Below, piece by piece: positions 1 through 54,499 of a stretch of DNA of 54,499 bases. Source of the stretch: a virus (taxonomy: Duplodnaviria; Caudoviricetes). The notes beneath the pieces are model-generated. The model made no database searches and had not been told where the DNA came from. It saw nothing but the letters and a program-made list of their open reading frames with translations. Position numbers and translations under genes: made by a program. The stretch lies in IMG/VR virus record IMGVR_UViG_3300031951_000212, positions 1-54,499 of that record; one strand, written 5' to 3'. Position 1 is the first letter of the stretch, and each line of letters begins with the position of its first letter.

Positions 1-1518
1 ATCCTTTGAGAGTAATCGCATTTTATCAAACTCCCAACCCTCCGCATTCTTTACAATGTAATACTTGGGTGCTGTTCCTGTGGCGAGGTCGAACTTCTCT
101 GATTCCCATGAAGTGCGATAGCCATATGCAGTAGTGTAGAGATTGATAATACCTTTTGGTCTTGTATTACCTTTACCACCAGATGCCTTGTTGCTGGTAA
201 TAGCAGGGAGTGTCGAAGTGGGAATGAATGCTGATGCGGGGAATCCTGCTTTGATGAGTGCAACCATTCCTGTATTGTCAACCAGATTCACCGAGATGTT
301 TGAATTGCCATGTGACTTGATGAAAGCAATCGTGCGTTTGATTGATCCCTTCTTGAGATCATCCACATACCAGAGAGCATTGCTGTCCAGAGAAGCATAT
401 TCTGATTCACTCCACTTGGCACGACCCCATACTCGTTTGCAATAGGATTTGAGATTGTTCTGGCAAAGGTTCTTGATCGACTTGCGAGGTTCGGTGATGT
501 CAATGTTTTTCCACATGACCTTGCCACTAATCAAAGTGGAATTGAGGAAAGACCATTGGTTGTTCAGAAGGTATAGTGCTTTCATTGCATCCAGAAGGTT
601 ATCAGAGTTCTTGATCTGATCCTCGACCTTGGCAACGAAATCCTTCTTGACTTGGGTGATCTTGTCGTTGAGTGCTTGGACTACCCAATCGTGATACATG
701 AGTGCTTCACGACTTGGAGTGACATCCAGTTCACCAATGGCAAACTTAATCACCAATCCTGCTTTGCGAATAATGTCGTAGTGTTCATTGGCGAGTTTGT
801 ATGTGTCGATTGGATATACGACTCCACCCATGACCGCATACGACTGATTCAAAGAAGTGTAAGACTTCCAGAACGATCCCTCGAAATCGCACTTGTCTGT
901 CCAATCCACACTACCACCAGAGATGGTTGGTTTGGTATCAAAGAATCGAAATGCCTTGAAGATTGAATGTGCAAACTCACCAATGTCCGTTTGTTTTACT
1001 GGAATCTGAATCTCGATACCATTTTCCTTGGGTGTTTTCTCCTGTGATACCATAGAAATGGTTGGCATACCTTGTGCATTGAAGTAAGCATTGTAGATGC
1101 GCTTGACTCCCAAGTGGCGGGAAGTAATCGTGAAATTGTCGGTGTAGCAGAAGGGACTTTTGCTACCGAGTCCAAGCATACCAACTTGGGTGTTGGTGTT
1201 GGTCTTGGTAGATGCAAAGTAAGTGGAATAGATTTCGTAGATATTCTCATGGGAGATACCTGTTCCGAAATCTTGGATAGTCAACCAAGGTTCCAGAGCA
1301 TTTGGAATATGAACATGGAACGGACGGGTTGGTTGTCCAGATGCGATATGGGAATCCATTGCATTGCATCCGAGTTCACGCACAATGGCGAGAGGTTTAT
1401 CAGAATACAAACTGGAAAGAATCTGGAATGCTTTCTGTGAAGTCCGCATTTTGAATTGCGCTTCATCAGTAATGTTTCCGATCTGCTCGATAGTAGTTTC
1501 TTTGTCTTGAATAATCAT
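1..1518 (-). CDS. rIIA: rIIA-like lysis-inhibition protein with N-terminal GHKL (HATPase) domain; 3'-partial, runs off window start
   Basis: Not in ORF track (no stop in window). Manual translation from ATG at 1518: MIIQDKETTIEQIGNITDEAQFKMRTSQKAFQILSSLYSDKPLAIVRELGCNAMDSH...LTIQDFGTGIS...YFASTKT...VGMLGLGSKSPFCYTDNFTITS. The LYSD..AIVREL..NA.DSH, DFGTG and GLGSKSPF.YTD.F motifs are typical of T4 rIIA. Confidence 0.88.
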   Translation of the reverse strand, partial: MIIQDKETTIEQIGNITDEAQFKMRTSQKAFQILSSLYSDKPLAIVRELGCNAMDSHIASGQPTRPFHVHIPNALEPWLTIQDFGTGISHENIYEIYSTYFASTKTNTNTQVGMLGLGSKSPFCYTDNFTITSRHLGVKRIYNAYFNAQGMPTISMVSQEKTPKENGIEIQIPVKQTDIGEFAHSIFKAFRFFDTKPTISGGSVDWTDKCDFEGSFWKSYTSLNQSYAVMGGVVYPIDTYKLANEHYDIIRKAGLVIKFAIGELDVTPSREALMYHDWVVQALNDKITQVKKDFVAKVEDQIKNSDNLLDAMKALYLLNNQWSFLNSTLISGKVMWKNIDITEPRKSIKNLCQNNLKSYCKRVWGRAKWSESEYASLDSNALWYVDDLKKGSIKRTIAFIKSHGNSNISVNLVDNTGMVALIKAGFPASAFIPTSTLPAITSNKASGGKGNTRPKGIINLYTTAYGYRTSWESEKFDLATGTAPKYYIVKNAEGWEFDKMRLLSKD

Positions 1519-1599
1519 AGTGGTTGTTTGGTTGTGGTTGGTTGTTCGTTAGAACGCAATCAATCTCTCATGGGTTCATCCAATGTGCAATAATTATTT

Positions 1600-1740
1600 T
1601 TGTAATACTTTGTCTTACATTTTATGAACCAGGAAATGTCTTACATCTTGTCAATACTTATTTTTGTCTTACATTTCACAACCAGGAAATGTCTTACAAA
1701 TTGTCAAGGAAATATATTGTAATACATTGTCTTACATTAA
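1600..1740. repeat. Cluster of five TGTCTTACA elements (1611, 1637, 1665, 1690, 1728) in a ~53-bp tandem duplication, with TTGACA hexamers on the minus strand
   Basis: tgtcttacattt..aaccaggaaatgtcttaca..ttgtcaa occurs twice in tandem upstream of rIIA. Confidence 0.9.
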
Positions 1741-1751
1741 ATCTATTACAA

Positions 1752-1785
1752 GAAAATTCCCAAGAGTTTTTAGGCTCTTGGGAAT
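1752..1785 (-). terminator. Intrinsic terminator
   Basis: Stem ttcccaagag/ctcttgggaa with 8-nt loop, followed by TTTTCTT on the minus strand, just after the stop of 1793..1969. Confidence 0.75.
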
Positions 1786-1792
1786 CTTTATT

Positions 1793-1969
1793 TCAATCTT
1801 CTTTTAGAATGATTGGGTCGAACACTGGTTCCTCGAAATCTTCTTCCTCGTCTCTGTGAATATCCCGATTATCCCATTTCGATTTAAAACAACTTCCCAT
1901 CCAATCATCAAAATCTTCATTGAAATGATTTCGTTTGAATAGGTCAGGACTGATTGAATAGGTTCTCAT
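1793..1969 (-). CDS. Small acidic hypothetical protein (58 aa)
   Basis: Below ORF-track cutoff. MRTYSISPDLFKRNHFNEDFDDW...IILKED*; ATGA overlap with the upstream stop; followed by a terminator. Confidence 0.65.
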   Translation of the reverse strand: MRTYSISPDLFKRNHFNEDFDDWMGSCFKSKWDNRDIHRDEEEDFEEPVFDPIILKED

Positions 1970-2214
1970 AGAATTGTAATTTTAATTTGTTTTGTTTGGA
2001 TTGTATTTCCTTCAATGATGCAGTCGGAGAGATCGTCTGTGAATACAGAACCATACAATCCGGCTATTACCATTTGGGGAATCTCTGGATCAATTTCTAC
2101 ATTTGGATCGAAGAAGTCCATTTCAATATCTTCTCCATCTTCCAGTGTAAGACAATGTATTTCATTTGCCTTTTGTAGTGTGTCGAGTGCTCGTCTGATT
2201 TGTTTTATTTTCAT
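1966..2214 (-). CDS. Hypothetical protein (82 aa)
   Basis: Tightly packed in the minus-strand operon; contains one TGTAAGACA copy at 2146-2154. Confidence 0.7.
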   Translation of the reverse strand: MKIKQIRRALDTLQKANEIHCLTLEDGEDIEMDFFDPNVEIDPEIPQMVIAGLYGSVFTDDLSDCIIEGNTIQTKQIKITIL

Positions 2215-2227
2215 TTTATTTTTGTTT

Positions 2228-2461
2228 TTAGTGGTTGCAGGGTGATCCTTCTACGATATGGAATACTTTGTGCCAGTTGGTTCCTTGGTTTCCATCGAAT
2301 GTGTCATACAATTTTTGTGCAACTGGAATGAAATCATTCCAATTTATTTCAGATTCTTCTTTCTTTAGAAGCTTAACAAAATCCTCTGGTGTCCATGCTT
2401 CAATATAGCAGGAAGGATATTTGTCTTGCAATGCTGCGAGGTCATCGTAGAAATCTGTCAT
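2228..2461 (-). CDS. Hypothetical protein (77 aa)
   Basis: Start revised to MTDFYDD at 2461 (ATGA overlap with the previous stop). Confidence 0.7.
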   Translation of the reverse strand: MTDFYDDLAALQDKYPSCYIEAWTPEDFVKLLKKEESEINWNDFIPVAQKLYDTFDGNQGTNWHKVFHIVEGSPCNH

Positions 2462-2934
2462 ACAAGTTCCTCCTCGTCTTCTTCCCAAGGTTCATATCCA
2501 AGAGAATCCAAAAGTTCTTCTGGTGCAGATTGAATGTCGTTGTAAAACTCATCATAGTCTCCATCTTGTCCTGCTGTATATCTTCCACAGAATCCCATAC
2601 CTTCTTCGATATATTCCAGAATGAATGTTTCTCCTGTGATTTCAGCAAGTTTCTTGATGATTGGAAGTGGAGGCGCCCATGCTGTATCAAATGAAAATAT
2701 AGTAAAATCATCTGTGAATGATCCATCATATCCATTCCATTTGGTTCCCCAATTCTTTACTCTCCAATTATACCAATCGCTTCCTGCTTCCAGAAGTTTC
2801 TCATCCATTGGAATGATTGATTGAAAGTCAATCTCGTAATCGTTGTCTCCTGCTTCGATCAAATATGGATTCAAAACATTTAGAATGTCTTTTTTACTTT
2901 CAATCATTAAGTGGTTTCTGCAATGATTTGGCAT
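2458..2934 (-). CDS. DUF1281/YubB-type ferredoxin-like domain protein
   Basis: MPNHC.N start and DWYNWRVKNWGTKWN, FDTAWAPP, Y.EEGMGFCG motifs. Confidence 0.8.
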   Translation of the reverse strand: MPNHCRNHLMIESKKDILNVLNPYLIEAGDNDYEIDFQSIIPMDEKLLEAGSDWYNWRVKNWGTKWNGYDGSFTDDFTIFSFDTAWAPPLPIIKKLAEITGETFILEYIEEGMGFCGRYTAGQDGDYDEFYNDIQSAPEELLDSLGYEPWEEDEEELV

Positions 2935-2989
2935 AATGTTTTATTCTAATTGGATTGTTTTACTGGTTTTCATGGTCGTATGTTTTATT

Positions 2990-3258
2990 CATAATGTAAG
3001 ACAATGTATTACAATGTATTGTAAAATTGCACAAGTTTTTCAACATCATCTTTTCGTAGCATGATTACTTCTGGTTCAAAACAATCTACTTGGTGAATGA
3101 TGGTGAAATCTTCTGTTTCACAACCATAGACAATAGCAAATTTTTTGAATGATTCTTGATAGTTTGCAACCTTGCAAACACTATCTTCCCATTGAATTGC
3201 TGTCAATAGTTCTTTTTCGTATTCTTTTTGCGTGTTCATAGTGTAAGACAATGTATTA
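2990..3258. repeat. 22-bp direct repeats (2990-3011 and 3237-3258) flanking gene 3009..3239
   Basis: cataatgtaagacaatgtatta versus catagtgtaagacaatgtatta (one mismatch). Confidence 0.9.
3009..3239 (-). CDS. Hypothetical protein (76 aa)
   Basis: Start revised to MNTQKEY at 3239; the longer track ORF overlaps the next gene. Confidence 0.7.
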   Translation of the reverse strand: MNTQKEYEKELLTAIQWEDSVCKVANYQESFKKFAIVYGCETEDFTIIHQVDCFEPEVIMLRKDDVEKLVQFYNTL

Positions 3259-3552
3259 GTAGTTGCCAAATTCCAATTCAGTTTGAAGTTCTTCCCAACG
3301 ATCTTCTTCATAGTCGAGTTGCTGACAATCTGCATCAACAATCTCAATGTTAAGTTCTGCTCCGATATTGGAACGAATTGCTGAAACCATTCCACCTTTG
3401 ACATAGATGGCGATCTTGGGAGTCTTGGTAATAGCTTCCAATCGTTCATCAATATGGTCTGCGATTTTTTCTTGTCCTGCACAACGAAGTGCATTGATTG
3501 CATTGAGCAATAGTATTTGTTCTGTATCTGGTAGTGGTTCTGTTATTTTCAT
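3256..3552 (-). CDS. Hypothetical protein (98 aa)
   Basis: Start revised to MKITEPL at 3552, 10 nt after the upstream stop; C-terminal IAIYVKGGMV..I...EIVDAD motif. Confidence 0.7.
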   Translation of the reverse strand: MKITEPLPDTEQILLLNAINALRCAGQEKIADHIDERLEAITKTPKIAIYVKGGMVSAIRSNIGAELNIEIVDADCQQLDYEEDRWEELQTELEFGNY

Positions 3553-3562
3553 TTGATTTATT

Positions 3563-4240
3563 TTAGTTGAGGTTAATGATTTCATCTGACAAGTCACCTT
3601 CTTCAAGAACATGACTCCAGTAGCGGGAATCTTGTTTTTCCTGCTTCCGATCCCAATAGATACACCGAGCAATATAGGGAGGCAAGTCTTTTTTCAAAGA
3701 ATTTTTCACCCAATGGGATTCCAAATCCATATACATTCTACCATGCTTGGTCTGGTTCAAATCGTATGCTTGAAACAAGTGGGTATCCAAGCACACAATC
3801 TCTGCTTCATCTGGATAAATCATCTCAATAGCAAAACTACTCTTTGCCATACCAAGTCCAGTAATCTCTTTTACAATACGATTGCGAAAAGAACTCCAAT
3901 TTTCATTGAGTCCACGATCAAAATTGGAAGGATTACTCCAGAACTTTGTGGTGAATTTTGAAATGAATTTTAATCTATTGTTGTGAAGTCCAACCCTGGA
4001 AGCAATTAGCTTTTCTTCCAAGATATTCCAACGATTCATCCAAGTCCACCAATCCTTGATGTTGTTATATCCAATGATATTTCGTTCCCAAGTGGTATGA
4101 ACGCTCATAAAAGCGAACAAGAACCTTTGGAATCGTTCAGAATCATTGATTGGTTTTAGTTTCTTCCAATAATCATACTGGAATTTGATCTCGTTATCTT
4201 CGATTGAATCGAAGAACTCATCTACTGGTTGTGTATTCAT
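3563..4240 (-). CDS. HhH DNA glycosylase/AP-lyase, Ogg2 (thermostable 8-oxoguanine glycosylase)-like
   Basis: FRNRIVKEITGLGMAKSSF helix-hairpin-helix followed by IVCLDTH (catalytic Asp region). Confidence 0.7.
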   Translation of the reverse strand: MNTQPVDEFFDSIEDNEIKFQYDYWKKLKPINDSERFQRFLFAFMSVHTTWERNIIGYNNIKDWWTWMNRWNILEEKLIASRVGLHNNRLKFISKFTTKFWSNPSNFDRGLNENWSSFRNRIVKEITGLGMAKSSFAIEMIYPDEAEIVCLDTHLFQAYDLNQTKHGRMYMDLESHWVKNSLKKDLPPYIARCIYWDRKQEKQDSRYWSHVLEEGDLSDEIINLN

Positions 4241-4264
4241 GGTTGGTTGTGGTTGGTTTTTATT

Positions 4265-4450
4265 TCAAATGTATTTTTTTACTACTAACGACTGCTTTCT
4301 TTCTCCATTATACATGAAGGTAATCAAATCCCTTCCGTATATGTCCTCTGATATATCGAGAAATTCTACATTGTCAACAGGAATTTTCTCCCCATCTACA
4401 ATAACACAAGAAATCTCTTCTGCTATCCAATTACAAATGTCTTCTTCCAT
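4265..4450 (-). CDS. Hypothetical protein (61 aa)
   Basis: First gene of the early operon; preceded by a promoter-like sequence. Confidence 0.7.
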   Translation of the reverse strand: MEEDICNWIAEEISCVIVDGEKIPVDNVEFLDISEDIYGRDLITFMYNGERKQSLVVKKYI

Positions 4451-4456
4451 GACCCA

Positions 4457-4484
4457 AAGCTATTCCAAGTATTCTAATACACAA
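4457..4484 (-). promoter_or_regulatory. Putative sigma70-type promoter of the early operon
   Basis: TTGTGT-N16-TAGCTT ending 6 nt before ATG 4450. Confidence 0.4.
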
Positions 4485-4493
4485 GAAAAATAT

Positions 4494-4915
4494 CAGTGTA
4501 AGACAAATTTTTATTGTTCCAGTGTAAGACAAAGTATTTTCAATGTAAGACAAAGTATTTCCTTGACAAAAAATATATTGACAAGGGGTATTTTCAATGC
4601 TACCTTGGAGGCATGGACAAACCATTTTGTAATAAAATCCAGTGTAAGACAGTGTCTTACAATATATTACAATGTATTACAATGTATTACAATTTTATTT
4701 GAATACATTGGAATGTAAGACAACGTCTTACAATGTATTACAATGTATTACAATGCCTTACAATGCCTTACAATGTATTACAATGTCTTACCAGCCCATT
4801 TTTTCCAATTTTTTGTAATATTCTTGTAATTTTTTTTGTAATTTTTTTTGTTTTAAATGAAGTCTAATAAATTTTAAATGTATTAAAATGTATTTAAATG
4901 TATTAAAATTGTATT
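4494..4915. repeat. TGTAAGACA iteron-like cluster, palindromes and 10-bp tandem array (CAATGTATTA variants), followed by an AT-rich tract
   Basis: TGTAAGACA at 4497, 4523, 4544, 4643, 4714; palindrome TGTAAGACA-G-TGTCTTACA at 4643-4661; caatgtatta/caatgcctta/caatgtctta x6 at 4731-4790; aaatgtatt x3 near 4876-4905. Confidence 0.92.
4578..4606 (+). promoter_or_regulatory. Sigma70-type promoter firing into the repeat array
   Basis: TTGACA-N17-TACCTT with extended -10 TG; ATG at 4613 lies 6 nt downstream. Confidence 0.6.
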
Positions 4916-5126
4916 CTAAGTCTATTTCTAATGTTTTTACAAATATATCAAAATATTCTTCATCCCTGAGTAATCTTTACAAATAAGTCAAAAAAAGTGT
5001 ATAAAAAGATACACCTATAATATAAGAAAATCCTGTATAGTGAAAATAGTTCTTATAATCTTTATTTCCTTAATAACACATGGGAATAAAAGATGGGAGA
5101 ATGTTTTTTTTTCTTCTTGTGTGTAT

Positions 5127-5172
5127 AAAGAAAAAGAGAACTCTGTGTATTGAATACAATAGAATTCTCTTT
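5127..5172 (-). terminator. Intrinsic terminator downstream of 5287..6081
   Basis: Minus strand AGAGAAUUCU...AGAGUUCUCU stem (one G-U pair) followed by UUUUCUUU. Confidence 0.65.
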
Positions 5173-5286
5173 ATTTATGTTATAAGGGGAAATTTGTTTT
5201 AATGTACTATTTGTCTTGGTATTTTTGTTGTGTTGTCAAATAGTGTGGTAATGCTACACCATGTTGTATTAAAACAGAGTGTTGTA

Positions 5287-6081
5287 TTAAATCGGTCTTT
5301 CTCCGATGATCTTTCCTTTTATTGCTTTTACAAATGCATCAATAGTTCCTCCGTTTGCATTCACTGTAGATTTAAATTCTCTCCAATTCCTATCTGCATT
5401 TATTGGATGACGCTTTGGATTTTCAAAGTTTGGACGAGAAGAGAATGGATCACCAGTAATAGTATTATCATTTACTCTTACTGTAATTTCTGTAATAGCT
5501 TTATTTCCCTCATCGTTTATATATTGAATCTTTACTTTCTTTGTTGCCCCAGTACCAAGTTTTCCTTCTTGTCTAATATCTGAATGTCTTCTATATTGAG
5601 GAAAAAGTTCATTGATCACCTTGAACCAAACGTCTCTTGTTGATGGATTCGGTTGTTTGGTTGAATTGTATTTAAAAAACATCTTGAAGAAGTTATATGC
5701 ATCATCACCTCCCAGCAATGCTGTTTTTTCTTCTCCAGTGGAACGATCTAAAACATTATCTTCCAATGGTAATATGTACTTGTTTGTCTTTGGTGGAACA
5801 GGATTTTGTTTTGTAGGAGTAAAGACTTCAAACAATTCTTTCTTTAATTCGGCCTTGAACTTTTCCCCTGCAAAAGAATTCTTTCCCATTTTAATAGGAA
5901 CATTCATTTTATCATTAGCAAAAGTAACTGCATCAAGAAGAAATTTTGGATCTTTGCTGGAAACAAAGTCTTGAATAATAGTTGCTGGGTTTATATCCTT
6001 TGACTGCTTTTCCACGTATCCTGCAATCTGACCTTTAACTTCTTCTGTGATGTAATGACGTACAAGTTTATCGAATTTCAT
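5287..6081 (-). CDS. Hypothetical late protein, candidate internal head protein
   Basis: 264 aa; TAAATA upstream; N-terminus MKFDKLVRHYITEE. Confidence 0.75.
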   Translation of the reverse strand: MKFDKLVRHYITEEVKGQIAGYVEKQSKDINPATIIQDFVSSKDPKFLLDAVTFANDKMNVPIKMGKNSFAGEKFKAELKKELFEVFTPTKQNPVPPKTNKYILPLEDNVLDRSTGEEKTALLGGDDAYNFFKMFFKYNSTKQPNPSTRDVWFKVINELFPQYRRHSDIRQEGKLGTGATKKVKIQYINDEGNKAITEITVRVNDNTITGDPFSSRPNFENPKRHPINADRNWREFKSTVNANGGTIDAFVKAIKGKIIGERPI

Positions 6082-6267
6082 ATGTTTATTATATTTACAA
6101 ACAGTAAAGTCTTTTATTGGAAAAAATTAATTTATTGAAAAATACTAAAATTATATTTAATATATTCTAATCTAAATGTTTAGATTGAAAATTGATTAAC
6201 CCCCTATTTTAACTTTTTTGTCTATTTTAATAACTTTTTTGGTATTTTTAAGTACTTTTTTATACTT

Positions 6268-6552
6268 TTATGAGTAAAAAATAGCACTTTTTGTACCATA
6301 ATAAATTCTTTTTAGTATCTCCGTGAACCTTGAAACGGGATTATCTTCCTTTCCGTTCCATGCAAAATAGAATGGTTCGTATGCCTTAATTGAAGGAATA
6401 ATAAAATACTTCCAGTTCTCTTTTAGAATCGAATACCTTCTCTTCCATTCGGGCATTGGGTAATTTGGATTTGTGATATGTTCAATCGGAGGCATGTACA
6501 TACATTCCTGCCTTTTCATTTCTCTTACATAATCGTTTGGATCAATTTTCAT
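6268..6552 (-). CDS. Hypothetical protein (94 aa)
   Basis: Last of a tightly overlapping operon spanning 6268-7879. Confidence 0.65.
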   Translation of the reverse strand: MKIDPNDYVREMKRQECMYMPPIEHITNPNYPMPEWKRRYSILKENWKYFIIPSIKAYEPFYFAWNGKEDNPVSRFTEILKRIYYGTKSAIFYS

Positions 6553-6763
6553 AGTTATACTTTGTTGCCTCCTCGTTGAATCCTTCCATTATAAGATAGT
6601 TTTTAATATATTCCAGATCTTTTTTACTGATCTTGTTTTTACAATCAACCTCGACCTTTTGTTCCTCCGGTGTCAAACTTTTGATCTTGATATTCATTTT
6701 GATCCCTCGAATCTCAATGTTTCTCAAGGTATAGATTTTTTTGGGTGCTGGATTCTTTTTCAT
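6542..6763 (-). CDS. Hypothetical protein (73 aa)
   Basis: ATGA overlap with the upstream gene. Confidence 0.7.
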   Translation of the reverse strand: MKKNPAPKKIYTLRNIEIRGIKMNIKIKSLTPEEQKVEVDCKNKISKKDLEYIKNYLIMEGFNEEATKYNYEN

Positions 6764-7335
6764 TTTCTTTTTGATTCTCCTTCAAATCTTTTTAATCGAC
6801 AGACACAATACTTGCTAATAGAGCATCTATCGCACGTTCTATCATTATTTAGATATATATCCGGTCTTAAACAAGAACTGGTATGTTTTTCACAGGCTTC
6901 TTTATTGTCTTTCAAGTAAATTGATAATCTTGGTTTATTGAAATCGATCTTGGGTGTGTTTCTTCTTATCTCTTCAATCTCTTCTTCAATTTCCCATTGC
7001 GTCTTAACCTTCTTAACAACTGGTTTCTTTTCCTTTGGTTCAATTAACAGTCTACAATCCTTACACCTTGTAGTGTTTAACATCTTTTCAATGTCTTTTC
7101 CTGCTTTTTCAAATGCATGTTTGAACCCCACGCCTTTTAACTTTGCCGTGTAACTTTTACATTCACAACAGAATATCTCATTGTATGGTAGCTTTTTATG
7201 TTCCTTGTAGTGTTCCAACCACAATGACATACCATCAAATTGGTTCTTTGGTATCTTTTTTGTTTTTTTATTCTTTAGGTTCTTATCTTCAACCTTAGAT
7301 TTGCGTGTTCCTTTTTTATTGATACTATTTCGCAT
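6760..7335 (-). CDS. Basic Cys-rich putative metal-binding protein
   Basis: CCEC...CKDC and C...CDRCSISKYCVC clusters; Lys-rich. Confidence 0.7.
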   Translation of the reverse strand: MRNSINKKGTRKSKVEDKNLKNKKTKKIPKNQFDGMSLWLEHYKEHKKLPYNEIFCCECKSYTAKLKGVGFKHAFEKAGKDIEKMLNTTRCKDCRLLIEPKEKKPVVKKVKTQWEIEEEIEEIRRNTPKIDFNKPRLSIYLKDNKEACEKHTSSCLRPDIYLNNDRTCDRCSISKYCVCRLKRFEGESKRK

Positions 7336-7478
7336 TCTTCTACAAATGTTTGTTTGTTATTAAGATTCTCAGTTAATTTGCTAATATATTTCTGTGTATG
7401 TTTCCTTTTATCTTCTTCCGATAAATCATCACTTTCGAAGTAAACTTTTAGGAAAAATCTGTCCGCTTTGTTTTTCAC
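7275..7478 (-). CDS. Hypothetical protein (67 aa)
   Basis: Fills the gap in the operon; GTG start; overlaps both neighbours. Confidence 0.5.
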   Translation of the reverse strand: MKNKADRFFLKVYFESDDLSEEDKRKHTQKYISKLTENLNNKQTFVEECEIVSIKKEHANLRLKIRT

Positions 7479-7671
7479 TAAAATACTTATTGTTTTTAAT
7501 GCGCCTTAACTTGTTCATGCAAGCTATTGATATTAACAAGATTGTAATTATAGTGGCGCCAACCCATAATGGTGCCATTACCATAATCCATGGCCAATCT
7601 ATTGCACCAAAAAGCTTTAGCAGTATAAACACTATACACAAAAATGGCGCGAAACCAAGTTTGGATGCCAT
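7429..7671 (-). CDS. Small two-TM membrane protein (phage 'Fragile-X-F transmembrane'-like)
   Basis: IVFILLKLFGAIDWPWIMVMAPLW motif and basic C-terminal tail. Confidence 0.7.
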   Translation of the reverse strand: MASKLGFAPFLCIVFILLKLFGAIDWPWIMVMAPLWVGATIITILLISIACMNKLRRIKNNKYFSEKQSGQIFPKSLLRK

Positions 7672-7675
7672 AATT

Positions 7676-7879
7676 TTATACCTTTCGCATCGGCTTCAAA
7701 ACAAATGAAACCGTGGCAAACGATTCGGTTTTGTTAAGAACGGTATGTTCAACTGTTACAAATCCCTTGGATTGAAAGTCATCAATCTTCTTTTGAATAC
7801 CAACATTGATAACCCTCTCTCTGTCTCCAAATGAAAGGTTGGGTTTGTTTATTTCTATCTTTACTGTTTCTTTTATCAT
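7676..7879 (-). CDS. Hypothetical protein (67 aa)
   Basis: Directly downstream of a consensus-like promoter. Confidence 0.7.
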   Translation of the reverse strand: MIKETVKIEINKPNLSFGDRERVINVGIQKKIDDFQSKGFVTVEHTVLNKTESFATVSFVLKPMRKV

Positions 7880-7885
7880 AGTACC

Positions 7886-7914
7886 AATATATAGACAAAG
7901 TTTCTGTTTGTCAA
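7886..7914 (-). promoter_or_regulatory. Sigma70-type early promoter (leaderless geometry)
   Basis: TTGACA-N17-TATATT, 6 nt before ATG 7879. Confidence 0.75.
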
Positions 7915-7917
7915 CTT

Positions 7918-9078
7918 TTATCTAGTTTGTGTCTGTGGCTGTGTGGTTGTGGTTGGTGCTTGTGTTTGTTGTTGGGTTGGTGCTTGAGCTTGGGGTTGTG
8001 TTTGAGTCTGTTGTTGAGGCTGTGCTGGTTGTTGTTGTTGGTCTTGTTGTTGAGGCGAAGCCTTCGCCTTCTTATTGGTTATTGGTATTGCAACCCAACT
8101 TGGAAAACTTGTACCTTGACCAACCCATGCAGTATCAGTAAACTTTCCTCTTCCATTAACAACAAGAAGTTTATCTTTTGGTTTCTTTTCACCGGTTTCG
8201 GGTTGCTCTTGTGGTTGTTCCTGTTGCTGTGGTTGTGGTTCTGGTTGTTCCTGTTGCTGTGGTTGTGGTTCTGGTTGTTGTGGTTGCTCTTGTGGTTGCG
8301 TAGCTTGATTCATCCACCTGTTATTAAGTTGTCCTGGTGCAGGATTTGGTTTTCCGTTTGGCATTATCCATTCATCAGTTTCTGCATTATAGGTGTTATC
8401 TCCAACACTTGTGCTAATAACTGTTCCATCTGGTGGTTTTGGTAATGAATCTAATTGTTGTGGAACTGCTTGCTCACTATTTGGATTACGAGGTTTTCTT
8501 GTTCTTTTACCTTTTCTTTTTTCTTCTAATATAGAATTGAAAAGAACAAAAAATTTATTAAAGTTTTCTGGTATAACTACATTTGATAATTTTCCAAGCT
8601 CTTTTGCCTTGTCTCTTGTGACCAATTGCCACTTAGTTGGATTGTTGTTTGTCAATACAAACAAAAAATCTGACTTCTTGGCAGTTTCTGACTTAGAAAA
8701 CAATTCAACTGGAACCTCTTTCTTGCTGTTTATTGCATTTTCAAGTTCTGGCGAAACGTGTATTAACTGTATTGAAAAAGACCCATCATTCTTAATATCA
8801 ATTATCTTACCAACAATATTTGAGTTTCCAAGCATGTTGATATACTGTCCTTTTTTTGGTGGGTTATCTTTACCAAGAACTAAACTCTTTGAATCTTTTT
8901 GTTTTTGTAATGCATCTATTGCAGTACCGGCTTGTTTGAATAGTTGACTTGGATCTTCAGCTGTTTTGATCGCAGTCCCTATTCCACCCGCTGTACTCGC
9001 AGCTACATTTTTTAATCCCGATAAAAAACCTCCTTGTTCATTTAAGGTTGAATCTATTAACTGGTCAAATTTCGCCAT
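7918..9078 (-). CDS. Late protein with Q/P/E-rich low-complexity C-terminal half; candidate internal head protein
   Basis: 386 aa; TAAATA 7 nt upstream; MAKFDQLIDSTLNEQ; tandem PEPQPQQQEQ repeats (30-bp DNA unit near 8213-8280). Confidence 0.8.
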   Translation of the reverse strand: MAKFDQLIDSTLNEQGGFLSGLKNVAASTAGGIGTAIKTAEDPSQLFKQAGTAIDALQKQKDSKSLVLGKDNPPKKGQYINMLGNSNIVGKIIDIKNDGSFSIQLIHVSPELENAINSKKEVPVELFSKSETAKKSDFLFVLTNNNPTKWQLVTRDKAKELGKLSNVVIPENFNKFFVLFNSILEEKRKGKRTRKPRNPNSEQAVPQQLDSLPKPPDGTVISTSVGDNTYNAETDEWIMPNGKPNPAPGQLNNRWMNQATQPQEQPQQPEPQPQQQEQPEPQPQQQEQPQEQPETGEKKPKDKLLVVNGRGKFTDTAWVGQGTSFPSWVAIPITNKKAKASPQQQDQQQQPAQPQQQTQTQPQAQAPTQQQTQAPTTTTQPQTQTR

Positions 9079-9227
9079 ATTAATATATTTAGTCCTTTGG
9101 TTTACGTAAAAAGGAAAATGTATATAACCTCAAACATTCTGGATGTTTTTGTTTTACAATAAATTTAATTTCGTTCATTTTGTTTAATTTTATTACAAAC
9201 CAACAACAAGTCAATAAATATTTTATA

Positions 9228-9482
9228 ATGGATTCATCTATAAATTTTATATATACATACTCAGCTGGAACAAAAACCATTGATGGTGTATTTCCAGTTT
9301 ATAATTTGGATGGTGCAATCGTTTGTAAAAAAACTGAATTGACCATAAATAAAAACAAAAAAAGAATCGAATTGCTTGATGAGGGAGATCCTGTTATTTT
9401 ATTAGCACAAGAAACAAATGAAGATGAAACCTTCGAATTAATAGCAACAATAAGTGGCATTGACTATAATATTTACATTTAA
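9228..9482 (+). CDS. Hypothetical protein (84 aa)
   Basis: Start revised to MDSSINF at 9228, 7 nt after TAAATA. Confidence 0.65.
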   Translation: MDSSINFIYTYSAGTKTIDGVFPVYNLDGAIVCKKTELTINKNKKRIELLDEGDPVILLAQETNEDETFELIATISGIDYNIYI

Positions 9483-9497
9483 ATGTAAATAATAGAT

Positions 9498-10322
9498 ATG
9501 GCTGGAGTAAAAATCAATAATTTAGAAGAAGCAGATGGAATTCAAGAAACTGATTCTATCATAATTGCAAGATCAAGCAACACAAATAAAATAACAGGTA
9601 AAACATTTATTCAAAATTTCTCAGGTGTAAAAAATGCCACAAATTACGGAAATGGTATTGGTGTATATAAGGGAAGTGTTACATCAACAAACGGTGCCGT
9701 TGGAACGAGTTTACAGTTTAACACGTTGAGTGGTAATAATGGAATTGATGTAAATCTTTCAGGAAGTTTAATTAATATATCTTTAAGTAATAATAGTTTA
9801 AACCTTTTAAATTCTCAAGTAACGACATCAAAAATTTCAGACGGTGCTGTTACTCCCGCAAAACAATCGGGTACTTTGTGTGCAGTTTCAACAAAAAATG
9901 GAACACAGGCAATTCCTGCTTATGCGAGAAGTGTAATAACTGGTTTATCTGCTACAGTAACACCGGTATCTATTGGAGCAAAGGTTTTATTAACTGGTTC
10001 GTTATCAATTGGAGGTATCTATGCTGGTATAATATTAAAAAGAACAATTGGTGGTGTTACAACAGATTTAGCGGTTGGTGTAGATTCTGATCAAATGTCA
10101 CAAGTTACATTTGCTGTAATTAGAAACAGTGGTGATTATAATTCACCACCAACACCAATAAATTATATCGACACTCCTAACACAACATCTCCAGTAACAT
10201 ATAGTGTTGATGTTGTATCAACATGGGGATATATTACATATGTCAACAGAGGTTACTCAGAAGGAAATGCTAGTTATTCCAGTAGGACAATTTCACAAAT
10301 AGCTGCAATAGTTTTACCATAA
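9498..10322 (+). CDS. Tail fibre-like virion protein
   Basis: VKINNL N-terminal anchor, VTTSKISDGAVTPAK repeat, C-terminal GLSATVTP...IDTPNTTSPVTY...VNR fibre-tip domain. Confidence 0.7.
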   Translation: MAGVKINNLEEADGIQETDSIIIARSSNTNKITGKTFIQNFSGVKNATNYGNGIGVYKGSVTSTNGAVGTSLQFNTLSGNNGIDVNLSGSLINISLSNNSLNLLNSQVTTSKISDGAVTPAKQSGTLCAVSTKNGTQAIPAYARSVITGLSATVTPVSIGAKVLLTGSLSIGGIYAGIILKRTIGGVTTDLAVGVDSDQMSQVTFAVIRNSGDYNSPPTPINYIDTPNTTSPVTYSVDVVSTWGYITYVNRGYSEGNASYSSRTISQIAAIVLP

Positions 10323-10351
10323 TGCATGGTACTTGATTAAGTATAGAATAT

Positions 10352-13300
10352 ATGTCTATTCAGTTGAATACGATAACACCTCTATCTTATAATAATTGGT
10401 TGTCTAATCAAACAACCTTGAACCCAAATACTGCGCAATTAAAATATGTTGAGTATTTAAATGATTGGTATCGTGTTCAAGGTTTAAAGAAAAATGAAGC
10501 GACAAATCAATTAAAAAACGATTACATCCAGTTAATAAAAGATTTAAGTTTTTTATTTGGTAAAAAAGAAAAAGATCAGTTTTTGGCAGATGTTGACGTT
10601 ACAAAAGACGAAGAATTAGTTTTTTCTATACCATTCTTTGCAAAAAAATTAAAAGAAATAGCTATTCTACTTTCAAAGAAAAGAGAAACAATAAAAGAAG
10701 CAAAATTAAAATATAATTTAATTGGTTCTAATAATGGGTTAGAACGATTAATGTATGAATATATTTTAAAAGGATTTACAAGATCTGATGAAGGTATAAG
10801 CCAAATACCAACATACCATTTAAGTAATTTATTTCCAGAGTTATCTACAGTAAAGGATAATTTTTATATTGAGGTTGAAGAATTACACGACCCAAATACA
10901 TATTTTGATTCAGATCCATCGGTTTCTATAAATGAATATGTTGATGTTCAAGATTTAGTAAATCAAATACCATTTGAAGGATTAAGTGAAGATGAAATTA
11001 TTGGATTGATAACAACTCGTTATCTACCAAGAGTTGCACCAACTCCACTATCAAATTTATTTAATAATTATTTACAAGATGCAAATATAATAGACACAAC
11101 TGTAAGTTTATCATCTTTATCTGGTTTAATATTCAACCAAGTAAATGCATCTGTAAAATACATGGGTGAACCTAGATATGGTTTAACTGCAATAAGATTA
11201 AAGGATGTTTACTTACCAGATAAAGAAATATCAATAAATATGCCACAAGGCAATAGTTGGTTTTTGTGGCCTAGTGGTGATAGAGTTTTAAATGATTTGG
11301 AATTTAACAATGAATTTGTTCCAATAAAATTAAATGAATCATCCTTATTGGAATCTGGTGCAACTGCTGGATCTTCTATATTCTTATCAGATTTAATTTT
11401 CACAGAAAAAAATGGAATGTTGGAAGGTGCTTGGTTACATGGAACTGAAGTTCTAATAATAGAAGACAACATGGAAATAAATTTAGAGCGAGTTTCTTTT
11501 AGAGATTTTATATTTCCATTTGTTGGTTTTAATGTTACACCAAAAGGAAATGTTTTTGACGGTTATAGTATAAAAGATACGATTTTTGAAACGTTTAACT
11601 TGTTTGATCCTCTTAAAAAGAGAGAACTTTTAGAAGCATATTTTACTAGCAATTTACCAAATTCAGGTTCTCACATAATTTATTTAAATCAAACTAGTTT
11701 AGTTGATGCGGGTGCTTATGCTGGAAAATATCCAGATGAATCAGACTGTTTAACAAGCAAATATAAAGTAAATCAATTACCAAATACATACACTGACGAT
11801 ACTAATGGACCATTGGATGAATCATTTCTGTTTAAATTTAATGAAACTGATTTGGTCATAAAACAAGGACTGATAAACATCCAATGGCCAATACAAACAT
11901 TTGATAATAAAAGCGACTTACCAGTTTCAATATCATTAAAAAGTGATACATGTTTACCTGTTATACTAGGAGAAATAGACACTGCAAAAGAAATGATAGG
12001 CGCGACCGCTGGTATTAGTTTTGATGATGCTGATATAATTTATAAACTTAGTAATGATACAGATGAACCAATTGAAGCAGCTTGGCTTGGTGGTCAATCA
12101 ATAAATAATTTAGATTTAAATTATAAATCAATAAACATTTATAATACATCGGCCGTAAAATGCTCAGTTTACAATGAAGGTGTGATTCAACCTAGTTTAA
12201 CTTTCAAGGCAAATCCATCTGAAAAAATATCATTTGTTTGGTGTGATGTTGACACTCCAGCTGATGAAGTTTTTAAATACGTAGAGCATAGTTCAAATTG
12301 TTTGTATGGTAAAAATAAACATGACTACTATGCTGATCAAGATTATAGAAATCCAAATCCTTTATTTTTCAAAAACCATTGGTCGGAATGTACATGTAAG
12401 TCTGTAAATTTTTCACCAATAGGACATAAAGGTAACAAGTTTATAGATTATAATGCATCAACTGACTTTTTATTTGCTGATCCAGACGGTGCTGGTGTTG
12501 ATTTTGCAATAAACACTTGGTCAGACACTAGAAATTTAAATTATGAAAAAAGTCCACAGTTTGGATTTTTTAAATTATCAGATAGTGCAAATGATTCTCC
12601 TATTGGCTGGGGAGAAGGTACTTGGAAAACTCCAAACGAAAAACCATTTATACTTAAAACAGGTAGAAGATACACCTATTGTAGATCATCCTTTAGAAAA
12701 AATAAATCTGCAACAAATCCTTCGCCTTATCTAATTGTAAAATATCCATATAAACAAATAACCGGATATTTAAATTTACAAAATAATTTAGATTTAGTAG
12801 TATTGGTGGATACAAGCCACACTCAAAAATTTGATATAGATGATGTAAAAACAATAGTTTCAGACTTAACTAAGAGAATATTAAATGATAAAAATAAAGT
12901 TGCTAAAGTTTCTGTTGTAACATTTGGAACATATTCTAGTATCATATCTTTTTTAACAACTGATCAATATTTATTAGATTTATATATTAGTGCAATTGGT
13001 GTTTCTGATGAGCCGGAATACTATAAAACTAACATATTAGATGCATTACAAGTAGCAGAATATATTTTATATACAAATACTGAAGTAAACGCAACAACAA
13101 ATTTAAAAGATCTTTGTTCCAATTTAAATTTTATAATAGGAAATCCTCTTCTCAAATCAAAATATACCAATGTTCCATTTTTAAATGGAGATAAAAAAAT
13201 AATAATTTTCACCAATGGTATTGAATCTATTAACATTGGTCTTGGTTTACCACAAGCAGAAAAACTTAAACAAAATGGTGTTAAAATATTTGTAGCTGAT

Positions 13301-15676
13301 GTTGGTGTTAAAATACAGGAAGAAGGAATAGCATATCAACTTGCAAGTAACAATTCATGTTATTTTAACCTTCAAAAATATCTTTTTAATTTAGATGGAA
13401 ATAAACAAAAATTTTCTGAATACATAAGTTATAGACTTGGTAATCAAACACCAATAAAACCATCTTGGAATAAAGCAATTAGAAATGCCGATGGTGCTTG
13501 GGTATCAACCAATGAGGCATCAGACATGATATTAACACCCGGTGATTATTTGATTTATGTGCACCGAGACAATGTTAATTATACTTCAGTAACTGACAAT
13601 ATTATATTTTCGACACCTTCTATAAGTTTTACAATAAACGTAAAGTTAGATGGTTGGGACTATGATAATAGTTATTTTTCTTTAACTGCGGTTGGCCCAG
13701 ATTATGGAGCAAAACCATATTGGGCTAAAGTTTATACTGATATAAATCTTGAAAAAAATTTCGTAAAAGAAACTTCAAAATCCGGTGGTAACGTTCATTA
13801 CTTAGATGAATATGTTCCAGTTTATCAAGCAGATGTAAGTGATATGGTATTGGGTACTGGTGACTTTTTAAGATATAAAAGATTATTAAATAAAAATTTA
13901 AACTGGACACAACCATTAACATTTAATGTTTTATTAGAATCTAATACATGGAAAAAAATAAAAATATCAAAAGAATATTCAAATATACAAAAATTAGTTA
14001 ATAGAAATAAATTAGATGTAATTGGTGAACCTTTAAATGATCCAAGTGATATTATATTAGAAAGCTATTCATCTTTCAATCCTGCATTTTATAATTATTA
14101 TGCTAGAAATCAATTTACATATACCCAAGATTTGTTTAAAGTAAAAAGATGCGCAGAAAGTTTTGTAACATATAATACTGCAATTGAAATAAATCCAGCA
14201 GAACCTTATTTCAACATGTTGAATACTCAATATCCAACTGTTGCAACTGTATCGTTCCCATCAAAATCTTATACAACAAAAGAAATTGGTGATTATATGA
14301 TACCAGAAAACTTAGGTGTCAGTACATATAGAGGTCGTGGATATGATATAAAAATAGACAACGATTCTCTCACTAACATAGATGCAATGAGTGCTGAAAG
14401 AATGTTCAGTGATATTGGAAAGTATGGTTCACGTCAAAGAGGATTAACAAAAAAAGACCAAATAACACCAGTTAAAATTGAAAATATTGATAATAGTTGG
14501 ATATATGAGCCTTATGGTAGAAATGAACGTTCGGGTGTTATAGTTGAAACAAAAGAAAATCAAAAATTTACACCATATCAAACAACATATGAATCTGAAA
14601 ATGAAAACAGATATGGTGTTAGCAGACAAAACGACATTTTCCAATTTTGGTCCCCACCAATTCCAGCAACTTGGAATGAACCAGAAAAGTATCCTTTAAC
14701 ATTTAGAAAAGAAGTATTGCCATTATCATACGAAGAAAGAAAAAATTTATTGTTGGTAGATTCTGGACAATTAAATAAATGGAGAACCGATATTTTTGGA
14801 AATGATTACGGTTTATACAAACAAATTATACCATCTTCGTTTGAAAATTTATTAGTTTGGTATAAATCAACAAACGGTACATTGTCTTCAAATGGTTCAT
14901 TAACAGATTACAATGGTGTGGTAAACACTTGGCTTGATAAAAGTGGAAACGGAAAAAATTTGCTTAGTTTCTCTGCGACGTTAAGTTCAAATTTTTCACG
15001 TACAACAACAGCACCAATACTTTCTGCAAACGTAATAAATGGAAAACCGGCATTGTATTTTGATGGAACTGCATGTCTTTATACAATGTTTAATTTGATT
15101 GAGAGTAAAGAATTATCAGTTTATATTGTCGGTAAATTTTTAAATACCAATACAACATTTTCAAATGACAACTATCAGCCAATGTTGGCTATATCTTTAT
15201 CATCTGAAAACCAAAATTTTACAACTCAATATTTTGATAATCAAACATTTGCATTTTTCCAAAAAAATAATAAAAATGCATTTGGATTTGGCGCACCGTT
15301 TTTTGATTCAACTGCACCGTTAATTAGTGGTACACCAATTGTTTTTGATAACAGCAGAGATTCCAGATTGGACTTAGAAAATTCAAACGAAGGATTCAAG
15401 GTTTTTGAATTTATATTTGACCAACCTTCTGCAACTTCTTATGTAAACAAACAATATTATCTTGGTTCTGTTGATATAAACAAATATTTAGATAAACCTT
15501 TATATGCAACTGCTGGTGAAAACCAAACCGGTGGATTGTGGGTTGGGTCCTATGGTGGTGGTCAGTTCCCAACAAAGTGCTACATTGCCGAAATATTCAT
15601 ATTTGACAGAGCATTATCAAATAGAGAAAGATTGGATATGGAGAATTATTTAGGTGCGGAATATAGATTATTTTAA
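10352..15676 (+). CDS. Giant virion protein (1774 aa) with vWA domain and C-terminal ConA/LamG-like domain
   Basis: DLVVLVDTSHT...KVSVVTFG...TNILDAL...IIIFTNG (vWA); LLVWY...WLDKSGNG...INGKPALYFDG...IAEIFIFDRALS (lectin-like). Confidence 0.75.
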   Translation: MSIQLNTITPLSYNNWLSNQTTLNPNTAQLKYVEYLNDWYRVQGLKKNEATNQLKNDYIQLIKDLSFLFGKKEKDQFLADVDVTKDEELVFSIPFFAKKLKEIAILLSKKRETIKEAKLKYNLIGSNNGLERLMYEYILKGFTRSDEGISQIPTYHLSNLFPELSTVKDNFYIEVEELHDPNTYFDSDPSVSINEYVDVQDLVNQIPFEGLSEDEIIGLITTRYLPRVAPTPLSNLFNNYLQDANIIDTTVSLSSLSGLIFNQVNASVKYMGEPRYGLTAIRLKDVYLPDKEISINMPQGNSWFLWPSGDRVLNDLEFNNEFVPIKLNESSLLESGATAGSSIFLSDLIFTEKNGMLEGAWLHGTEVLIIEDNMEINLERVSFRDFIFPFVGFNVTPKGNVFDGYSIKDTIFETFNLFDPLKKRELLEAYFTSNLPNSGSHIIYLNQTSLVDAGAYAGKYPDESDCLTSKYKVNQLPNTYTDDTNGPLDESFLFKFNETDLVIKQGLINIQWPIQTFDNKSDLPVSISLKSDTCLPVILGEIDTAKEMIGATAGISFDDADIIYKLSNDTDEPIEAAWLGGQSINNLDLNYKSINIYNTSAVKCSVYNEGVIQPSLTFKANPSEKISFVWCDVDTPADEVFKYVEHSSNCLYGKNKHDYYADQDYRNPNPLFFKNHWSECTCKSVNFSPIGHKGNKFIDYNASTDFLFADPDGAGVDFAINTWSDTRNLNYEKSPQFGFFKLSDSANDSPIGWGEGTWKTPNEKPFILKTGRRYTYCRSSFRKNKSATNPSPYLIVKYPYKQITGYLNLQNNLDLVVLVDTSHTQKFDIDDVKTIVSDLTKRILNDKNKVAKVSVVTFGTYSSIISFLTTDQYLLDLYISAIGVSDEPEYYKTNILDALQVAEYILYTNTEVNATTNLKDLCSNLNFIIGNPLLKSKYTNVPFLNGDKKIIIFTNGIESINIGLGLPQAEKLKQNGVKIFVADVGVKIQEEGIAYQLASNNSCYFNLQKYLFNLDGNKQKFSEYISYRLGNQTPIKPSWNKAIRNADGAWVSTNEASDMILTPGDYLIYVHRDNVNYTSVTDNIIFSTPSISFTINVKLDGWDYDNSYFSLTAVGPDYGAKPYWAKVYTDINLEKNFVKETSKSGGNVHYLDEYVPVYQADVSDMVLGTGDFLRYKRLLNKNLNWTQPLTFNVLLESNTWKKIKISKEYSNIQKLVNRNKLDVIGEPLNDPSDIILESYSSFNPAFYNYYARNQFTYTQDLFKVKRCAESFVTYNTAIEINPAEPYFNMLNTQYPTVATVSFPSKSYTTKEIGDYMIPENLGVSTYRGRGYDIKIDNDSLTNIDAMSAERMFSDIGKYGSRQRGLTKKDQITPVKIENIDNSWIYEPYGRNERSGVIVETKENQKFTPYQTTYESENENRYGVSRQNDIFQFWSPPIPATWNEPEKYPLTFRKEVLPLSYEERKNLLLVDSGQLNKWRTDIFGNDYGLYKQIIPSSFENLLVWYKSTNGTLSSNGSLTDYNGVVNTWLDKSGNGKNLLSFSATLSSNFSRTTTAPILSANVINGKPALYFDGTACLYTMFNLIESKELSVYIVGKFLNTNTTFSNDNYQPMLAISLSSENQNFTTQYFDNQTFAFFQKNNKNAFGFGAPFFDSTAPLISGTPIVFDNSRDSRLDLENSNEGFKVFEFIFDQPSATSYVNKQYYLGSVDINKYLDKPLYATAGENQTGGLWVGSYGGGQFPTKCYIAEIFIFDRALSNRERLDMENYLGAEYRLF

Positions 15677-16132
15677 TTCCAACATAGATAATAAATAATC
15701 TGTTTTATTTAACCTTGATATAATTTCTTCTTTTGTGTTGTTAATTCCTGATTTAACTTTAGTGGTGTAATCATTAAACTCTAAAGAAGTCAATAAACAT
15801 TTAATGTTATCTGATAAATTATAATAAACATCAATCATGTTTTCGTTGTCATTGTATTGATCAATGTTTTCTAATTGATTTATTGTGATATTAAATTTTG
15901 GAAATACCACATTGCATTTTTTAGAAGTTCCTATTATTTCTTCTTGTAAAGCATCAAATAAATCATTTAAATCTGAATATAATTCACCTAATATTTCATG
16001 TGCATTATAGTCTGTAACAAACCAATGTAACATTCTAATTATGGAATTAGTTTTATTTAAAATGATTCCAAAAATTCTAACAGAATCTAAGGAAGAATCT
16101 AAATTGGATGTTTTAATTATTTCTATGTTCAT
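15668..16132 (-). CDS. Ferritin-like/Dps-like protein
   Basis: MLHWFV..YNAHEILGELY..L..LFDALQEEIIG and terminal K..YLL pattern of phage Dps-like four-helix bundles. Confidence 0.7.
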   Translation of the reverse strand: MNIEIIKTSNLDSSLDSVRIFGIILNKTNSIIRMLHWFVTDYNAHEILGELYSDLNDLFDALQEEIIGTSKKCNVVFPKFNITINQLENIDQYNDNENMIDVYYNLSDNIKCLLTSLEFNDYTTKVKSGINNTKEEIISRLNKTDYLLSMLELK

Positions 16133-16542
16133 ATTTTATATATTTCAGTTCTAATCAAATATCCATCTAATTCCATATTATTGGTACTGATCAATTTTTT
16201 TTCTTTGTTTTGTTTTTGATTTTCATTTTTTGGTGTTGATTCTTCTTGTTTAAAAGAATTTAAAGTATATCCACCATCAGACACTTCTACTCTATATCCA
16301 GCCTTTATTAAATCGTTTGATAAAGAAGACATTAATTGTTTAAGGTTTTTAAAATAAAGTCTCCAAAATGGAATTGGAAACAATACGTTAAGTGCATTTA
16401 TTCTTTGTGAACAAGCTTGACATGGTTCTTTTTTACCAGTTAATAAAAAAGTAAACCAAGAGAATAATTTACTATGTAATGTACATGCTATTAAATCACC
16501 AAGACCTTTTGAATATCTACATTTTAGATTTGGATTTTTCAT
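16129..16542 (-). CDS. Hypothetical protein with GLGD...CxxC..R..LN motif
   Basis: SKGLGDLIAC...EPCQACSQRINALNVLFP; TAAATA upstream. Confidence 0.7.
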   Translation of the reverse strand: MKNPNLKCRYSKGLGDLIACTLHSKLFSWFTFLLTGKKEPCQACSQRINALNVLFPIPFWRLYFKNLKQLMSSLSNDLIKAGYRVEVSDGGYTLNSFKQEESTPKNENQKQNKEKKLISTNNMELDGYLIRTEIYKI

Positions 16543-16566
16543 TTATACTTTATTTATTAAAAAATA

Positions 16567-17733
16567 TTAATTTGCAAATAATTTTTTAGATGCACAAGCC
16601 GAATATGATAGAGCGTTTGTATCTTTAGTAAACATAAATCTAACATTTTTAATATTTTTGTATGGCATTGGCCAAGTTTTTGCTGTTGTTTTTGGTGTTG
16701 GATAACCATTTGATGCTGTGATATTATCAGCATTCCATTCCAAATATGTATCATCAGCATTGTTACTAGTTGCTTTCCATGTATATACCAATGATTCTGT
16801 TGGAGATTTTTCAAAAATAACAGATAATGTTCCATATTTATTCGTTGTTCCATTACATGATGCTATCGCATAACCATAAACATCTCTATTGTACCATTGG
16901 TTGAATAGTATGGGTGAACATTCCCCTATTGCATTTTGTGTAGTTTGTGTATTTACTGTATTGTAATTTTGTATAATGGTGGATTGAACAACTGTTGGTA
17001 CTAAAACGTCTGGACATTTTGTACTTAAAATATTCATAAAAGTCCAGTTGTTATTTCTATTTTGATATCTTATTAATGGAACAATCCCAAAATTACTATC
17101 TTTTTTAAAGAAGTAACCATATATTTTTCTATACTCTTCATTTGGTATTGATGATTGAATGTTTTCATATATCGGTAATGTTTCAGATGTCAGTTTAACA
17201 ACTACTGAATTTGTTAAAACATCATATCCAAATGTTTTAATAATAGATCCGTCATTTTCATAAATTGGTGTTAATAAATTAATTTTTGCGTTTTCATTGA
17301 AATTAATTGCAGGATAATTATCTTCAATATAATCCAAACCTCTTGATGTTAATTCTGAAATAAAAGTGGGTGTGTTTATTTTTATAAAAACATCTTCTAG
17401 TTGATTACCTACATTTGATTTATTAAATTCGTATGAAACTGTTAATTCTTGGTTCATCCAATAGGAACTCAATAATGATATTCCATTGTATGCTCTTTCA
17501 AATGATAATGGGTTTAACATTTGTTTCAGATTATCATCAAATATTTTCTTATTAGAAGATAAATCATAAAAAACAGAAAACAATGGTGTGTTTTCATTTG
17601 TTGTTGTCAAAAACAAAGATGACAAATTACATAAAGCAGAATCTAAAGATAAGAAGTTAAAATTGTGTTTACCCAAAGAATCACCAACACACTCTTGGTT
17701 CAAAATTTGATATGTTAAATTTCTTTCACTCAT
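16567..17733 (-). CDS. Virion protein, paralog 1 of 3
   Basis: N-terminal I...ECVGDSL..HNFNF..LD motif shared with the next two genes. Confidence 0.7.
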   Translation of the reverse strand: MSERNLTYQILNQECVGDSLGKHNFNFLSLDSALCNLSSLFLTTTNENTPLFSVFYDLSSNKKIFDDNLKQMLNPLSFERAYNGISLLSSYWMNQELTVSYEFNKSNVGNQLEDVFIKINTPTFISELTSRGLDYIEDNYPAINFNENAKINLLTPIYENDGSIIKTFGYDVLTNSVVVKLTSETLPIYENIQSSIPNEEYRKIYGYFFKKDSNFGIVPLIRYQNRNNNWTFMNILSTKCPDVLVPTVVQSTIIQNYNTVNTQTTQNAIGECSPILFNQWYNRDVYGYAIASCNGTTNKYGTLSVIFEKSPTESLVYTWKATSNNADDTYLEWNADNITASNGYPTPKTTAKTWPMPYKNIKNVRFMFTKDTNALSYSACASKKLFAN

Positions 17734-17734
17734 A

Positions 17735-18508
17735 TTATATTCCTGCTAATATTTCTTGAAACTGCCATTCACAGTTGTTAACTTTAAAGACAAAAGCATT
17801 CATCTCGGGTTGCTCGTATTTGTTTTGATATTCAATTGTTATACTTGCTGCTATAGATGAAGATTTTTGTGGTAAATTATTATCAAAATAACAGTCTATG
17901 TCTTCACAAACTGAACAGTTGACACATCCACCACAAGTGAATCCACCATTATGACAAGTAACGCTTCCACTGTGATAGCATTTGGAACAATGTACACATA
18001 TTTTTTGGTCTGCTGTTGAACACATTGTAGCATCCATTAATTCTAATGTTTCTTTTGTTGGTGTATCTTGTGAATAATTTAAACTATAAACTATCATTTG
18101 CTGTGTTTCTATATAATTTGGTTTACCGACTTTAGATAAAATTGGATAATTTAAATTTATCCAACTTAATATTCTTGATTGTGCTTCCGATGGATTTTGT
18201 TCTACTAGTCTATTTTCAAAAATACAAGGATACCAAACTGTTAATGGTGTTAACCATTTTGAACTACTTTCTTCAAAAACAGTAGTAGCTTCTGCCCAAG
18301 TTGGATAACTAACTTTAATTTCTCTTGATGATTCTTTCCATTCTTGTTTTTTTGCTTCATATAATGCTGCCATTGGTAGCCAATAATTGATCGCACTTGT
18401 TTGTATGTTCGTTAAGATTACATCTAAATTTTCATAATTTTGATTTATAGCGGAAAGAGTATTGCCAATTGAATCCGAAGTTGTTATTTGAAAAATTGTG
18501 TTTGTCAT
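17735..18508 (-). CDS. Cys-rich virion protein, paralog 2 of 3
   Basis: Start revised to MTNTIF at 18508 (ATGA overlap); DSIGNTLSAINQNY; CVHCSKC...C...CGGCVNCSVCEDIDC. Confidence 0.7.
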   Translation of the reverse strand: MTNTIFQITTSDSIGNTLSAINQNYENLDVILTNIQTSAINYWLPMAALYEAKKQEWKESSREIKVSYPTWAEATTVFEESSSKWLTPLTVWYPCIFENRLVEQNPSEAQSRILSWINLNYPILSKVGKPNYIETQQMIVYSLNYSQDTPTKETLELMDATMCSTADQKICVHCSKCYHSGSVTCHNGGFTCGGCVNCSVCEDIDCYFDNNLPQKSSSIAASITIEYQNKYEQPEMNAFVFKVNNCEWQFQEILAGI

Positions 18509-19287
18509 ATTTGTAATGTCCAATCTCCTTCTGATTCTTTTTTATACTTAAATTTAAAACATCTTGCCGTATATGTATCATTATATGTATTACTAACTTG
18601 TAATAGTTTTAATAATTTACTTCCGGTACTTGGACATGACCCAGTTGAGCAAGACGTGGTGATATTTGTAGCACATCTACTATAAGCATTAATACAAAAG
18701 TGTCTACCACCTTCATTTAAATTACACCCTCGATGTAAATTACCACATTGATTACCAGAACAACATATTTGTTTTGGTTGCACTACTGGTAAACATTTTT
18801 CTTCATATTTTCCAGAAAAAGAAAAAGTGAATGTATCTATTTGATATAAATTTATATAAACCATTACTTCTTGTGAAAGACAATAATTTTGTGGCGAAAA
18901 ATTTAAAAGTAACCAATCTTTGATGGTTTGTTTATATGAAACAATGTTTGAATAATAATCGTTAATTTCTAAAATATAAGGATAAATCACAGAAAACTCT
19001 TTAATCCATTTGGCACTAGTTGATGTAACACAAGAATACATACTATTGTATTCAGATTTTCTACCAAGTGTATTAGCAGAACCTAAACTCCAATCTGCGC
19101 TATTTTGTGCAAAATATGTGTAAAGACTATTAAATTGATTTGAAAAATCCATTAAAATGTCAGTATTTGCCGATAATGTATTAAAATTAAAATTTAATAT
19201 ATTAAAAGAATCAGAAAGACATAATCTTTCATCTATAAGATAGATGTTGTTACACGTTTTATCTGTTTTTTCAAATTGAATACTCAT
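18505..19287 (-). CDS. Cys-rich virion protein, paralog 3 of 3
   Basis: LCLSDSFNILNFNF; CC...C...C...C...C...C...C insert. Confidence 0.7.
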   Translation of the reverse strand: MSIQFEKTDKTCNNIYLIDERLCLSDSFNILNFNFNTLSANTDILMDFSNQFNSLYTYFAQNSADWSLGSANTLGRKSEYNSMYSCVTSTSAKWIKEFSVIYPYILEINDYYSNIVSYKQTIKDWLLLNFSPQNYCLSQEVMVYINLYQIDTFTFSFSGKYEEKCLPVVQPKQICCSGNQCGNLHRGCNLNEGGRHFCINAYSRCATNITTSCSTGSCPSTGSKLLKLLQVSNTYNDTYTARCFKFKYKKESEGDWTLQI

Positions 19288-19288
19288 T

Positions 19289-22200
19289 TTATTTCCAATT
19301 TATTTTATACAAGTTAGCCTGTGCTGGTGCTACTTTATTTAAATTATTTTTTATAGAATCTTCTATTATCATTTTAATTTCACTACTAACATTTAGATTG
19401 TATATGTTAATGTTATAGTATTTACTCTTGCTTCCCGGAAGTTGCATCTTGTACCAGTTTTTAATATCTTCTATGTATGATCTTTTACCCACAGCCATGT
19501 TCCATAACATTTTTTTATCTTTTGAACCATAATCAGAAGAAAGATATATTTGTTCAATTACACTTTTTGGTAATCCTTTTGCATAAAATCTTAGATCTGA
19601 TACTCTGCCGATAAATTTATATCCATCGTTTATTTGTATGATATCGTTTAAGTTTGTATTTTTAATATTTTGAACACCTAACAATAAAGAGGTTCTGTAA
19701 TCATAATAAAGTTGATATTCTTTTGGTGTGAAAGTTATTTTTTGAATTTCAAAACCATCTAAATATGATGAAACTAATCCTTCAGTAGAATCAAAAGATA
19801 ATGCGAAATGATGCCATCCTGGAGTTAATGAAGAAATTGTGTAATTTAAACTTAATAGTTGTGCTTTTTTATTGTTAACATCTGCTATTTTTAATTTCCA
19901 ACTTAATTTCTTTGTGGACAATTTATATTTTCTAATATAATCATATCCAGTAAAATCACCGAATGCCCCAATTGTGCATTGTTCATCGTTAGTTAACGAT
20001 ATTAAATCTAATCTTATTAGCAAGTTTCCATTTGAATCTATTTGATATAATATGTTTTCATCTACATCGATTAATATCAACCTATCTTCTGTTTTTGATT
20101 GTTCACCACATTTGAATGTATTTGAATCGATAGGAACTCTTATAAAGCCAAGGTATCTTTTCTTTGCAGTATTATCTAAACATCTATTAACTGGTAAAGA
20201 TGACGATTTACCTATTCTAAATGTCATTACAATTTTTTCTTTTACTAAGTCTATTTTTGATATAGAATCTTGATCGTGTGAAATCCATAGGTTGTTATCA
20301 GCATCACATATGATATCTTGAACTGCACCTATGTTTGCAAAAATTTGACTTGATGCTATGTTTAATGGGTCTGCACATTTATATAAATTTCCACCTATAA
20401 TCTGCCAAACGGTGTTGTTATTATCTACTGTTGATAATGTACCATATACTGGTATCACGTTATCATTTAAATCTATTTGTATTTGGTTTGTGTTTAATGG
20501 CAAGTTATTGTCGTCAATGTAAACACCATATGTGTTATATACTACATATTTTTTATTAACATTGTCATACACATAAACATTTTCATTGCTATCAATTTCA
20601 ACTTGAGAAATATTGTTGACATATTCTATTTTAAGAGAAACCAAAACTTGATCATCTATGCTTATTTTTTTAGCAGTTTTATTTCCGGTATCAAAAACCC
20701 AAAAACTGTAATCTGACAATCTCTTAATGATTTCATTGTTTGAAAATTCGTTTTTTACCGAAACTTCAAAACTACTAATTCGGCCAAACCTATAATTTAT
20801 GTTATGGTATTTGTTTGTATTTCTATTTATTAAACTAATAATAGGTGTTGTTAAAGATGATTCATTAATAAGACCAAATCCACTATTGAAGTAATTTCCA
20901 AATATTTGATTGCCGTTTATTGAATTCCAATCATCAACATTTACCCACATTGCAACAGTTAATTTTGTTTGTTCCAATAAAATTGATTTAGCAGGAAACA
21001 ACACGTGGTTTGTTCCATCCAACTCGATATATTCTCCTTTTAAATTTTCTGGTTTATTGAAATATAAAATTCCATCATTTTTATACTTTGAAGAATCTAA
21101 AACCGGGTCACTATCCCAAGATTTAACATGTATTATTTTTGCACCTTCTGGTAAATGATCATCGTTTGATGCATTATCTACATAATTTAAATAACTCTGT
21201 CTGGTTTTTTTACCAACATGAAAAAATCTATATAATGCACCAGGTTCTAAATAAAGTTGAGACGGAACATCATATACATAATATAAATTTGGTTCTATTT
21301 TTTGGTGATATGAATAAACTTTAGATGTTAATGCTTGGTTTACTGTGTAATAAGCAGAATTATAATATCTATCTAACCAGACTCTTTCTCCGTTTGAACT
21401 CAAGCACAACCAAGAACATAACCATGTGTTGTTTGTTATATCTTTAAACTCGTTTTTTATAGATGGTGGTTGCGGTGCATCCAATATTTTTTGAGAATAA
21501 TCTTCGAGTTTGAAAAATAATCTGTCGGATATATATGGTGTTTCTCCTGCCAATGCACCATCTTCTAATAAGTTTGATTCTTGTATTCTTTGTCTTGGTG
21601 CGGTTGGTGCAAAATGAAATGCTGTGTCCACGTCTGTTTCAAAATCCATCTTTAATGTATTAGAATGAAACCCTAAAAATATTTGCTCTAATCCATTTAA
21701 TTGGTTTGTTCCGCTGAATATTTTATCATATCTTCTTCTGACGCCATATTTTTCATTTTCAACTTCTGAATTTTTAGCATAAAAAGAATAATTGTATTCT
21801 GGTGTTTGATAATTTTTAAGACCATGTACGTAAACTGGATAGTTAGCAACGTTGTCGTTTATTACCGGATATTCGTATGGAAATATACCTAAATAGTTTT
21901 GAGCATAATCCATTTTTTTATATTCTGGTAATATTTCCAATTCAGTTTTTTTGTCTAATGGGTTTGTTTGATATTTTGCCAAAAAACTATCTTTAATATC
22001 AGTATTATTAGAAATTGGTTTTTTGTAAGTTATTAATTTAAAAACAGATGATTTGGGAAAATCCATTTCTTTAAAAAATGGTGGAAATGAGCTAAGACCA
22101 TATGCCATTGTACCAAATACTTGATTAACTATCAACATTTCATCAGTTAAAACTATTTCTTTTAAAAATGGATCATATTGAAACAATATTAAAGTTTCCT

Positions 22201-22735
22201 CACCTAACAAATAAGAAAATTTTTGTCTATCTATGGTTGGATATATTCTTGGAAAGAATATTAAATTTCCTTGCCCTGTTCCTTGTAACCAAGTTAAATA
22301 CTCTTTGTTTTTTTGAAACTGAACCATCACATAATCATCTTTGAAATCAAAAATAAAATTATCTTCTACTGTAAAATTTGATCTTTCAGTTGGTAATAAT
22401 CTATTCCATGCTTCATTTTCAATTTTTTTATTTGTTAAAATTTTCGAATTTAAATCAGCTATTGGTGTGACTATTCTACTAAGATTTTGATTTTCTCCAT
22501 AATTTTTATTTTTTTCTAAAAATTCGTTTTGTTTATATAAATCTGTTAAAAATAATCCAGTTTTTTTATTTAAAGTTATGTCATTGCAACTATATAAACA
22601 TTCGTGTAAATTAAATCTAATTCCATTATCAAATATAAGAGGAGTGTATTTTATATTGAAATCACTAGCCGCTAAATTAAATTTTACCGGATTCCAATAA
22701 ATCTCAGATACTTTATGGAAGTTAATATTAGACAT
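19289..22735 (-). CDS. Large virion protein with LamG/ConA domain and beta-propeller-like region
   Basis: DSSKYKNDG...LDG...LTVAMWV, then WHHFALSFD...YLDG...FIGRVSDLRFY; DxxNxxW repeats lie between these. Confidence 0.75.
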   Translation of the reverse strand: MSNINFHKVSEIYWNPVKFNLAASDFNIKYTPLIFDNGIRFNLHECLYSCNDITLNKKTGLFLTDLYKQNEFLEKNKNYGENQNLSRIVTPIADLNSKILTNKKIENEAWNRLLPTERSNFTVEDNFIFDFKDDYVMVQFQKNKEYLTWLQGTGQGNLIFFPRIYPTIDRQKFSYLLGEETLILFQYDPFLKEIVLTDEMLIVNQVFGTMAYGLSSFPPFFKEMDFPKSSVFKLITYKKPISNNTDIKDSFLAKYQTNPLDKKTELEILPEYKKMDYAQNYLGIFPYEYPVINDNVANYPVYVHGLKNYQTPEYNYSFYAKNSEVENEKYGVRRRYDKIFSGTNQLNGLEQIFLGFHSNTLKMDFETDVDTAFHFAPTAPRQRIQESNLLEDGALAGETPYISDRLFFKLEDYSQKILDAPQPPSIKNEFKDITNNTWLCSWLCLSSNGERVWLDRYYNSAYYTVNQALTSKVYSYHQKIEPNLYYVYDVPSQLYLEPGALYRFFHVGKKTRQSYLNYVDNASNDDHLPEGAKIIHVKSWDSDPVLDSSKYKNDGILYFNKPENLKGEYIELDGTNHVLFPAKSILLEQTKLTVAMWVNVDDWNSINGNQIFGNYFNSGFGLINESSLTTPIISLINRNTNKYHNINYRFGRISSFEVSVKNEFSNNEIIKRLSDYSFWVFDTGNKTAKKISIDDQVLVSLKIEYVNNISQVEIDSNENVYVYDNVNKKYVVYNTYGVYIDDNNLPLNTNQIQIDLNDNVIPVYGTLSTVDNNNTVWQIIGGNLYKCADPLNIASSQIFANIGAVQDIICDADNNLWISHDQDSISKIDLVKEKIVMTFRIGKSSSLPVNRCLDNTAKKRYLGFIRVPIDSNTFKCGEQSKTEDRLILIDVDENILYQIDSNGNLLIRLDLISLTNDEQCTIGAFGDFTGYDYIRKYKLSTKKLSWKLKIADVNNKKAQLLSLNYTISSLTPGWHHFALSFDSTEGLVSSYLDGFEIQKITFTPKEYQLYYDYRTSLLLGVQNIKNTNLNDIIQINDGYKFIGRVSDLRFYAKGLPKSVIEQIYLSSDYGSKDKKMLWNMAVGKRSYIEDIKNWYKMQLPGSKSKYYNINIYNLNVSSEIKMIIEDSIKNNLNKVAPAQANLYKINWK

Positions 22736-22754
22736 TGTTTACTATATATTTATT

Positions 22755-23450
22755 TTAAAGTAAGGAATAATGTCTTGAGTTTTGAATATCCAATGTTAAA
22801 AAAGGAACTATGCCATCGATTTTTGATATTTCATAATTTCTTTTTTTGCTTATCATTAGACTAATCAAAGCGAATTGTTTTAATTTACTCCTAAAAATAA
22901 AAGATATGTTATAGTTGGATGTGGTTGGGTTATAACATATTTTAGGAGTCTCTATGGTTGGTGTAAAATTAAACCAAGATTCTGGGTTTATAAAGTATAA
23001 TTCAATAACTTCTCTTACTCTTTGTTCTGTTATTCCGGAATTACAATCAAATTCTTTTAAATTAAGTAAAAATTTCAAAGATTTGTTTTCTATACTTAAA
23101 AATTCAATATCGGTAAAAAATACTTTTCGATCTTTTTCATTAAACCAATAATCAATTTGTGTTGTTTTTCTTTCATTAAAAAAATAATTTCTTGTAAATG
23201 ATTGAAAAGAATTATCTTCCCCTATAAATATTTTTTCAAAAAAACAACCATTTAAAGTTTCAATAAATATACAATCATAAAAAACATCAAATCGGGTTAT
23301 TTCGTTTTTGATCAGATTATCATACAATTTTGGTATTTCAGAATATTTTAAATAAATGGAAGAAAGTGTTTTATTGGCACTTTGTGTAAATCCGTTTGGA
23401 TTTCTTAACCAAAGCTCTCCAAATGTTTCAGATTCATTATATAAACTCAT
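22755..23450 (-). CDS. Hypothetical virion-module protein (231 aa)
   Basis: Intact ORF within the structural cluster. Confidence 0.7.
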   Translation of the reverse strand: MSLYNESETFGELWLRNPNGFTQSANKTLSSIYLKYSEIPKLYDNLIKNEITRFDVFYDCIFIETLNGCFFEKIFIGEDNSFQSFTRNYFFNERKTTQIDYWFNEKDRKVFFTDIEFLSIENKSLKFLLNLKEFDCNSGITEQRVREVIELYFINPESWFNFTPTIETPKICYNPTTSNYNISFIFRSKLKQFALISLMISKKRNYEISKIDGIVPFLTLDIQNSRHYSLL

Positions 23451-23458
23451 AAAAATAA

Positions 23459-24250
23459 TTACATTCCAATATCCATTATACTTGAATTCGCTGTTATTGG
23501 TTGAACAAATGATATTGGGAATTTTGTTTCTATTTGTGTTACGTTTTCTTTTTCAAAAGGTTGTAGTAATTTATATGGTCTGGTTTCTGTTTCTTGGGAT
23601 GTGGTCTGTGTTGCAATATTTCTTTCCCATCTTATCAGTGCTGGTAAAATAAAATTAGGACTTTGACTTTCAAAGTTATAAAAAACTTTATCATCAACAT
23701 CAAACATTCTTGTTGATATTAAATGTAAGTCTTTAAAATAGTTATTAATTTCACCATCCAAGGATGGAGGATTTAAAAAAAGATTTACATAATATCTTTC
23801 ATATTCTTTAACTCCAATTTGATATATTCTTATTTCAACAACAAACAATCTTCTTTCTGGCGCATCTAAATAAAAAGTTTCTTCTATTGGATAGTTTCTA
23901 ACATCTCCTGGATCAGATGAATATGGTAAACTATATGTTTTTTCTGATGTTAAACCATAATAAAAATTTTGAGTGTGAACGTTTCCATTACCAAAATCAT
24001 ATTCTATTTTATAAACTTTAGAATCTGTTTCAAGAGTAGCTGGGTTTAATAATAATGTGAATGGAGCAAACGTATCAATAGTCGTTTGACTAAAGTAATC
24101 GACCGATAAAACTACTGATGTTGCTTCAAGTGTTAATGTGTTTTGTGCAAAAAGTATTACGTTATCATATTCATCACCAATTACTCTTGGTACGAATTGA
24201 ATTCCACTAGTAGAACTTACTAAAGATATGAATACATTTTGAGATGCCAC
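23459..24250 (-). CDS. Virion protein with PKD/Ig-like segment
   Basis: APFTLLL...IEYDFGNG; GTG start 6 nt after TAAATA. Confidence 0.65.
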   Translation of the reverse strand: MASQNVFISLVSSTSGIQFVPRVIGDEYDNVILFAQNTLTLEATSVVLSVDYFSQTTIDTFAPFTLLLNPATLETDSKVYKIEYDFGNGNVHTQNFYYGLTSEKTYSLPYSSDPGDVRNYPIEETFYLDAPERRLFVVEIRIYQIGVKEYERYYVNLFLNPPSLDGEINNYFKDLHLISTRMFDVDDKVFYNFESQSPNFILPALIRWERNIATQTTSQETETRPYKLLQPFEKENVTQIETKFPISFVQPITANSSIMDIGM

Positions 24251-24288
24251 AATTAATATTTAGTTTTTTTATTTAGAATACAAACATT

Positions 24289-27200
24289 TTAAATATTAAC
24301 ATTGCATCTGGTTACTACGTATGAAGTACTATTATTAACGTGTCTTTTGGCTGTGGTCCATTGTCCATTATATCCACACGACCAAAGATCTCCATACTGA
24401 TCTGCTGCGGTCCATCCGGTTCCGGAGTACCACCCCCAACATGTAAAATCAACAAATTTTAAATCAGCTGGCTTAATTACTTTTGAAAAACTGTTGTTTT
24501 GAGCGGTTGTTCCTATTCCCTTTTGACCGTATCCACTATATCCGCTAACATATAGATCACCGAATGAATCTAATGCCACGAAAAATGCATATGCATTATC
24601 ACACCCTAGCACTTTTACTATATTCGATAATCCTGGATTTTGTGGTATACCTGTATTATTTGTATTGCCATTACCAAGTTGTCCTTGGTTGTTATATCCA
24701 AACGTTCTAACTGTATTATTGTCCAATATTACTGCAACAGATCCTCCATGATAATCATTTACTGCAAAATCTTTAACAGTTCTACCAGTAAAAACAACTT
24801 CTTCAAATGTTGTTCTGTATCCACCAGTTGTACCATTTCCCAATTGACCATATGAGTTGTAACCAGCGGTATAAAATTTACCATTTGGCGACAATATAAA
24901 TGCAGCAGCAGATGAGTTATACATACCAGCTAAATATTTTTCAACTAACATTGTTGGATGTTGTACAAATGTAGTTCTTGTAGTATAATCCCCAGTAGCA
25001 AGTCCAAATTGTCCTCCTCCATTCGAACCACAAAAATGTATATTTTTATTGCTATCTATTGCTGCAATATATCCATAACTTGTATATGTGTCTCCAATTG
25101 CATATGCTTTAACTATTGTTTTTGATGCGATTGATCCAAGAGTAATTAATTGTGGTGCGTTTCTTTGGAGATTATCATTTGTTCCAAATCTATACTGCCC
25201 ATTGTATCCCCATGCATACAATTTTCCATCAGAAACAGCGGTACAAAATGCCGCACCATCATTTCCATTTTCACAAGAAAAATGTGTTACGTTTGTAACT
25301 CCGGTTATTCTTTCAAATATATTTCTATTCGATGTATCACCTAATCCTAATTGACCATAAGCATTATATCCAGTAGAATATAAATTTCCCAAGTTAGTTA
25401 ATAAATACTGAGAATATCTTTGGAAATAATGTTTAACGATAAATTCACCAGGTAATAAACCAATGGCTATAACTTGATGATAACCTTGATCCGCGTAATT
25501 TACATCACCCAATCCTAGTCTCGTACCACCTTCACAATATCCAGCAACCCACAACTTGTTTGTTTTAGATATAAACGATGTTGTTCTGTACAGAGATCCA
25601 TTACCAACATAATTATCAAACTCTGGAAATCTTAAAAATGCCTTATCTCCGTCTATGTTTGTTAAACCAGATCCGTCACCATAGAAAACTTGACCAGAAA
25701 TATTTCCGCTAACAGAAAGACTTCCGCTTGTTATTCTTGTATTTCCTACAACGTGTAGTTTTTCTGTTGGTGCAGTTGATCCAATTCCGACTTTACCATC
25801 GTCGGTTATTCTCATCTTTTCAGTTGGTGCTGTTCCAGCTGCTGGTGTTGTTGTAAATAAAAGTCTGGATGGTATACTATCAACAGCAGGAACGTCATCA
25901 ACCTGTGCTATTATTGCGGCACTTTCATTATTTGAATCAACTCCATCGGATCCATACCAACGTATTGCGCCGAGATTATCACCATTTGCCACAATTGTAT
26001 TATTTTCAACTACTGCACCTCTTGATTTTAAAAATCTTAAATCTGGCGAATGTGCAGCATTATTACTGTATGTTCCAAGCACTAACGGTGAATAGCCACC
26101 AACGGTAACTTGAAGATGTTCAAAATTAGTTCCAGCATTTGCAACAGAATATGCACTAACATATCCGTTTATAATTCTACCCGCATTATCAACTACTGTT
26201 GGTGTTGTGTCATTTGCTGCATCTTCAATATAAATAGAATTTCCGGTTCCAGCATTTGATATTTTTATTGCATCTAAAGTCCCTGCTGATGGAATGTCAA
26301 TAAATGCACCACCACTAACTTTTAAATAAAATGAAGATAAACTACCAGTTCTAACAAAATTGTTTCCGAAACCGTTTACGTTTCCAACATGAACACCACT
26401 TGTGTTACCTGTTATATTTGCATCAACTTGTTTGTTTGTAACAATAAGTTCTGGGACTGTTAAAGTTCCAGACATGGTATCTCCTGTTTTTAATACAGCA
26501 TTTGGAACATTGAATACACCATATGATACATAATCTAATACATAACTATTATTTTTAGCTGCTTCTGCTAATACTATTGTGCTTCCGTTTGTTGCTGTAA
26601 AATCTGTCCCGTTTACAAGTTTTACACCATTCAAAAACACATCTAATGCACCAACTCTATATTTGTCAACATTAACTGTGGTTTGACCAGTTGTTAAATT
26701 TACTGTTCCTCTCGCAGAAGCACTTGTTGCACAAACAGTACTGAATACGCTATTCCAATTTGAGCTTAATTCTCTTATCCTAGTTGGAATTAAGTTACCA
26801 CTATTTACAAATATAAACGTGACACCTTCACTTAACCTCTGCGCACACAAACTGAAATAATCTGATGCATCATCCCATTCTGTACTATTTCCAGTTCTTC
26901 CCGCATAATTTATATAAATTACGTCATTTACTGTTAAAGGTCCAGTCATTGTTCCACCTGATAATGGCACATACTCCAAAGATGGAAAATTGTTTATTCT
27001 AACATATCTAGCATCACCGGATAGATTTGTTAAATATGTACCAGAATTTATCGAATATATTGTTCCAGCTGATCCACCAGTTCCCCAATTAGCAGAATTT
27101 GTTCTTGTTGTAGAAAAAATGCTTAATTGGTTTGCGCTGTTATTTCCAGTAAATGTTGCAGCTGATTTTAAAATGTTTCCATGTGTAACCCAATCTGGAT

Positions 27201-28797
27201 AAACTATATCTATATTTTCCCATGCAGCAGAATTTGAGTTTACATTAGAATAAACACTTCTTATGTTTGCACTATTATTTCCAACAAAAGTTCTTGATTC
27301 AAGATGGAATGCACTTACATTATTCCAAGTAGAAGTTCCTTGTAATATGTTTGCACTATTGTTTCCAACAAAAGTTCTTGCTCCTAAATCAAATGTGCTT
27401 ACAGAATTCCAATTTGAATATGCGGAATTCCAATTATTACCATTATTAAGTACTTCTGTTGATGCGGTGTTCCAGTTATTACTATTTCCAGATCCACCAT
27501 ATATAACCGGTGCTGTTATTGATGTATTAGAAACTATTGTTCCTGTAACAACAGTATTGTTTGTAACAAACAAATTACGTGTAATTAATTCATTTCCAAC
27601 CACTAATTTTTGACCAATGGTTGCACTAGTATCAATAGTTAAACTAGTAGCACTCTGTTGAATTAATGTGGGGTTAACATTAACAATTGGACCATATGCA
27701 GTTAATGATCCCCTTAAAACCAAGTTACTTGCTATTTCTACTGATCCACTAATATTTAAATTGTTTGTTATAAGACCACCATCTGATTTTAAATATGTTG
27801 TTGGTATAGCTAAAATATCAGCACTGTTGTTTCCAACAAAAGTTCTGGCTCTTAATTCAAATGCGCTGGTAGAATTCCAATGAGAATAGACCGATTGCCA
27901 ATTCGCACTAGTGTTTCTAACAACTGTTCTTGCTGCTAATTCAAAAGAACTGGTTGTGTTCCAAGTAGAATAAACACTATTCCAGTCAATAGAATTACCG
28001 GTTTTATCATATATTACACTATTAGATGAAATATTTCCATTAACCGTTAATACTTCATTTGGTGTACTAGTTCTTACACCAACACCATCTAAAACAAAAA
28101 CATTACTAGCTGTTAATGCTCCACTAGCACTAACATTTCCAGATAAAGTCAAATCTGCTCTGACATCATTTGTTTTAATTGAAACATTTCCAAATGAATC
28201 CACCACAAATGGACTAGAATCATTATGTTCATCTGAAATTTTTAAAGCATAGCCATTTCCATTTTGGACTATAAACAACGCACCATCTCCATTAAAAGAC
28301 GATATTGTTATATTATTTGTTGTAAAAATATTTCTAGCACTTAATGTATTACTAGTAGAAAGATTGTTTATATACGTGTATGCATTTTGATCTATGTAAT
28401 ATGCTGTTAATACTCGTATTGCTGATATACTAGATATGCTTCTAACAAAAACAAAATTATCTTTTATTTCATCATACGAAAATTTAAATCCACTCAATCC
28501 CGTTAAAGCTAAATTTTCACTAAACGAAGATTCTCCTATAAAAAATTCTGGTTTGTCGTTGTTGTTTTCCGGATTAACTATCATGGTTATGTAACCAGAA
28601 GTTAATGATTTTGTTAATAAATTAGAAGAAGCACCATAAACCCAAGTTGCATAATCCTGTATTTTGGTATAATCAATAATATCTTGTGAATTTGTTTTTC
28701 TAGTAACACCATCTTGTTGTATTGGAAATATTTCACTTCCATTGTATACTTGTGCAACTGGTAGTTCTACTATTAATCTTGTTCTGATTTCAGCCAT
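24289..28797 (-). CDS. Long tail fibre with 28-aa Trp/Asn repeats and C-terminal RCC1-like propeller
   Basis: Multiple GYNxYGQLG.G RCC1 repeats; GKVGIG...PTEKLHVVGN fibre repeats; RTFVGNNSAN repeats. Confidence 0.85.
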   Translation of the reverse strand: MAEIRTRLIVELPVAQVYNGSEIFPIQQDGVTRKTNSQDIIDYTKIQDYATWVYGASSNLLTKSLTSGYITMIVNPENNNDKPEFFIGESSFSENLALTGLSGFKFSYDEIKDNFVFVRSISSISAIRVLTAYYIDQNAYTYINNLSTSNTLSARNIFTTNNITISSFNGDGALFIVQNGNGYALKISDEHNDSSPFVVDSFGNVSIKTNDVRADLTLSGNVSASGALTASNVFVLDGVGVRTSTPNEVLTVNGNISSNSVIYDKTGNSIDWNSVYSTWNTTSSFELAARTVVRNTSANWQSVYSHWNSTSAFELRARTFVGNNSADILAIPTTYLKSDGGLITNNLNISGSVEIASNLVLRGSLTAYGPIVNVNPTLIQQSATSLTIDTSATIGQKLVVGNELITRNLFVTNNTVVTGTIVSNTSITAPVIYGGSGNSNNWNTASTEVLNNGNNWNSAYSNWNSVSTFDLGARTFVGNNSANILQGTSTWNNVSAFHLESRTFVGNNSANIRSVYSNVNSNSAAWENIDIVYPDWVTHGNILKSAATFTGNNSANQLSIFSTTRTNSANWGTGGSAGTIYSINSGTYLTNLSGDARYVRINNFPSLEYVPLSGGTMTGPLTVNDVIYINYAGRTGNSTEWDDASDYFSLCAQRLSEGVTFIFVNSGNLIPTRIRELSSNWNSVFSTVCATSASARGTVNLTTGQTTVNVDKYRVGALDVFLNGVKLVNGTDFTATNGSTIVLAEAAKNNSYVLDYVSYGVFNVPNAVLKTGDTMSGTLTVPELIVTNKQVDANITGNTSGVHVGNVNGFGNNFVRTGSLSSFYLKVSGGAFIDIPSAGTLDAIKISNAGTGNSIYIEDAANDTTPTVVDNAGRIINGYVSAYSVANAGTNFEHLQVTVGGYSPLVLGTYSNNAAHSPDLRFLKSRGAVVENNTIVANGDNLGAIRWYGSDGVDSNNESAAIIAQVDDVPAVDSIPSRLLFTTTPAAGTAPTEKMRITDDGKVGIGSTAPTEKLHVVGNTRITSGSLSVSGNISGQVFYGDGSGLTNIDGDKAFLRFPEFDNYVGNGSLYRTTSFISKTNKLWVAGYCEGGTRLGLGDVNYADQGYHQVIAIGLLPGEFIVKHYFQRYSQYLLTNLGNLYSTGYNAYGQLGLGDTSNRNIFERITGVTNVTHFSCENGNDGAAFCTAVSDGKLYAWGYNGQYRFGTNDNLQRNAPQLITLGSIASKTIVKAYAIGDTYTSYGYIAAIDSNKNIHFCGSNGGGQFGLATGDYTTRTTFVQHPTMLVEKYLAGMYNSSAAAFILSPNGKFYTAGYNSYGQLGNGTTGGYRTTFEEVVFTGRTVKDFAVNDYHGGSVAVILDNNTVRTFGYNNQGQLGNGNTNNTGIPQNPGLSNIVKVLGCDNAYAFFVALDSFGDLYVSGYSGYGQKGIGTTAQNNSFSKVIKPADLKFVDFTCWGWYSGTGWTAADQYGDLWSCGYNGQWTTAKRHVNNSTSYVVTRCNVNI

Positions 28798-28809
28798 TTT
28801 TTATATTTA

Positions 28810-29226
28810 TTATTTGGGTTCAACAATAAGCCATGCTACCGTACTTCTGTCGGCAGTTTGAGTTGATTGTATTGTGAAAGTATTAGTTATTAAATTTTTA
28901 GAAGATATATATAGGTATCCAACTGTACCAAATATAGCTTGATGAGACAAGAAGATGAGAGAATCTTGGGTTAACGTTGGTGTTGCGGTTTTTACTGATG
29001 CCGTACCACCAGTTCCAAGTGTTGCAGAACCAACAAAAGAACCACTCAAAACATGAAATGCTGACATTGTAATAGAACCACTTGCACTCAAAGAACCATT
29101 TAAGAAAAAACTTCCTTGAAATGGTGCGGTTGGGCTTGCAATTGGATCGTGTCCAGCATCTGGGTTGTTCACGTCAACATTCGTGTGATGATTTTTTCTG
29201 TGAAATTTTGAATGGAACCTGTTCAT
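28810..29226 (-). CDS. Short fibre-like virion protein with His-rich N-terminus
   Basis: MNRFHSKFHRKNHHT; C-terminal ATL..G...SLIFL...FTIQS...DRSTVAWLIVEP fibre-tip-like domain. Confidence 0.7.
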   Translation of the reverse strand: MNRFHSKFHRKNHHTNVDVNNPDAGHDPIASPTAPFQGSFFLNGSLSASGSITMSAFHVLSGSFVGSATLGTGGTASVKTATPTLTQDSLIFLSHQAIFGTVGYLYISSKNLITNTFTIQSTQTADRSTVAWLIVEPK

Positions 29227-29265
29227 TATTGAAATATTTATTCTTTATTAATATTTAATACAATA

Positions 29266-32200
29266 TTACGTTTTATAAAGAGGATTTATTGTTGCGTTAA
29301 AATCATCACAACATTGACTAGATGCCGCCCCCCAAAGTGTTGTTGTTGCATATTTTATTGGAAAATTTTCTTCTAATTCCGAATAGGTTATCGGGTTGAT
29401 ATTGCATATTCTTATAACCGGTAAACTTAAATTGTAACAAGACATTGCTTTCCATGACCAACAGAACGGAGAAAAACATCCTTTGTTGATTCCAGATTGT
29501 ACTCTAACGTCAGAAACTGTTAAGTAGTCTCTTAATAAATCCAATGCATCGTATATTTTTTTAAATTCTCTGTTTAAAACTTGAGGTATGTGAAACTCAT
29601 TTACAGCAATACCAATATCTTCGTCTTCTATGTAATCAGAGAAAGTTGGTCTATCTTCAGTTGAAATTGGTGTTAATGTGAAATATGAAACAATTCCAGC
29701 TGGTAGTTGTTCAGTTACAACCACAAATTTAGAATCTATTATATCTCTATAGTTTTTGATGTTTTGAACGAGTCTTAATAAAGATCTATTATAATTAATA
29801 TCTTCTGCGAATTCTTCCCTGTTTAATTTTAACTGGTCTAGTGTCCAGAAATTTTGTTCTAAACCATCACCAACCCTAAACAACTCAACAATATCTTGTA
29901 TTTTTAATATACTGTTTTGTGTGGAAATTAATAAAGATCTAAAGTTTGATTTTTGTATATCAGTATATGTTAAATTTGCTGAACTTGGTATATCAACATT
30001 TCCAACAAAAATTCCAGCTGCTGAATACTTGTAAATTCCTTTTTTTGTAAGAACATATATGAAATCACCAACTTCATCAAAAGATATTTTTAATAATTCC
30101 GAATTATCATTTGTTTCATACAACTCTATAACTTGGAAATAATCATATGAAAATTGGTCAAAAACGTATATTCTGTTATTTTTCGTTAAGACATAAACAA
30201 AAGATATGTTTTTATCTGGATGAACAACCACACTTTCCGGTTGATATGTTTCAAAATCAACAGTATAATAAGTATGCGCCCAATTTAAATCACTTGTGAA
30301 TTGTTTTACACATTTATTACCATAATCTAAAACATAGACAAAATCATTTGAGTATGTTATATCAACTGGAGAATTAAATTTATTTGGCTCATCTTTTGAT
30401 CCAAAACTTCCTATATTAAGTTGAATGTTTATTTGTGGCACATAAGACAAATCTAAATTAAATTTATAAACTTTATTTCTTAATGTATCTGTCACATAAA
30501 CATAATGTCCAGTATCATCAGTAAATGAATCCATTGAAATAGGATTAGGTATTAATGGTGAAACATCGTTCCAATTTTCAAAAGTCAATTCAAATGGAAT
30601 CTTACCAGCTGAAAATGCTCTTATCTTGGTTCCATCTATTACCAAAAAATGACCATCTACTTCTGAAATAGATTTTATATTTTTAAAACTATTTGTAGGA
30701 TTTGATGTTGCAAGATCTGGTTTATTCCATTCTAAAAAACCATAATCTCTAGTGTTCCACTGAATTCCTCTAGCCGTATTGGATGATTCGCATCCCAACC
30801 AACCGTAAAACAATGTTGGTGATGTTGATTTAATTGTTTGCGAATTAAATCTTAAATATTCAAAATTAGAATGTAATCTTTCAATTGCAGTATTGAATAT
30901 GTCAACATCCCCAAATTCATTTGGCTGAATATTTATTTGTTCTAAATTGTACGTATTTTCTGATTCGTTTCCGAATGAAAGAATTGTGTCATTAAGTAAT
31001 CTAATCTTTCTTTGATCATATTTTGGCCATTCTTGATATATTGTTATTGGTGCTTCTAATGACAAATTTTTAACTTGACCTGTATTATACGTTACTTCAA
31101 AAGAAATATTGTAAACACCTGGAGTAGTATAAGAATATTGAATAGTTGATGACGCATCCGAATATATCGAAACTCCACTATTTTCACCAAAATTTGTTTT
31201 ATATGTTGATATATAAATGTTTTGTGTGTTTTCCGGTGTTTCGTATTGCACAAAAATTGTTTGTCCAGTAGTTGCATAATAAGTAGATAGAAAAACTTCT
31301 GGCATTACAGATGTACTATATGCTACTAAAGAAACTGGTCCAGCTGTAACGGTTTGGTTTAATAATTTCCAGAGTTCTCTTTCTCCACTATAAAATTCAA
31401 TAATTGTATCAAATGGGTGTTCAACTGCACTACCAGCATTGTATAAATTATAAACATCTGCTGATTTCAAACCTCTTGACCATATTCCCATAGCATCCAA
31501 TGAAACTGGTTTATCAAGACCGTTAATTCGGAAAGGATAACCATTTGATGTTTTAATATAATCAATCAATGCATCAGATAAAAATATTTCATCTGCTATT
31601 AATTTATTGTTTATGTAAACACTTAAAAATTTATTTGTTGCTGAAAAAACAACATGGTTCCATTTGTTTTTTGTTACAAATGGACCATTATATATAACAG
31701 CTTGGTTATATTTTGGTGAATTATCATACAATATTAATGGTGCGGTGCTTATTGTTATACCACTCATTGGATCGACAGATGAACCGTCTGATGATTTTGT
31801 TATGAAATTATTTCTTCTGCTAGTAGTTGGTTCTATTTCTAATTTTTCCCAATATGAAATTGTCCAATCTGCACCAAAATCAAATCCGCTTGTCTGTAAG
31901 TAAACACCGCTTACAGCAGATAATGAATTACCTATTAATCCAATTGCGCTCAAAGGTAAAGAACTAACTTCCGGTAAAGATGTTACCTTCAAGTTAAACC
32001 CATTTCCTGTTGCATCAAATCTTGTTCCCGATAATTCATTAAATTTCCAGAAAGCAACTAAGTTTGCTGTTAACGGTTGTGTTGGATATAAATCAAATGT
32101 TTGTGGCGGAATCCACATTGCCATATTACCAGAAACAGACAAATTCAAATTATTCATCTTGTATTTGGTTACATTTAAAGGAACTGCTGGATCACCGGTA

Positions 32201-35200
32201 CTTAATATAAATAAATCATATGTCCCCTTTAATGCTGGTACATATTGATATGTTTTCCAATATGCAGACGAAAGTGTGTATATGAGATATAAACCAGATA
32301 ATATACTTTGTAAATGCTGAGTTGGTTGTGCGCTCAAATCTTTACCACCATCACCAACAAAATATTGATCAACCGTTAATATTCTGTTTTCATCCAAATC
32401 AATACCAGTTAATGCTGAACTAAACATCACGTTTATAGTATCGTATGGTTTTAAATAAGGAGATTGTGTAAATTTAGCAGTTACATTTTTATTTAAAGTT
32501 GAACCATATGGAACAGTTGCTGCTGTGATTGGAAACTGTCTTGTAACAAAATCAAATGGAACAGTTGTTGTATATGTTAACCCATTATATTCTGGGTATT
32601 TTGGACCTGTTGCTAATATGTTTATTTTGAGTCCTGTTTTTTGATAAAACTCACTCCTATATGGAAATTCTATAAATCCTAATTTAGATGAAAGTTGACC
32701 AGCGTATGTTTTTTCTGCGCCAACATAAACATTATAATTGTCTATACCGGTTGTTTTTGTTGCAGAGATATAAAAACCTTGTGTTTCCGATTTTTTGTTT
32801 CTATATGCAGTTGGTCCCTGTGCTAATGTATAATTATATTCATCGAGTAATTTAAGATACATTCCACTTAAACCCCATGTGTAAGGAGGGAAGACAATAA
32901 ATTCTAATTTTTTATTAAATTCATTGTATTCTTCTGTGAAAATTGTGAATTTAGTTTCTGTGTTTTGTGGAACAGACCAATTTGGAACTGTTGCACCCAA
33001 TGCACATAAGCTTATTGTTGTTGTTCTTATTGACGGGTTTACTATTTCATAAGTAAAAATAGCTATATCTGAAAACTTTGTAGATGATAACGTTTTTGTA
33101 GTACCATTATCGGAAACAGCTTTCCAACAAAAACTTTTTGCTTTAATTTTTGGTAAAACATCAGTGTTTGCAAAAAATTTAAAATAATTTGTGTCACTAT
33201 TTGGTCTTGTTAAAACATATTGTCCATTTCTAGTGTTTGAAATTTCGTTTGTGTTTGGAAATACATTGTATAACACACTAAAATCTGTATTAAAAACATT
33301 TATGCTTGGTGTTGACTCGTATATAAAATTATAAACACCAGATATTGGAGGACTTACTACATTAGAATATGCATAAACACTAATTAAATGTTTTAAAGGT
33401 GTTCCCTTGTTGTTGGCGTTATTTGGATCTATTAAATTTCCAATGTTTAAGTTTAATGCACTCAGGTTAAATGCAAAATTTTTCTCACCAAATTTATAAT
33501 CTCTGTTATTAATGTATTTTGCAGTTATTGGTATTGTTTTTGAATTATTTAAATTATCATAAGACCATGTCCAATATATTGGTAAAGTAGCTGGTAATGT
33601 ATATTTTACACCTTTAAAGTTTATTGCTGCTGATAACTGAATAGATTTTGAATTTTGGAGATTTAAAATAGATTTTGATAAATCTAATGAGAATTTTTTA
33701 TCAGAATAAACATTAAACAAAGTTTCGTCTGTTTGATAGTATGTTATTTGATCATACTTTTGAGATGATATAGAAACAGTTATATTATTAGGACCATATC
33801 CAGATACTCTTACTGTAGATGTTCTACTGTCAAGTTTAACAGCACTGTTGGGAATTATTCTTTGTAGAAATCTATTATTTGAATCTATAGCACTTATAAA
33901 ACAATTGTTTACTTCTGGTGTAAAATTCCAATTAATTAAACTGTTTGTTAAATCTTTATATGGGTATATGTTTATATTGTTTAAATGACTAACAGTTAAA
34001 TCTACAAAATTCTGTTCTTCATTCAATCTTTTTAAAAAGATGTTTCCAATCGGTTGTTGTCTATATCCATTTGCAAAATTAAATTTAACAACACTGAAAG
34101 AATCTATTGTGTTTCCTATGGATGTACTAAGAGAAGGTCTTAGTATTAAATCAATTTCTCCAAATTCGTTATTATACAAAATTTTAAAATTACCAGCTGA
34201 ATTTGCTGGAATCCATGGTGTAACATGTAAATTGTATGTATAATATGTTTTGTCATCTGGACTATAAAAACATGAAAATGTTGATAATAAACTTGAAAAG
34301 TAAGATACATCATCCACTGTTGTTTTTATAGGAATTAATTTAAAAACATCTTTTTCCGCATATGTTGATAAATCTAAAGATAAGGTGTTATAATCTGCAC
34401 ATAATTTGTTTAAAAACTTTGCAGAAAAAGTGTCTAATTCTGTAATAGCAGAAGACAAATAAAAATTTAAATTATTAGTTTCTGATTTTAAAGCATAACC
34501 TAAATCTGGTGAATCAAATGATAATATATAAGAATAATAATGTGGTGGGTATTCGGTATACCAACTAGTTTTAGTTGTATTAAAATCAGAAACAGGGGCT
34601 ATCAAAGAACTTAAAGATTGAACTGATTTGTTTGTTGTATCAATTAAAATTGAATTTACAGTATTGTGTACAGCATCGTTTAAAAGAAATGGATTATTGC
34701 AAATGTATCTTAATGAGAGATTAGATCCAGGTACACCAGAAACTAATGGTACTATGTTACCGCTTCTGTCATATGTTATGAAATTATAATATTTAAATGA
34801 TGATGTTGTAGTGTTTATATCACAACTCAATATACTGTTTTGAGTTGATTGTAACGGAAGATTAATGTTTACAGTACTTTGGACTAATTGCAAAGTTAAA
34901 TTAGATTTATCTTTATTTTTTAGAATATAACTACTACCAAATCCATTGTTGTTATCATATTCTTCCATGAAAAGATGCGCTAATCTAATATTTTCCCCAT
35001 TGATCAATTCATTTGGAGAAAACATAACATCATACGCAACCATAATTGTATCAGGTCTTATGAAGCTGTTATTTTTACCCAATACCGTGTTATATTTTAT
35101 TGGATTATAATAAGAAGTTGTGTTTGTTTTTGGTGTAAAATATATAACATTTTTTTTCGAAAATTGATCATTTCCACTTATCGAATAATATAAATTTACA

Positions 35201-35796
35201 TTTTGAGGAACACTTAAAAAGTTTTGTTTGTTTGATTTGTTTTCATAATGTTTTTTGAATGCTTGTCTTTCAGCATCATATGATAAAAAATTAAAATTAC
35301 AAGAACTTACTAAAACAGCAGATGTTACAAGCTCATAATTATTTGAACTTATTTTTCTGGCACTTATTGGTCTTAAAAATAATTTATGTGGATATAATAA
35401 ATAAGAAAAATTTATTGTTTCACTTGTATTTGTTTCTTCTAACTCGTTTATATCTTCAGAAACTATGTTTTTCTCTAGAGTAAAGTAATTAAAAAAATCG
35501 CCAGTGTTGTCTAGTCTTAATGAAGAAAGATTAAACACAAATCTTGAATTTTCATTAAAACTTAAAACTGTTCTCTGTAAGGCACTATCATAAGAATAAT
35601 TAGAATTAATGAATTCATATGTGTTTTTAATTGACTGACTATCAACTTCATTACTTGGTTCATTAAAATATTTAAATTTATTTTCTGCAAATAAATTTTC
35701 TAAATTAGGATCGATTATATCGAAATCCATTTTTACATTATAAACTTCATTTGGCCAATTGCCGCTTGGAGAAATTATAAAAGATTCTTGTGCCAT
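29266..35796 (-). CDS. Giant virion protein (2176 aa) with LamG, PKD and NHL-repeat domains
   Basis: LVAFWKFNE..G.RFDATGNG...WNHVV...WSRGL (LamG); YSYTTPGVYNISF (PKD); IGSFGS...KFNSPVDI...VYVLDYGNKCVKQF (NHL). Confidence 0.8.
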   Translation of the reverse strand: MAQESFIISPSGNWPNEVYNVKMDFDIIDPNLENLFAENKFKYFNEPSNEVDSQSIKNTYEFINSNYSYDSALQRTVLSFNENSRFVFNLSSLRLDNTGDFFNYFTLEKNIVSEDINELEETNTSETINFSYLLYPHKLFLRPISARKISSNNYELVTSAVLVSSCNFNFLSYDAERQAFKKHYENKSNKQNFLSVPQNVNLYYSISGNDQFSKKNVIYFTPKTNTTSYYNPIKYNTVLGKNNSFIRPDTIMVAYDVMFSPNELINGENIRLAHLFMEEYDNNNGFGSSYILKNKDKSNLTLQLVQSTVNINLPLQSTQNSILSCDINTTTSSFKYYNFITYDRSGNIVPLVSGVPGSNLSLRYICNNPFLLNDAVHNTVNSILIDTTNKSVQSLSSLIAPVSDFNTTKTSWYTEYPPHYYSYILSFDSPDLGYALKSETNNLNFYLSSAITELDTFSAKFLNKLCADYNTLSLDLSTYAEKDVFKLIPIKTTVDDVSYFSSLLSTFSCFYSPDDKTYYTYNLHVTPWIPANSAGNFKILYNNEFGEIDLILRPSLSTSIGNTIDSFSVVKFNFANGYRQQPIGNIFLKRLNEEQNFVDLTVSHLNNINIYPYKDLTNSLINWNFTPEVNNCFISAIDSNNRFLQRIIPNSAVKLDSRTSTVRVSGYGPNNITVSISSQKYDQITYYQTDETLFNVYSDKKFSLDLSKSILNLQNSKSIQLSAAINFKGVKYTLPATLPIYWTWSYDNLNNSKTIPITAKYINNRDYKFGEKNFAFNLSALNLNIGNLIDPNNANNKGTPLKHLISVYAYSNVVSPPISGVYNFIYESTPSINVFNTDFSVLYNVFPNTNEISNTRNGQYVLTRPNSDTNYFKFFANTDVLPKIKAKSFCWKAVSDNGTTKTLSSTKFSDIAIFTYEIVNPSIRTTTISLCALGATVPNWSVPQNTETKFTIFTEEYNEFNKKLEFIVFPPYTWGLSGMYLKLLDEYNYTLAQGPTAYRNKKSETQGFYISATKTTGIDNYNVYVGAEKTYAGQLSSKLGFIEFPYRSEFYQKTGLKINILATGPKYPEYNGLTYTTTVPFDFVTRQFPITAATVPYGSTLNKNVTAKFTQSPYLKPYDTINVMFSSALTGIDLDENRILTVDQYFVGDGGKDLSAQPTQHLQSILSGLYLIYTLSSAYWKTYQYVPALKGTYDLFILSTGDPAVPLNVTKYKMNNLNLSVSGNMAMWIPPQTFDLYPTQPLTANLVAFWKFNELSGTRFDATGNGFNLKVTSLPEVSSLPLSAIGLIGNSLSAVSGVYLQTSGFDFGADWTISYWEKLEIEPTTSRRNNFITKSSDGSSVDPMSGITISTAPLILYDNSPKYNQAVIYNGPFVTKNKWNHVVFSATNKFLSVYINNKLIADEIFLSDALIDYIKTSNGYPFRINGLDKPVSLDAMGIWSRGLKSADVYNLYNAGSAVEHPFDTIIEFYSGERELWKLLNQTVTAGPVSLVAYSTSVMPEVFLSTYYATTGQTIFVQYETPENTQNIYISTYKTNFGENSGVSIYSDASSTIQYSYTTPGVYNISFEVTYNTGQVKNLSLEAPITIYQEWPKYDQRKIRLLNDTILSFGNESENTYNLEQINIQPNEFGDVDIFNTAIERLHSNFEYLRFNSQTIKSTSPTLFYGWLGCESSNTARGIQWNTRDYGFLEWNKPDLATSNPTNSFKNIKSISEVDGHFLVIDGTKIRAFSAGKIPFELTFENWNDVSPLIPNPISMDSFTDDTGHYVYVTDTLRNKVYKFNLDLSYVPQINIQLNIGSFGSKDEPNKFNSPVDITYSNDFVYVLDYGNKCVKQFTSDLNWAHTYYTVDFETYQPESVVVHPDKNISFVYVLTKNNRIYVFDQFSYDYFQVIELYETNDNSELLKISFDEVGDFIYVLTKKGIYKYSAAGIFVGNVDIPSSANLTYTDIQKSNFRSLLISTQNSILKIQDIVELFRVGDGLEQNFWTLDQLKLNREEFAEDINYNRSLLRLVQNIKNYRDIIDSKFVVVTEQLPAGIVSYFTLTPISTEDRPTFSDYIEDEDIGIAVNEFHIPQVLNREFKKIYDALDLLRDYLTVSDVRVQSGINKGCFSPFCWSWKAMSCYNLSLPVIRICNINPITYSELEENFPIKYATTTLWGAASSQCCDDFNATINPLYKT

Positions 35797-35832
35797 TTGT
35801 TTACGTTAATATTTAGATGTAAAACCTCTGTT

Positions 35833-38800
35833 TCAATCATTATCCAGTAAATTTAATCCTCTGTATAATTCGTAATTAAATAATGTTTCCAACATACCTT
35901 CATCGCCTGACCAAATTTTATTAGATGAAACATTATAATTTAATGATGTATTTGAATTGTTCCAATCTATTATTCCTTCTAACTGGGAGTTTGGGGTACT
36001 TGGTACAAATTCAAAAAATTCATAATAATTTTTCCAATCAGATTCAAGTTTTATAAAATCAGCTAATACACTTATATTATAAGTTGAAAGAGAATTAATA
36101 ACACCGGTGTTAATTAAATTATATTTATTTAAAGATTTTATTTTTAATACAACTGGTGTTCCCGCCGAAACAACGTATGTATTTGAATTTAATAAATTTC
36201 CTCTATTTAAATTACCTGTTGTTTCATAATCAATAAAACTATTTGTTGTTTTGTCAAAAGTTCCCCAAAGTTTAGTTTTATTAATACTTGCCAAATCCAT
36301 TAATCTTTTAATTAATAATGGATAATTCAATCTATAATCATCTGTATTTAAATCAATAGATTCTGCTAAATCGTATAATGAATTTATTGTGCAAACATCT
36401 ATATCTTTTTGATTTCTTAAAAAATTTGAAATTTTCTCATAAGACATGACACCTAAATCATCTTGTGATTCTTTTCCAAAGATTGATGTTAAAAAGTTAT
36501 TAAACAAATTAGAACTTTCACGTAAGGAAGGAATAAATGAAACAGATTTGATTTGTTCTGCTAAATCATGATTTTCATTTATTTTGAAAAAAATAAATGG
36601 ATTTTTTTCATAAAAATCAAGTTTTCTTGATTCTCCAGTTATTTGTTTTGTATATGTATTAGTTTGAAAATATTTGTTATTCCAACGCCAACCAGTCCAA
36701 TCTCCGGTTACTTTCATTTCACTTATCCAAGGATGATACTCCATCAGAGTTGGTGCTGATTTATTTAATAAAATTCCTAAGAAGTAATCAATATCTAAAA
36801 TATTTTCTTGGGTGGATGGGTAAAAATTAAATCCTTTTGGATTTACATAAAAATTATCTATAATTGTTTTTTTGTTTATGTCAAAAATTACTATTTTGTT
36901 TTCTAAAGAATTTATAACAAAAATATTACTTTTACCATCAAACGCAATCCCCTTTAATGCTGTATCTTCTATATTTCCCAATACATCAATATAAATTGGT
37001 TCTGATGCAACTTTAGTTCCAGATGTTTTGATATACTCAGTTGGTGTTATCCCTAACTCAACTTGAGCACCCCAAGCATTTAAACCTACACTTTTTACTC
37101 CTGTTAATTCAAAGGAAGATGTTCCATAATATGTAGATGATATACCATCATGCAAAGAAATTATAAAATTAGAATTGTTTGTTGTGTTTCCAGAAATATA
37201 GCATCTATACCATCCTTCATCTGCTTCTACTAATCCAGCAGAGCCATTTTTAATAGAATATGTTTTTGCAGTAAGATCAAATACAGTAGATGCATATATT
37301 CCATTATTTCCAGATAATGACAATTGTGCATGTGCTCTATTTTCTGGCTTTAAATATATTGATGCAACCTGATTGCCACTAATATAAAAACTATTACTTG
37401 TAAGATTATATTCTGATAAATTATTATTATTTTCAACTATATAAGAACCGGTGTTTGTATAATCTGGAGCAATTTCTGCATTTTTAACAACAATAACATT
37501 TTGTTTTGTCCAATATGAATTTTCAAAATTTTGTGACCAATTTAATACGTTTTCATAAGAATTTTTATATAAATAATTTTTTGTATCAACCCAATTTGGT
37601 ATATTTGAATATATATCATTCAATGGAATTTTATATGATTTAAATGTATCATTTTCAATACAACCAATATATTGATAACTAAACGTAAACCAAGGATTTT
37701 GATTAACATCAATTGTTAAATAATTTAATCCATTAAAAGGACCGAATGTACTTAAAACAACACCGTTTGTGTTTCTTTTTTGTAAAAAATTTGAATTTCT
37801 ATATACATTATTTGATAATGCAATCCAAACGTTGTCGTTTTTATCACACAAAATTTCTTGTGGTGATGTGCAAAGAGGAAAATAAATTGAACTTAAAACA
37901 ATTCCATTTGAAGATACTTTCGACACATAACTACTAAATGGGTTTGAAAATGTTATCCATGCATTATTTTTTGTATCAGTATCTACGCCGGTTGGGTTTA
38001 TAAAATTTTGAAAATATGTTATACTATCGGAAGTTACTTTATAATAAGTGCTATCATACACCCATTCAAACGGAACATCGTATTGTGATTGTTCTAATAA
38101 TGCAGTTGATGGATATGTGTGAGTTAATGGTTCAACAGCAAACAATAAATTTCCACTACTGTCAAACTTTAAAGTTGATGTTGTGTCATGCAAAGTAACC
38201 CAAATGTTTTGATCTCCATCTAATGCACAATAAGCAGGAGATGCAAATTTAACATTCAAAAGTTTTTTAAAATCTATTGAACAAAGAATATTCCCATTTG
38301 TAGAAACTCTATACATTTTATCCAAATCAGAATCAATACACCACGCATGATAATTTGGTAAATTCATTGCAGCAATACACTCTATACCATGAATACCGGT
38401 AATAGCCGTAGCATCAGTGTTAAAATCTGGTTTTGTTAATAATGGCATTTCAAATGATTTTATTACTGCTTTATCTTGATTATTAATAGTTTTATTATTA
38501 AAATATAAACTAGCGGTGTGCGGATTTTTAATATATTGTACCGTGTTTAATAAACCAGATGAGCCATTTGGTATCCATATTGTGGGATTAAATTGGTTCG
38601 CTGATAAATTTGGTAGTTTAAATATCGCAGACGCTGTCAATGATTGATTTAATGCTGAGTTTGAAACATTAAAAAATCCTTTATAATAACCAGCAACTTT
38701 GTATGTTGTGTCATCTATATACTTGAATTCAAAAGGTTTAGGTGAAATATTTGAACTTAAGTTTATAAACCCTACACTTAAAGGAACTGATGCTGTATTA

Positions 38801-39750
38801 TCGTAAGGTATATATTCTGTAAAAAAGGAATCTGGTTGAAGTAATTTAACACCATTTCCATCTGGGTGTGTATCTTTATACTCTAAAGTTTTAAAAGTTG
38901 GATTTATTATTAATGGTATGTCAGAGTTTACCCATCTTGGATTTGAGTGTTCTCTTATGCCGTTTTCTGTTATTCTTAAGTTGTCTGGTGTTCTCCACAA
39001 AACAATGTATGGAACAATTGCTTGAGCTAAACTGTTACTTAAGTTTGGTAAACCTTCGTTTATATTTTTAAAATCTTTTGATATACTAATTGCACTTGTT
39101 TGCAATGTTGCTATGATTGTTGTATATGGTTGATTATTAAAAGCCAAATCAAAATTATAAAAATCATCAACAAAATAAAATTCAGCTGTTCCAGTTACAC
39201 CAGCAACTAATCCATTCTCATCAAGTTTTCCATCTTCATTTGCTTTTATTATCGTGTCTGTTGTTTTTATATGTGATATTTGATTTCCATCTTTATCTAA
39301 AAACCTCCATTGTGGTCTTAAAAAAGTCCATTTATTATTAGGGTCTTGTGGTGAATATGATCTAGAATAATTTGCATATAAATCAATAACGTGTGGCTCT
39401 GTACTAGATGATGTTATGTTTACTTTAAATGGATATCTGTTTAAATGGCCAGCAAATGTTGGTGGTGGAACGAAATCAAAATAGACGGAATCATTTAAAA
39501 ATAAATCTACATTTATTTTTTTTTGAAAAAGATCAAATGCACTGCCATTATAGTAAGCATTCAATATTACGTTATAAGAACTTGGGTTTAAATATATGTG
39601 AGATGGTGTTTTTTCTCTACTTCTAACGCCATCACCAAAATCCCATAAAAATTTTGTATATGCTTTTTGATTTAATACACCAGCATCAAAATTAAATCTT
39701 GTTATGTTGACATAACCATCTGTTTTTGAAACTGAAAATTCCGTTGCCAT
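35833..39750 (-). CDS. Large baseplate-associated protein with PKD domain, beta-propeller and head-spike/CBM-like domain (possible gp7 positional analogue)
   Basis: FLWDFGDG..S.EKTPSHIY (PKD); NVLNWSQNF...APD...GWYRC...WGAQVELG.TPTEYIKT; lies directly downstream of gp6. Confidence 0.7.
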   Translation of the reverse strand: MATEFSVSKTDGYVNITRFNFDAGVLNQKAYTKFLWDFGDGVRSREKTPSHIYLNPSSYNVILNAYYNGSAFDLFQKKINVDLFLNDSVYFDFVPPPTFAGHLNRYPFKVNITSSSTEPHVIDLYANYSRSYSPQDPNNKWTFLRPQWRFLDKDGNQISHIKTTDTIIKANEDGKLDENGLVAGVTGTAEFYFVDDFYNFDLAFNNQPYTTIIATLQTSAISISKDFKNINEGLPNLSNSLAQAIVPYIVLWRTPDNLRITENGIREHSNPRWVNSDIPLIINPTFKTLEYKDTHPDGNGVKLLQPDSFFTEYIPYDNTASVPLSVGFINLSSNISPKPFEFKYIDDTTYKVAGYYKGFFNVSNSALNQSLTASAIFKLPNLSANQFNPTIWIPNGSSGLLNTVQYIKNPHTASLYFNNKTINNQDKAVIKSFEMPLLTKPDFNTDATAITGIHGIECIAAMNLPNYHAWCIDSDLDKMYRVSTNGNILCSIDFKKLLNVKFASPAYCALDGDQNIWVTLHDTTSTLKFDSSGNLLFAVEPLTHTYPSTALLEQSQYDVPFEWVYDSTYYKVTSDSITYFQNFINPTGVDTDTKNNAWITFSNPFSSYVSKVSSNGIVLSSIYFPLCTSPQEILCDKNDNVWIALSNNVYRNSNFLQKRNTNGVVLSTFGPFNGLNYLTIDVNQNPWFTFSYQYIGCIENDTFKSYKIPLNDIYSNIPNWVDTKNYLYKNSYENVLNWSQNFENSYWTKQNVIVVKNAEIAPDYTNTGSYIVENNNNLSEYNLTSNSFYISGNQVASIYLKPENRAHAQLSLSGNNGIYASTVFDLTAKTYSIKNGSAGLVEADEGWYRCYISGNTTNNSNFIISLHDGISSTYYGTSSFELTGVKSVGLNAWGAQVELGITPTEYIKTSGTKVASEPIYIDVLGNIEDTALKGIAFDGKSNIFVINSLENKIVIFDINKKTIIDNFYVNPKGFNFYPSTQENILDIDYFLGILLNKSAPTLMEYHPWISEMKVTGDWTGWRWNNKYFQTNTYTKQITGESRKLDFYEKNPFIFFKINENHDLAEQIKSVSFIPSLRESSNLFNNFLTSIFGKESQDDLGVMSYEKISNFLRNQKDIDVCTINSLYDLAESIDLNTDDYRLNYPLLIKRLMDLASINKTKLWGTFDKTTNSFIDYETTGNLNRGNLLNSNTYVVSAGTPVVLKIKSLNKYNLINTGVINSLSTYNISVLADFIKLESDWKNYYEFFEFVPSTPNSQLEGIIDWNNSNTSLNYNVSSNKIWSGDEGMLETLFNYELYRGLNLLDND

Positions 39751-39760
39751 ATTTTATGTA

Positions 39761-41566
39761 TTAAAAATCTGAAATTTTAATAGAACCTGTTGTTTCTATT
39801 ATTTTTATTTTAGATGAAACGTTTTCAATATTGTTAAAAATTGGATATTTAAAACTTTCAAGTTGAATATTTTGAGTATATACTTCTGAATCAGCTAATG
39901 GATAATAATAGTTCCAAACTAATAAAGAAACACCTTCAATGTATGAATCTGTATCAGATCTATAGGTTTGAACTTTCTTAACGCCATCTATATTCAATAT
40001 GCTAGTAGATAATTGATATATATCAATTAACTGACCAAGTTTATTTTCTTGTCTTTTAAATGTGTTTTTTAACAACATTTGAATATCAGATAAAATTGCA
40101 GAATTTGATCTTCTGCTGTTTGCCTCTTTTGTTATTGCTAAATAAGAAGAATCCAGATCGTTTGGTGATGCATCAGAACCAACCTTTTCTACATAAAAAT
40201 CTAAATACATATAAACAGGATCCATTGGAACTATTTGTGATGTCAGTGTTTTGCTTTGCTGAAGACCACTTATTATAAGTTCTTTCTGTGCTGGTGCTAT
40301 GTATTTTTGTGATTCACTTTTTGGAACCATGTAAACATATAAATTGTTAAAATTACAACTATTTGCAAATTTTATTTGATTTAACAAAATTTGATTATCG
40401 TCCTGTGGTTTATTTAAACCTATGTTGTAAAGATATCTTATATGACTTCTTAAGTAATCATCGTTGTTAACAACTCTAACATCTGTTAATAAATTTGAAT
40501 AATTTGTTTTTATAAAAGTCTCATAATCATTAGACGTTACAAGTCTGTATTGTGATCTGAAATTTTTAGCTGCGTTTTTTCTTATATCAGATACATTTTC
40601 TTCATCAGAATAATACGTAGAAGGATAATCGTTTTGTGTCTGTACGTATTGTAAATTGTTTGGTGATAAAATTTCTCCAAATGTGTTTAAAGAAATATCG
40701 GTATATATTTCTTTAAATCTTAAAGAATTGTATGTTACAATTTTTGATAAATTTATTGCACCGGGTCCTATATTTGAAACGTCTTTATCTATGTTCAAAT
40801 AGTAAATCGCAACCTGATCACCTTCTTTTAGTTTTTTACCGTTTATATCGTCTCCAAACTTAATTTCATATCTTTTGTTTTCATTAAAACGAATTTGGTA
40901 TATGTTATCATTTGGTCCATATAAAAATGTTTCTGGAACTCTATCCCATTCTTCCCAAGTATTTCTATCTTTTTGTTTAACAAAAATAAAAATATTAAAA
41001 TGGTCTACATAAACAGAATCGTTTAATGCCAAATAGACTATTTCGTTTTCAATTCCTAATGCAGTATGTGTTGGATACTCTTGGAACAATCCTTGATATA
41101 AAAGATATCTATTTGATACATCACTTATTACGGCTTCTCCGTCGGTTGGTTTATAAAACTTTATATCAGTATTAAAAGAATAATATGTTCCACCAACAGA
41201 AATATAACTAAATCGAGGTATTACATAATTTTTAATTGGTAAATTTTGACTTGTATTCAAAACAAATGGAACGTTTTGTCCTAGTCTTCCAATTGGATTA
41301 TAATTTAAAATTTTTACCAACCTATTCATGTTCTCATATATCTGAGTTTCTGAATACATTGATTCTGATGAAGTCTTATTCAAGTAATATAGTAGTGTGC
41401 TGAAAGAAAAACTAATAACATCTATCAATGCAGAAAGATTTGAACCTTGATAGTTTTGATCAGTAAAAACTTCACCTTGGTTCAATCTACTAACAATTAA
41501 GTCTCTTATGCTAGTAGCATCAAAACTAACGTATGAATTTTTATTTAATAAATTATCGGTTGCCAT
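39761..41566 (-). CDS. gp6: Baseplate wedge subunit gp6-like
   Basis: FTDQNYQGSNLSALID, YEIKFGDDINGKKL and IRKNAAK.F.SQYRLVT..DYE motifs. Confidence 0.9.
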   Translation of the reverse strand: MATDNLLNKNSYVSFDATSIRDLIVSRLNQGEVFTDQNYQGSNLSALIDVISFSFSTLLYYLNKTSSESMYSETQIYENMNRLVKILNYNPIGRLGQNVPFVLNTSQNLPIKNYVIPRFSYISVGGTYYSFNTDIKFYKPTDGEAVISDVSNRYLLYQGLFQEYPTHTALGIENEIVYLALNDSVYVDHFNIFIFVKQKDRNTWEEWDRVPETFLYGPNDNIYQIRFNENKRYEIKFGDDINGKKLKEGDQVAIYYLNIDKDVSNIGPGAINLSKIVTYNSLRFKEIYTDISLNTFGEILSPNNLQYVQTQNDYPSTYYSDEENVSDIRKNAAKNFRSQYRLVTSNDYETFIKTNYSNLLTDVRVVNNDDYLRSHIRYLYNIGLNKPQDDNQILLNQIKFANSCNFNNLYVYMVPKSESQKYIAPAQKELIISGLQQSKTLTSQIVPMDPVYMYLDFYVEKVGSDASPNDLDSSYLAITKEANSRRSNSAILSDIQMLLKNTFKRQENKLGQLIDIYQLSTSILNIDGVKKVQTYRSDTDSYIEGVSLLVWNYYYPLADSEVYTQNIQLESFKYPIFNNIENVSSKIKIIETTGSIKISDF

Positions 41567-41581
41567 TATATTATAATTACC

Positions 41582-42088
41582 TTATATTGAAATTTGTCCC
41601 CCATATTGAGCTAATATATTTAGAACACTTTCTTTTTTAAATTCTAAAAATCTATATGCAACGCTAATATTATATTGACTTTGATCTGGATTAGGTAAGA
41701 CCAAAATTTTTAGTACCTCTATTCTTGGTTCATATTTTTCTAATGATGTTAGTATGTCATCACCTATTGCTCTTGCATAAATTTCTGTTATTGGTTCAAA
41801 CAAATATTGTTCTAATGAAGAACCAAATTCAGGTGTCAAAAGTTTTTGTCCTTTTCTAGTTGAAAAAATGTTTCTAACCGAATTTCTTATAGCTTCCAAA
41901 TCATTATCCACTAATATATCATTTGTATCAGATGGTGTTTTTCCAACCCCAATACTTTTTGCCGTTATAATGTCTAAATGTAAATCAGTGTAAACAGTTT
42001 TTACAACTTCAACCTTTGTAGATGGTGTTGTGTATTGGTTGTTTACCTGTTTAGGTCTTACTAAATTGTTTAAATCTATTGTTGCCAC
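41582..42088 (-). CDS. gp25: Baseplate wedge/sheath-initiator gp25-like
   Basis: AIRNSVRNIF.T.KG..L..PEFGS.L..YLFEP...YEPRI; start revised to GTG 42088, 8 nt after TAAGTA. Confidence 0.9.
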   Translation of the reverse strand: MATIDLNNLVRPKQVNNQYTTPSTKVEVVKTVYTDLHLDIITAKSIGVGKTPSDTNDILVDNDLEAIRNSVRNIFSTRKGQKLLTPEFGSSLEQYLFEPITEIYARAIGDDILTSLEKYEPRIEVLKILVLPNPDQSQYNISVAYRFLEFKKESVLNILAQYGGQISI

Positions 42089-42169
42089 TCTGTAAATACT
42101 TATTTGAAAAATCAATTAATCGATTTATATGGTTTTTGATGCTTTCAAAAGTAAATATATTATAATACC

Positions 42170-42688
42170 ATGTCAAAGTTCAACAAATTCGATACACTAT
42201 TAGAGACTGCATTTTCACATTATTCAAATGGTGGTTTCAGAGAAGGTTCACCTGTTAAAGTTAAAAAACAATTTTTAACATCACCATATTGTCAAGAACA
42301 TTATGGTAGAGATACTAACTTTTTTAATTTCTTAAAAGATTTAATTGAACGTGATGTATTCTTTTTTATTAAACGTGTTGCTGGTGCAGGATCTGAGCAA
42401 AATGTAAAAGATGCTAATGCTAACGAAGGAACTGGTAAGGTTTATTTAATATTAAAAATGGACCCAAGAACTGTTTCTACTGCAACAGAAATGGCTGAAT
42501 TTGTTGTTCCTGGAAATTGGGATTATGTTGAAGTATTAAATTTTGGTCCAAATCTTCCACCAGTTCAAGGTGTTCCTAATAATTACGAACAACCAATTGG
42601 TACAAAACCAGAACCAGTTACTGTTAACATTAATATTGGTAATCAACCAACTGATAATTCTTTACCTACAAAAAATATATCAATTTAA
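42170..42688 (+). CDS. Hypothetical late protein (172 aa)
   Basis: Own TAAATA box; N-terminus MSKFNKFDTLLE. Confidence 0.75.
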   Translation: MSKFNKFDTLLETAFSHYSNGGFREGSPVKVKKQFLTSPYCQEHYGRDTNFFNFLKDLIERDVFFFIKRVAGAGSEQNVKDANANEGTGKVYLILKMDPRTVSTATEMAEFVVPGNWDYVEVLNFGPNLPPVQGVPNNYEQPIGTKPEPVTVNINIGNQPTDNSLPTKNISI

Positions 42689-42697
42689 AAGTAAATC

Positions 42698-43930
42698 TTA
42701 AATTCTATATCTTACAATAACAATACCGGAACCGCCGTTCCCACTTCCTCTGTTTATCCAATTGGTACTATTATTAGACCAATAAGATCCTGCTCCACCA
42801 CCGCCACCGGTACCGTCTATTGCATCAGGAGTTCCGCTACCCAAAGTTGATGCATTTATTTCTACAGGATAATTTAAATATGTATAAAATCTGGTTGTTC
42901 CAAACCCTCTTCCTCCACCATGCCATCCCATGCCCGCTTTTTCACTGCTGTTTGCACCACCACCGCCACCACCAGCATAGTATCTTAATGTACCAGATAT
43001 GGTAAATGGTGCTCCTCTTCCACCCGATGCTGGTGGATCATCAACATTTCCTCCTTGTGTATATGGGTCGCCACCACCTTGACCCCAAGTATTTCCCGCT
43101 GTACCAGCACCACCACCACCAGCGCCAGTATATCCACCAGCAATAACTCCACCGTCATTTCCAAATGCCTGTGCTCCAGACATCGCAGTTTGAATAGATC
43201 TTCCTGCTAAATTTTCATCCCACGCAGTACCACCACCAGATCCACCATCTCTGCCGTATCCAACGTCTGTTGCACCACCACCGCCACCACCAAGTGCTAT
43301 AAATGAACCAAAAAATGAATTTTGCCCATTGTTTCCACCTGATGATACTTGAAAAGCAAGTCCTAATCCACCATCTCCAACATATACTGGTATTGTTCCA
43401 ACATTAACATAATGATCTTTTTTATATAAAACACCGCCACCACCACCGCCGCCATTTGCATTTGTTGTATTTCTATTTCCACCAGATCCACCACCAGCAA
43501 CGACTAAAAATTCAACAACACCAGATCTTGTTACAACAAATGATGATCCTCCAAGAGTAGTATATGTGTGTGTTCTATATGTAAACCCATCAGCCGGATC
43601 TACTATTGTTGCTACTGTCCCGCCGGTTGCAGACGCTGGTCTTTTTTCGTTCATCTGTAACCATAAACCAGATAAAGAATCATACCATTCAAAAAATCCA
43701 AAATCGGTATTGAACCTAACTGAACCATTAGCCGGTGATGCTGGTCTTTGAGCAGTTGTTCCTGCTGGTAGTCCCATATATCCAGTACTAGAGTTAATTT
43801 TATCCGAATAAATATTCGGTGAAAATAAAGTAGGTGTTAAATGTCTACTTTCAATAGCATTATCTGCAATATTAGCAGCTGCAATAGTATTTGTTGCCAA
43901 TGATTTTGATGTGATTTTTGTCTGTGCCAT
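42698..43930 (-). CDS. Glycine-rich fibre/adhesin-like virion protein
   Basis: LPAGTTAQRP...G.VRFNT anchor; VEFLVVAGGGSGG...GGGGGGGV...GGSGIVIVRY Gly-rich domain. Confidence 0.85.
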   Translation of the reverse strand: MAQTKITSKSLATNTIAAANIADNAIESRHLTPTLFSPNIYSDKINSSTGYMGLPAGTTAQRPASPANGSVRFNTDFGFFEWYDSLSGLWLQMNEKRPASATGGTVATIVDPADGFTYRTHTYTTLGGSSFVVTRSGVVEFLVVAGGGSGGNRNTTNANGGGGGGGVLYKKDHYVNVGTIPVYVGDGGLGLAFQVSSGGNNGQNSFFGSFIALGGGGGGATDVGYGRDGGSGGGTAWDENLAGRSIQTAMSGAQAFGNDGGVIAGGYTGAGGGGAGTAGNTWGQGGGDPYTQGGNVDDPPASGGRGAPFTISGTLRYYAGGGGGGANSSEKAGMGWHGGGRGFGTTRFYTYLNYPVEINASTLGSGTPDAIDGTGGGGGAGSYWSNNSTNWINRGSGNGGSGIVIVRYRI

Positions 43931-43940
43931 TTTATATTAT

Positions 43941-44366
43941 TTATTCTTCCAATAAGATATTGGGCCATGTTGATTTGATTTCTTCCAAATTATCTGGTAA
44001 AAAAGTATTTGGTAAATCTCTTAATTCTTGTTTTTTAGTTGAAATTATTTTTTGTAATTCGGTGTCTCCTTTTTCCAAGGCTAACATGAATTGAAGATCT
44101 AGCTTTTCAAAACGTTTTTTTCTTGCTTCTCTCCATTTGTTTTTTTGAACTTCTTTTGCTTTTTCTAAATTTAATTTAACACCAACGTCTTTATCAAATT
44201 CATATCCTTCTGGATAAAAATAGTTATCATAAAAAACATTATCAACAACAACGTATTCAAGACCATCATCTGTTACTTTTTCCAAAGTTTCCTCTACAGT
44301 AAAACCTTCTAATGGAAATGTTATTGATGGATGTCCTGTTAATTCTTTTTTTACTATTACTTTCAT
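43941..44366 (-). CDS. Tail fibre assembly chaperone-like protein
   Basis: EKAKE...WREAR...LD..FM.ALE.GD...KQELRDLP motif; sits between two fibre genes. Confidence 0.65.
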   Translation of the reverse strand: MKVIVKKELTGHPSITFPLEGFTVEETLEKVTDDGLEYVVVDNVFYDNYFYPEGYEFDKDVGVKLNLEKAKEVQKNKWREARKKRFEKLDLQFMLALEKGDTELQKIISTKKQELRDLPNTFLPDNLEEIKSTWPNILLEE

Positions 44367-44367
44367 A

Positions 44368-45804
44368 TTATCTAAAAAATGCTAAATATATTCCAACAGA
44401 ATCGTCATAACTATTGGCCCATGTACCAAGATAAATTCTAGATGTTGTTCTATTTCCAAGTCTATTGTCTTCTTGAACATTCCAAGCAGTATAATTAGTT
44501 TCATTATATTGAATACCGCCAAGTTGTACATAATATAAATCTTCAAATGGAGTATCAAAATATACTACATATCTTCCAGCTGCTGTTCTAGTTATATTTG
44601 ATATATTATAAGATGATCTTATACCATCTGATGAATAACTCCAACCAGCAACTGTTCCAGTTCCAACTAAATTTACAGTGGATGTTGCATTTTGTGTATA
44701 CTGAATTCTTGCTTGTGTTCCACTTATTATTTCTATTACTTCAGCTTGTACTCCTTTATTAGCAACCGCAGGTATTCCACCTAGTGAATTATATGCATTT
44801 GCAACATTAATATAAAAAGTAAGACCAAGTTGAAAATTTTGACTCCAACCAGAACCTGTAAATATTCCGGTACTTTGACCGGCTTGTGTTGTTATGCTAT
44901 ATGTGGTTCCTGCTACCGAATTACCTATCCATGCTCCGTTGAAATTAACCCATGCTTTACAAGTCGTAACACTTCCGCGAATGTCATTACCCCTCATGTC
45001 TAATGGAACGCTCATATCAAAGGAAGATGTGTCACTTCTTTGCATGATATTCCAAATTGGTCTACCACCACCAGTTGAATTGGTTCCATATAAAACAAGA
45101 TTATTATCAGTTTGACATGCTAATCTTGGATTTGTTCCACTTCCATCTGTGAATCTTAACGCTGTGTTATTACTACCAAGTCTTATGCTGCCTCTTACGT
45201 CTAGTTTATCTAGTGGTGTACCACCACCAATGCAAGCATTTCCAGCAGAATCTATTTTAACCGTGTTTGTAGCAGCACCAATTGGTCCATTCCATATATT
45301 AAATGAATTATCAGTTGCTTCTTTTGTGACATGGAATCCAGTTGAATTATTAGCTCCAAGCTGTATTGCAGCATAATTTGAATAATTCAAATGTAAGTTT
45401 GTTGCTGGTGAAGAATGTCCTAATGCTACGTTACTACTGGTATTCCAAACTGGAGCACCTGTGCTTAATTTATCGGGAGTAACGGATCCTGCTCCAAGTT
45501 TTGCATTTGTAACTCCACCATCATTTGGAACTACTGAATTTATAACATATGGTGAATTATTATAAATTACAACAACCTTTGCTCCACTGTCAGGAGCAGA
45601 TGTAAATGTAATCGTATTATTGTTTACTGTATAATCTACAACTGGTTCTTGTACTGCACCATCCAAAGTAACGATTAGTTCATTTGCATTTGTTAGTCCC
45701 GTTGAACCAGCTATTGTAAAAGAAACAGTAGAACCATTTCCGGTTAAAACGGTTTTCGTTGGAGTTATTGGAAAATTATCTGCTACAATTCTTGCTAATG
45801 ACAT
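44368..45804 (-). CDS. Tail fibre protein
   Basis: GNGSTVSF...VTLDGAVQEP..DYT...ITFTSAP N-domain; KAWVNFNG...IRSSYNISNIT...G.Y.V.F tip domain. Confidence 0.8.
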   Translation of the reverse strand: MSLARIVADNFPITPTKTVLTGNGSTVSFTIAGSTGLTNANELIVTLDGAVQEPVVDYTVNNNTITFTSAPDSGAKVVVIYNNSPYVINSVVPNDGGVTNAKLGAGSVTPDKLSTGAPVWNTSSNVALGHSSPATNLHLNYSNYAAIQLGANNSTGFHVTKEATDNSFNIWNGPIGAATNTVKIDSAGNACIGGGTPLDKLDVRGSIRLGSNNTALRFTDGSGTNPRLACQTDNNLVLYGTNSTGGGRPIWNIMQRSDTSSFDMSVPLDMRGNDIRGSVTTCKAWVNFNGAWIGNSVAGTTYSITTQAGQSTGIFTGSGWSQNFQLGLTFYINVANAYNSLGGIPAVANKGVQAEVIEIISGTQARIQYTQNATSTVNLVGTGTVAGWSYSSDGIRSSYNISNITRTAAGRYVVYFDTPFEDLYYVQLGGIQYNETNYTAWNVQEDNRLGNRTTSRIYLGTWANSYDDSVGIYLAFFR

Positions 45805-45833
45805 TTCATATATTTACCAAATATATATTAATT

Positions 45834-46760
45834 TCAAAAGTATTTTTTAATGTTCAAAATACAGCAAAAGAAGTTTATTTCGTGATCAAGAACAAAATTG
45901 TCTCTATAAATGTGTTCTCCGAGATCAAGCATTATTGTTTTTTTCTTTTCTTCAGAAAGATTTGAATCGTATATAATTTCAAATAATTCTCTTAAAAGGT
46001 TCTGGTAATTAGATCCAAAGTTTTTTTCCTCGGAAATAACAACTTTTCTTATTTCTAATGGACTTATATTTGAACAAAGGGAAGAAAAAATATTATCTGC
46101 CAAGTTTTTAACTTGGTTTGTTTCTTTTATTGTTAAAACTCCACTAACAGAAAATTTTTGTAAATCATTGATAATTCTTCGTATATCTGGAAAGTTATTG
46201 GTTATGTATTCTACCAATCTTTGCTTTTGGTCTTCCTCTACTTTAATATTTTCCGACTTTAATACAAAACAGCACCTTTTGATACAATCATCCAAAGTTG
46301 GAATTATGTTAAAAAGTAAACATCTGGAATGTAATGGTTCAATTATCTTCTTAAAATAGTTTGCAGTTAGAATAAAACGAGTGGTGGATGCATATTCCTC
46401 CATTACGTTTCTCAGTATTCTTTGACTTTCACCAGATAACCCATCTGCCTCATCCAATATAATAACCTTCTTCTTTCCATCCAAAGAACGAGTCTGAGAA
46501 AAAGATATTACCTTGTTTCTAATAGTATCTACACCGTTTTCATCCGATGCATTTATATAAAGATATTGACACTTTAATATGTCATTTACTATAATCTTGG
46601 CAAGCGATGTCTTTCCACCGCCAGCATTTCCATAAAACAACAAATGTGGGGTGTCATCATTTATTGATGAAAAGAACTCTCTATTGTCCGAAGACAATAC
46701 TAGTTCATTTAAATTTTTAGGGGCATATTTCTGAACCCACAAATCTTGATATCTGTTCAT
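45834..46760 (-). CDS. gp44: Sliding-clamp loader AAA+ subunit (T4 gp44/RFC-like)
   Basis: LWVQKYAP, Walker A GNAGGGKT, INASDENGVD, Walker B IILDEAD, SRC motif. Confidence 0.92.
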   Translation of the reverse strand: MNRYQDLWVQKYAPKNLNELVLSSDNREFFSSINDDTPHLLFYGNAGGGKTSLAKIIVNDILKCQYLYINASDENGVDTIRNKVISFSQTRSLDGKKKVIILDEADGLSGESQRILRNVMEEYASTTRFILTANYFKKIIEPLHSRCLLFNIIPTLDDCIKRCCFVLKSENIKVEEDQKQRLVEYITNNFPDIRRIINDLQKFSVSGVLTIKETNQVKNLADNIFSSLCSNISPLEIRKVVISEEKNFGSNYQNLLRELFEIIYDSNLSEEKKKTIMLDLGEHIYRDNFVLDHEINFFCCILNIKKYF

Positions 46761-46805
46761 CCTTTATTTAAAAGGATAACTCAAACTTTTTTTAAATCAA
46801 GAGAA

Positions 46806-46976
46806 TTAACCTTTCAGAAGTTCTTTTCCAGAAAATGAATTGTTAATTTCTCCCAATGTGTCATTTGGGTTTGGTGTTTTAACACCTTGATTCATTGAAA
46901 GCCAACTGATAAGCTCTTGAACTTTCTCATTATCAATATAAAATGTACCTACTCCTTGAATTGTTACTTGATTCAT
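46806..46976 (-). CDS. Small hypothetical late protein (56 aa)
   Basis: Below ORF-track cutoff: MNQVTIQGVGTFYIDNEKVQELISWL...KELLKG*; perfect TATAAATA 5 nt upstream. Confidence 0.7.
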   Translation of the reverse strand: MNQVTIQGVGTFYIDNEKVQELISWLSMNQGVKTPNPNDTLGEINNSFSGKELLKG

Positions 46977-46981
46977 GTTAC

Positions 46982-46996
46982 TATTTATACTAAATA
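46982..46996. promoter_or_regulatory. Back-to-back T4-type late promoters
   Basis: TATAAATA on minus (46982-46989) and TAAATA on plus (46991-46996). Confidence 0.65.
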
Positions 46997-47014
46997 TTCA
47001 AAACATCAATAATT

Positions 47015-47491
47015 ATGAGTGACGAAATCGATTCAATTATACAAGAACTTAAAGCAGATGAAATTGCACCAACGTTTTTAACAAGAAAGAAAGAACCAGA
47101 ATCTGAAAAACTCACAGATGAAAACGTAGGCGAATACGTATACAAAAAATCATCCGAATTAGTAGATTCTACTTTAAGTGCAGTACAGTCTTTGAAAGAC
47201 ACTGTATTAACAGGAAGCGATCCAAAAGAAATAGCTGCTCTATCTACTTTGATAAATGCTGCAACAAAAGCACTTGATCAACTTAATAAAATTAATCTTC
47301 AAAATAAACAAACTAAGAGCAATGAGGAAATGAAGAAACTTGAAATAGCAGCAAATAGCAAAAAACCAGTTCTTCCTAATACCACGAATGTTCTTATTGC
47401 AACAAGAGACGAAATAATGAATCAGTTGTTTGATAAACCAAGTAGAAGAGAAAAACTTCAATTGACAGATTCAGAAATTATTGAGCAATAA
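47015..47491 (+). CDS. Probable terminase small subunit (gp16-like)
   Basis: Helical DPKEIAALSTLI...LDQLNKI core and C-terminal TTNVLIATRDEIM.QL resemble T4-like small terminases. Confidence 0.55.
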   Translation: MSDEIDSIIQELKADEIAPTFLTRKKEPESEKLTDENVGEYVYKKSSELVDSTLSAVQSLKDTVLTGSDPKEIAALSTLINAATKALDQLNKINLQNKQTKSNEEMKKLEIAANSKKPVLPNTTNVLIATRDEIMNQLFDKPSRREKLQLTDSEIIEQ

Positions 47492-47515
47492 TTTTTTTTA
47501 TTTATTTTTAAAAAG

Positions 47516-47551
47516 AGAAAACCCACTAGCATTTCTACTAGTGGGTTTTCT
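47516..47551. terminator. Bidirectional intrinsic terminator between converging gp16-like gene and gp23
   Basis: 14-bp stem agaaaacccactag/ctagtgggttttct with 8-nt loop and A/T tracts on both sides. Confidence 0.85.
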
Positions 47552-47575
47552 TTGATTGTACTACGAATTACACTA

Positions 47576-49027
47576 TTAGAGGTATAAACGACCGTTGTCT
47601 TGAGCGACATTGGCAGTTCCAAGACCAGAAACGATGATAGTATGGTAGTATAAGTTAGCACCGAAGATATGATCAACAACACCGTAACGAGTCATAAGAC
47701 CTACTCTTGGCGAGAAGTCGTTAGGACCAATTGTGCGCTGGATCATAACTGGGATGTATGGGCAATATACAATACCTGTATCATAGTATTCTGTTCCTTT
47801 GTAACCTAAAAGAGCGTACTCCAAAGCTGCATTTCGCTGTCCGGCAAGATACTGAGCGTCTGTACGTGTGTCGCGGTAAACGGTGAAACGTCCACCCAAT
47901 GTACCAACTTTGGCAACGCCTGTTGGCTGGGTGTTAATGTTTCCGTTTACTGGCATCCACTGAAACTCGGGCAACATCTCAAGGATTGCGCAAACGCGAG
48001 GTGTAGCGATAATGAAATTAGCACTACCACGGCGGTTACGAATTGCGATGCGGTTAGCTTCGACAATTACCTTTGAGTAGAAGTCACGGTTTCTCTCACC
48101 CAACCAACGTGCGTCGGCTGACTGAGCGTACCAGAACGAGTATCCTGTTCCTTTACCAGCATTGAGACAGACTTGAATCATTCTGATAACCATTTCACGG
48201 TCGATTTCGGCCTGAATTTCATACGACATAGCGTTTGTTAATTCAGAGTCGATATCTAAACCATTCATGTTCTTCAAGTCTTGTTCGAGTTCAACAGACC
48301 AGCGAGCGGCGAGGCGGCGTGTACCGGCTTCGACTGCTGTCTTGCTGAATTCTACAGTAACTTGAGGAATGTTACCAGTCAACTCGAAATCTTTGAGCAT
48401 AGCAGCAACACCACGATCAGAACCAATGATTGAAAAATCATTATGGCCTGATAAGAATGTTGAGCTTGTTCCTGTGAATCGAGTATCCAAGTATTGATAG
48501 CCTAATTCGGCGTTGTCGGATTCTCTGCGGTCAAGACCGTTAGAACCAGATGTAGTGGAACCTGTGGCATAACCATCAAGTCCATTTGCACCGAGACTAT
48601 CTGCCTCATAGCGATAACGGAGAGCGAAAGCTAAACCGACTGGGCCACTCATTGGCTGTACGCCAACAATCTCATTTGTGATAAGCTCAGGGAAAGTTCT
48701 GCGAACCATTGGGATAAGAATCTTAGGTAAGCGAGAGTCTCCTGTTGCATATCTATCACCGGAAACCACATTGCCGTTGTTGCCGTAGATGTCTCCAGAT
48801 GCAGGGGATCCGAAAACCCCACCAGCACCAGCGACATTACTACCGGCTTCTTCAATACACCAGCGTTCTTGGTTTTCCATGAGGATTGCAGTAGTTAAAC
48901 GAGCATGTTCGTCTTCGATTGCAGAAACCTTATCGGAACTGTAATTGAGGACTGGTGCCCATTTTTCTACAAGCTGTTGGGCGCGTGAGCGATCAATGTA
49001 GCCTGTTGATGGATTAACTTTTCTCAT
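47576..49027 (-). CDS. gp23: Major capsid protein gp23
   Basis: LVEKWAPVL, LMENQE, GVQPMSGPVGLAFALR, SVELEQDLK, EIQAEIDRE, YCPYIP, MTRYG; AGGAG Shine-Dalgarno at 49036-49040. Confidence 0.97.
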   Translation of the reverse strand: MRKVNPSTGYIDRSRAQQLVEKWAPVLNYSSDKVSAIEDEHARLTTAILMENQERWCIEEAGSNVAGAGGVFGSPASGDIYGNNGNVVSGDRYATGDSRLPKILIPMVRRTFPELITNEIVGVQPMSGPVGLAFALRYRYEADSLGANGLDGYATGSTTSGSNGLDRRESDNAELGYQYLDTRFTGTSSTFLSGHNDFSIIGSDRGVAAMLKDFELTGNIPQVTVEFSKTAVEAGTRRLAARWSVELEQDLKNMNGLDIDSELTNAMSYEIQAEIDREMVIRMIQVCLNAGKGTGYSFWYAQSADARWLGERNRDFYSKVIVEANRIAIRNRRGSANFIIATPRVCAILEMLPEFQWMPVNGNINTQPTGVAKVGTLGGRFTVYRDTRTDAQYLAGQRNAALEYALLGYKGTEYYDTGIVYCPYIPVMIQRTIGPNDFSPRVGLMTRYGVVDHIFGANLYYHTIIVSGLGTANVAQDNGRLYL

Positions 49028-49067
49028 AATTTGTTCTCCTATGGATAGAATACGAATTAAAAAGGAA

Positions 49068-49964
49068 TTACTTCCTCATTAATTCATTCAGATATTCGTT
49101 AACAGGACCAAAGTCGCTGTCGATATTTGTAGCGGATTCTGTTACAACTTTTTGTGGAATAACTTTAGCATCACGGCTTACAGCCTTTTGCTTTGCTTCT
49201 TTCACAAGTTCAGTTGTAGCTTCTGATTCGCTACGTTCGAACATCTCAACAACATAGTTAAAATTCTCTTCAATATAAGAACCGTTCTTGTCGTTCAATA
49301 ACTTGAATATAAAGTCTTTTTTGACTGATGGCATTCCTTTAGTTTTTTCTTCTAAAAGGATATGTGATTCCATCTTATTAATCTTTTCTAAGAGAGTTTC
49401 ATTCTCTTTATAAGATTCATTCAATTTTTCCGAGAGTTCATCAATTTTTGTTTTACCAACGCTAATTGATTCTTTGATTGATGAATCAACAAAATCTCTG
49501 TCGATTCCAACCAACTCACGGATAGTATCAAGCTGTTTACGAGCATATGTGTTCGCAACAGCTTCTTCTAATTGTGTCTCTGGTAAAATTTTTTCCAGAT
49601 ACAAGTCCAAATAAGTGCTGACCTTTTCAACAATATTATTTGTAAAATCTTCGGCTTTTTCTGATAAAGCCTTTTTATAGAAACTAGAAATCATTTCTAA
49701 TTTTTGTGTATGATTTTCTGTAATGGCTTCAACAACTTTTTGTAATTTATCAGAATGGTCGCTGTCAATAGCTTCCAATAATTTTTCTAATTTACTAGCA
49801 TGATCATCATCTTGTTTTGAAAGAGCACTTTCAACTTCCAATTTTGTTCTTGATTCTACTTTTTCGTTTACAGCAGCTTCAAATGCTTCTGTGATTGCTT
49901 TTGCTGTTTCTTGATCGATTACGCTTTCATCGATTTGTTTAAGTATTTCAGAAAAATCTTTCAT
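49068..49964 (-). CDS. gp22: Prohead core scaffolding protein gp22
   Basis: EAFEAAVNEKV, VSTYLD, acidic coiled coil; immediately upstream of gp23. Confidence 0.85.
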   Translation of the reverse strand: MKDFSEILKQIDESVIDQETAKAITEAFEAAVNEKVESRTKLEVESALSKQDDDHASKLEKLLEAIDSDHSDKLQKVVEAITENHTQKLEMISSFYKKALSEKAEDFTNNIVEKVSTYLDLYLEKILPETQLEEAVANTYARKQLDTIRELVGIDRDFVDSSIKESISVGKTKIDELSEKLNESYKENETLLEKINKMESHILLEEKTKGMPSVKKDFIFKLLNDKNGSYIEENFNYVVEMFERSESEATTELVKEAKQKAVSRDAKVIPQKVVTESATNIDSDFGPVNEYLNELMRK

Positions 49965-50003
49965 GTTATATATTATTATTTACCTTTCTTTGATTACAAA
50001 TCA

Positions 50004-50222
50004 TTACATTTTTTCTTTTTTAAAAACATCGGATGATTTTTCTTTTTTATCATCGCACTTTTCTTTTTTCTTCTTGTTCTTTGAAGAAACTTTTTCGTAT
50101 GTTTTCTTAATCTTTTGTTTTGTTTTTTCCTCAACGATTTTTTGCAAATCTTTATTTGCATCGGAAAATTTGTCTTCACAAAGATTTGTTAAAAATTTAG
50201 AGATGAGTTTTTTTAATTCCAT
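50004..50222 (-). CDS. Small prohead core protein (gp67-like)
   Basis: LISKFL..L.EDKFSDA...L..IVEEK pattern and position in the head module; TAAATA 7 nt upstream. Confidence 0.5.
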   Translation of the reverse strand: MELKKLISKFLTNLCEDKFSDANKDLQKIVEEKTKQKIKKTYEKVSSKNKKKKEKCDDKKEKSSDVFKKEKM

Positions 50223-50253
50223 ATAGTATTATTTATCTAATTAAATTTACAAA

Positions 50254-50925
50254 TTAAATAGTTTTTAATTTATTAATAAAATCAATTAAACACTCTTTTA
50301 AATATTGCTTCGAATTATGCTTAGGAAGATTTGAAATCTTCTTTTCAAAATTTTCATAAAATGGTTCTAATTCACCATTGTCACTTAAAACCCATTGCTT
50401 TGATTCTAATATACCATTTACAAATGCAGTTGGAACAGATGGGTCAGCAACAACATCAATTGCTACCAATCTAAAATCAGAAACCATTCCAACGCCACTC
50501 TTATTTGGTTCTACTCTACCAAGTGCTCTCGAAGAAACTCCAAGTTTAACACCGTCCATAATAAGTGATCTAACGATCTGTCCCATTGGGGTTGAAAGGA
50601 TTTTTGATGTTCCTTCAAAAATGTCGCCATTTTGTTTTAATTCTGTAACTAAATGACAAGCTCTTTCCAAATTAACTTCTGGTGAAGTTGGATGATTTAA
50701 TTCACCAGTTGCTCTATTGTTTACAATCATTTCAGAAGTATAACGATTAACTTCTTCAACCATTTGTTCTAGTGGGTAGACCCTGTTGTTTCTATTTGGT
50801 TTGTTTGCCATTAAGAATGGTCCTTTTACCTTTAATGTTGATGGAGCATTCCTATTTTGCTCCTCAACCAAATATTTTAATTCGTAACAAGGTGATTCGA
50901 CTAATAGATTATAAACATTGCTCAT
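50254..50925 (-). CDS. gp21: Prohead protease gp21
   Basis: NRNNRVYP, GELNHP, TPMGQIV, GVSSRALG, DVVADPS motifs. Confidence 0.95.
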   Translation of the reverse strand: MSNVYNLLVESPCYELKYLVEEQNRNAPSTLKVKGPFLMANKPNRNNRVYPLEQMVEEVNRYTSEMIVNNRATGELNHPTSPEVNLERACHLVTELKQNGDIFEGTSKILSTPMGQIVRSLIMDGVKLGVSSRALGRVEPNKSGVGMVSDFRLVAIDVVADPSVPTAFVNGILESKQWVLSDNGELEPFYENFEKKISNLPKHNSKQYLKECLIDFINKLKTI

Positions 50926-50959
50926 ATATGATGCTAATAATTACTTACACGGTACAATA

Positions 50960-51418
50960 TCAATTTAAATGTTTTTCATTTAAAATTATAAAAATATATC
51001 CCTTTCTTCCGCACCAATCTTTTGCTGCTGCCCATTTTGCACAATTTATTGCATATGTATAATTCTCATACAGAATAGTTTTTTGTTTTTTCTTTGCTGA
51101 TATAGTTGGTGGTTTAGTTTGTCTTTCTGGTTTTACTTCTATTAATAATTTTTTTATTTCTCCATCTTTTGATTTTAGTTTTGCAACAAGATCAACAAAA
51201 TATCTATGTGTTTTCCCGTCTTTAGGAGACACATAAGGTATTACAACTGATTCAGAAGACCAATTTAATACGTTTGGATTATTATCCAAATAACGAAAAG
51301 CTTTTAGTTCCAATGAACTTCTATATACTATAGCACCTCTACCAATATATTTATTTTTATTTTTTGGTTGATAAATTCCTTGTGTAAAATTTGGATTTTT
51401 TCTTGTGAATTTATTCAT
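50960..51418 (-). CDS. gp4: Head completion nuclease gp4
   Basis: P.NK.KY.G...IVYRSSLE, WSSE...IPYVSP.DG..HRYFVD, IEVKP..QT, N.AKW.AA motifs. Confidence 0.92.
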   Translation of the reverse strand: MNKFTRKNPNFTQGIYQPKNKNKYIGRGAIVYRSSLELKAFRYLDNNPNVLNWSSESVVIPYVSPKDGKTHRYFVDLVAKLKSKDGEIKKLLIEVKPERQTKPPTISAKKKQKTILYENYTYAINCAKWAAAKDWCGRKGYIFIILNEKHLN

Positions 51419-52305
51419 TAGCCAATAAAGAATCTTGTTGGAGAACGATCTACCATATCGCTCATCAATTCTTTTTCAAGCTCGTCTTTTTCTTTTTCAC
51501 CTTGTCGTAACAAATCAGCAGCATTAACTGTTTGTCCTCCAAATAAATTTGTTCCAGAATATTTTCCACGAACATGTCCGATTGTTATTTTTGTCAATGC
51601 CAAAGTATAACGATATACCCAAAGTTGGGACACCAAATATTTTATTGGTTTTTGCATTTTACAGCCAATCAAACCAAAATACGTTTGTGCTTTACTTGGT
51701 TCTGGAATAATTTTTAAAATTTGTGTATCTGGATCAAATCTTAAATATGGTGTAAGTGCCAACATTTTTTCTCTTGTATCCAGCCAGTTTTTTAGTGCAT
51801 ACCAAGTAACTAAATCATATCCAACATTACCAAGTAAGTGTCCGAAATATGCCTGTTGAGCAATCGTGTGTTCAATTGTGAAAAGAGTATTGACACCAGA
51901 ATTATTTCCTTCATTGAAAGAAAATACATCAATAACTCTTCTGTAATCATCCATGTCAAAATCAACACCACCACTTAAATTTGGCATTAAACTATCTGGA
52001 TTTGAATTAAACATTTCGGGTGAAGTGTTAAACAATCTTCCAATTGGAAGACCATATCCACTGATATATAAATCTGATCTAAAAATTAAATACTCTTCTG
52101 TTTCTCCTGCAAATTTTGTAAAATATTCAATAGCAATATCAATTAATTCATAAATCTGTTCACTGCTTATTTCAATTTGAACAAGAGGCTCTCCCAAGGT
52201 TCTCCTAATTCTTTGTGCCAAGTGATCATAACTTTTAATCTGTGAATTAAAAGTAGTACTACCATGAAAAGAATTAGGTAAAACGGGTTGGGTTGGATAA
52301 GACAT
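51418..52305 (-). CDS. gp13: Neck protein gp13-like
   Basis: IRRTLGEPLVQIEIS.EQ, WV.RY.LAL.K..G..RGKY...GG.TVN, terminal FFIG. Confidence 0.85.
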   Translation of the reverse strand: MSYPTQPVLPNSFHGSTTFNSQIKSYDHLAQRIRRTLGEPLVQIEISSEQIYELIDIAIEYFTKFAGETEEYLIFRSDLYISGYGLPIGRLFNTSPEMFNSNPDSLMPNLSGGVDFDMDDYRRVIDVFSFNEGNNSGVNTLFTIEHTIAQQAYFGHLLGNVGYDLVTWYALKNWLDTREKMLALTPYLRFDPDTQILKIIPEPSKAQTYFGLIGCKMQKPIKYLVSQLWVYRYTLALTKITIGHVRGKYSGTNLFGGQTVNAADLLRQGEKEKDELEKELMSDMVDRSPTRFFIG

Positions 52306-52314
52306 ATATTATAT

Positions 52315-54498
52315 TTATATGTTATTAGTATGTGGAATTAATTTACTTGCTTTCTGAACACCTTCGTTAATAACTTTTTGGTTGTTGATAATTTGTTGTA
52401 ATGTTCCAGTGGTTCCAAATTCTAGAATATTTCTACCTGTTGTGATAGTATCAGAATATAATAAAACAGTTCCAGAAACATTAACTCTAGCATAGATAGT
52501 TCCAGAATATGTTACTCCTTGTACTATACTTCCATATTTAAATCTACTAATAGTTCCAGTTAATGTTTCTCCAGCATTATTGTTGGCATCTCTGTCACCT
52601 TCTGATGGATAAAATGTAAAGGATGTAATACCACCCAATATGTATTCACTGTCCAAGTTATTCGCACGTATTTTAACATCGTCTGAATATGTTGTTCCGT
52701 TTACTGCTGAAATGGCACCTGTTGATGCAAATATAATTTCTTCTGATAATCCAGATGATTTTAAAGTTAATAAATTTGAAGAACTACTGTAGTTTAATAA
52801 TGTACTTGCTGTTGCATCAAGTGTTACATTTTTATTAATTGTAATTGATCCAAATGCTTTACTATAAAATGGAACATAATCAATACCAACCGGAGTAGTA
52901 GTCCAATAATTTAAATAATTGTAAATTTTTTCCGATGTATCCAAGTTTAAGTATGTTGAAACAGTTTGAGCATTTGAAGTAACAAATGTGTCCGGTGTAT
53001 AATTTGGAGATATTGTAATCGTTGCTCCAACACTCGGATTAACAACAAAACTATCTTGGATGAATTGATATCCGTAATTTGCAATCTGATATGTCCATGT
53101 TCCTGTCGCATCAGATGGTAATATTATTGCACCATCTGTATTTTGATAATATTGCCTTGCCCCTGTATTATCGTAGATAGCCAAATAACCGCCTTGTAAT
53201 GTAACGTTGAGAATAGTTGGAATGAAATCAGCAATTTCTGCATCAAGAGCGTTAGCAATAGTTGAATTTGTTTTCTTAATTGTAACGATACCAGAACCAT
53301 CATTTTGAACGGTATCCATCGTACAATCTGTATATTCAATGGTTGTATTAGAATTTGTATTATAAGCTAATGTTCCTTCCATATATATACCAGACAAGCT
53401 AACCGGTGTTGCTTGATAGACGTTACCGTAAATGTCTATTTCTCCAATTGTTGAACCACTGGAAAGATAAATGTTACCGGTTGTCTTTAATCCAATAAAA
53501 TTATTACCACTCGAAAGTAACGGAGTTTTGATTGTTAATGTACTAGATGCACTCGCATAAGCAAATCCAGTAGACGCTGAATTATCAATTACAATATTTT
53601 TAGAACCAAAATCTAATATATTACCATCTCTTGTATAAAGATCGGTATAAGCTGTTAATGATGGATTAGTAACCGACCAGTAGTTTGATGCATCATAAAC
53701 ATAATCGAGATTGTTGATTGTGGATATAGCTGATACTTGATTTTCTGTTAAAGTTGTTAAAGTGTTTACAGTTCTATTTGGTAATGTCTCATCAAAATTA
53801 AATCCATAATGCCTACATTTTGGATTAATAGGGTTAAATGCTAACCCATCTAAATATACTCTAGCATTCGTAGATGATGTTTGACTATATAGAGTCATTA
53901 TAATGTTTCCTTCTACAGCAGGAGTTACCGTTAAATCAAATTTTTGCCAAACATCTGGCGTTGGAGAGCAACTAAAAGTGCGGGTAACTGTAGAAGTATT
54001 TACGCTGTCATTGAATGTTATATAAGGCAATGTATTTGTGCCATAAGAAGACGTATATCTTATATAACCAACAAATCTTTTTGGTATATTAATATTAGAA
54101 GATATATTTTCTTTAAAGTAATGCTCAGTATTAGTTACTAATGTTGAAATTTCATATGACGCCAATCCTCTATTTCTCATTCCATAATTTCCACTCAAAT
54201 TGTAGAAACTGTTCATTCTTTCATTGACCAATGGATTTCTATTCTTAGAATATGTATTAACGACTAAATCCTTCGAACCTCTATTACCATCTTTATTATA
54301 AGAAAAAGTCACACTCGACAATGAACAGTTTCTAATTTCATGTGTACCAGAAGTTGCCGCTGAACCACCGACAATATAGTTTGCGGAGGGCACACCAAAC
54401 ATTTGAATAGTGCAATTATCAAAAAGATTATATTGAACAAAGCTACCAACTTGAACAAATATTGCCTGTTGATTAAAAGTGCCTAATTGTCTAAGGTG
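52315..54498 (-). CDS. Large beta-rich virion protein (tailspike/fibre-like); 5'-partial
   Basis: Frame stays open from 54402 to the window end; S/T/N-rich, with a CBM-like WQKFDLTVTP...VYLDG segment. Confidence 0.7.
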   Translation of the reverse strand, partial: HLRQLGTFNQQAIFVQVGSFVQYNLFDNCTIQMFGVPSANYIVGGSAATSGTHEIRNCSLSSVTFSYNKDGNRGSKDLVVNTYSKNRNPLVNERMNSFYNLSGNYGMRNRGLASYEISTLVTNTEHYFKENISSNINIPKRFVGYIRYTSSYGTNTLPYITFNDSVNTSTVTRTFSCSPTPDVWQKFDLTVTPAVEGNIIMTLYSQTSSTNARVYLDGLAFNPINPKCRHYGFNFDETLPNRTVNTLTTLTENQVSAISTINNLDYVYDASNYWSVTNPSLTAYTDLYTRDGNILDFGSKNIVIDNSASTGFAYASASSTLTIKTPLLSSGNNFIGLKTTGNIYLSSGSTIGEIDIYGNVYQATPVSLSGIYMEGTLAYNTNSNTTIEYTDCTMDTVQNDGSGIVTIKKTNSTIANALDAEIADFIPTILNVTLQGGYLAIYDNTGARQYYQNTDGAIILPSDATGTWTYQIANYGYQFIQDSFVVNPSVGATITISPNYTPDTFVTSNAQTVSTYLNLDTSEKIYNYLNYWTTTPVGIDYVPFYSKAFGSITINKNVTLDATASTLLNYSSSSNLLTLKSSGLSEEIIFASTGAISAVNGTTYSDDVKIRANNLDSEYILGGITSFTFYPSEGDRDANNNAGETLTGTISRFKYGSIVQGVTYSGTIYARVNVSGTVLLYSDTITTGRNILEFGTTGTLQQIINNQKVINEGVQKASKLIPHTNNI

Positions 54499-54499
54499 A

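Follow-up and report, generated by a model that had tools for sequence, protein, structure and literature searches.

The Early Region of the Window

The stretch of DNA analysed here (the window, 54,499 nucleotides) is about a quarter of the genome of an uncultured freshwater T4-like myovirus, and its gene content is T4-like: besides rIIA it has baseplate genes and a gp23-like gene for the capsid. Beside the truncated rIIA gene lies an early operon of eight small genes, taken from the open reading frame list and collinear with that of the relative L038. Upstream of the operon is an 830-bp non-coding stretch, which we call the hub. The features are listed below, where the motif is the 9-mer TGTAAGACA.

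1..1518, minus strand: 5' part of rIIA, truncated by the window end (PHROG 612, RIIA lysis inhibitor, E = 1.6e-120)
1562..1590, minus strand: candidate proximal rIIA promoter (TTGCAC, 17 nt, TGa-GAGATT), then a conserved leader
1611..1736, minus strand: five exact motif copies (1611, 1637, 1665, 1690, 1728) and a near-copy at 1718-1726, from motif scans
1756..1785, no strand: hairpin terminator at the early operon end, 13 pairs, then a T-rich tail
1793..4450, minus strand: early operon, with genes 1-4 at 1793..1969, 1966..2214, 2228..2461 and 2458..2934, and genes 5-8 at 3009..3239, 3256..3552, 3563..4240 and 4265..4450
2146..2154, plus strand: motif copy inside CDS 1966..2214(-), codons Cys-Leu-Thr
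2995..3013, plus strand: motif copy, then near-copy TGTATTACA; right-hand border of the cassette of gene 3009..3239
3242..3250, plus strand: motif copy; left-hand border of the same cassette
4455..4484, minus strand: candidate early-operon promoter (TTG, 19 nt, TAGCTTTG, 4 nt, ATG at 4450)
4497..4583, plus strand: three motif copies (4497, 4523, 4544), then TTGACA boxes at 4563-4568 and 4578-4583
4643..4791, no strand: head-to-head motif pairs (4643-4661, 4714-4732) and a 10-bp-phased TGT-N3-ACA array
4800..4915, no strand: A+T-rich trough, GC 12% over 4800-4899
5226..5292, plus strand: second conserved non-coding element at the far hub edge, with the invariant 10-nt core ACACCATGTT

The predicted isoelectric point is 4.1-4.5 for seven of the eight operon products and 6.1 for that of 3563..4240; the product of 2458..2934 has a DUF1281_C match. 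The putative rIIA promoter, proposed from its sequence, is conserved and in register in the window, L038, L039, L042 and L040, and in the first four of these a motif copy lies 20-23 nt upstream of it. The cluster at 1611..1736 is a 53-bp tandem unit (period 53, 1.9 copies) with two minus-strand TTGACA boxes (1649-1654 and 1702-1707); on its plus strand a promoter scan finds TTGTCA-16-TACATT twice. The exact pattern of the operon promoter candidate is not enriched in the window (6 occurrences, 1-7 in shuffles); we take it to resemble a -33/-7 consensus. The distance from motif to promoter differs among close relatives, being 12 nt (reverse orientation) in the window and 20 nt in L038. The copy at 3242 precedes the ATG of gene 3009..3239(-) by 2 nt, and contigs of the only RNA run, available in that form, read straight through this copy and the one at 2995.

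The Motif Is Enriched and Confined to the Early Block

The core of the motif is a TGT/ACA inverted repeat with a 3-bp centre. It occurs 14 times exactly on the two strands of the window, always inside 1611-4722 and never in the other ~51 kb, compared with a mean of 0.81 and a maximum of 2 in 100 dinucleotide-preserving shuffles. Besides the five minus-strand copies of the rIIA-side cluster, there are eight on the plus strand (2146, 2995, 3242, 4497, 4523, 4544, 4643, 4714) and one more on the minus strand, at 4653. The count, the restriction to the early region, the switch of strand and the copy inside a CDS all agree with the earlier note. Allowing up to one mismatch raises the count to 40 (shuffles: mean 20.3, largest 32), of which 28 fall in 1611-4792; the looser TGT-N3-ACA occurs 39 times, 24 of them between 1500 and 5000. 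Among the 25 commonest 9-mers of the window, all but the motif are almost wholly A+T. The motif is clustered, not spread evenly, and its copies occupy discrete intergenic regulatory clusters in front of rIIA, along cassette borders and within the hub, a placement which does not fit the proposal that a protein coats the whole 3-kb block. An extended consensus, TGTAAGACAAWGTATT, had also been proposed; seven of the 14 copies follow it and the other seven deviate.

In the hub, the claimed 10-bp phasing was recovered by Tandem Repeats Finder (4649-4791, period 10, 14.2 copies). Both claimed palindromes are real, the one at 4643-4661 being exact and the one at 4714-4732 carrying a single mismatch in its second arm. 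The trough has arrays of its own, a 12-bp one at 4809-4851 and a 10-bp one at 4876-4915 whose units are TGTATT half-units, and the TTGACA boxes at 4563 and 4578, together with a TTGACA-17-TACCTT, face it. Phased arrays and GC troughs of 0.12-0.17 are also present in the hubs of L038, L040 and L041. L056 has a hub at the same place with phased repeats of a 10-mer other than its own motif, and in L039 the hub array is weak despite 39 motif copies. The ACACCATGTT core is found 20 times in one orientation relative to rIIA in the window and eight relatives, with three more matches in the opposite orientation in G001 and L056; no consensus RNA fold was found for this element.

Lineage-Specific Variants of the Motif in Relatives

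In the 210.6-kb genome G001 (99% complete), all 21 TGTAAGACA copies lie in 17.1-33.7 kb (16.6 kb); Markov-1 simulations gave a mean of 2.6 copies and at most 7. The variant TGTATGACA is similarly confined in G002 (39 of 40 copies in 20.4-36.5 kb, about 16 kb, of 96 kb), as are all 31 motif copies of G003 (16.4-34.8 kb of 87 kb); in these two the control, the reversed pattern, occurred 0-1 times. We compared 14 rIIA loci, those of 13 relatives and the window. At nine of them a single (T/C)GTA-N2-AC(A/G) 9-mer is over-represented (L056 and L061 have identical counts and may be one phage). The variants are distributed as follows.

AAG centre: window, L041, L057
ATG centre: L039, L042
AAC/AAT centre: L038, L040
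CGTAAGACG: L056, L061

The closest relatives carry TGTAACACA and TGTAATACA. Repeated motifs of other kinds occur in L059 and L060, and no over-represented motif was found at the rIIA loci of L043, L055 and L058. By sequence comparison, the same kind of motif is present at syntenic places in the homologous region of relatives, with letters specific to the lineage. In CGTAAGACG both half-sites are changed symmetrically, from TGT/ACA to CGT/ACG, and in G001 the palindrome is longer (6+6 bp). At the codons homologous to the copy at 2146, L038 has TGTATCACA and L040 has TGTGTCACA; both differ by one mismatch from the motif variant of the respective phage. The in-CDS copy tracks the variant of its phage. 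The centre letter of the window differs from that of its closest relative L038 (rIIA 92% identical) and is the same as in the distant G001, and more than one centre variant can coexist in a single genome, so the centre may drift by gene conversion and not co-evolve with a protein.

The motif is used in both orientations: L039 has 18 copies on the plus and 21 on the minus strand, and its genes are nearly all on the plus strand. The gap from motif to TTGAC is 10 nt for two of the 14 window copies (the one at 4544 among them), 12 nt for 6/21 copies in G001, and 13 nt for 11/39 in L039 and 7/28 in L042, a distance fixed within a genome and specific to the lineage. A recognisable -10 is mostly missing from the TTGACA boxes adjoining the motif, so their promoter status is only putative. 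Head-to-head pairs occur in eight of the nine motif-bearing phages examined, the window included; T runs do not follow them, and they are therefore not terminator-like.

Motif copies also mark the borders of rearrangements. Relative to L038, the window loses homology at 2967 and 3256, beside motif copies. Joints in the population are 1738->4490, 2967->3242, 1623->1682 and 4468->5247, the first a natural variant in which the whole operon between two inverted copies is removed, and contigs end loosely at 1620, 1682, 1701, 1720, 1736, 1742, 2995 and 4568. In L039, gene groups at 10001-13715, 16204-17289, 18228-18873 and 19740-20384 are bracketed by inverted copies.

Search for a Binding Protein

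Pfam and PHROGs searches named no DNA-binding domain among the early genes of the window or G001, no recombinase or transposase in their early blocks, and no initiator-like gene beside the hub. Structures were predicted for two basic neighbour proteins, and Foldseek found no match in the PDB for either. The Cys-rich basic family of 6760..7335 is present regardless of motif variant, and G001 has its C-terminal module alone. The dimeric or oligomerising protein proposed in the earlier note is consistent with the symmetry, the two orientations, the pairs and the phased arrays, all of them indirect, and the binder itself was not found. Nothing pointed to an ejection or anchoring signal or to a decoy.

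Comparison with Known Systems

The suggestion of an undescribed system was an overstatement, given what is published on promoter-early stem-loop (PeSL) cassettes (PMC2839356, PMC4122927) and on iterons at T4 oriE (PMC3016281). PeSLs combine promoters and terminators in cassettes that recur through the hyperplastic early regions of T4-type phages such as RB49/phi1, PST/T4 and nt-1/KVP40 (PMC2839356, PMC4122927). As far as the excerpts of these papers go, the shared features are many conserved copies restricted to hyperplastic early regions of a T4-like genome, located between small genes of unknown function, combining promoter-like boxes, an A+T-rich upstream stretch and stem-loops, and placed at the insertion, deletion or replacement borders of close relatives. 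Unlike the PeSLs described there, what is conserved here is a quasi-palindrome of 9-13 bp that can be separated from the -35 and -10 boxes; it occurs in both orientations, at several distances, in head-to-head pairs that lack T runs and in a 10-bp-phased array, it changes letters by lineage (once symmetrically), and a Shine-Dalgarno part is missing.

T4 middle-mode promoters, with their MotA box and MotA/AsiA (PMC2988021, PMC3016281), are similar, in the sections of those papers at hand, in placing a phage-specific 9-bp box on host-polymerase promoters of pre-replicative genes, rIIA/rIIB too, and such a box could in principle define a co-regulated class. However, the motif does not replace the -35 element as a box centred at -30; its positions are variable or upstream of -35-like boxes. 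No match to the MotA C-terminal domain or the AsiA family was found in G001 (99% complete), G009 (92%), G002 or the window, in a search run with no positive control.

Cooperative repressor and centromere-binding operator arrays (ParR/parC; omega of pSM19035) consist of short units at the helical period, direct and inverted, upstream of an operon. Here, however, neither a partition ATPase nor a recognisable ribbon-helix-helix gene was found beside the array, and the carrier is a lytic-type T4-like phage, not a plasmid.

Interpretation

T4 oriE has evenly spaced 12-nt repeats whose role is unknown, and oriF and oriG consist of a promoter and an A+T-rich unwinding element (PMC3016281). The part of that review used here makes the hub look similar, with short direct repeats in even spacing in non-coding DNA, an adjoining A+T-rich trough and promoter-like boxes facing it. 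The hub (4497-4915) could then be a replication origin and the motif an initiator-bound iteron, the scattered copies being secondary or autoregulatory, or else it could be an R-loop origin like oriF/oriG, with motif-linked promoters directing transcription into the unwinding stretch. We regard this as rather improbable. The 14.2 units followed by 12-bp and 10-bp arrays, the fall of GC to 12%, the boxes aimed at the trough and the same-place hubs of L038, L040, L041 (GC minima 0.12-0.17 in these three) and L056 argue for it. However, the period is 10 bp and not 12, the hub holds only a minority of the copies, the rest being at promoters and cassette borders across 3-17 kb, L039 combines its many copies with a weak array, the L056 10-mer is not the L056 motif, and an initiator was not recognised. 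It seems very unlikely that the motif is a selfish or recombinational repeat without a regulatory function itself, such as a terminal inverted repeat flanking small mobile cassettes or a site recognised by a site-specific recombinase or nuclease, its copies being spread and homogenised by gene conversion. Such a repeat would fit the bracketed L039 cassettes, the 1738->4490 deletion and the other joints and loose ends, as well as the unlike centre letters of very close relatives, as expected of concerted evolution. Yet the breakpoints need no more than ordinary homologous recombination at repeats, the mechanism proposed for PeSLs, the 10-bp arrays are left unexplained, the early block yielded no recognisable recombinase or transposase, and the fixed TTGACA distance and the conserved place upstream of the rIIA promoter point to transcription.

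The motif might also be part of a core early promoter, read directly by the host RNA polymerase holoenzyme with no dedicated factor; the repeats would then be plain PeSL-type early promoters of the phage. The complementary strand would supply a -35-like TTGTCA, 16-18 nt, and a -10-like TACAYT inside TGTCT-TACA. The scan gives TTGTCA-16-TACATT at 1648-1675, 1701-1728 and 4569-4542 and TTGGCA-18-TACACT at 3269-3240, among 30 promoter-like sites in the window against 17.5 +/- 4.0 in shuffles. T is at the sixth hexamer place in 12 of the 14 copies, the G001 hexamer is TACAAT, and the complementary strand carries the genes in the early operon and through most of G001; the L039 unit directly follows terminator hairpins, like the promoter in PeSLs as excerpted from PMC2839356. 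We nevertheless consider this reading unlikely. A suitably spaced -35-like hexamer accompanies only three of the 14 exact copies, plus one near-copy. In L039 and L042 the -10-like hexamer, TACAAA or CATACA, lacks the final T, and a fixed sigma factor should not tolerate a gap to the -35-like box of 10, 12 or 13 nt by lineage. The five copies upstream of rIIA, and the L039/L042 tandem units there, would fire away from the gene, and copies 2-5 nt from start codons are too near for a -10 element. Selection appears to act on the other-strand TTGACA, because most L039 units have C at the position needed to complete TTGTCA.

We prefer, tentatively and at a probability of roughly 0.45, to regard the TGTAAGACA-type sites as operators of a dimeric, cooperative DNA-binding regulator within PeSL-like early promoter/terminator cassettes. 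The motif would be a quasi-palindromic cis-regulatory site of the pre-replicative (early) gene block, with TGTAAGACA as its core, and one sequence-specific protein, probably phage-encoded, would bind it as a dimer and oligomerise along phased sites. The enrichment, the restriction to the early block, the conservation with lineage-specific letters, the geometry and the breakpoints are observed, whereas we infer both this binding and the direction of regulation. Counting against this reading are the failure to find a binder, the acidity of seven operon products, the centre letter shared with G001 and not with L038, the mostly missing -10 elements and the unequal motif-to-promoter distances of close relatives. 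The sites would be built into the repeated cassettes, single ones ~10-36 bp upstream of -35-like TTGACA/TTG boxes of presumed host-polymerase promoters and head-to-head pairs between cassettes, and the 14-unit 10-bp-phased array with its A+T-rich trough forms a hub upstream of the early operon. Binding may switch the whole promoter block together, by activation or, slightly likelier, by shut-off after the early phase, and might also organise a nucleoprotein complex like that of an origin at the hub. The comparison with PeSLs suggests that the motif sites sit in shuffling early promoter cassettes, a type described before in relatives of T4. Because they are repeated, the cassettes may also be crossover points for gene gain and loss, as PeSLs are in T4-type phages.

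The Motif Is Concentrated in One Block

The repeated element is a nine-base quasi-palindrome, TGTAAGACA in the window, with TGT and ACA half-sites around a 3-bp centre. The earlier note had counted 14 exact copies and seen none elsewhere. All 14 were recovered, confined to 1611-4722 and thus to 3.1 kb of the window; 100 shuffles gave a mean of 0.81 copies and a maximum of 2. When one mismatch was allowed, 28 of the 40 matches in the window lay in 1611-4792, and 24 of its 39 TGT-N3-ACA words fell between 1500 and 5000. The switch of strand along the block, the two palindromes and the presence of one copy inside a CDS were as that note described, and the 10-bp phasing that it reported corresponds to an array of period 10 with 14.2 copies at 4649-4791. 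Its extended consensus, on the other hand, held for 7 of the 14 copies and failed for the others. A scan of IMG/VR with the 16-mer TGTAAGACAATGTATT gave 29 single matches in unrelated contigs, which were taken as chance, and a full-text literature query for the 9-mer returned, among the matches listed, only unrelated primer or site strings.

The Phage and Its Possible Host

The window record is 26% complete as estimated by CheckV. It encodes rIIA at 1..1518 (-) (PHROG 612, E 1.6e-120) and other T4-like products, including a gp23-type major head protein, a prohead protease and head-completion proteins, as well as baseplate wedge proteins, a clamp loader and very large tail-fibre-like proteins. 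The capsid protein is at best 34-36% identical to those of cultured phages, the nearest being T4-like cyanophages, and blastn of window 1-6000 against 50,697 phage records found only short rIIA pieces. At least half of the sampled words of the window are present in 19 DNA runs, which belong to 12 studies and bear the labels lake water, freshwater or 'fungus metagenome'. Taken together, the T4-like genes, the distance of the capsid protein and the freshwater runs indicate that the window comes from the genome, roughly 200 kb long, of an uncultured T4-like myovirus of fresh water. The lineage is deep-branching among T4-like phages. No tRNA genes were found in the window, and Rfam over 1-10000 gave no credible match (three matches with E 0.15-0.78, all to eukaryotic families). 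The GC content steps from 37-41% in rIIA and the acidic early operon (1-4000) to 25-34% in the next 20 kb (4000-24000).

By eye, a GGAG-like stretch lies upstream of about 3 of the 41 listed gene starts (2228..2461, 6268..6552 and 47576..49027); in the early operon none is placed as a Shine-Dalgarno box, and the leaders are A/T-rich or CA-rich. The near-complete relative G001 (99% complete, 210.6 kb) encodes a ribosomal protein S21 homologue at 9597-9809 (-) (Pfam E 1.4e-6). It also has a tRNA-like sequence, recognized by eye, at about 23040-23110 (-), just downstream of a motif-bearing promoter region. In the available part of a study of freshwater S21-encoding myoviruses, the hosts assigned to these phages are Bacteroidetes, and neither a promoter nor the motif is mentioned (PMC9723584). 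The near-absence of Shine-Dalgarno sequences, the S21 gene of the relative and these host assignments lead us to propose, tentatively, a host among the Bacteroidota. The Bacteroidetes-type promoter pattern, TTG-N18-20-TAnnTTTG, is not enriched, since the window has 6 exact matches and 10 shuffles gave 1-7; one match lies directly before the first early gene.

Anatomy of the Early Region

Every gene in 1-9078 is on the - strand. The features that matter here are listed below, the hub being the non-coding stretch upstream of the early operon.

Features of the early region
Upstream of rIIA, in its own orientation: five motif copies, 53-bp tandem unit with two TTGACA boxes
Between the five copies and rIIA (-): rIIA promoter-like stretch, TTGCAC, 17 nt, TGa-GAGATT, then the leader
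1756-1785: hairpin terminator that ends the early operon
1793-4450 (-): early operon of eight small genes, seven with acidic products (pI 4.1-4.5), that of 3563..4240 having pI 6.1
4451-5286 (830 bp): hub, non-coding, with three motif copies, two TTGACA boxes and two head-to-head pairs
Within 4451-5286: hub arrays, namely a 10-bp array, a 12-bp array and a 10-bp half-unit array, and a 12%-GC trough

The rIIA promoter-like stretch and leader show in-register conservation across five phages, and in each of these a copy of the motif, exact or near, lies 20-23 nt upstream. The leader itself (window 1519-1575, -) is nearly letter-for-letter the same in the window and in four related rIIA loci from IMG/VR (L038, L039, L042 and L040), whereas identity between the proteins is only 63-92%. 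Between the leader and the ATG stands a CA-rich run (ACCAACCACAACC-like), and similar runs precede other early genes, for example at 4241-4262. Within the early operon, gene 3009..3239 stands between two directly repeated copies, at 2995 and 3242, the latter 2 nt from the ATG of that gene. The GC minimum of the hub, 12%, is at 4800-4899. Its two TTGACA boxes are perfect and lie at 4563-4583 (+), with starts 15 bp apart; a spacer of 17 nt separates the second, which is directed towards the repeat array, from a TACCTT.

The genes beyond the hub encode basic proteins (pI 9-10). At most about 12 nt before their starts, and likewise before structural genes, stands TAAATATA, which we take to be similar to the T4 late-promoter octamer; the motif block therefore ends where late-type genes begin. 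Two genes preceded by TAAATATA in the manner of structural genes, 5287-6081 (-) and 7918-9078 (-), encode basic proteins that have in common a short N-terminal signature, M-K-F-D-K/Q-L ... E. This signature is invariant among homologues that are otherwise 27% identical, and it is presumably similar to the capsid-targeting leader of T4 internal head proteins. The product of 5287..6081 shares only 28% identity with its counterpart in L038, against 92% for rIIA.

A second conserved non-coding element was found at window 5226-5292 (+), in L038 (5606-5685), in L039 (4 copies) and in L040, L042, L043, L056, L057 and L059. It has an invariant 10-nt core, ACACCATGTT, with two TGTT-N-TATTAAA repeats after it, and is often within a few tens of bases of motif copies. 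Of 23 matches to the core, 20 share one orientation with respect to rIIA and stand on the strand that does not encode the early genes, and the three reversed ones are in G001 and L056. RNAalifold on 15 copies of the element gave no consensus structure, so that it looks like a DNA-level signal.

The RNA run X20 consists only of contigs (depth 2-4) that extend over 2982-3364, some of rIIA and a small number of other pieces, with the hub uncovered. They reveal no transcript starts and no strand, and may derive from DNA carry-over. A table of motif-to-gene distances from a crude ORF caller was too noisy for use.

Related Phages Carry Lineage-Specific Forms of the Motif

A search of IMG/VR with rIIA gave 13 related loci at 45-92% identity, or 14 loci with the window. 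In nine of the 14, a single 9-mer of the form (T/C)GTA-N2-AC(A/G) is strongly over-represented, L056 and L061 showing identical counts that may come from one phage. The loci tested had means of 0-0.4 in Markov-1 simulations, and G001 had one of 2.6. Other repeated motifs occupy the same regions of L059 and L060, and no repeated motif of the kind was found in L043, L055 or L058.

Motif forms at the rIIA loci
TGTAAGACA: window; L041, 19 copies; L057, 8 copies
TGTATGACA: L039, 39 copies; L042, 28 copies
TGTAACACA together with TGTAATACA: L038 and L040
CGTAAGACG: L056 and L061, 19 exact copies

In whole records of relatives, all 21 copies of G001 lie in 17.1-33.7 kb, a span of 16.6 kb, 39 of the 40 copies of G002 (96 kb) inside 20.4-36.5 kb, and all 31 copies of G003 (87 kb) inside 16.4-34.8 kb. 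The copies are thus not evenly spread but gathered in one block, in the window as in these relatives, and motifs of the same kind, with lineage-specific letters, occupy the homologous region of related phages. An even spread and absence from the homologous region of relatives are two outcomes that would, according to the earlier note, refute its proposal; both results speak for the finding. The motif is a genuine feature, conserved and far from random. The hubs of L038, L040 and L041 have phased repeats and GC minima of 0.12-0.17. L056 has at 8048-8129 a 10-bp array that is close to perfect (8.2 copies, 97% match); its 10-mer differs from the dispersed motif CGTAAGACG and is similar to part of the conserved rIIA leader.

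Motif Copies Adjoin Breakpoints

The window and L038, its closest relative, are collinear, with genes 76-92% identical in DNA and motif-bearing intergenic stretches that do not align. Homology breaks at 2967/3256, 1621/1868 and 4466/4630, adjoining copies, and L038 lacks gene 3009..3239 together with the copy on either side; some L038 indels have no motif at their border. Contigs of three lake metagenomes show alternative forms with joints at copies.

Joints and loose ends in natural populations (window coordinates)
1738->4490, with 19 other letters between: loss of the whole 2.75-kb early operon, between two inverted copies
2967->3242; 1623->1682; 4468->5247: further joints
1620, 1682, 1701, 1720, 1736, 1742, 2995, 4568: loose ends of contigs

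The form lacking the operon reaches a depth of 58 in sequencing run X6, similar to that of the full form there, and 13.6 in run X11.

PeSLs, the promoter-early stem-loop cassettes of T4-type phages, are portrayed in the available parts of two papers as repeated promoter-plus-stem-loop units that lie in hyperplastic regions and mediate modular shuffling (PMC2839356, PMC4122927). The cassette behaviour observed here is that described for PeSLs. As with PeSLs, many conserved copies are confined to the early region of a T4-like genome (window, G001, G002 and G003 alike), and copies stand at the borders of indels or replacements between close relatives, both between the window and L038 and at the population joints. 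A PeSL cassette combines a sigma-70-like promoter (-35, ~17 nt, -10) with a terminating stem-loop. TTGACA boxes and terminator hairpins adjoin the motif, most of the boxes being without a convincing -10. PeSLs are further characterised by mini-circles that recombination between adjacent cassettes excises; the contig joints here, which are blind to circles, show deletion forms. In L039, inward-facing motif-TTGACA units bracket each early gene or gene pair, and the terminator hairpins directly adjoin the downstream unit. However, the 3' end of a PeSL carries a Shine-Dalgarno sequence and a start codon, whereas the motif cassettes have no Shine-Dalgarno part. They differ further in that the motif is a separable palindromic module, that motif pairs lack T runs and that the hub holds a phased array.

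Geometry of the Motif Resembles That of an Operator

The half-sites vary together, being TGT/ACA in seven phages and CGT/ACG in L056 and L061 with the AAG centre unchanged, and in G001 the palindrome is extended to 6+6 bp. An RNA hairpin was dropped as an explanation because the extended pairing, 6 bp in G001, is only 3 bp in the window. In L039, 18 copies are on the + strand and 21 on the - strand, with nearly all genes on +; use in both orientations relative to genes favours recognition on double-stranded DNA over RNA. The gap between motif and TTGAC box is constant inside a genome and different between lineages, namely 10 nt in 2 of 14 copies in the window, 12 nt in 6 of 21 in G001, and 13 nt in 11 of 39 in L039 and 7 of 28 in L042; no fixed gap was found in L038, L040, L056 or L057. 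Copies in G001 also lie ~34-36 nt upstream of a conserved sense promoter family. Of the 9 motif-bearing phages examined, 8 (the window among them) have head-to-head pairs, whose gaps range from 1 to 29 nt and are specific to the lineage. Such a separable, symmetric and orientation-tolerant module resembles the operator of a dimeric, cooperatively binding protein, which indirectly supports the core of the earlier proposal that the copies are sites for a dimeric protein.

We favour, with a probability of roughly 45%, the reading that the motif would be an operator-like module inside PeSL-like early promoter/terminator cassettes, with a hub that is possibly origin-like. Read on the other strand, the motif unit might instead be a core promoter with its -10 inside the motif. 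TTGTCA-16-TACATT does accompany three exact copies and one near-copy, the critical final T is present in 12 of the 14 copies, and G001 reads TACAAT. We nevertheless consider a core promoter unlikely, as the final T is missing in L039 and L042, the gap to the -35-like box is not the same in all lineages, firing from many copies would be directed away from genes, and some copies are only 2-5 nt from start codons. Somewhat less likely again is that the hub is a replication origin of the iteron or promoter-plus-unwinding-element type, to which it bears a likeness as far as such origins are treated in the available part of PMC3016281. Evenly spaced direct repeats (the 14.2 copies of period 10, then 12-bp and 10-bp arrays) stand beside an A+T-rich stretch, and similar hubs exist in relatives, but most copies are outside the hub, and Pfam and PHROGs searches of the window genes recognized no initiator-like family beside it. 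That the motif is purely a selfish or recombinational repeat strikes us as highly improbable.

Two known systems were also compared with the motif. The box of T4 middle-mode (MotA-dependent) promoters lies near -30, replacing the -35, 11-13 bp upstream of a TAnnnT -10. Unlike that box, the motif is not at -30; it precedes -35-like boxes by 10-13 nt or 20-36 nt and does so in either orientation, and a search run without a positive control found no match to the MotA/AsiA families (PF09158, PF09010) in G001 (99% complete), G009 (92%), G002 or the window; the middle-promoter system does not fit the motif. A plasmid-type centromere (parC/ParR-like) has a partition NTPase and an adaptor gene next to the array. 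No ParA, ParM or TubZ-like family was found among the window genes near the motif array or among 150 small ORFs scanned of the 274 called in G001.

An operator-like module within cassettes could be taken further, to the operator of a novel phage regulator that has both a class of pre-replicative promoters and an iteron-type origin under its control, a proposal to which we give little credence. The operators of this candidate regulator would set a temporal class of pre-replicative promoters in a lineage with no detected MotA/AsiA. Its DNA specificity would have co-evolved with the sites, from TGT/ACA to CGT/ACG and with a centre of AAG, ATG or AAC. By polymerising on the 10-bp array, this protein would also fire or silence the origin, so that initiation of replication would be linked to the early-gene switch through one protein. 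The centre letter, however, is not the same in L038 and the window, while the distant G001 has the window's centre, and two centre variants can occur together in one genome; the centre may therefore drift by gene conversion and not track protein specificity. This weakens the case for co-evolution but leaves the symmetric change of half-sites standing.

Search for a Binding Protein

Pfam and PHROGs named no DNA-binding domain among the early genes of the window record, itself incomplete, and of G001. One candidate, 5287..6081, encodes 264 aa (pI 9.5, 8 homologues; AF2 model with pLDDT 80.5), for which Foldseek against the PDB gave nothing at E <= 0.001 and the Atlas no usable match. The other, 6760..7335 (-), encodes a Cys-rich protein of 191 aa (pI 9.6, 18 homologues; AF2 model with pLDDT 65.8) whose family has a conserved C-terminal six-cysteine module; no known family or fold matched it. 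In a presence/absence screen of ORF clusters, this family was present in 6 of 8 motif-bearing loci and in 0 of 5 without the motif. Searches of whole records, however, found it in G002, G003, G009, G010, G011 and G012 whatever the motif, and G001 holds only the C-terminal module. It is for these reasons not discriminating, and 6760..7335 was set aside as the motif binder, being at best a weak candidate.

Implications for Early Regulation in T4-Like Phages

To our knowledge, early-gene timing in T4-like phages outside the enterobacterial group is largely unknown, and the lineage described here, without detectable MotA/AsiA, is widespread in lakes. Should the motif be only a local version of PeSL promoters, it would be a tidy but ordinary example; should the hub be an origin, it would be relevant to the iterons of T4 oriE, which lack an explanation. 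The motif is compact and searchable, and it marks one putatively co-regulated block with 14-40 sites per genome. It thereby provides a handle for the search for a regulator and for the early regulon of uncultured phages from sequence alone, and it also serves to trace the regulatory cassettes that drive gene shuffling in natural populations.
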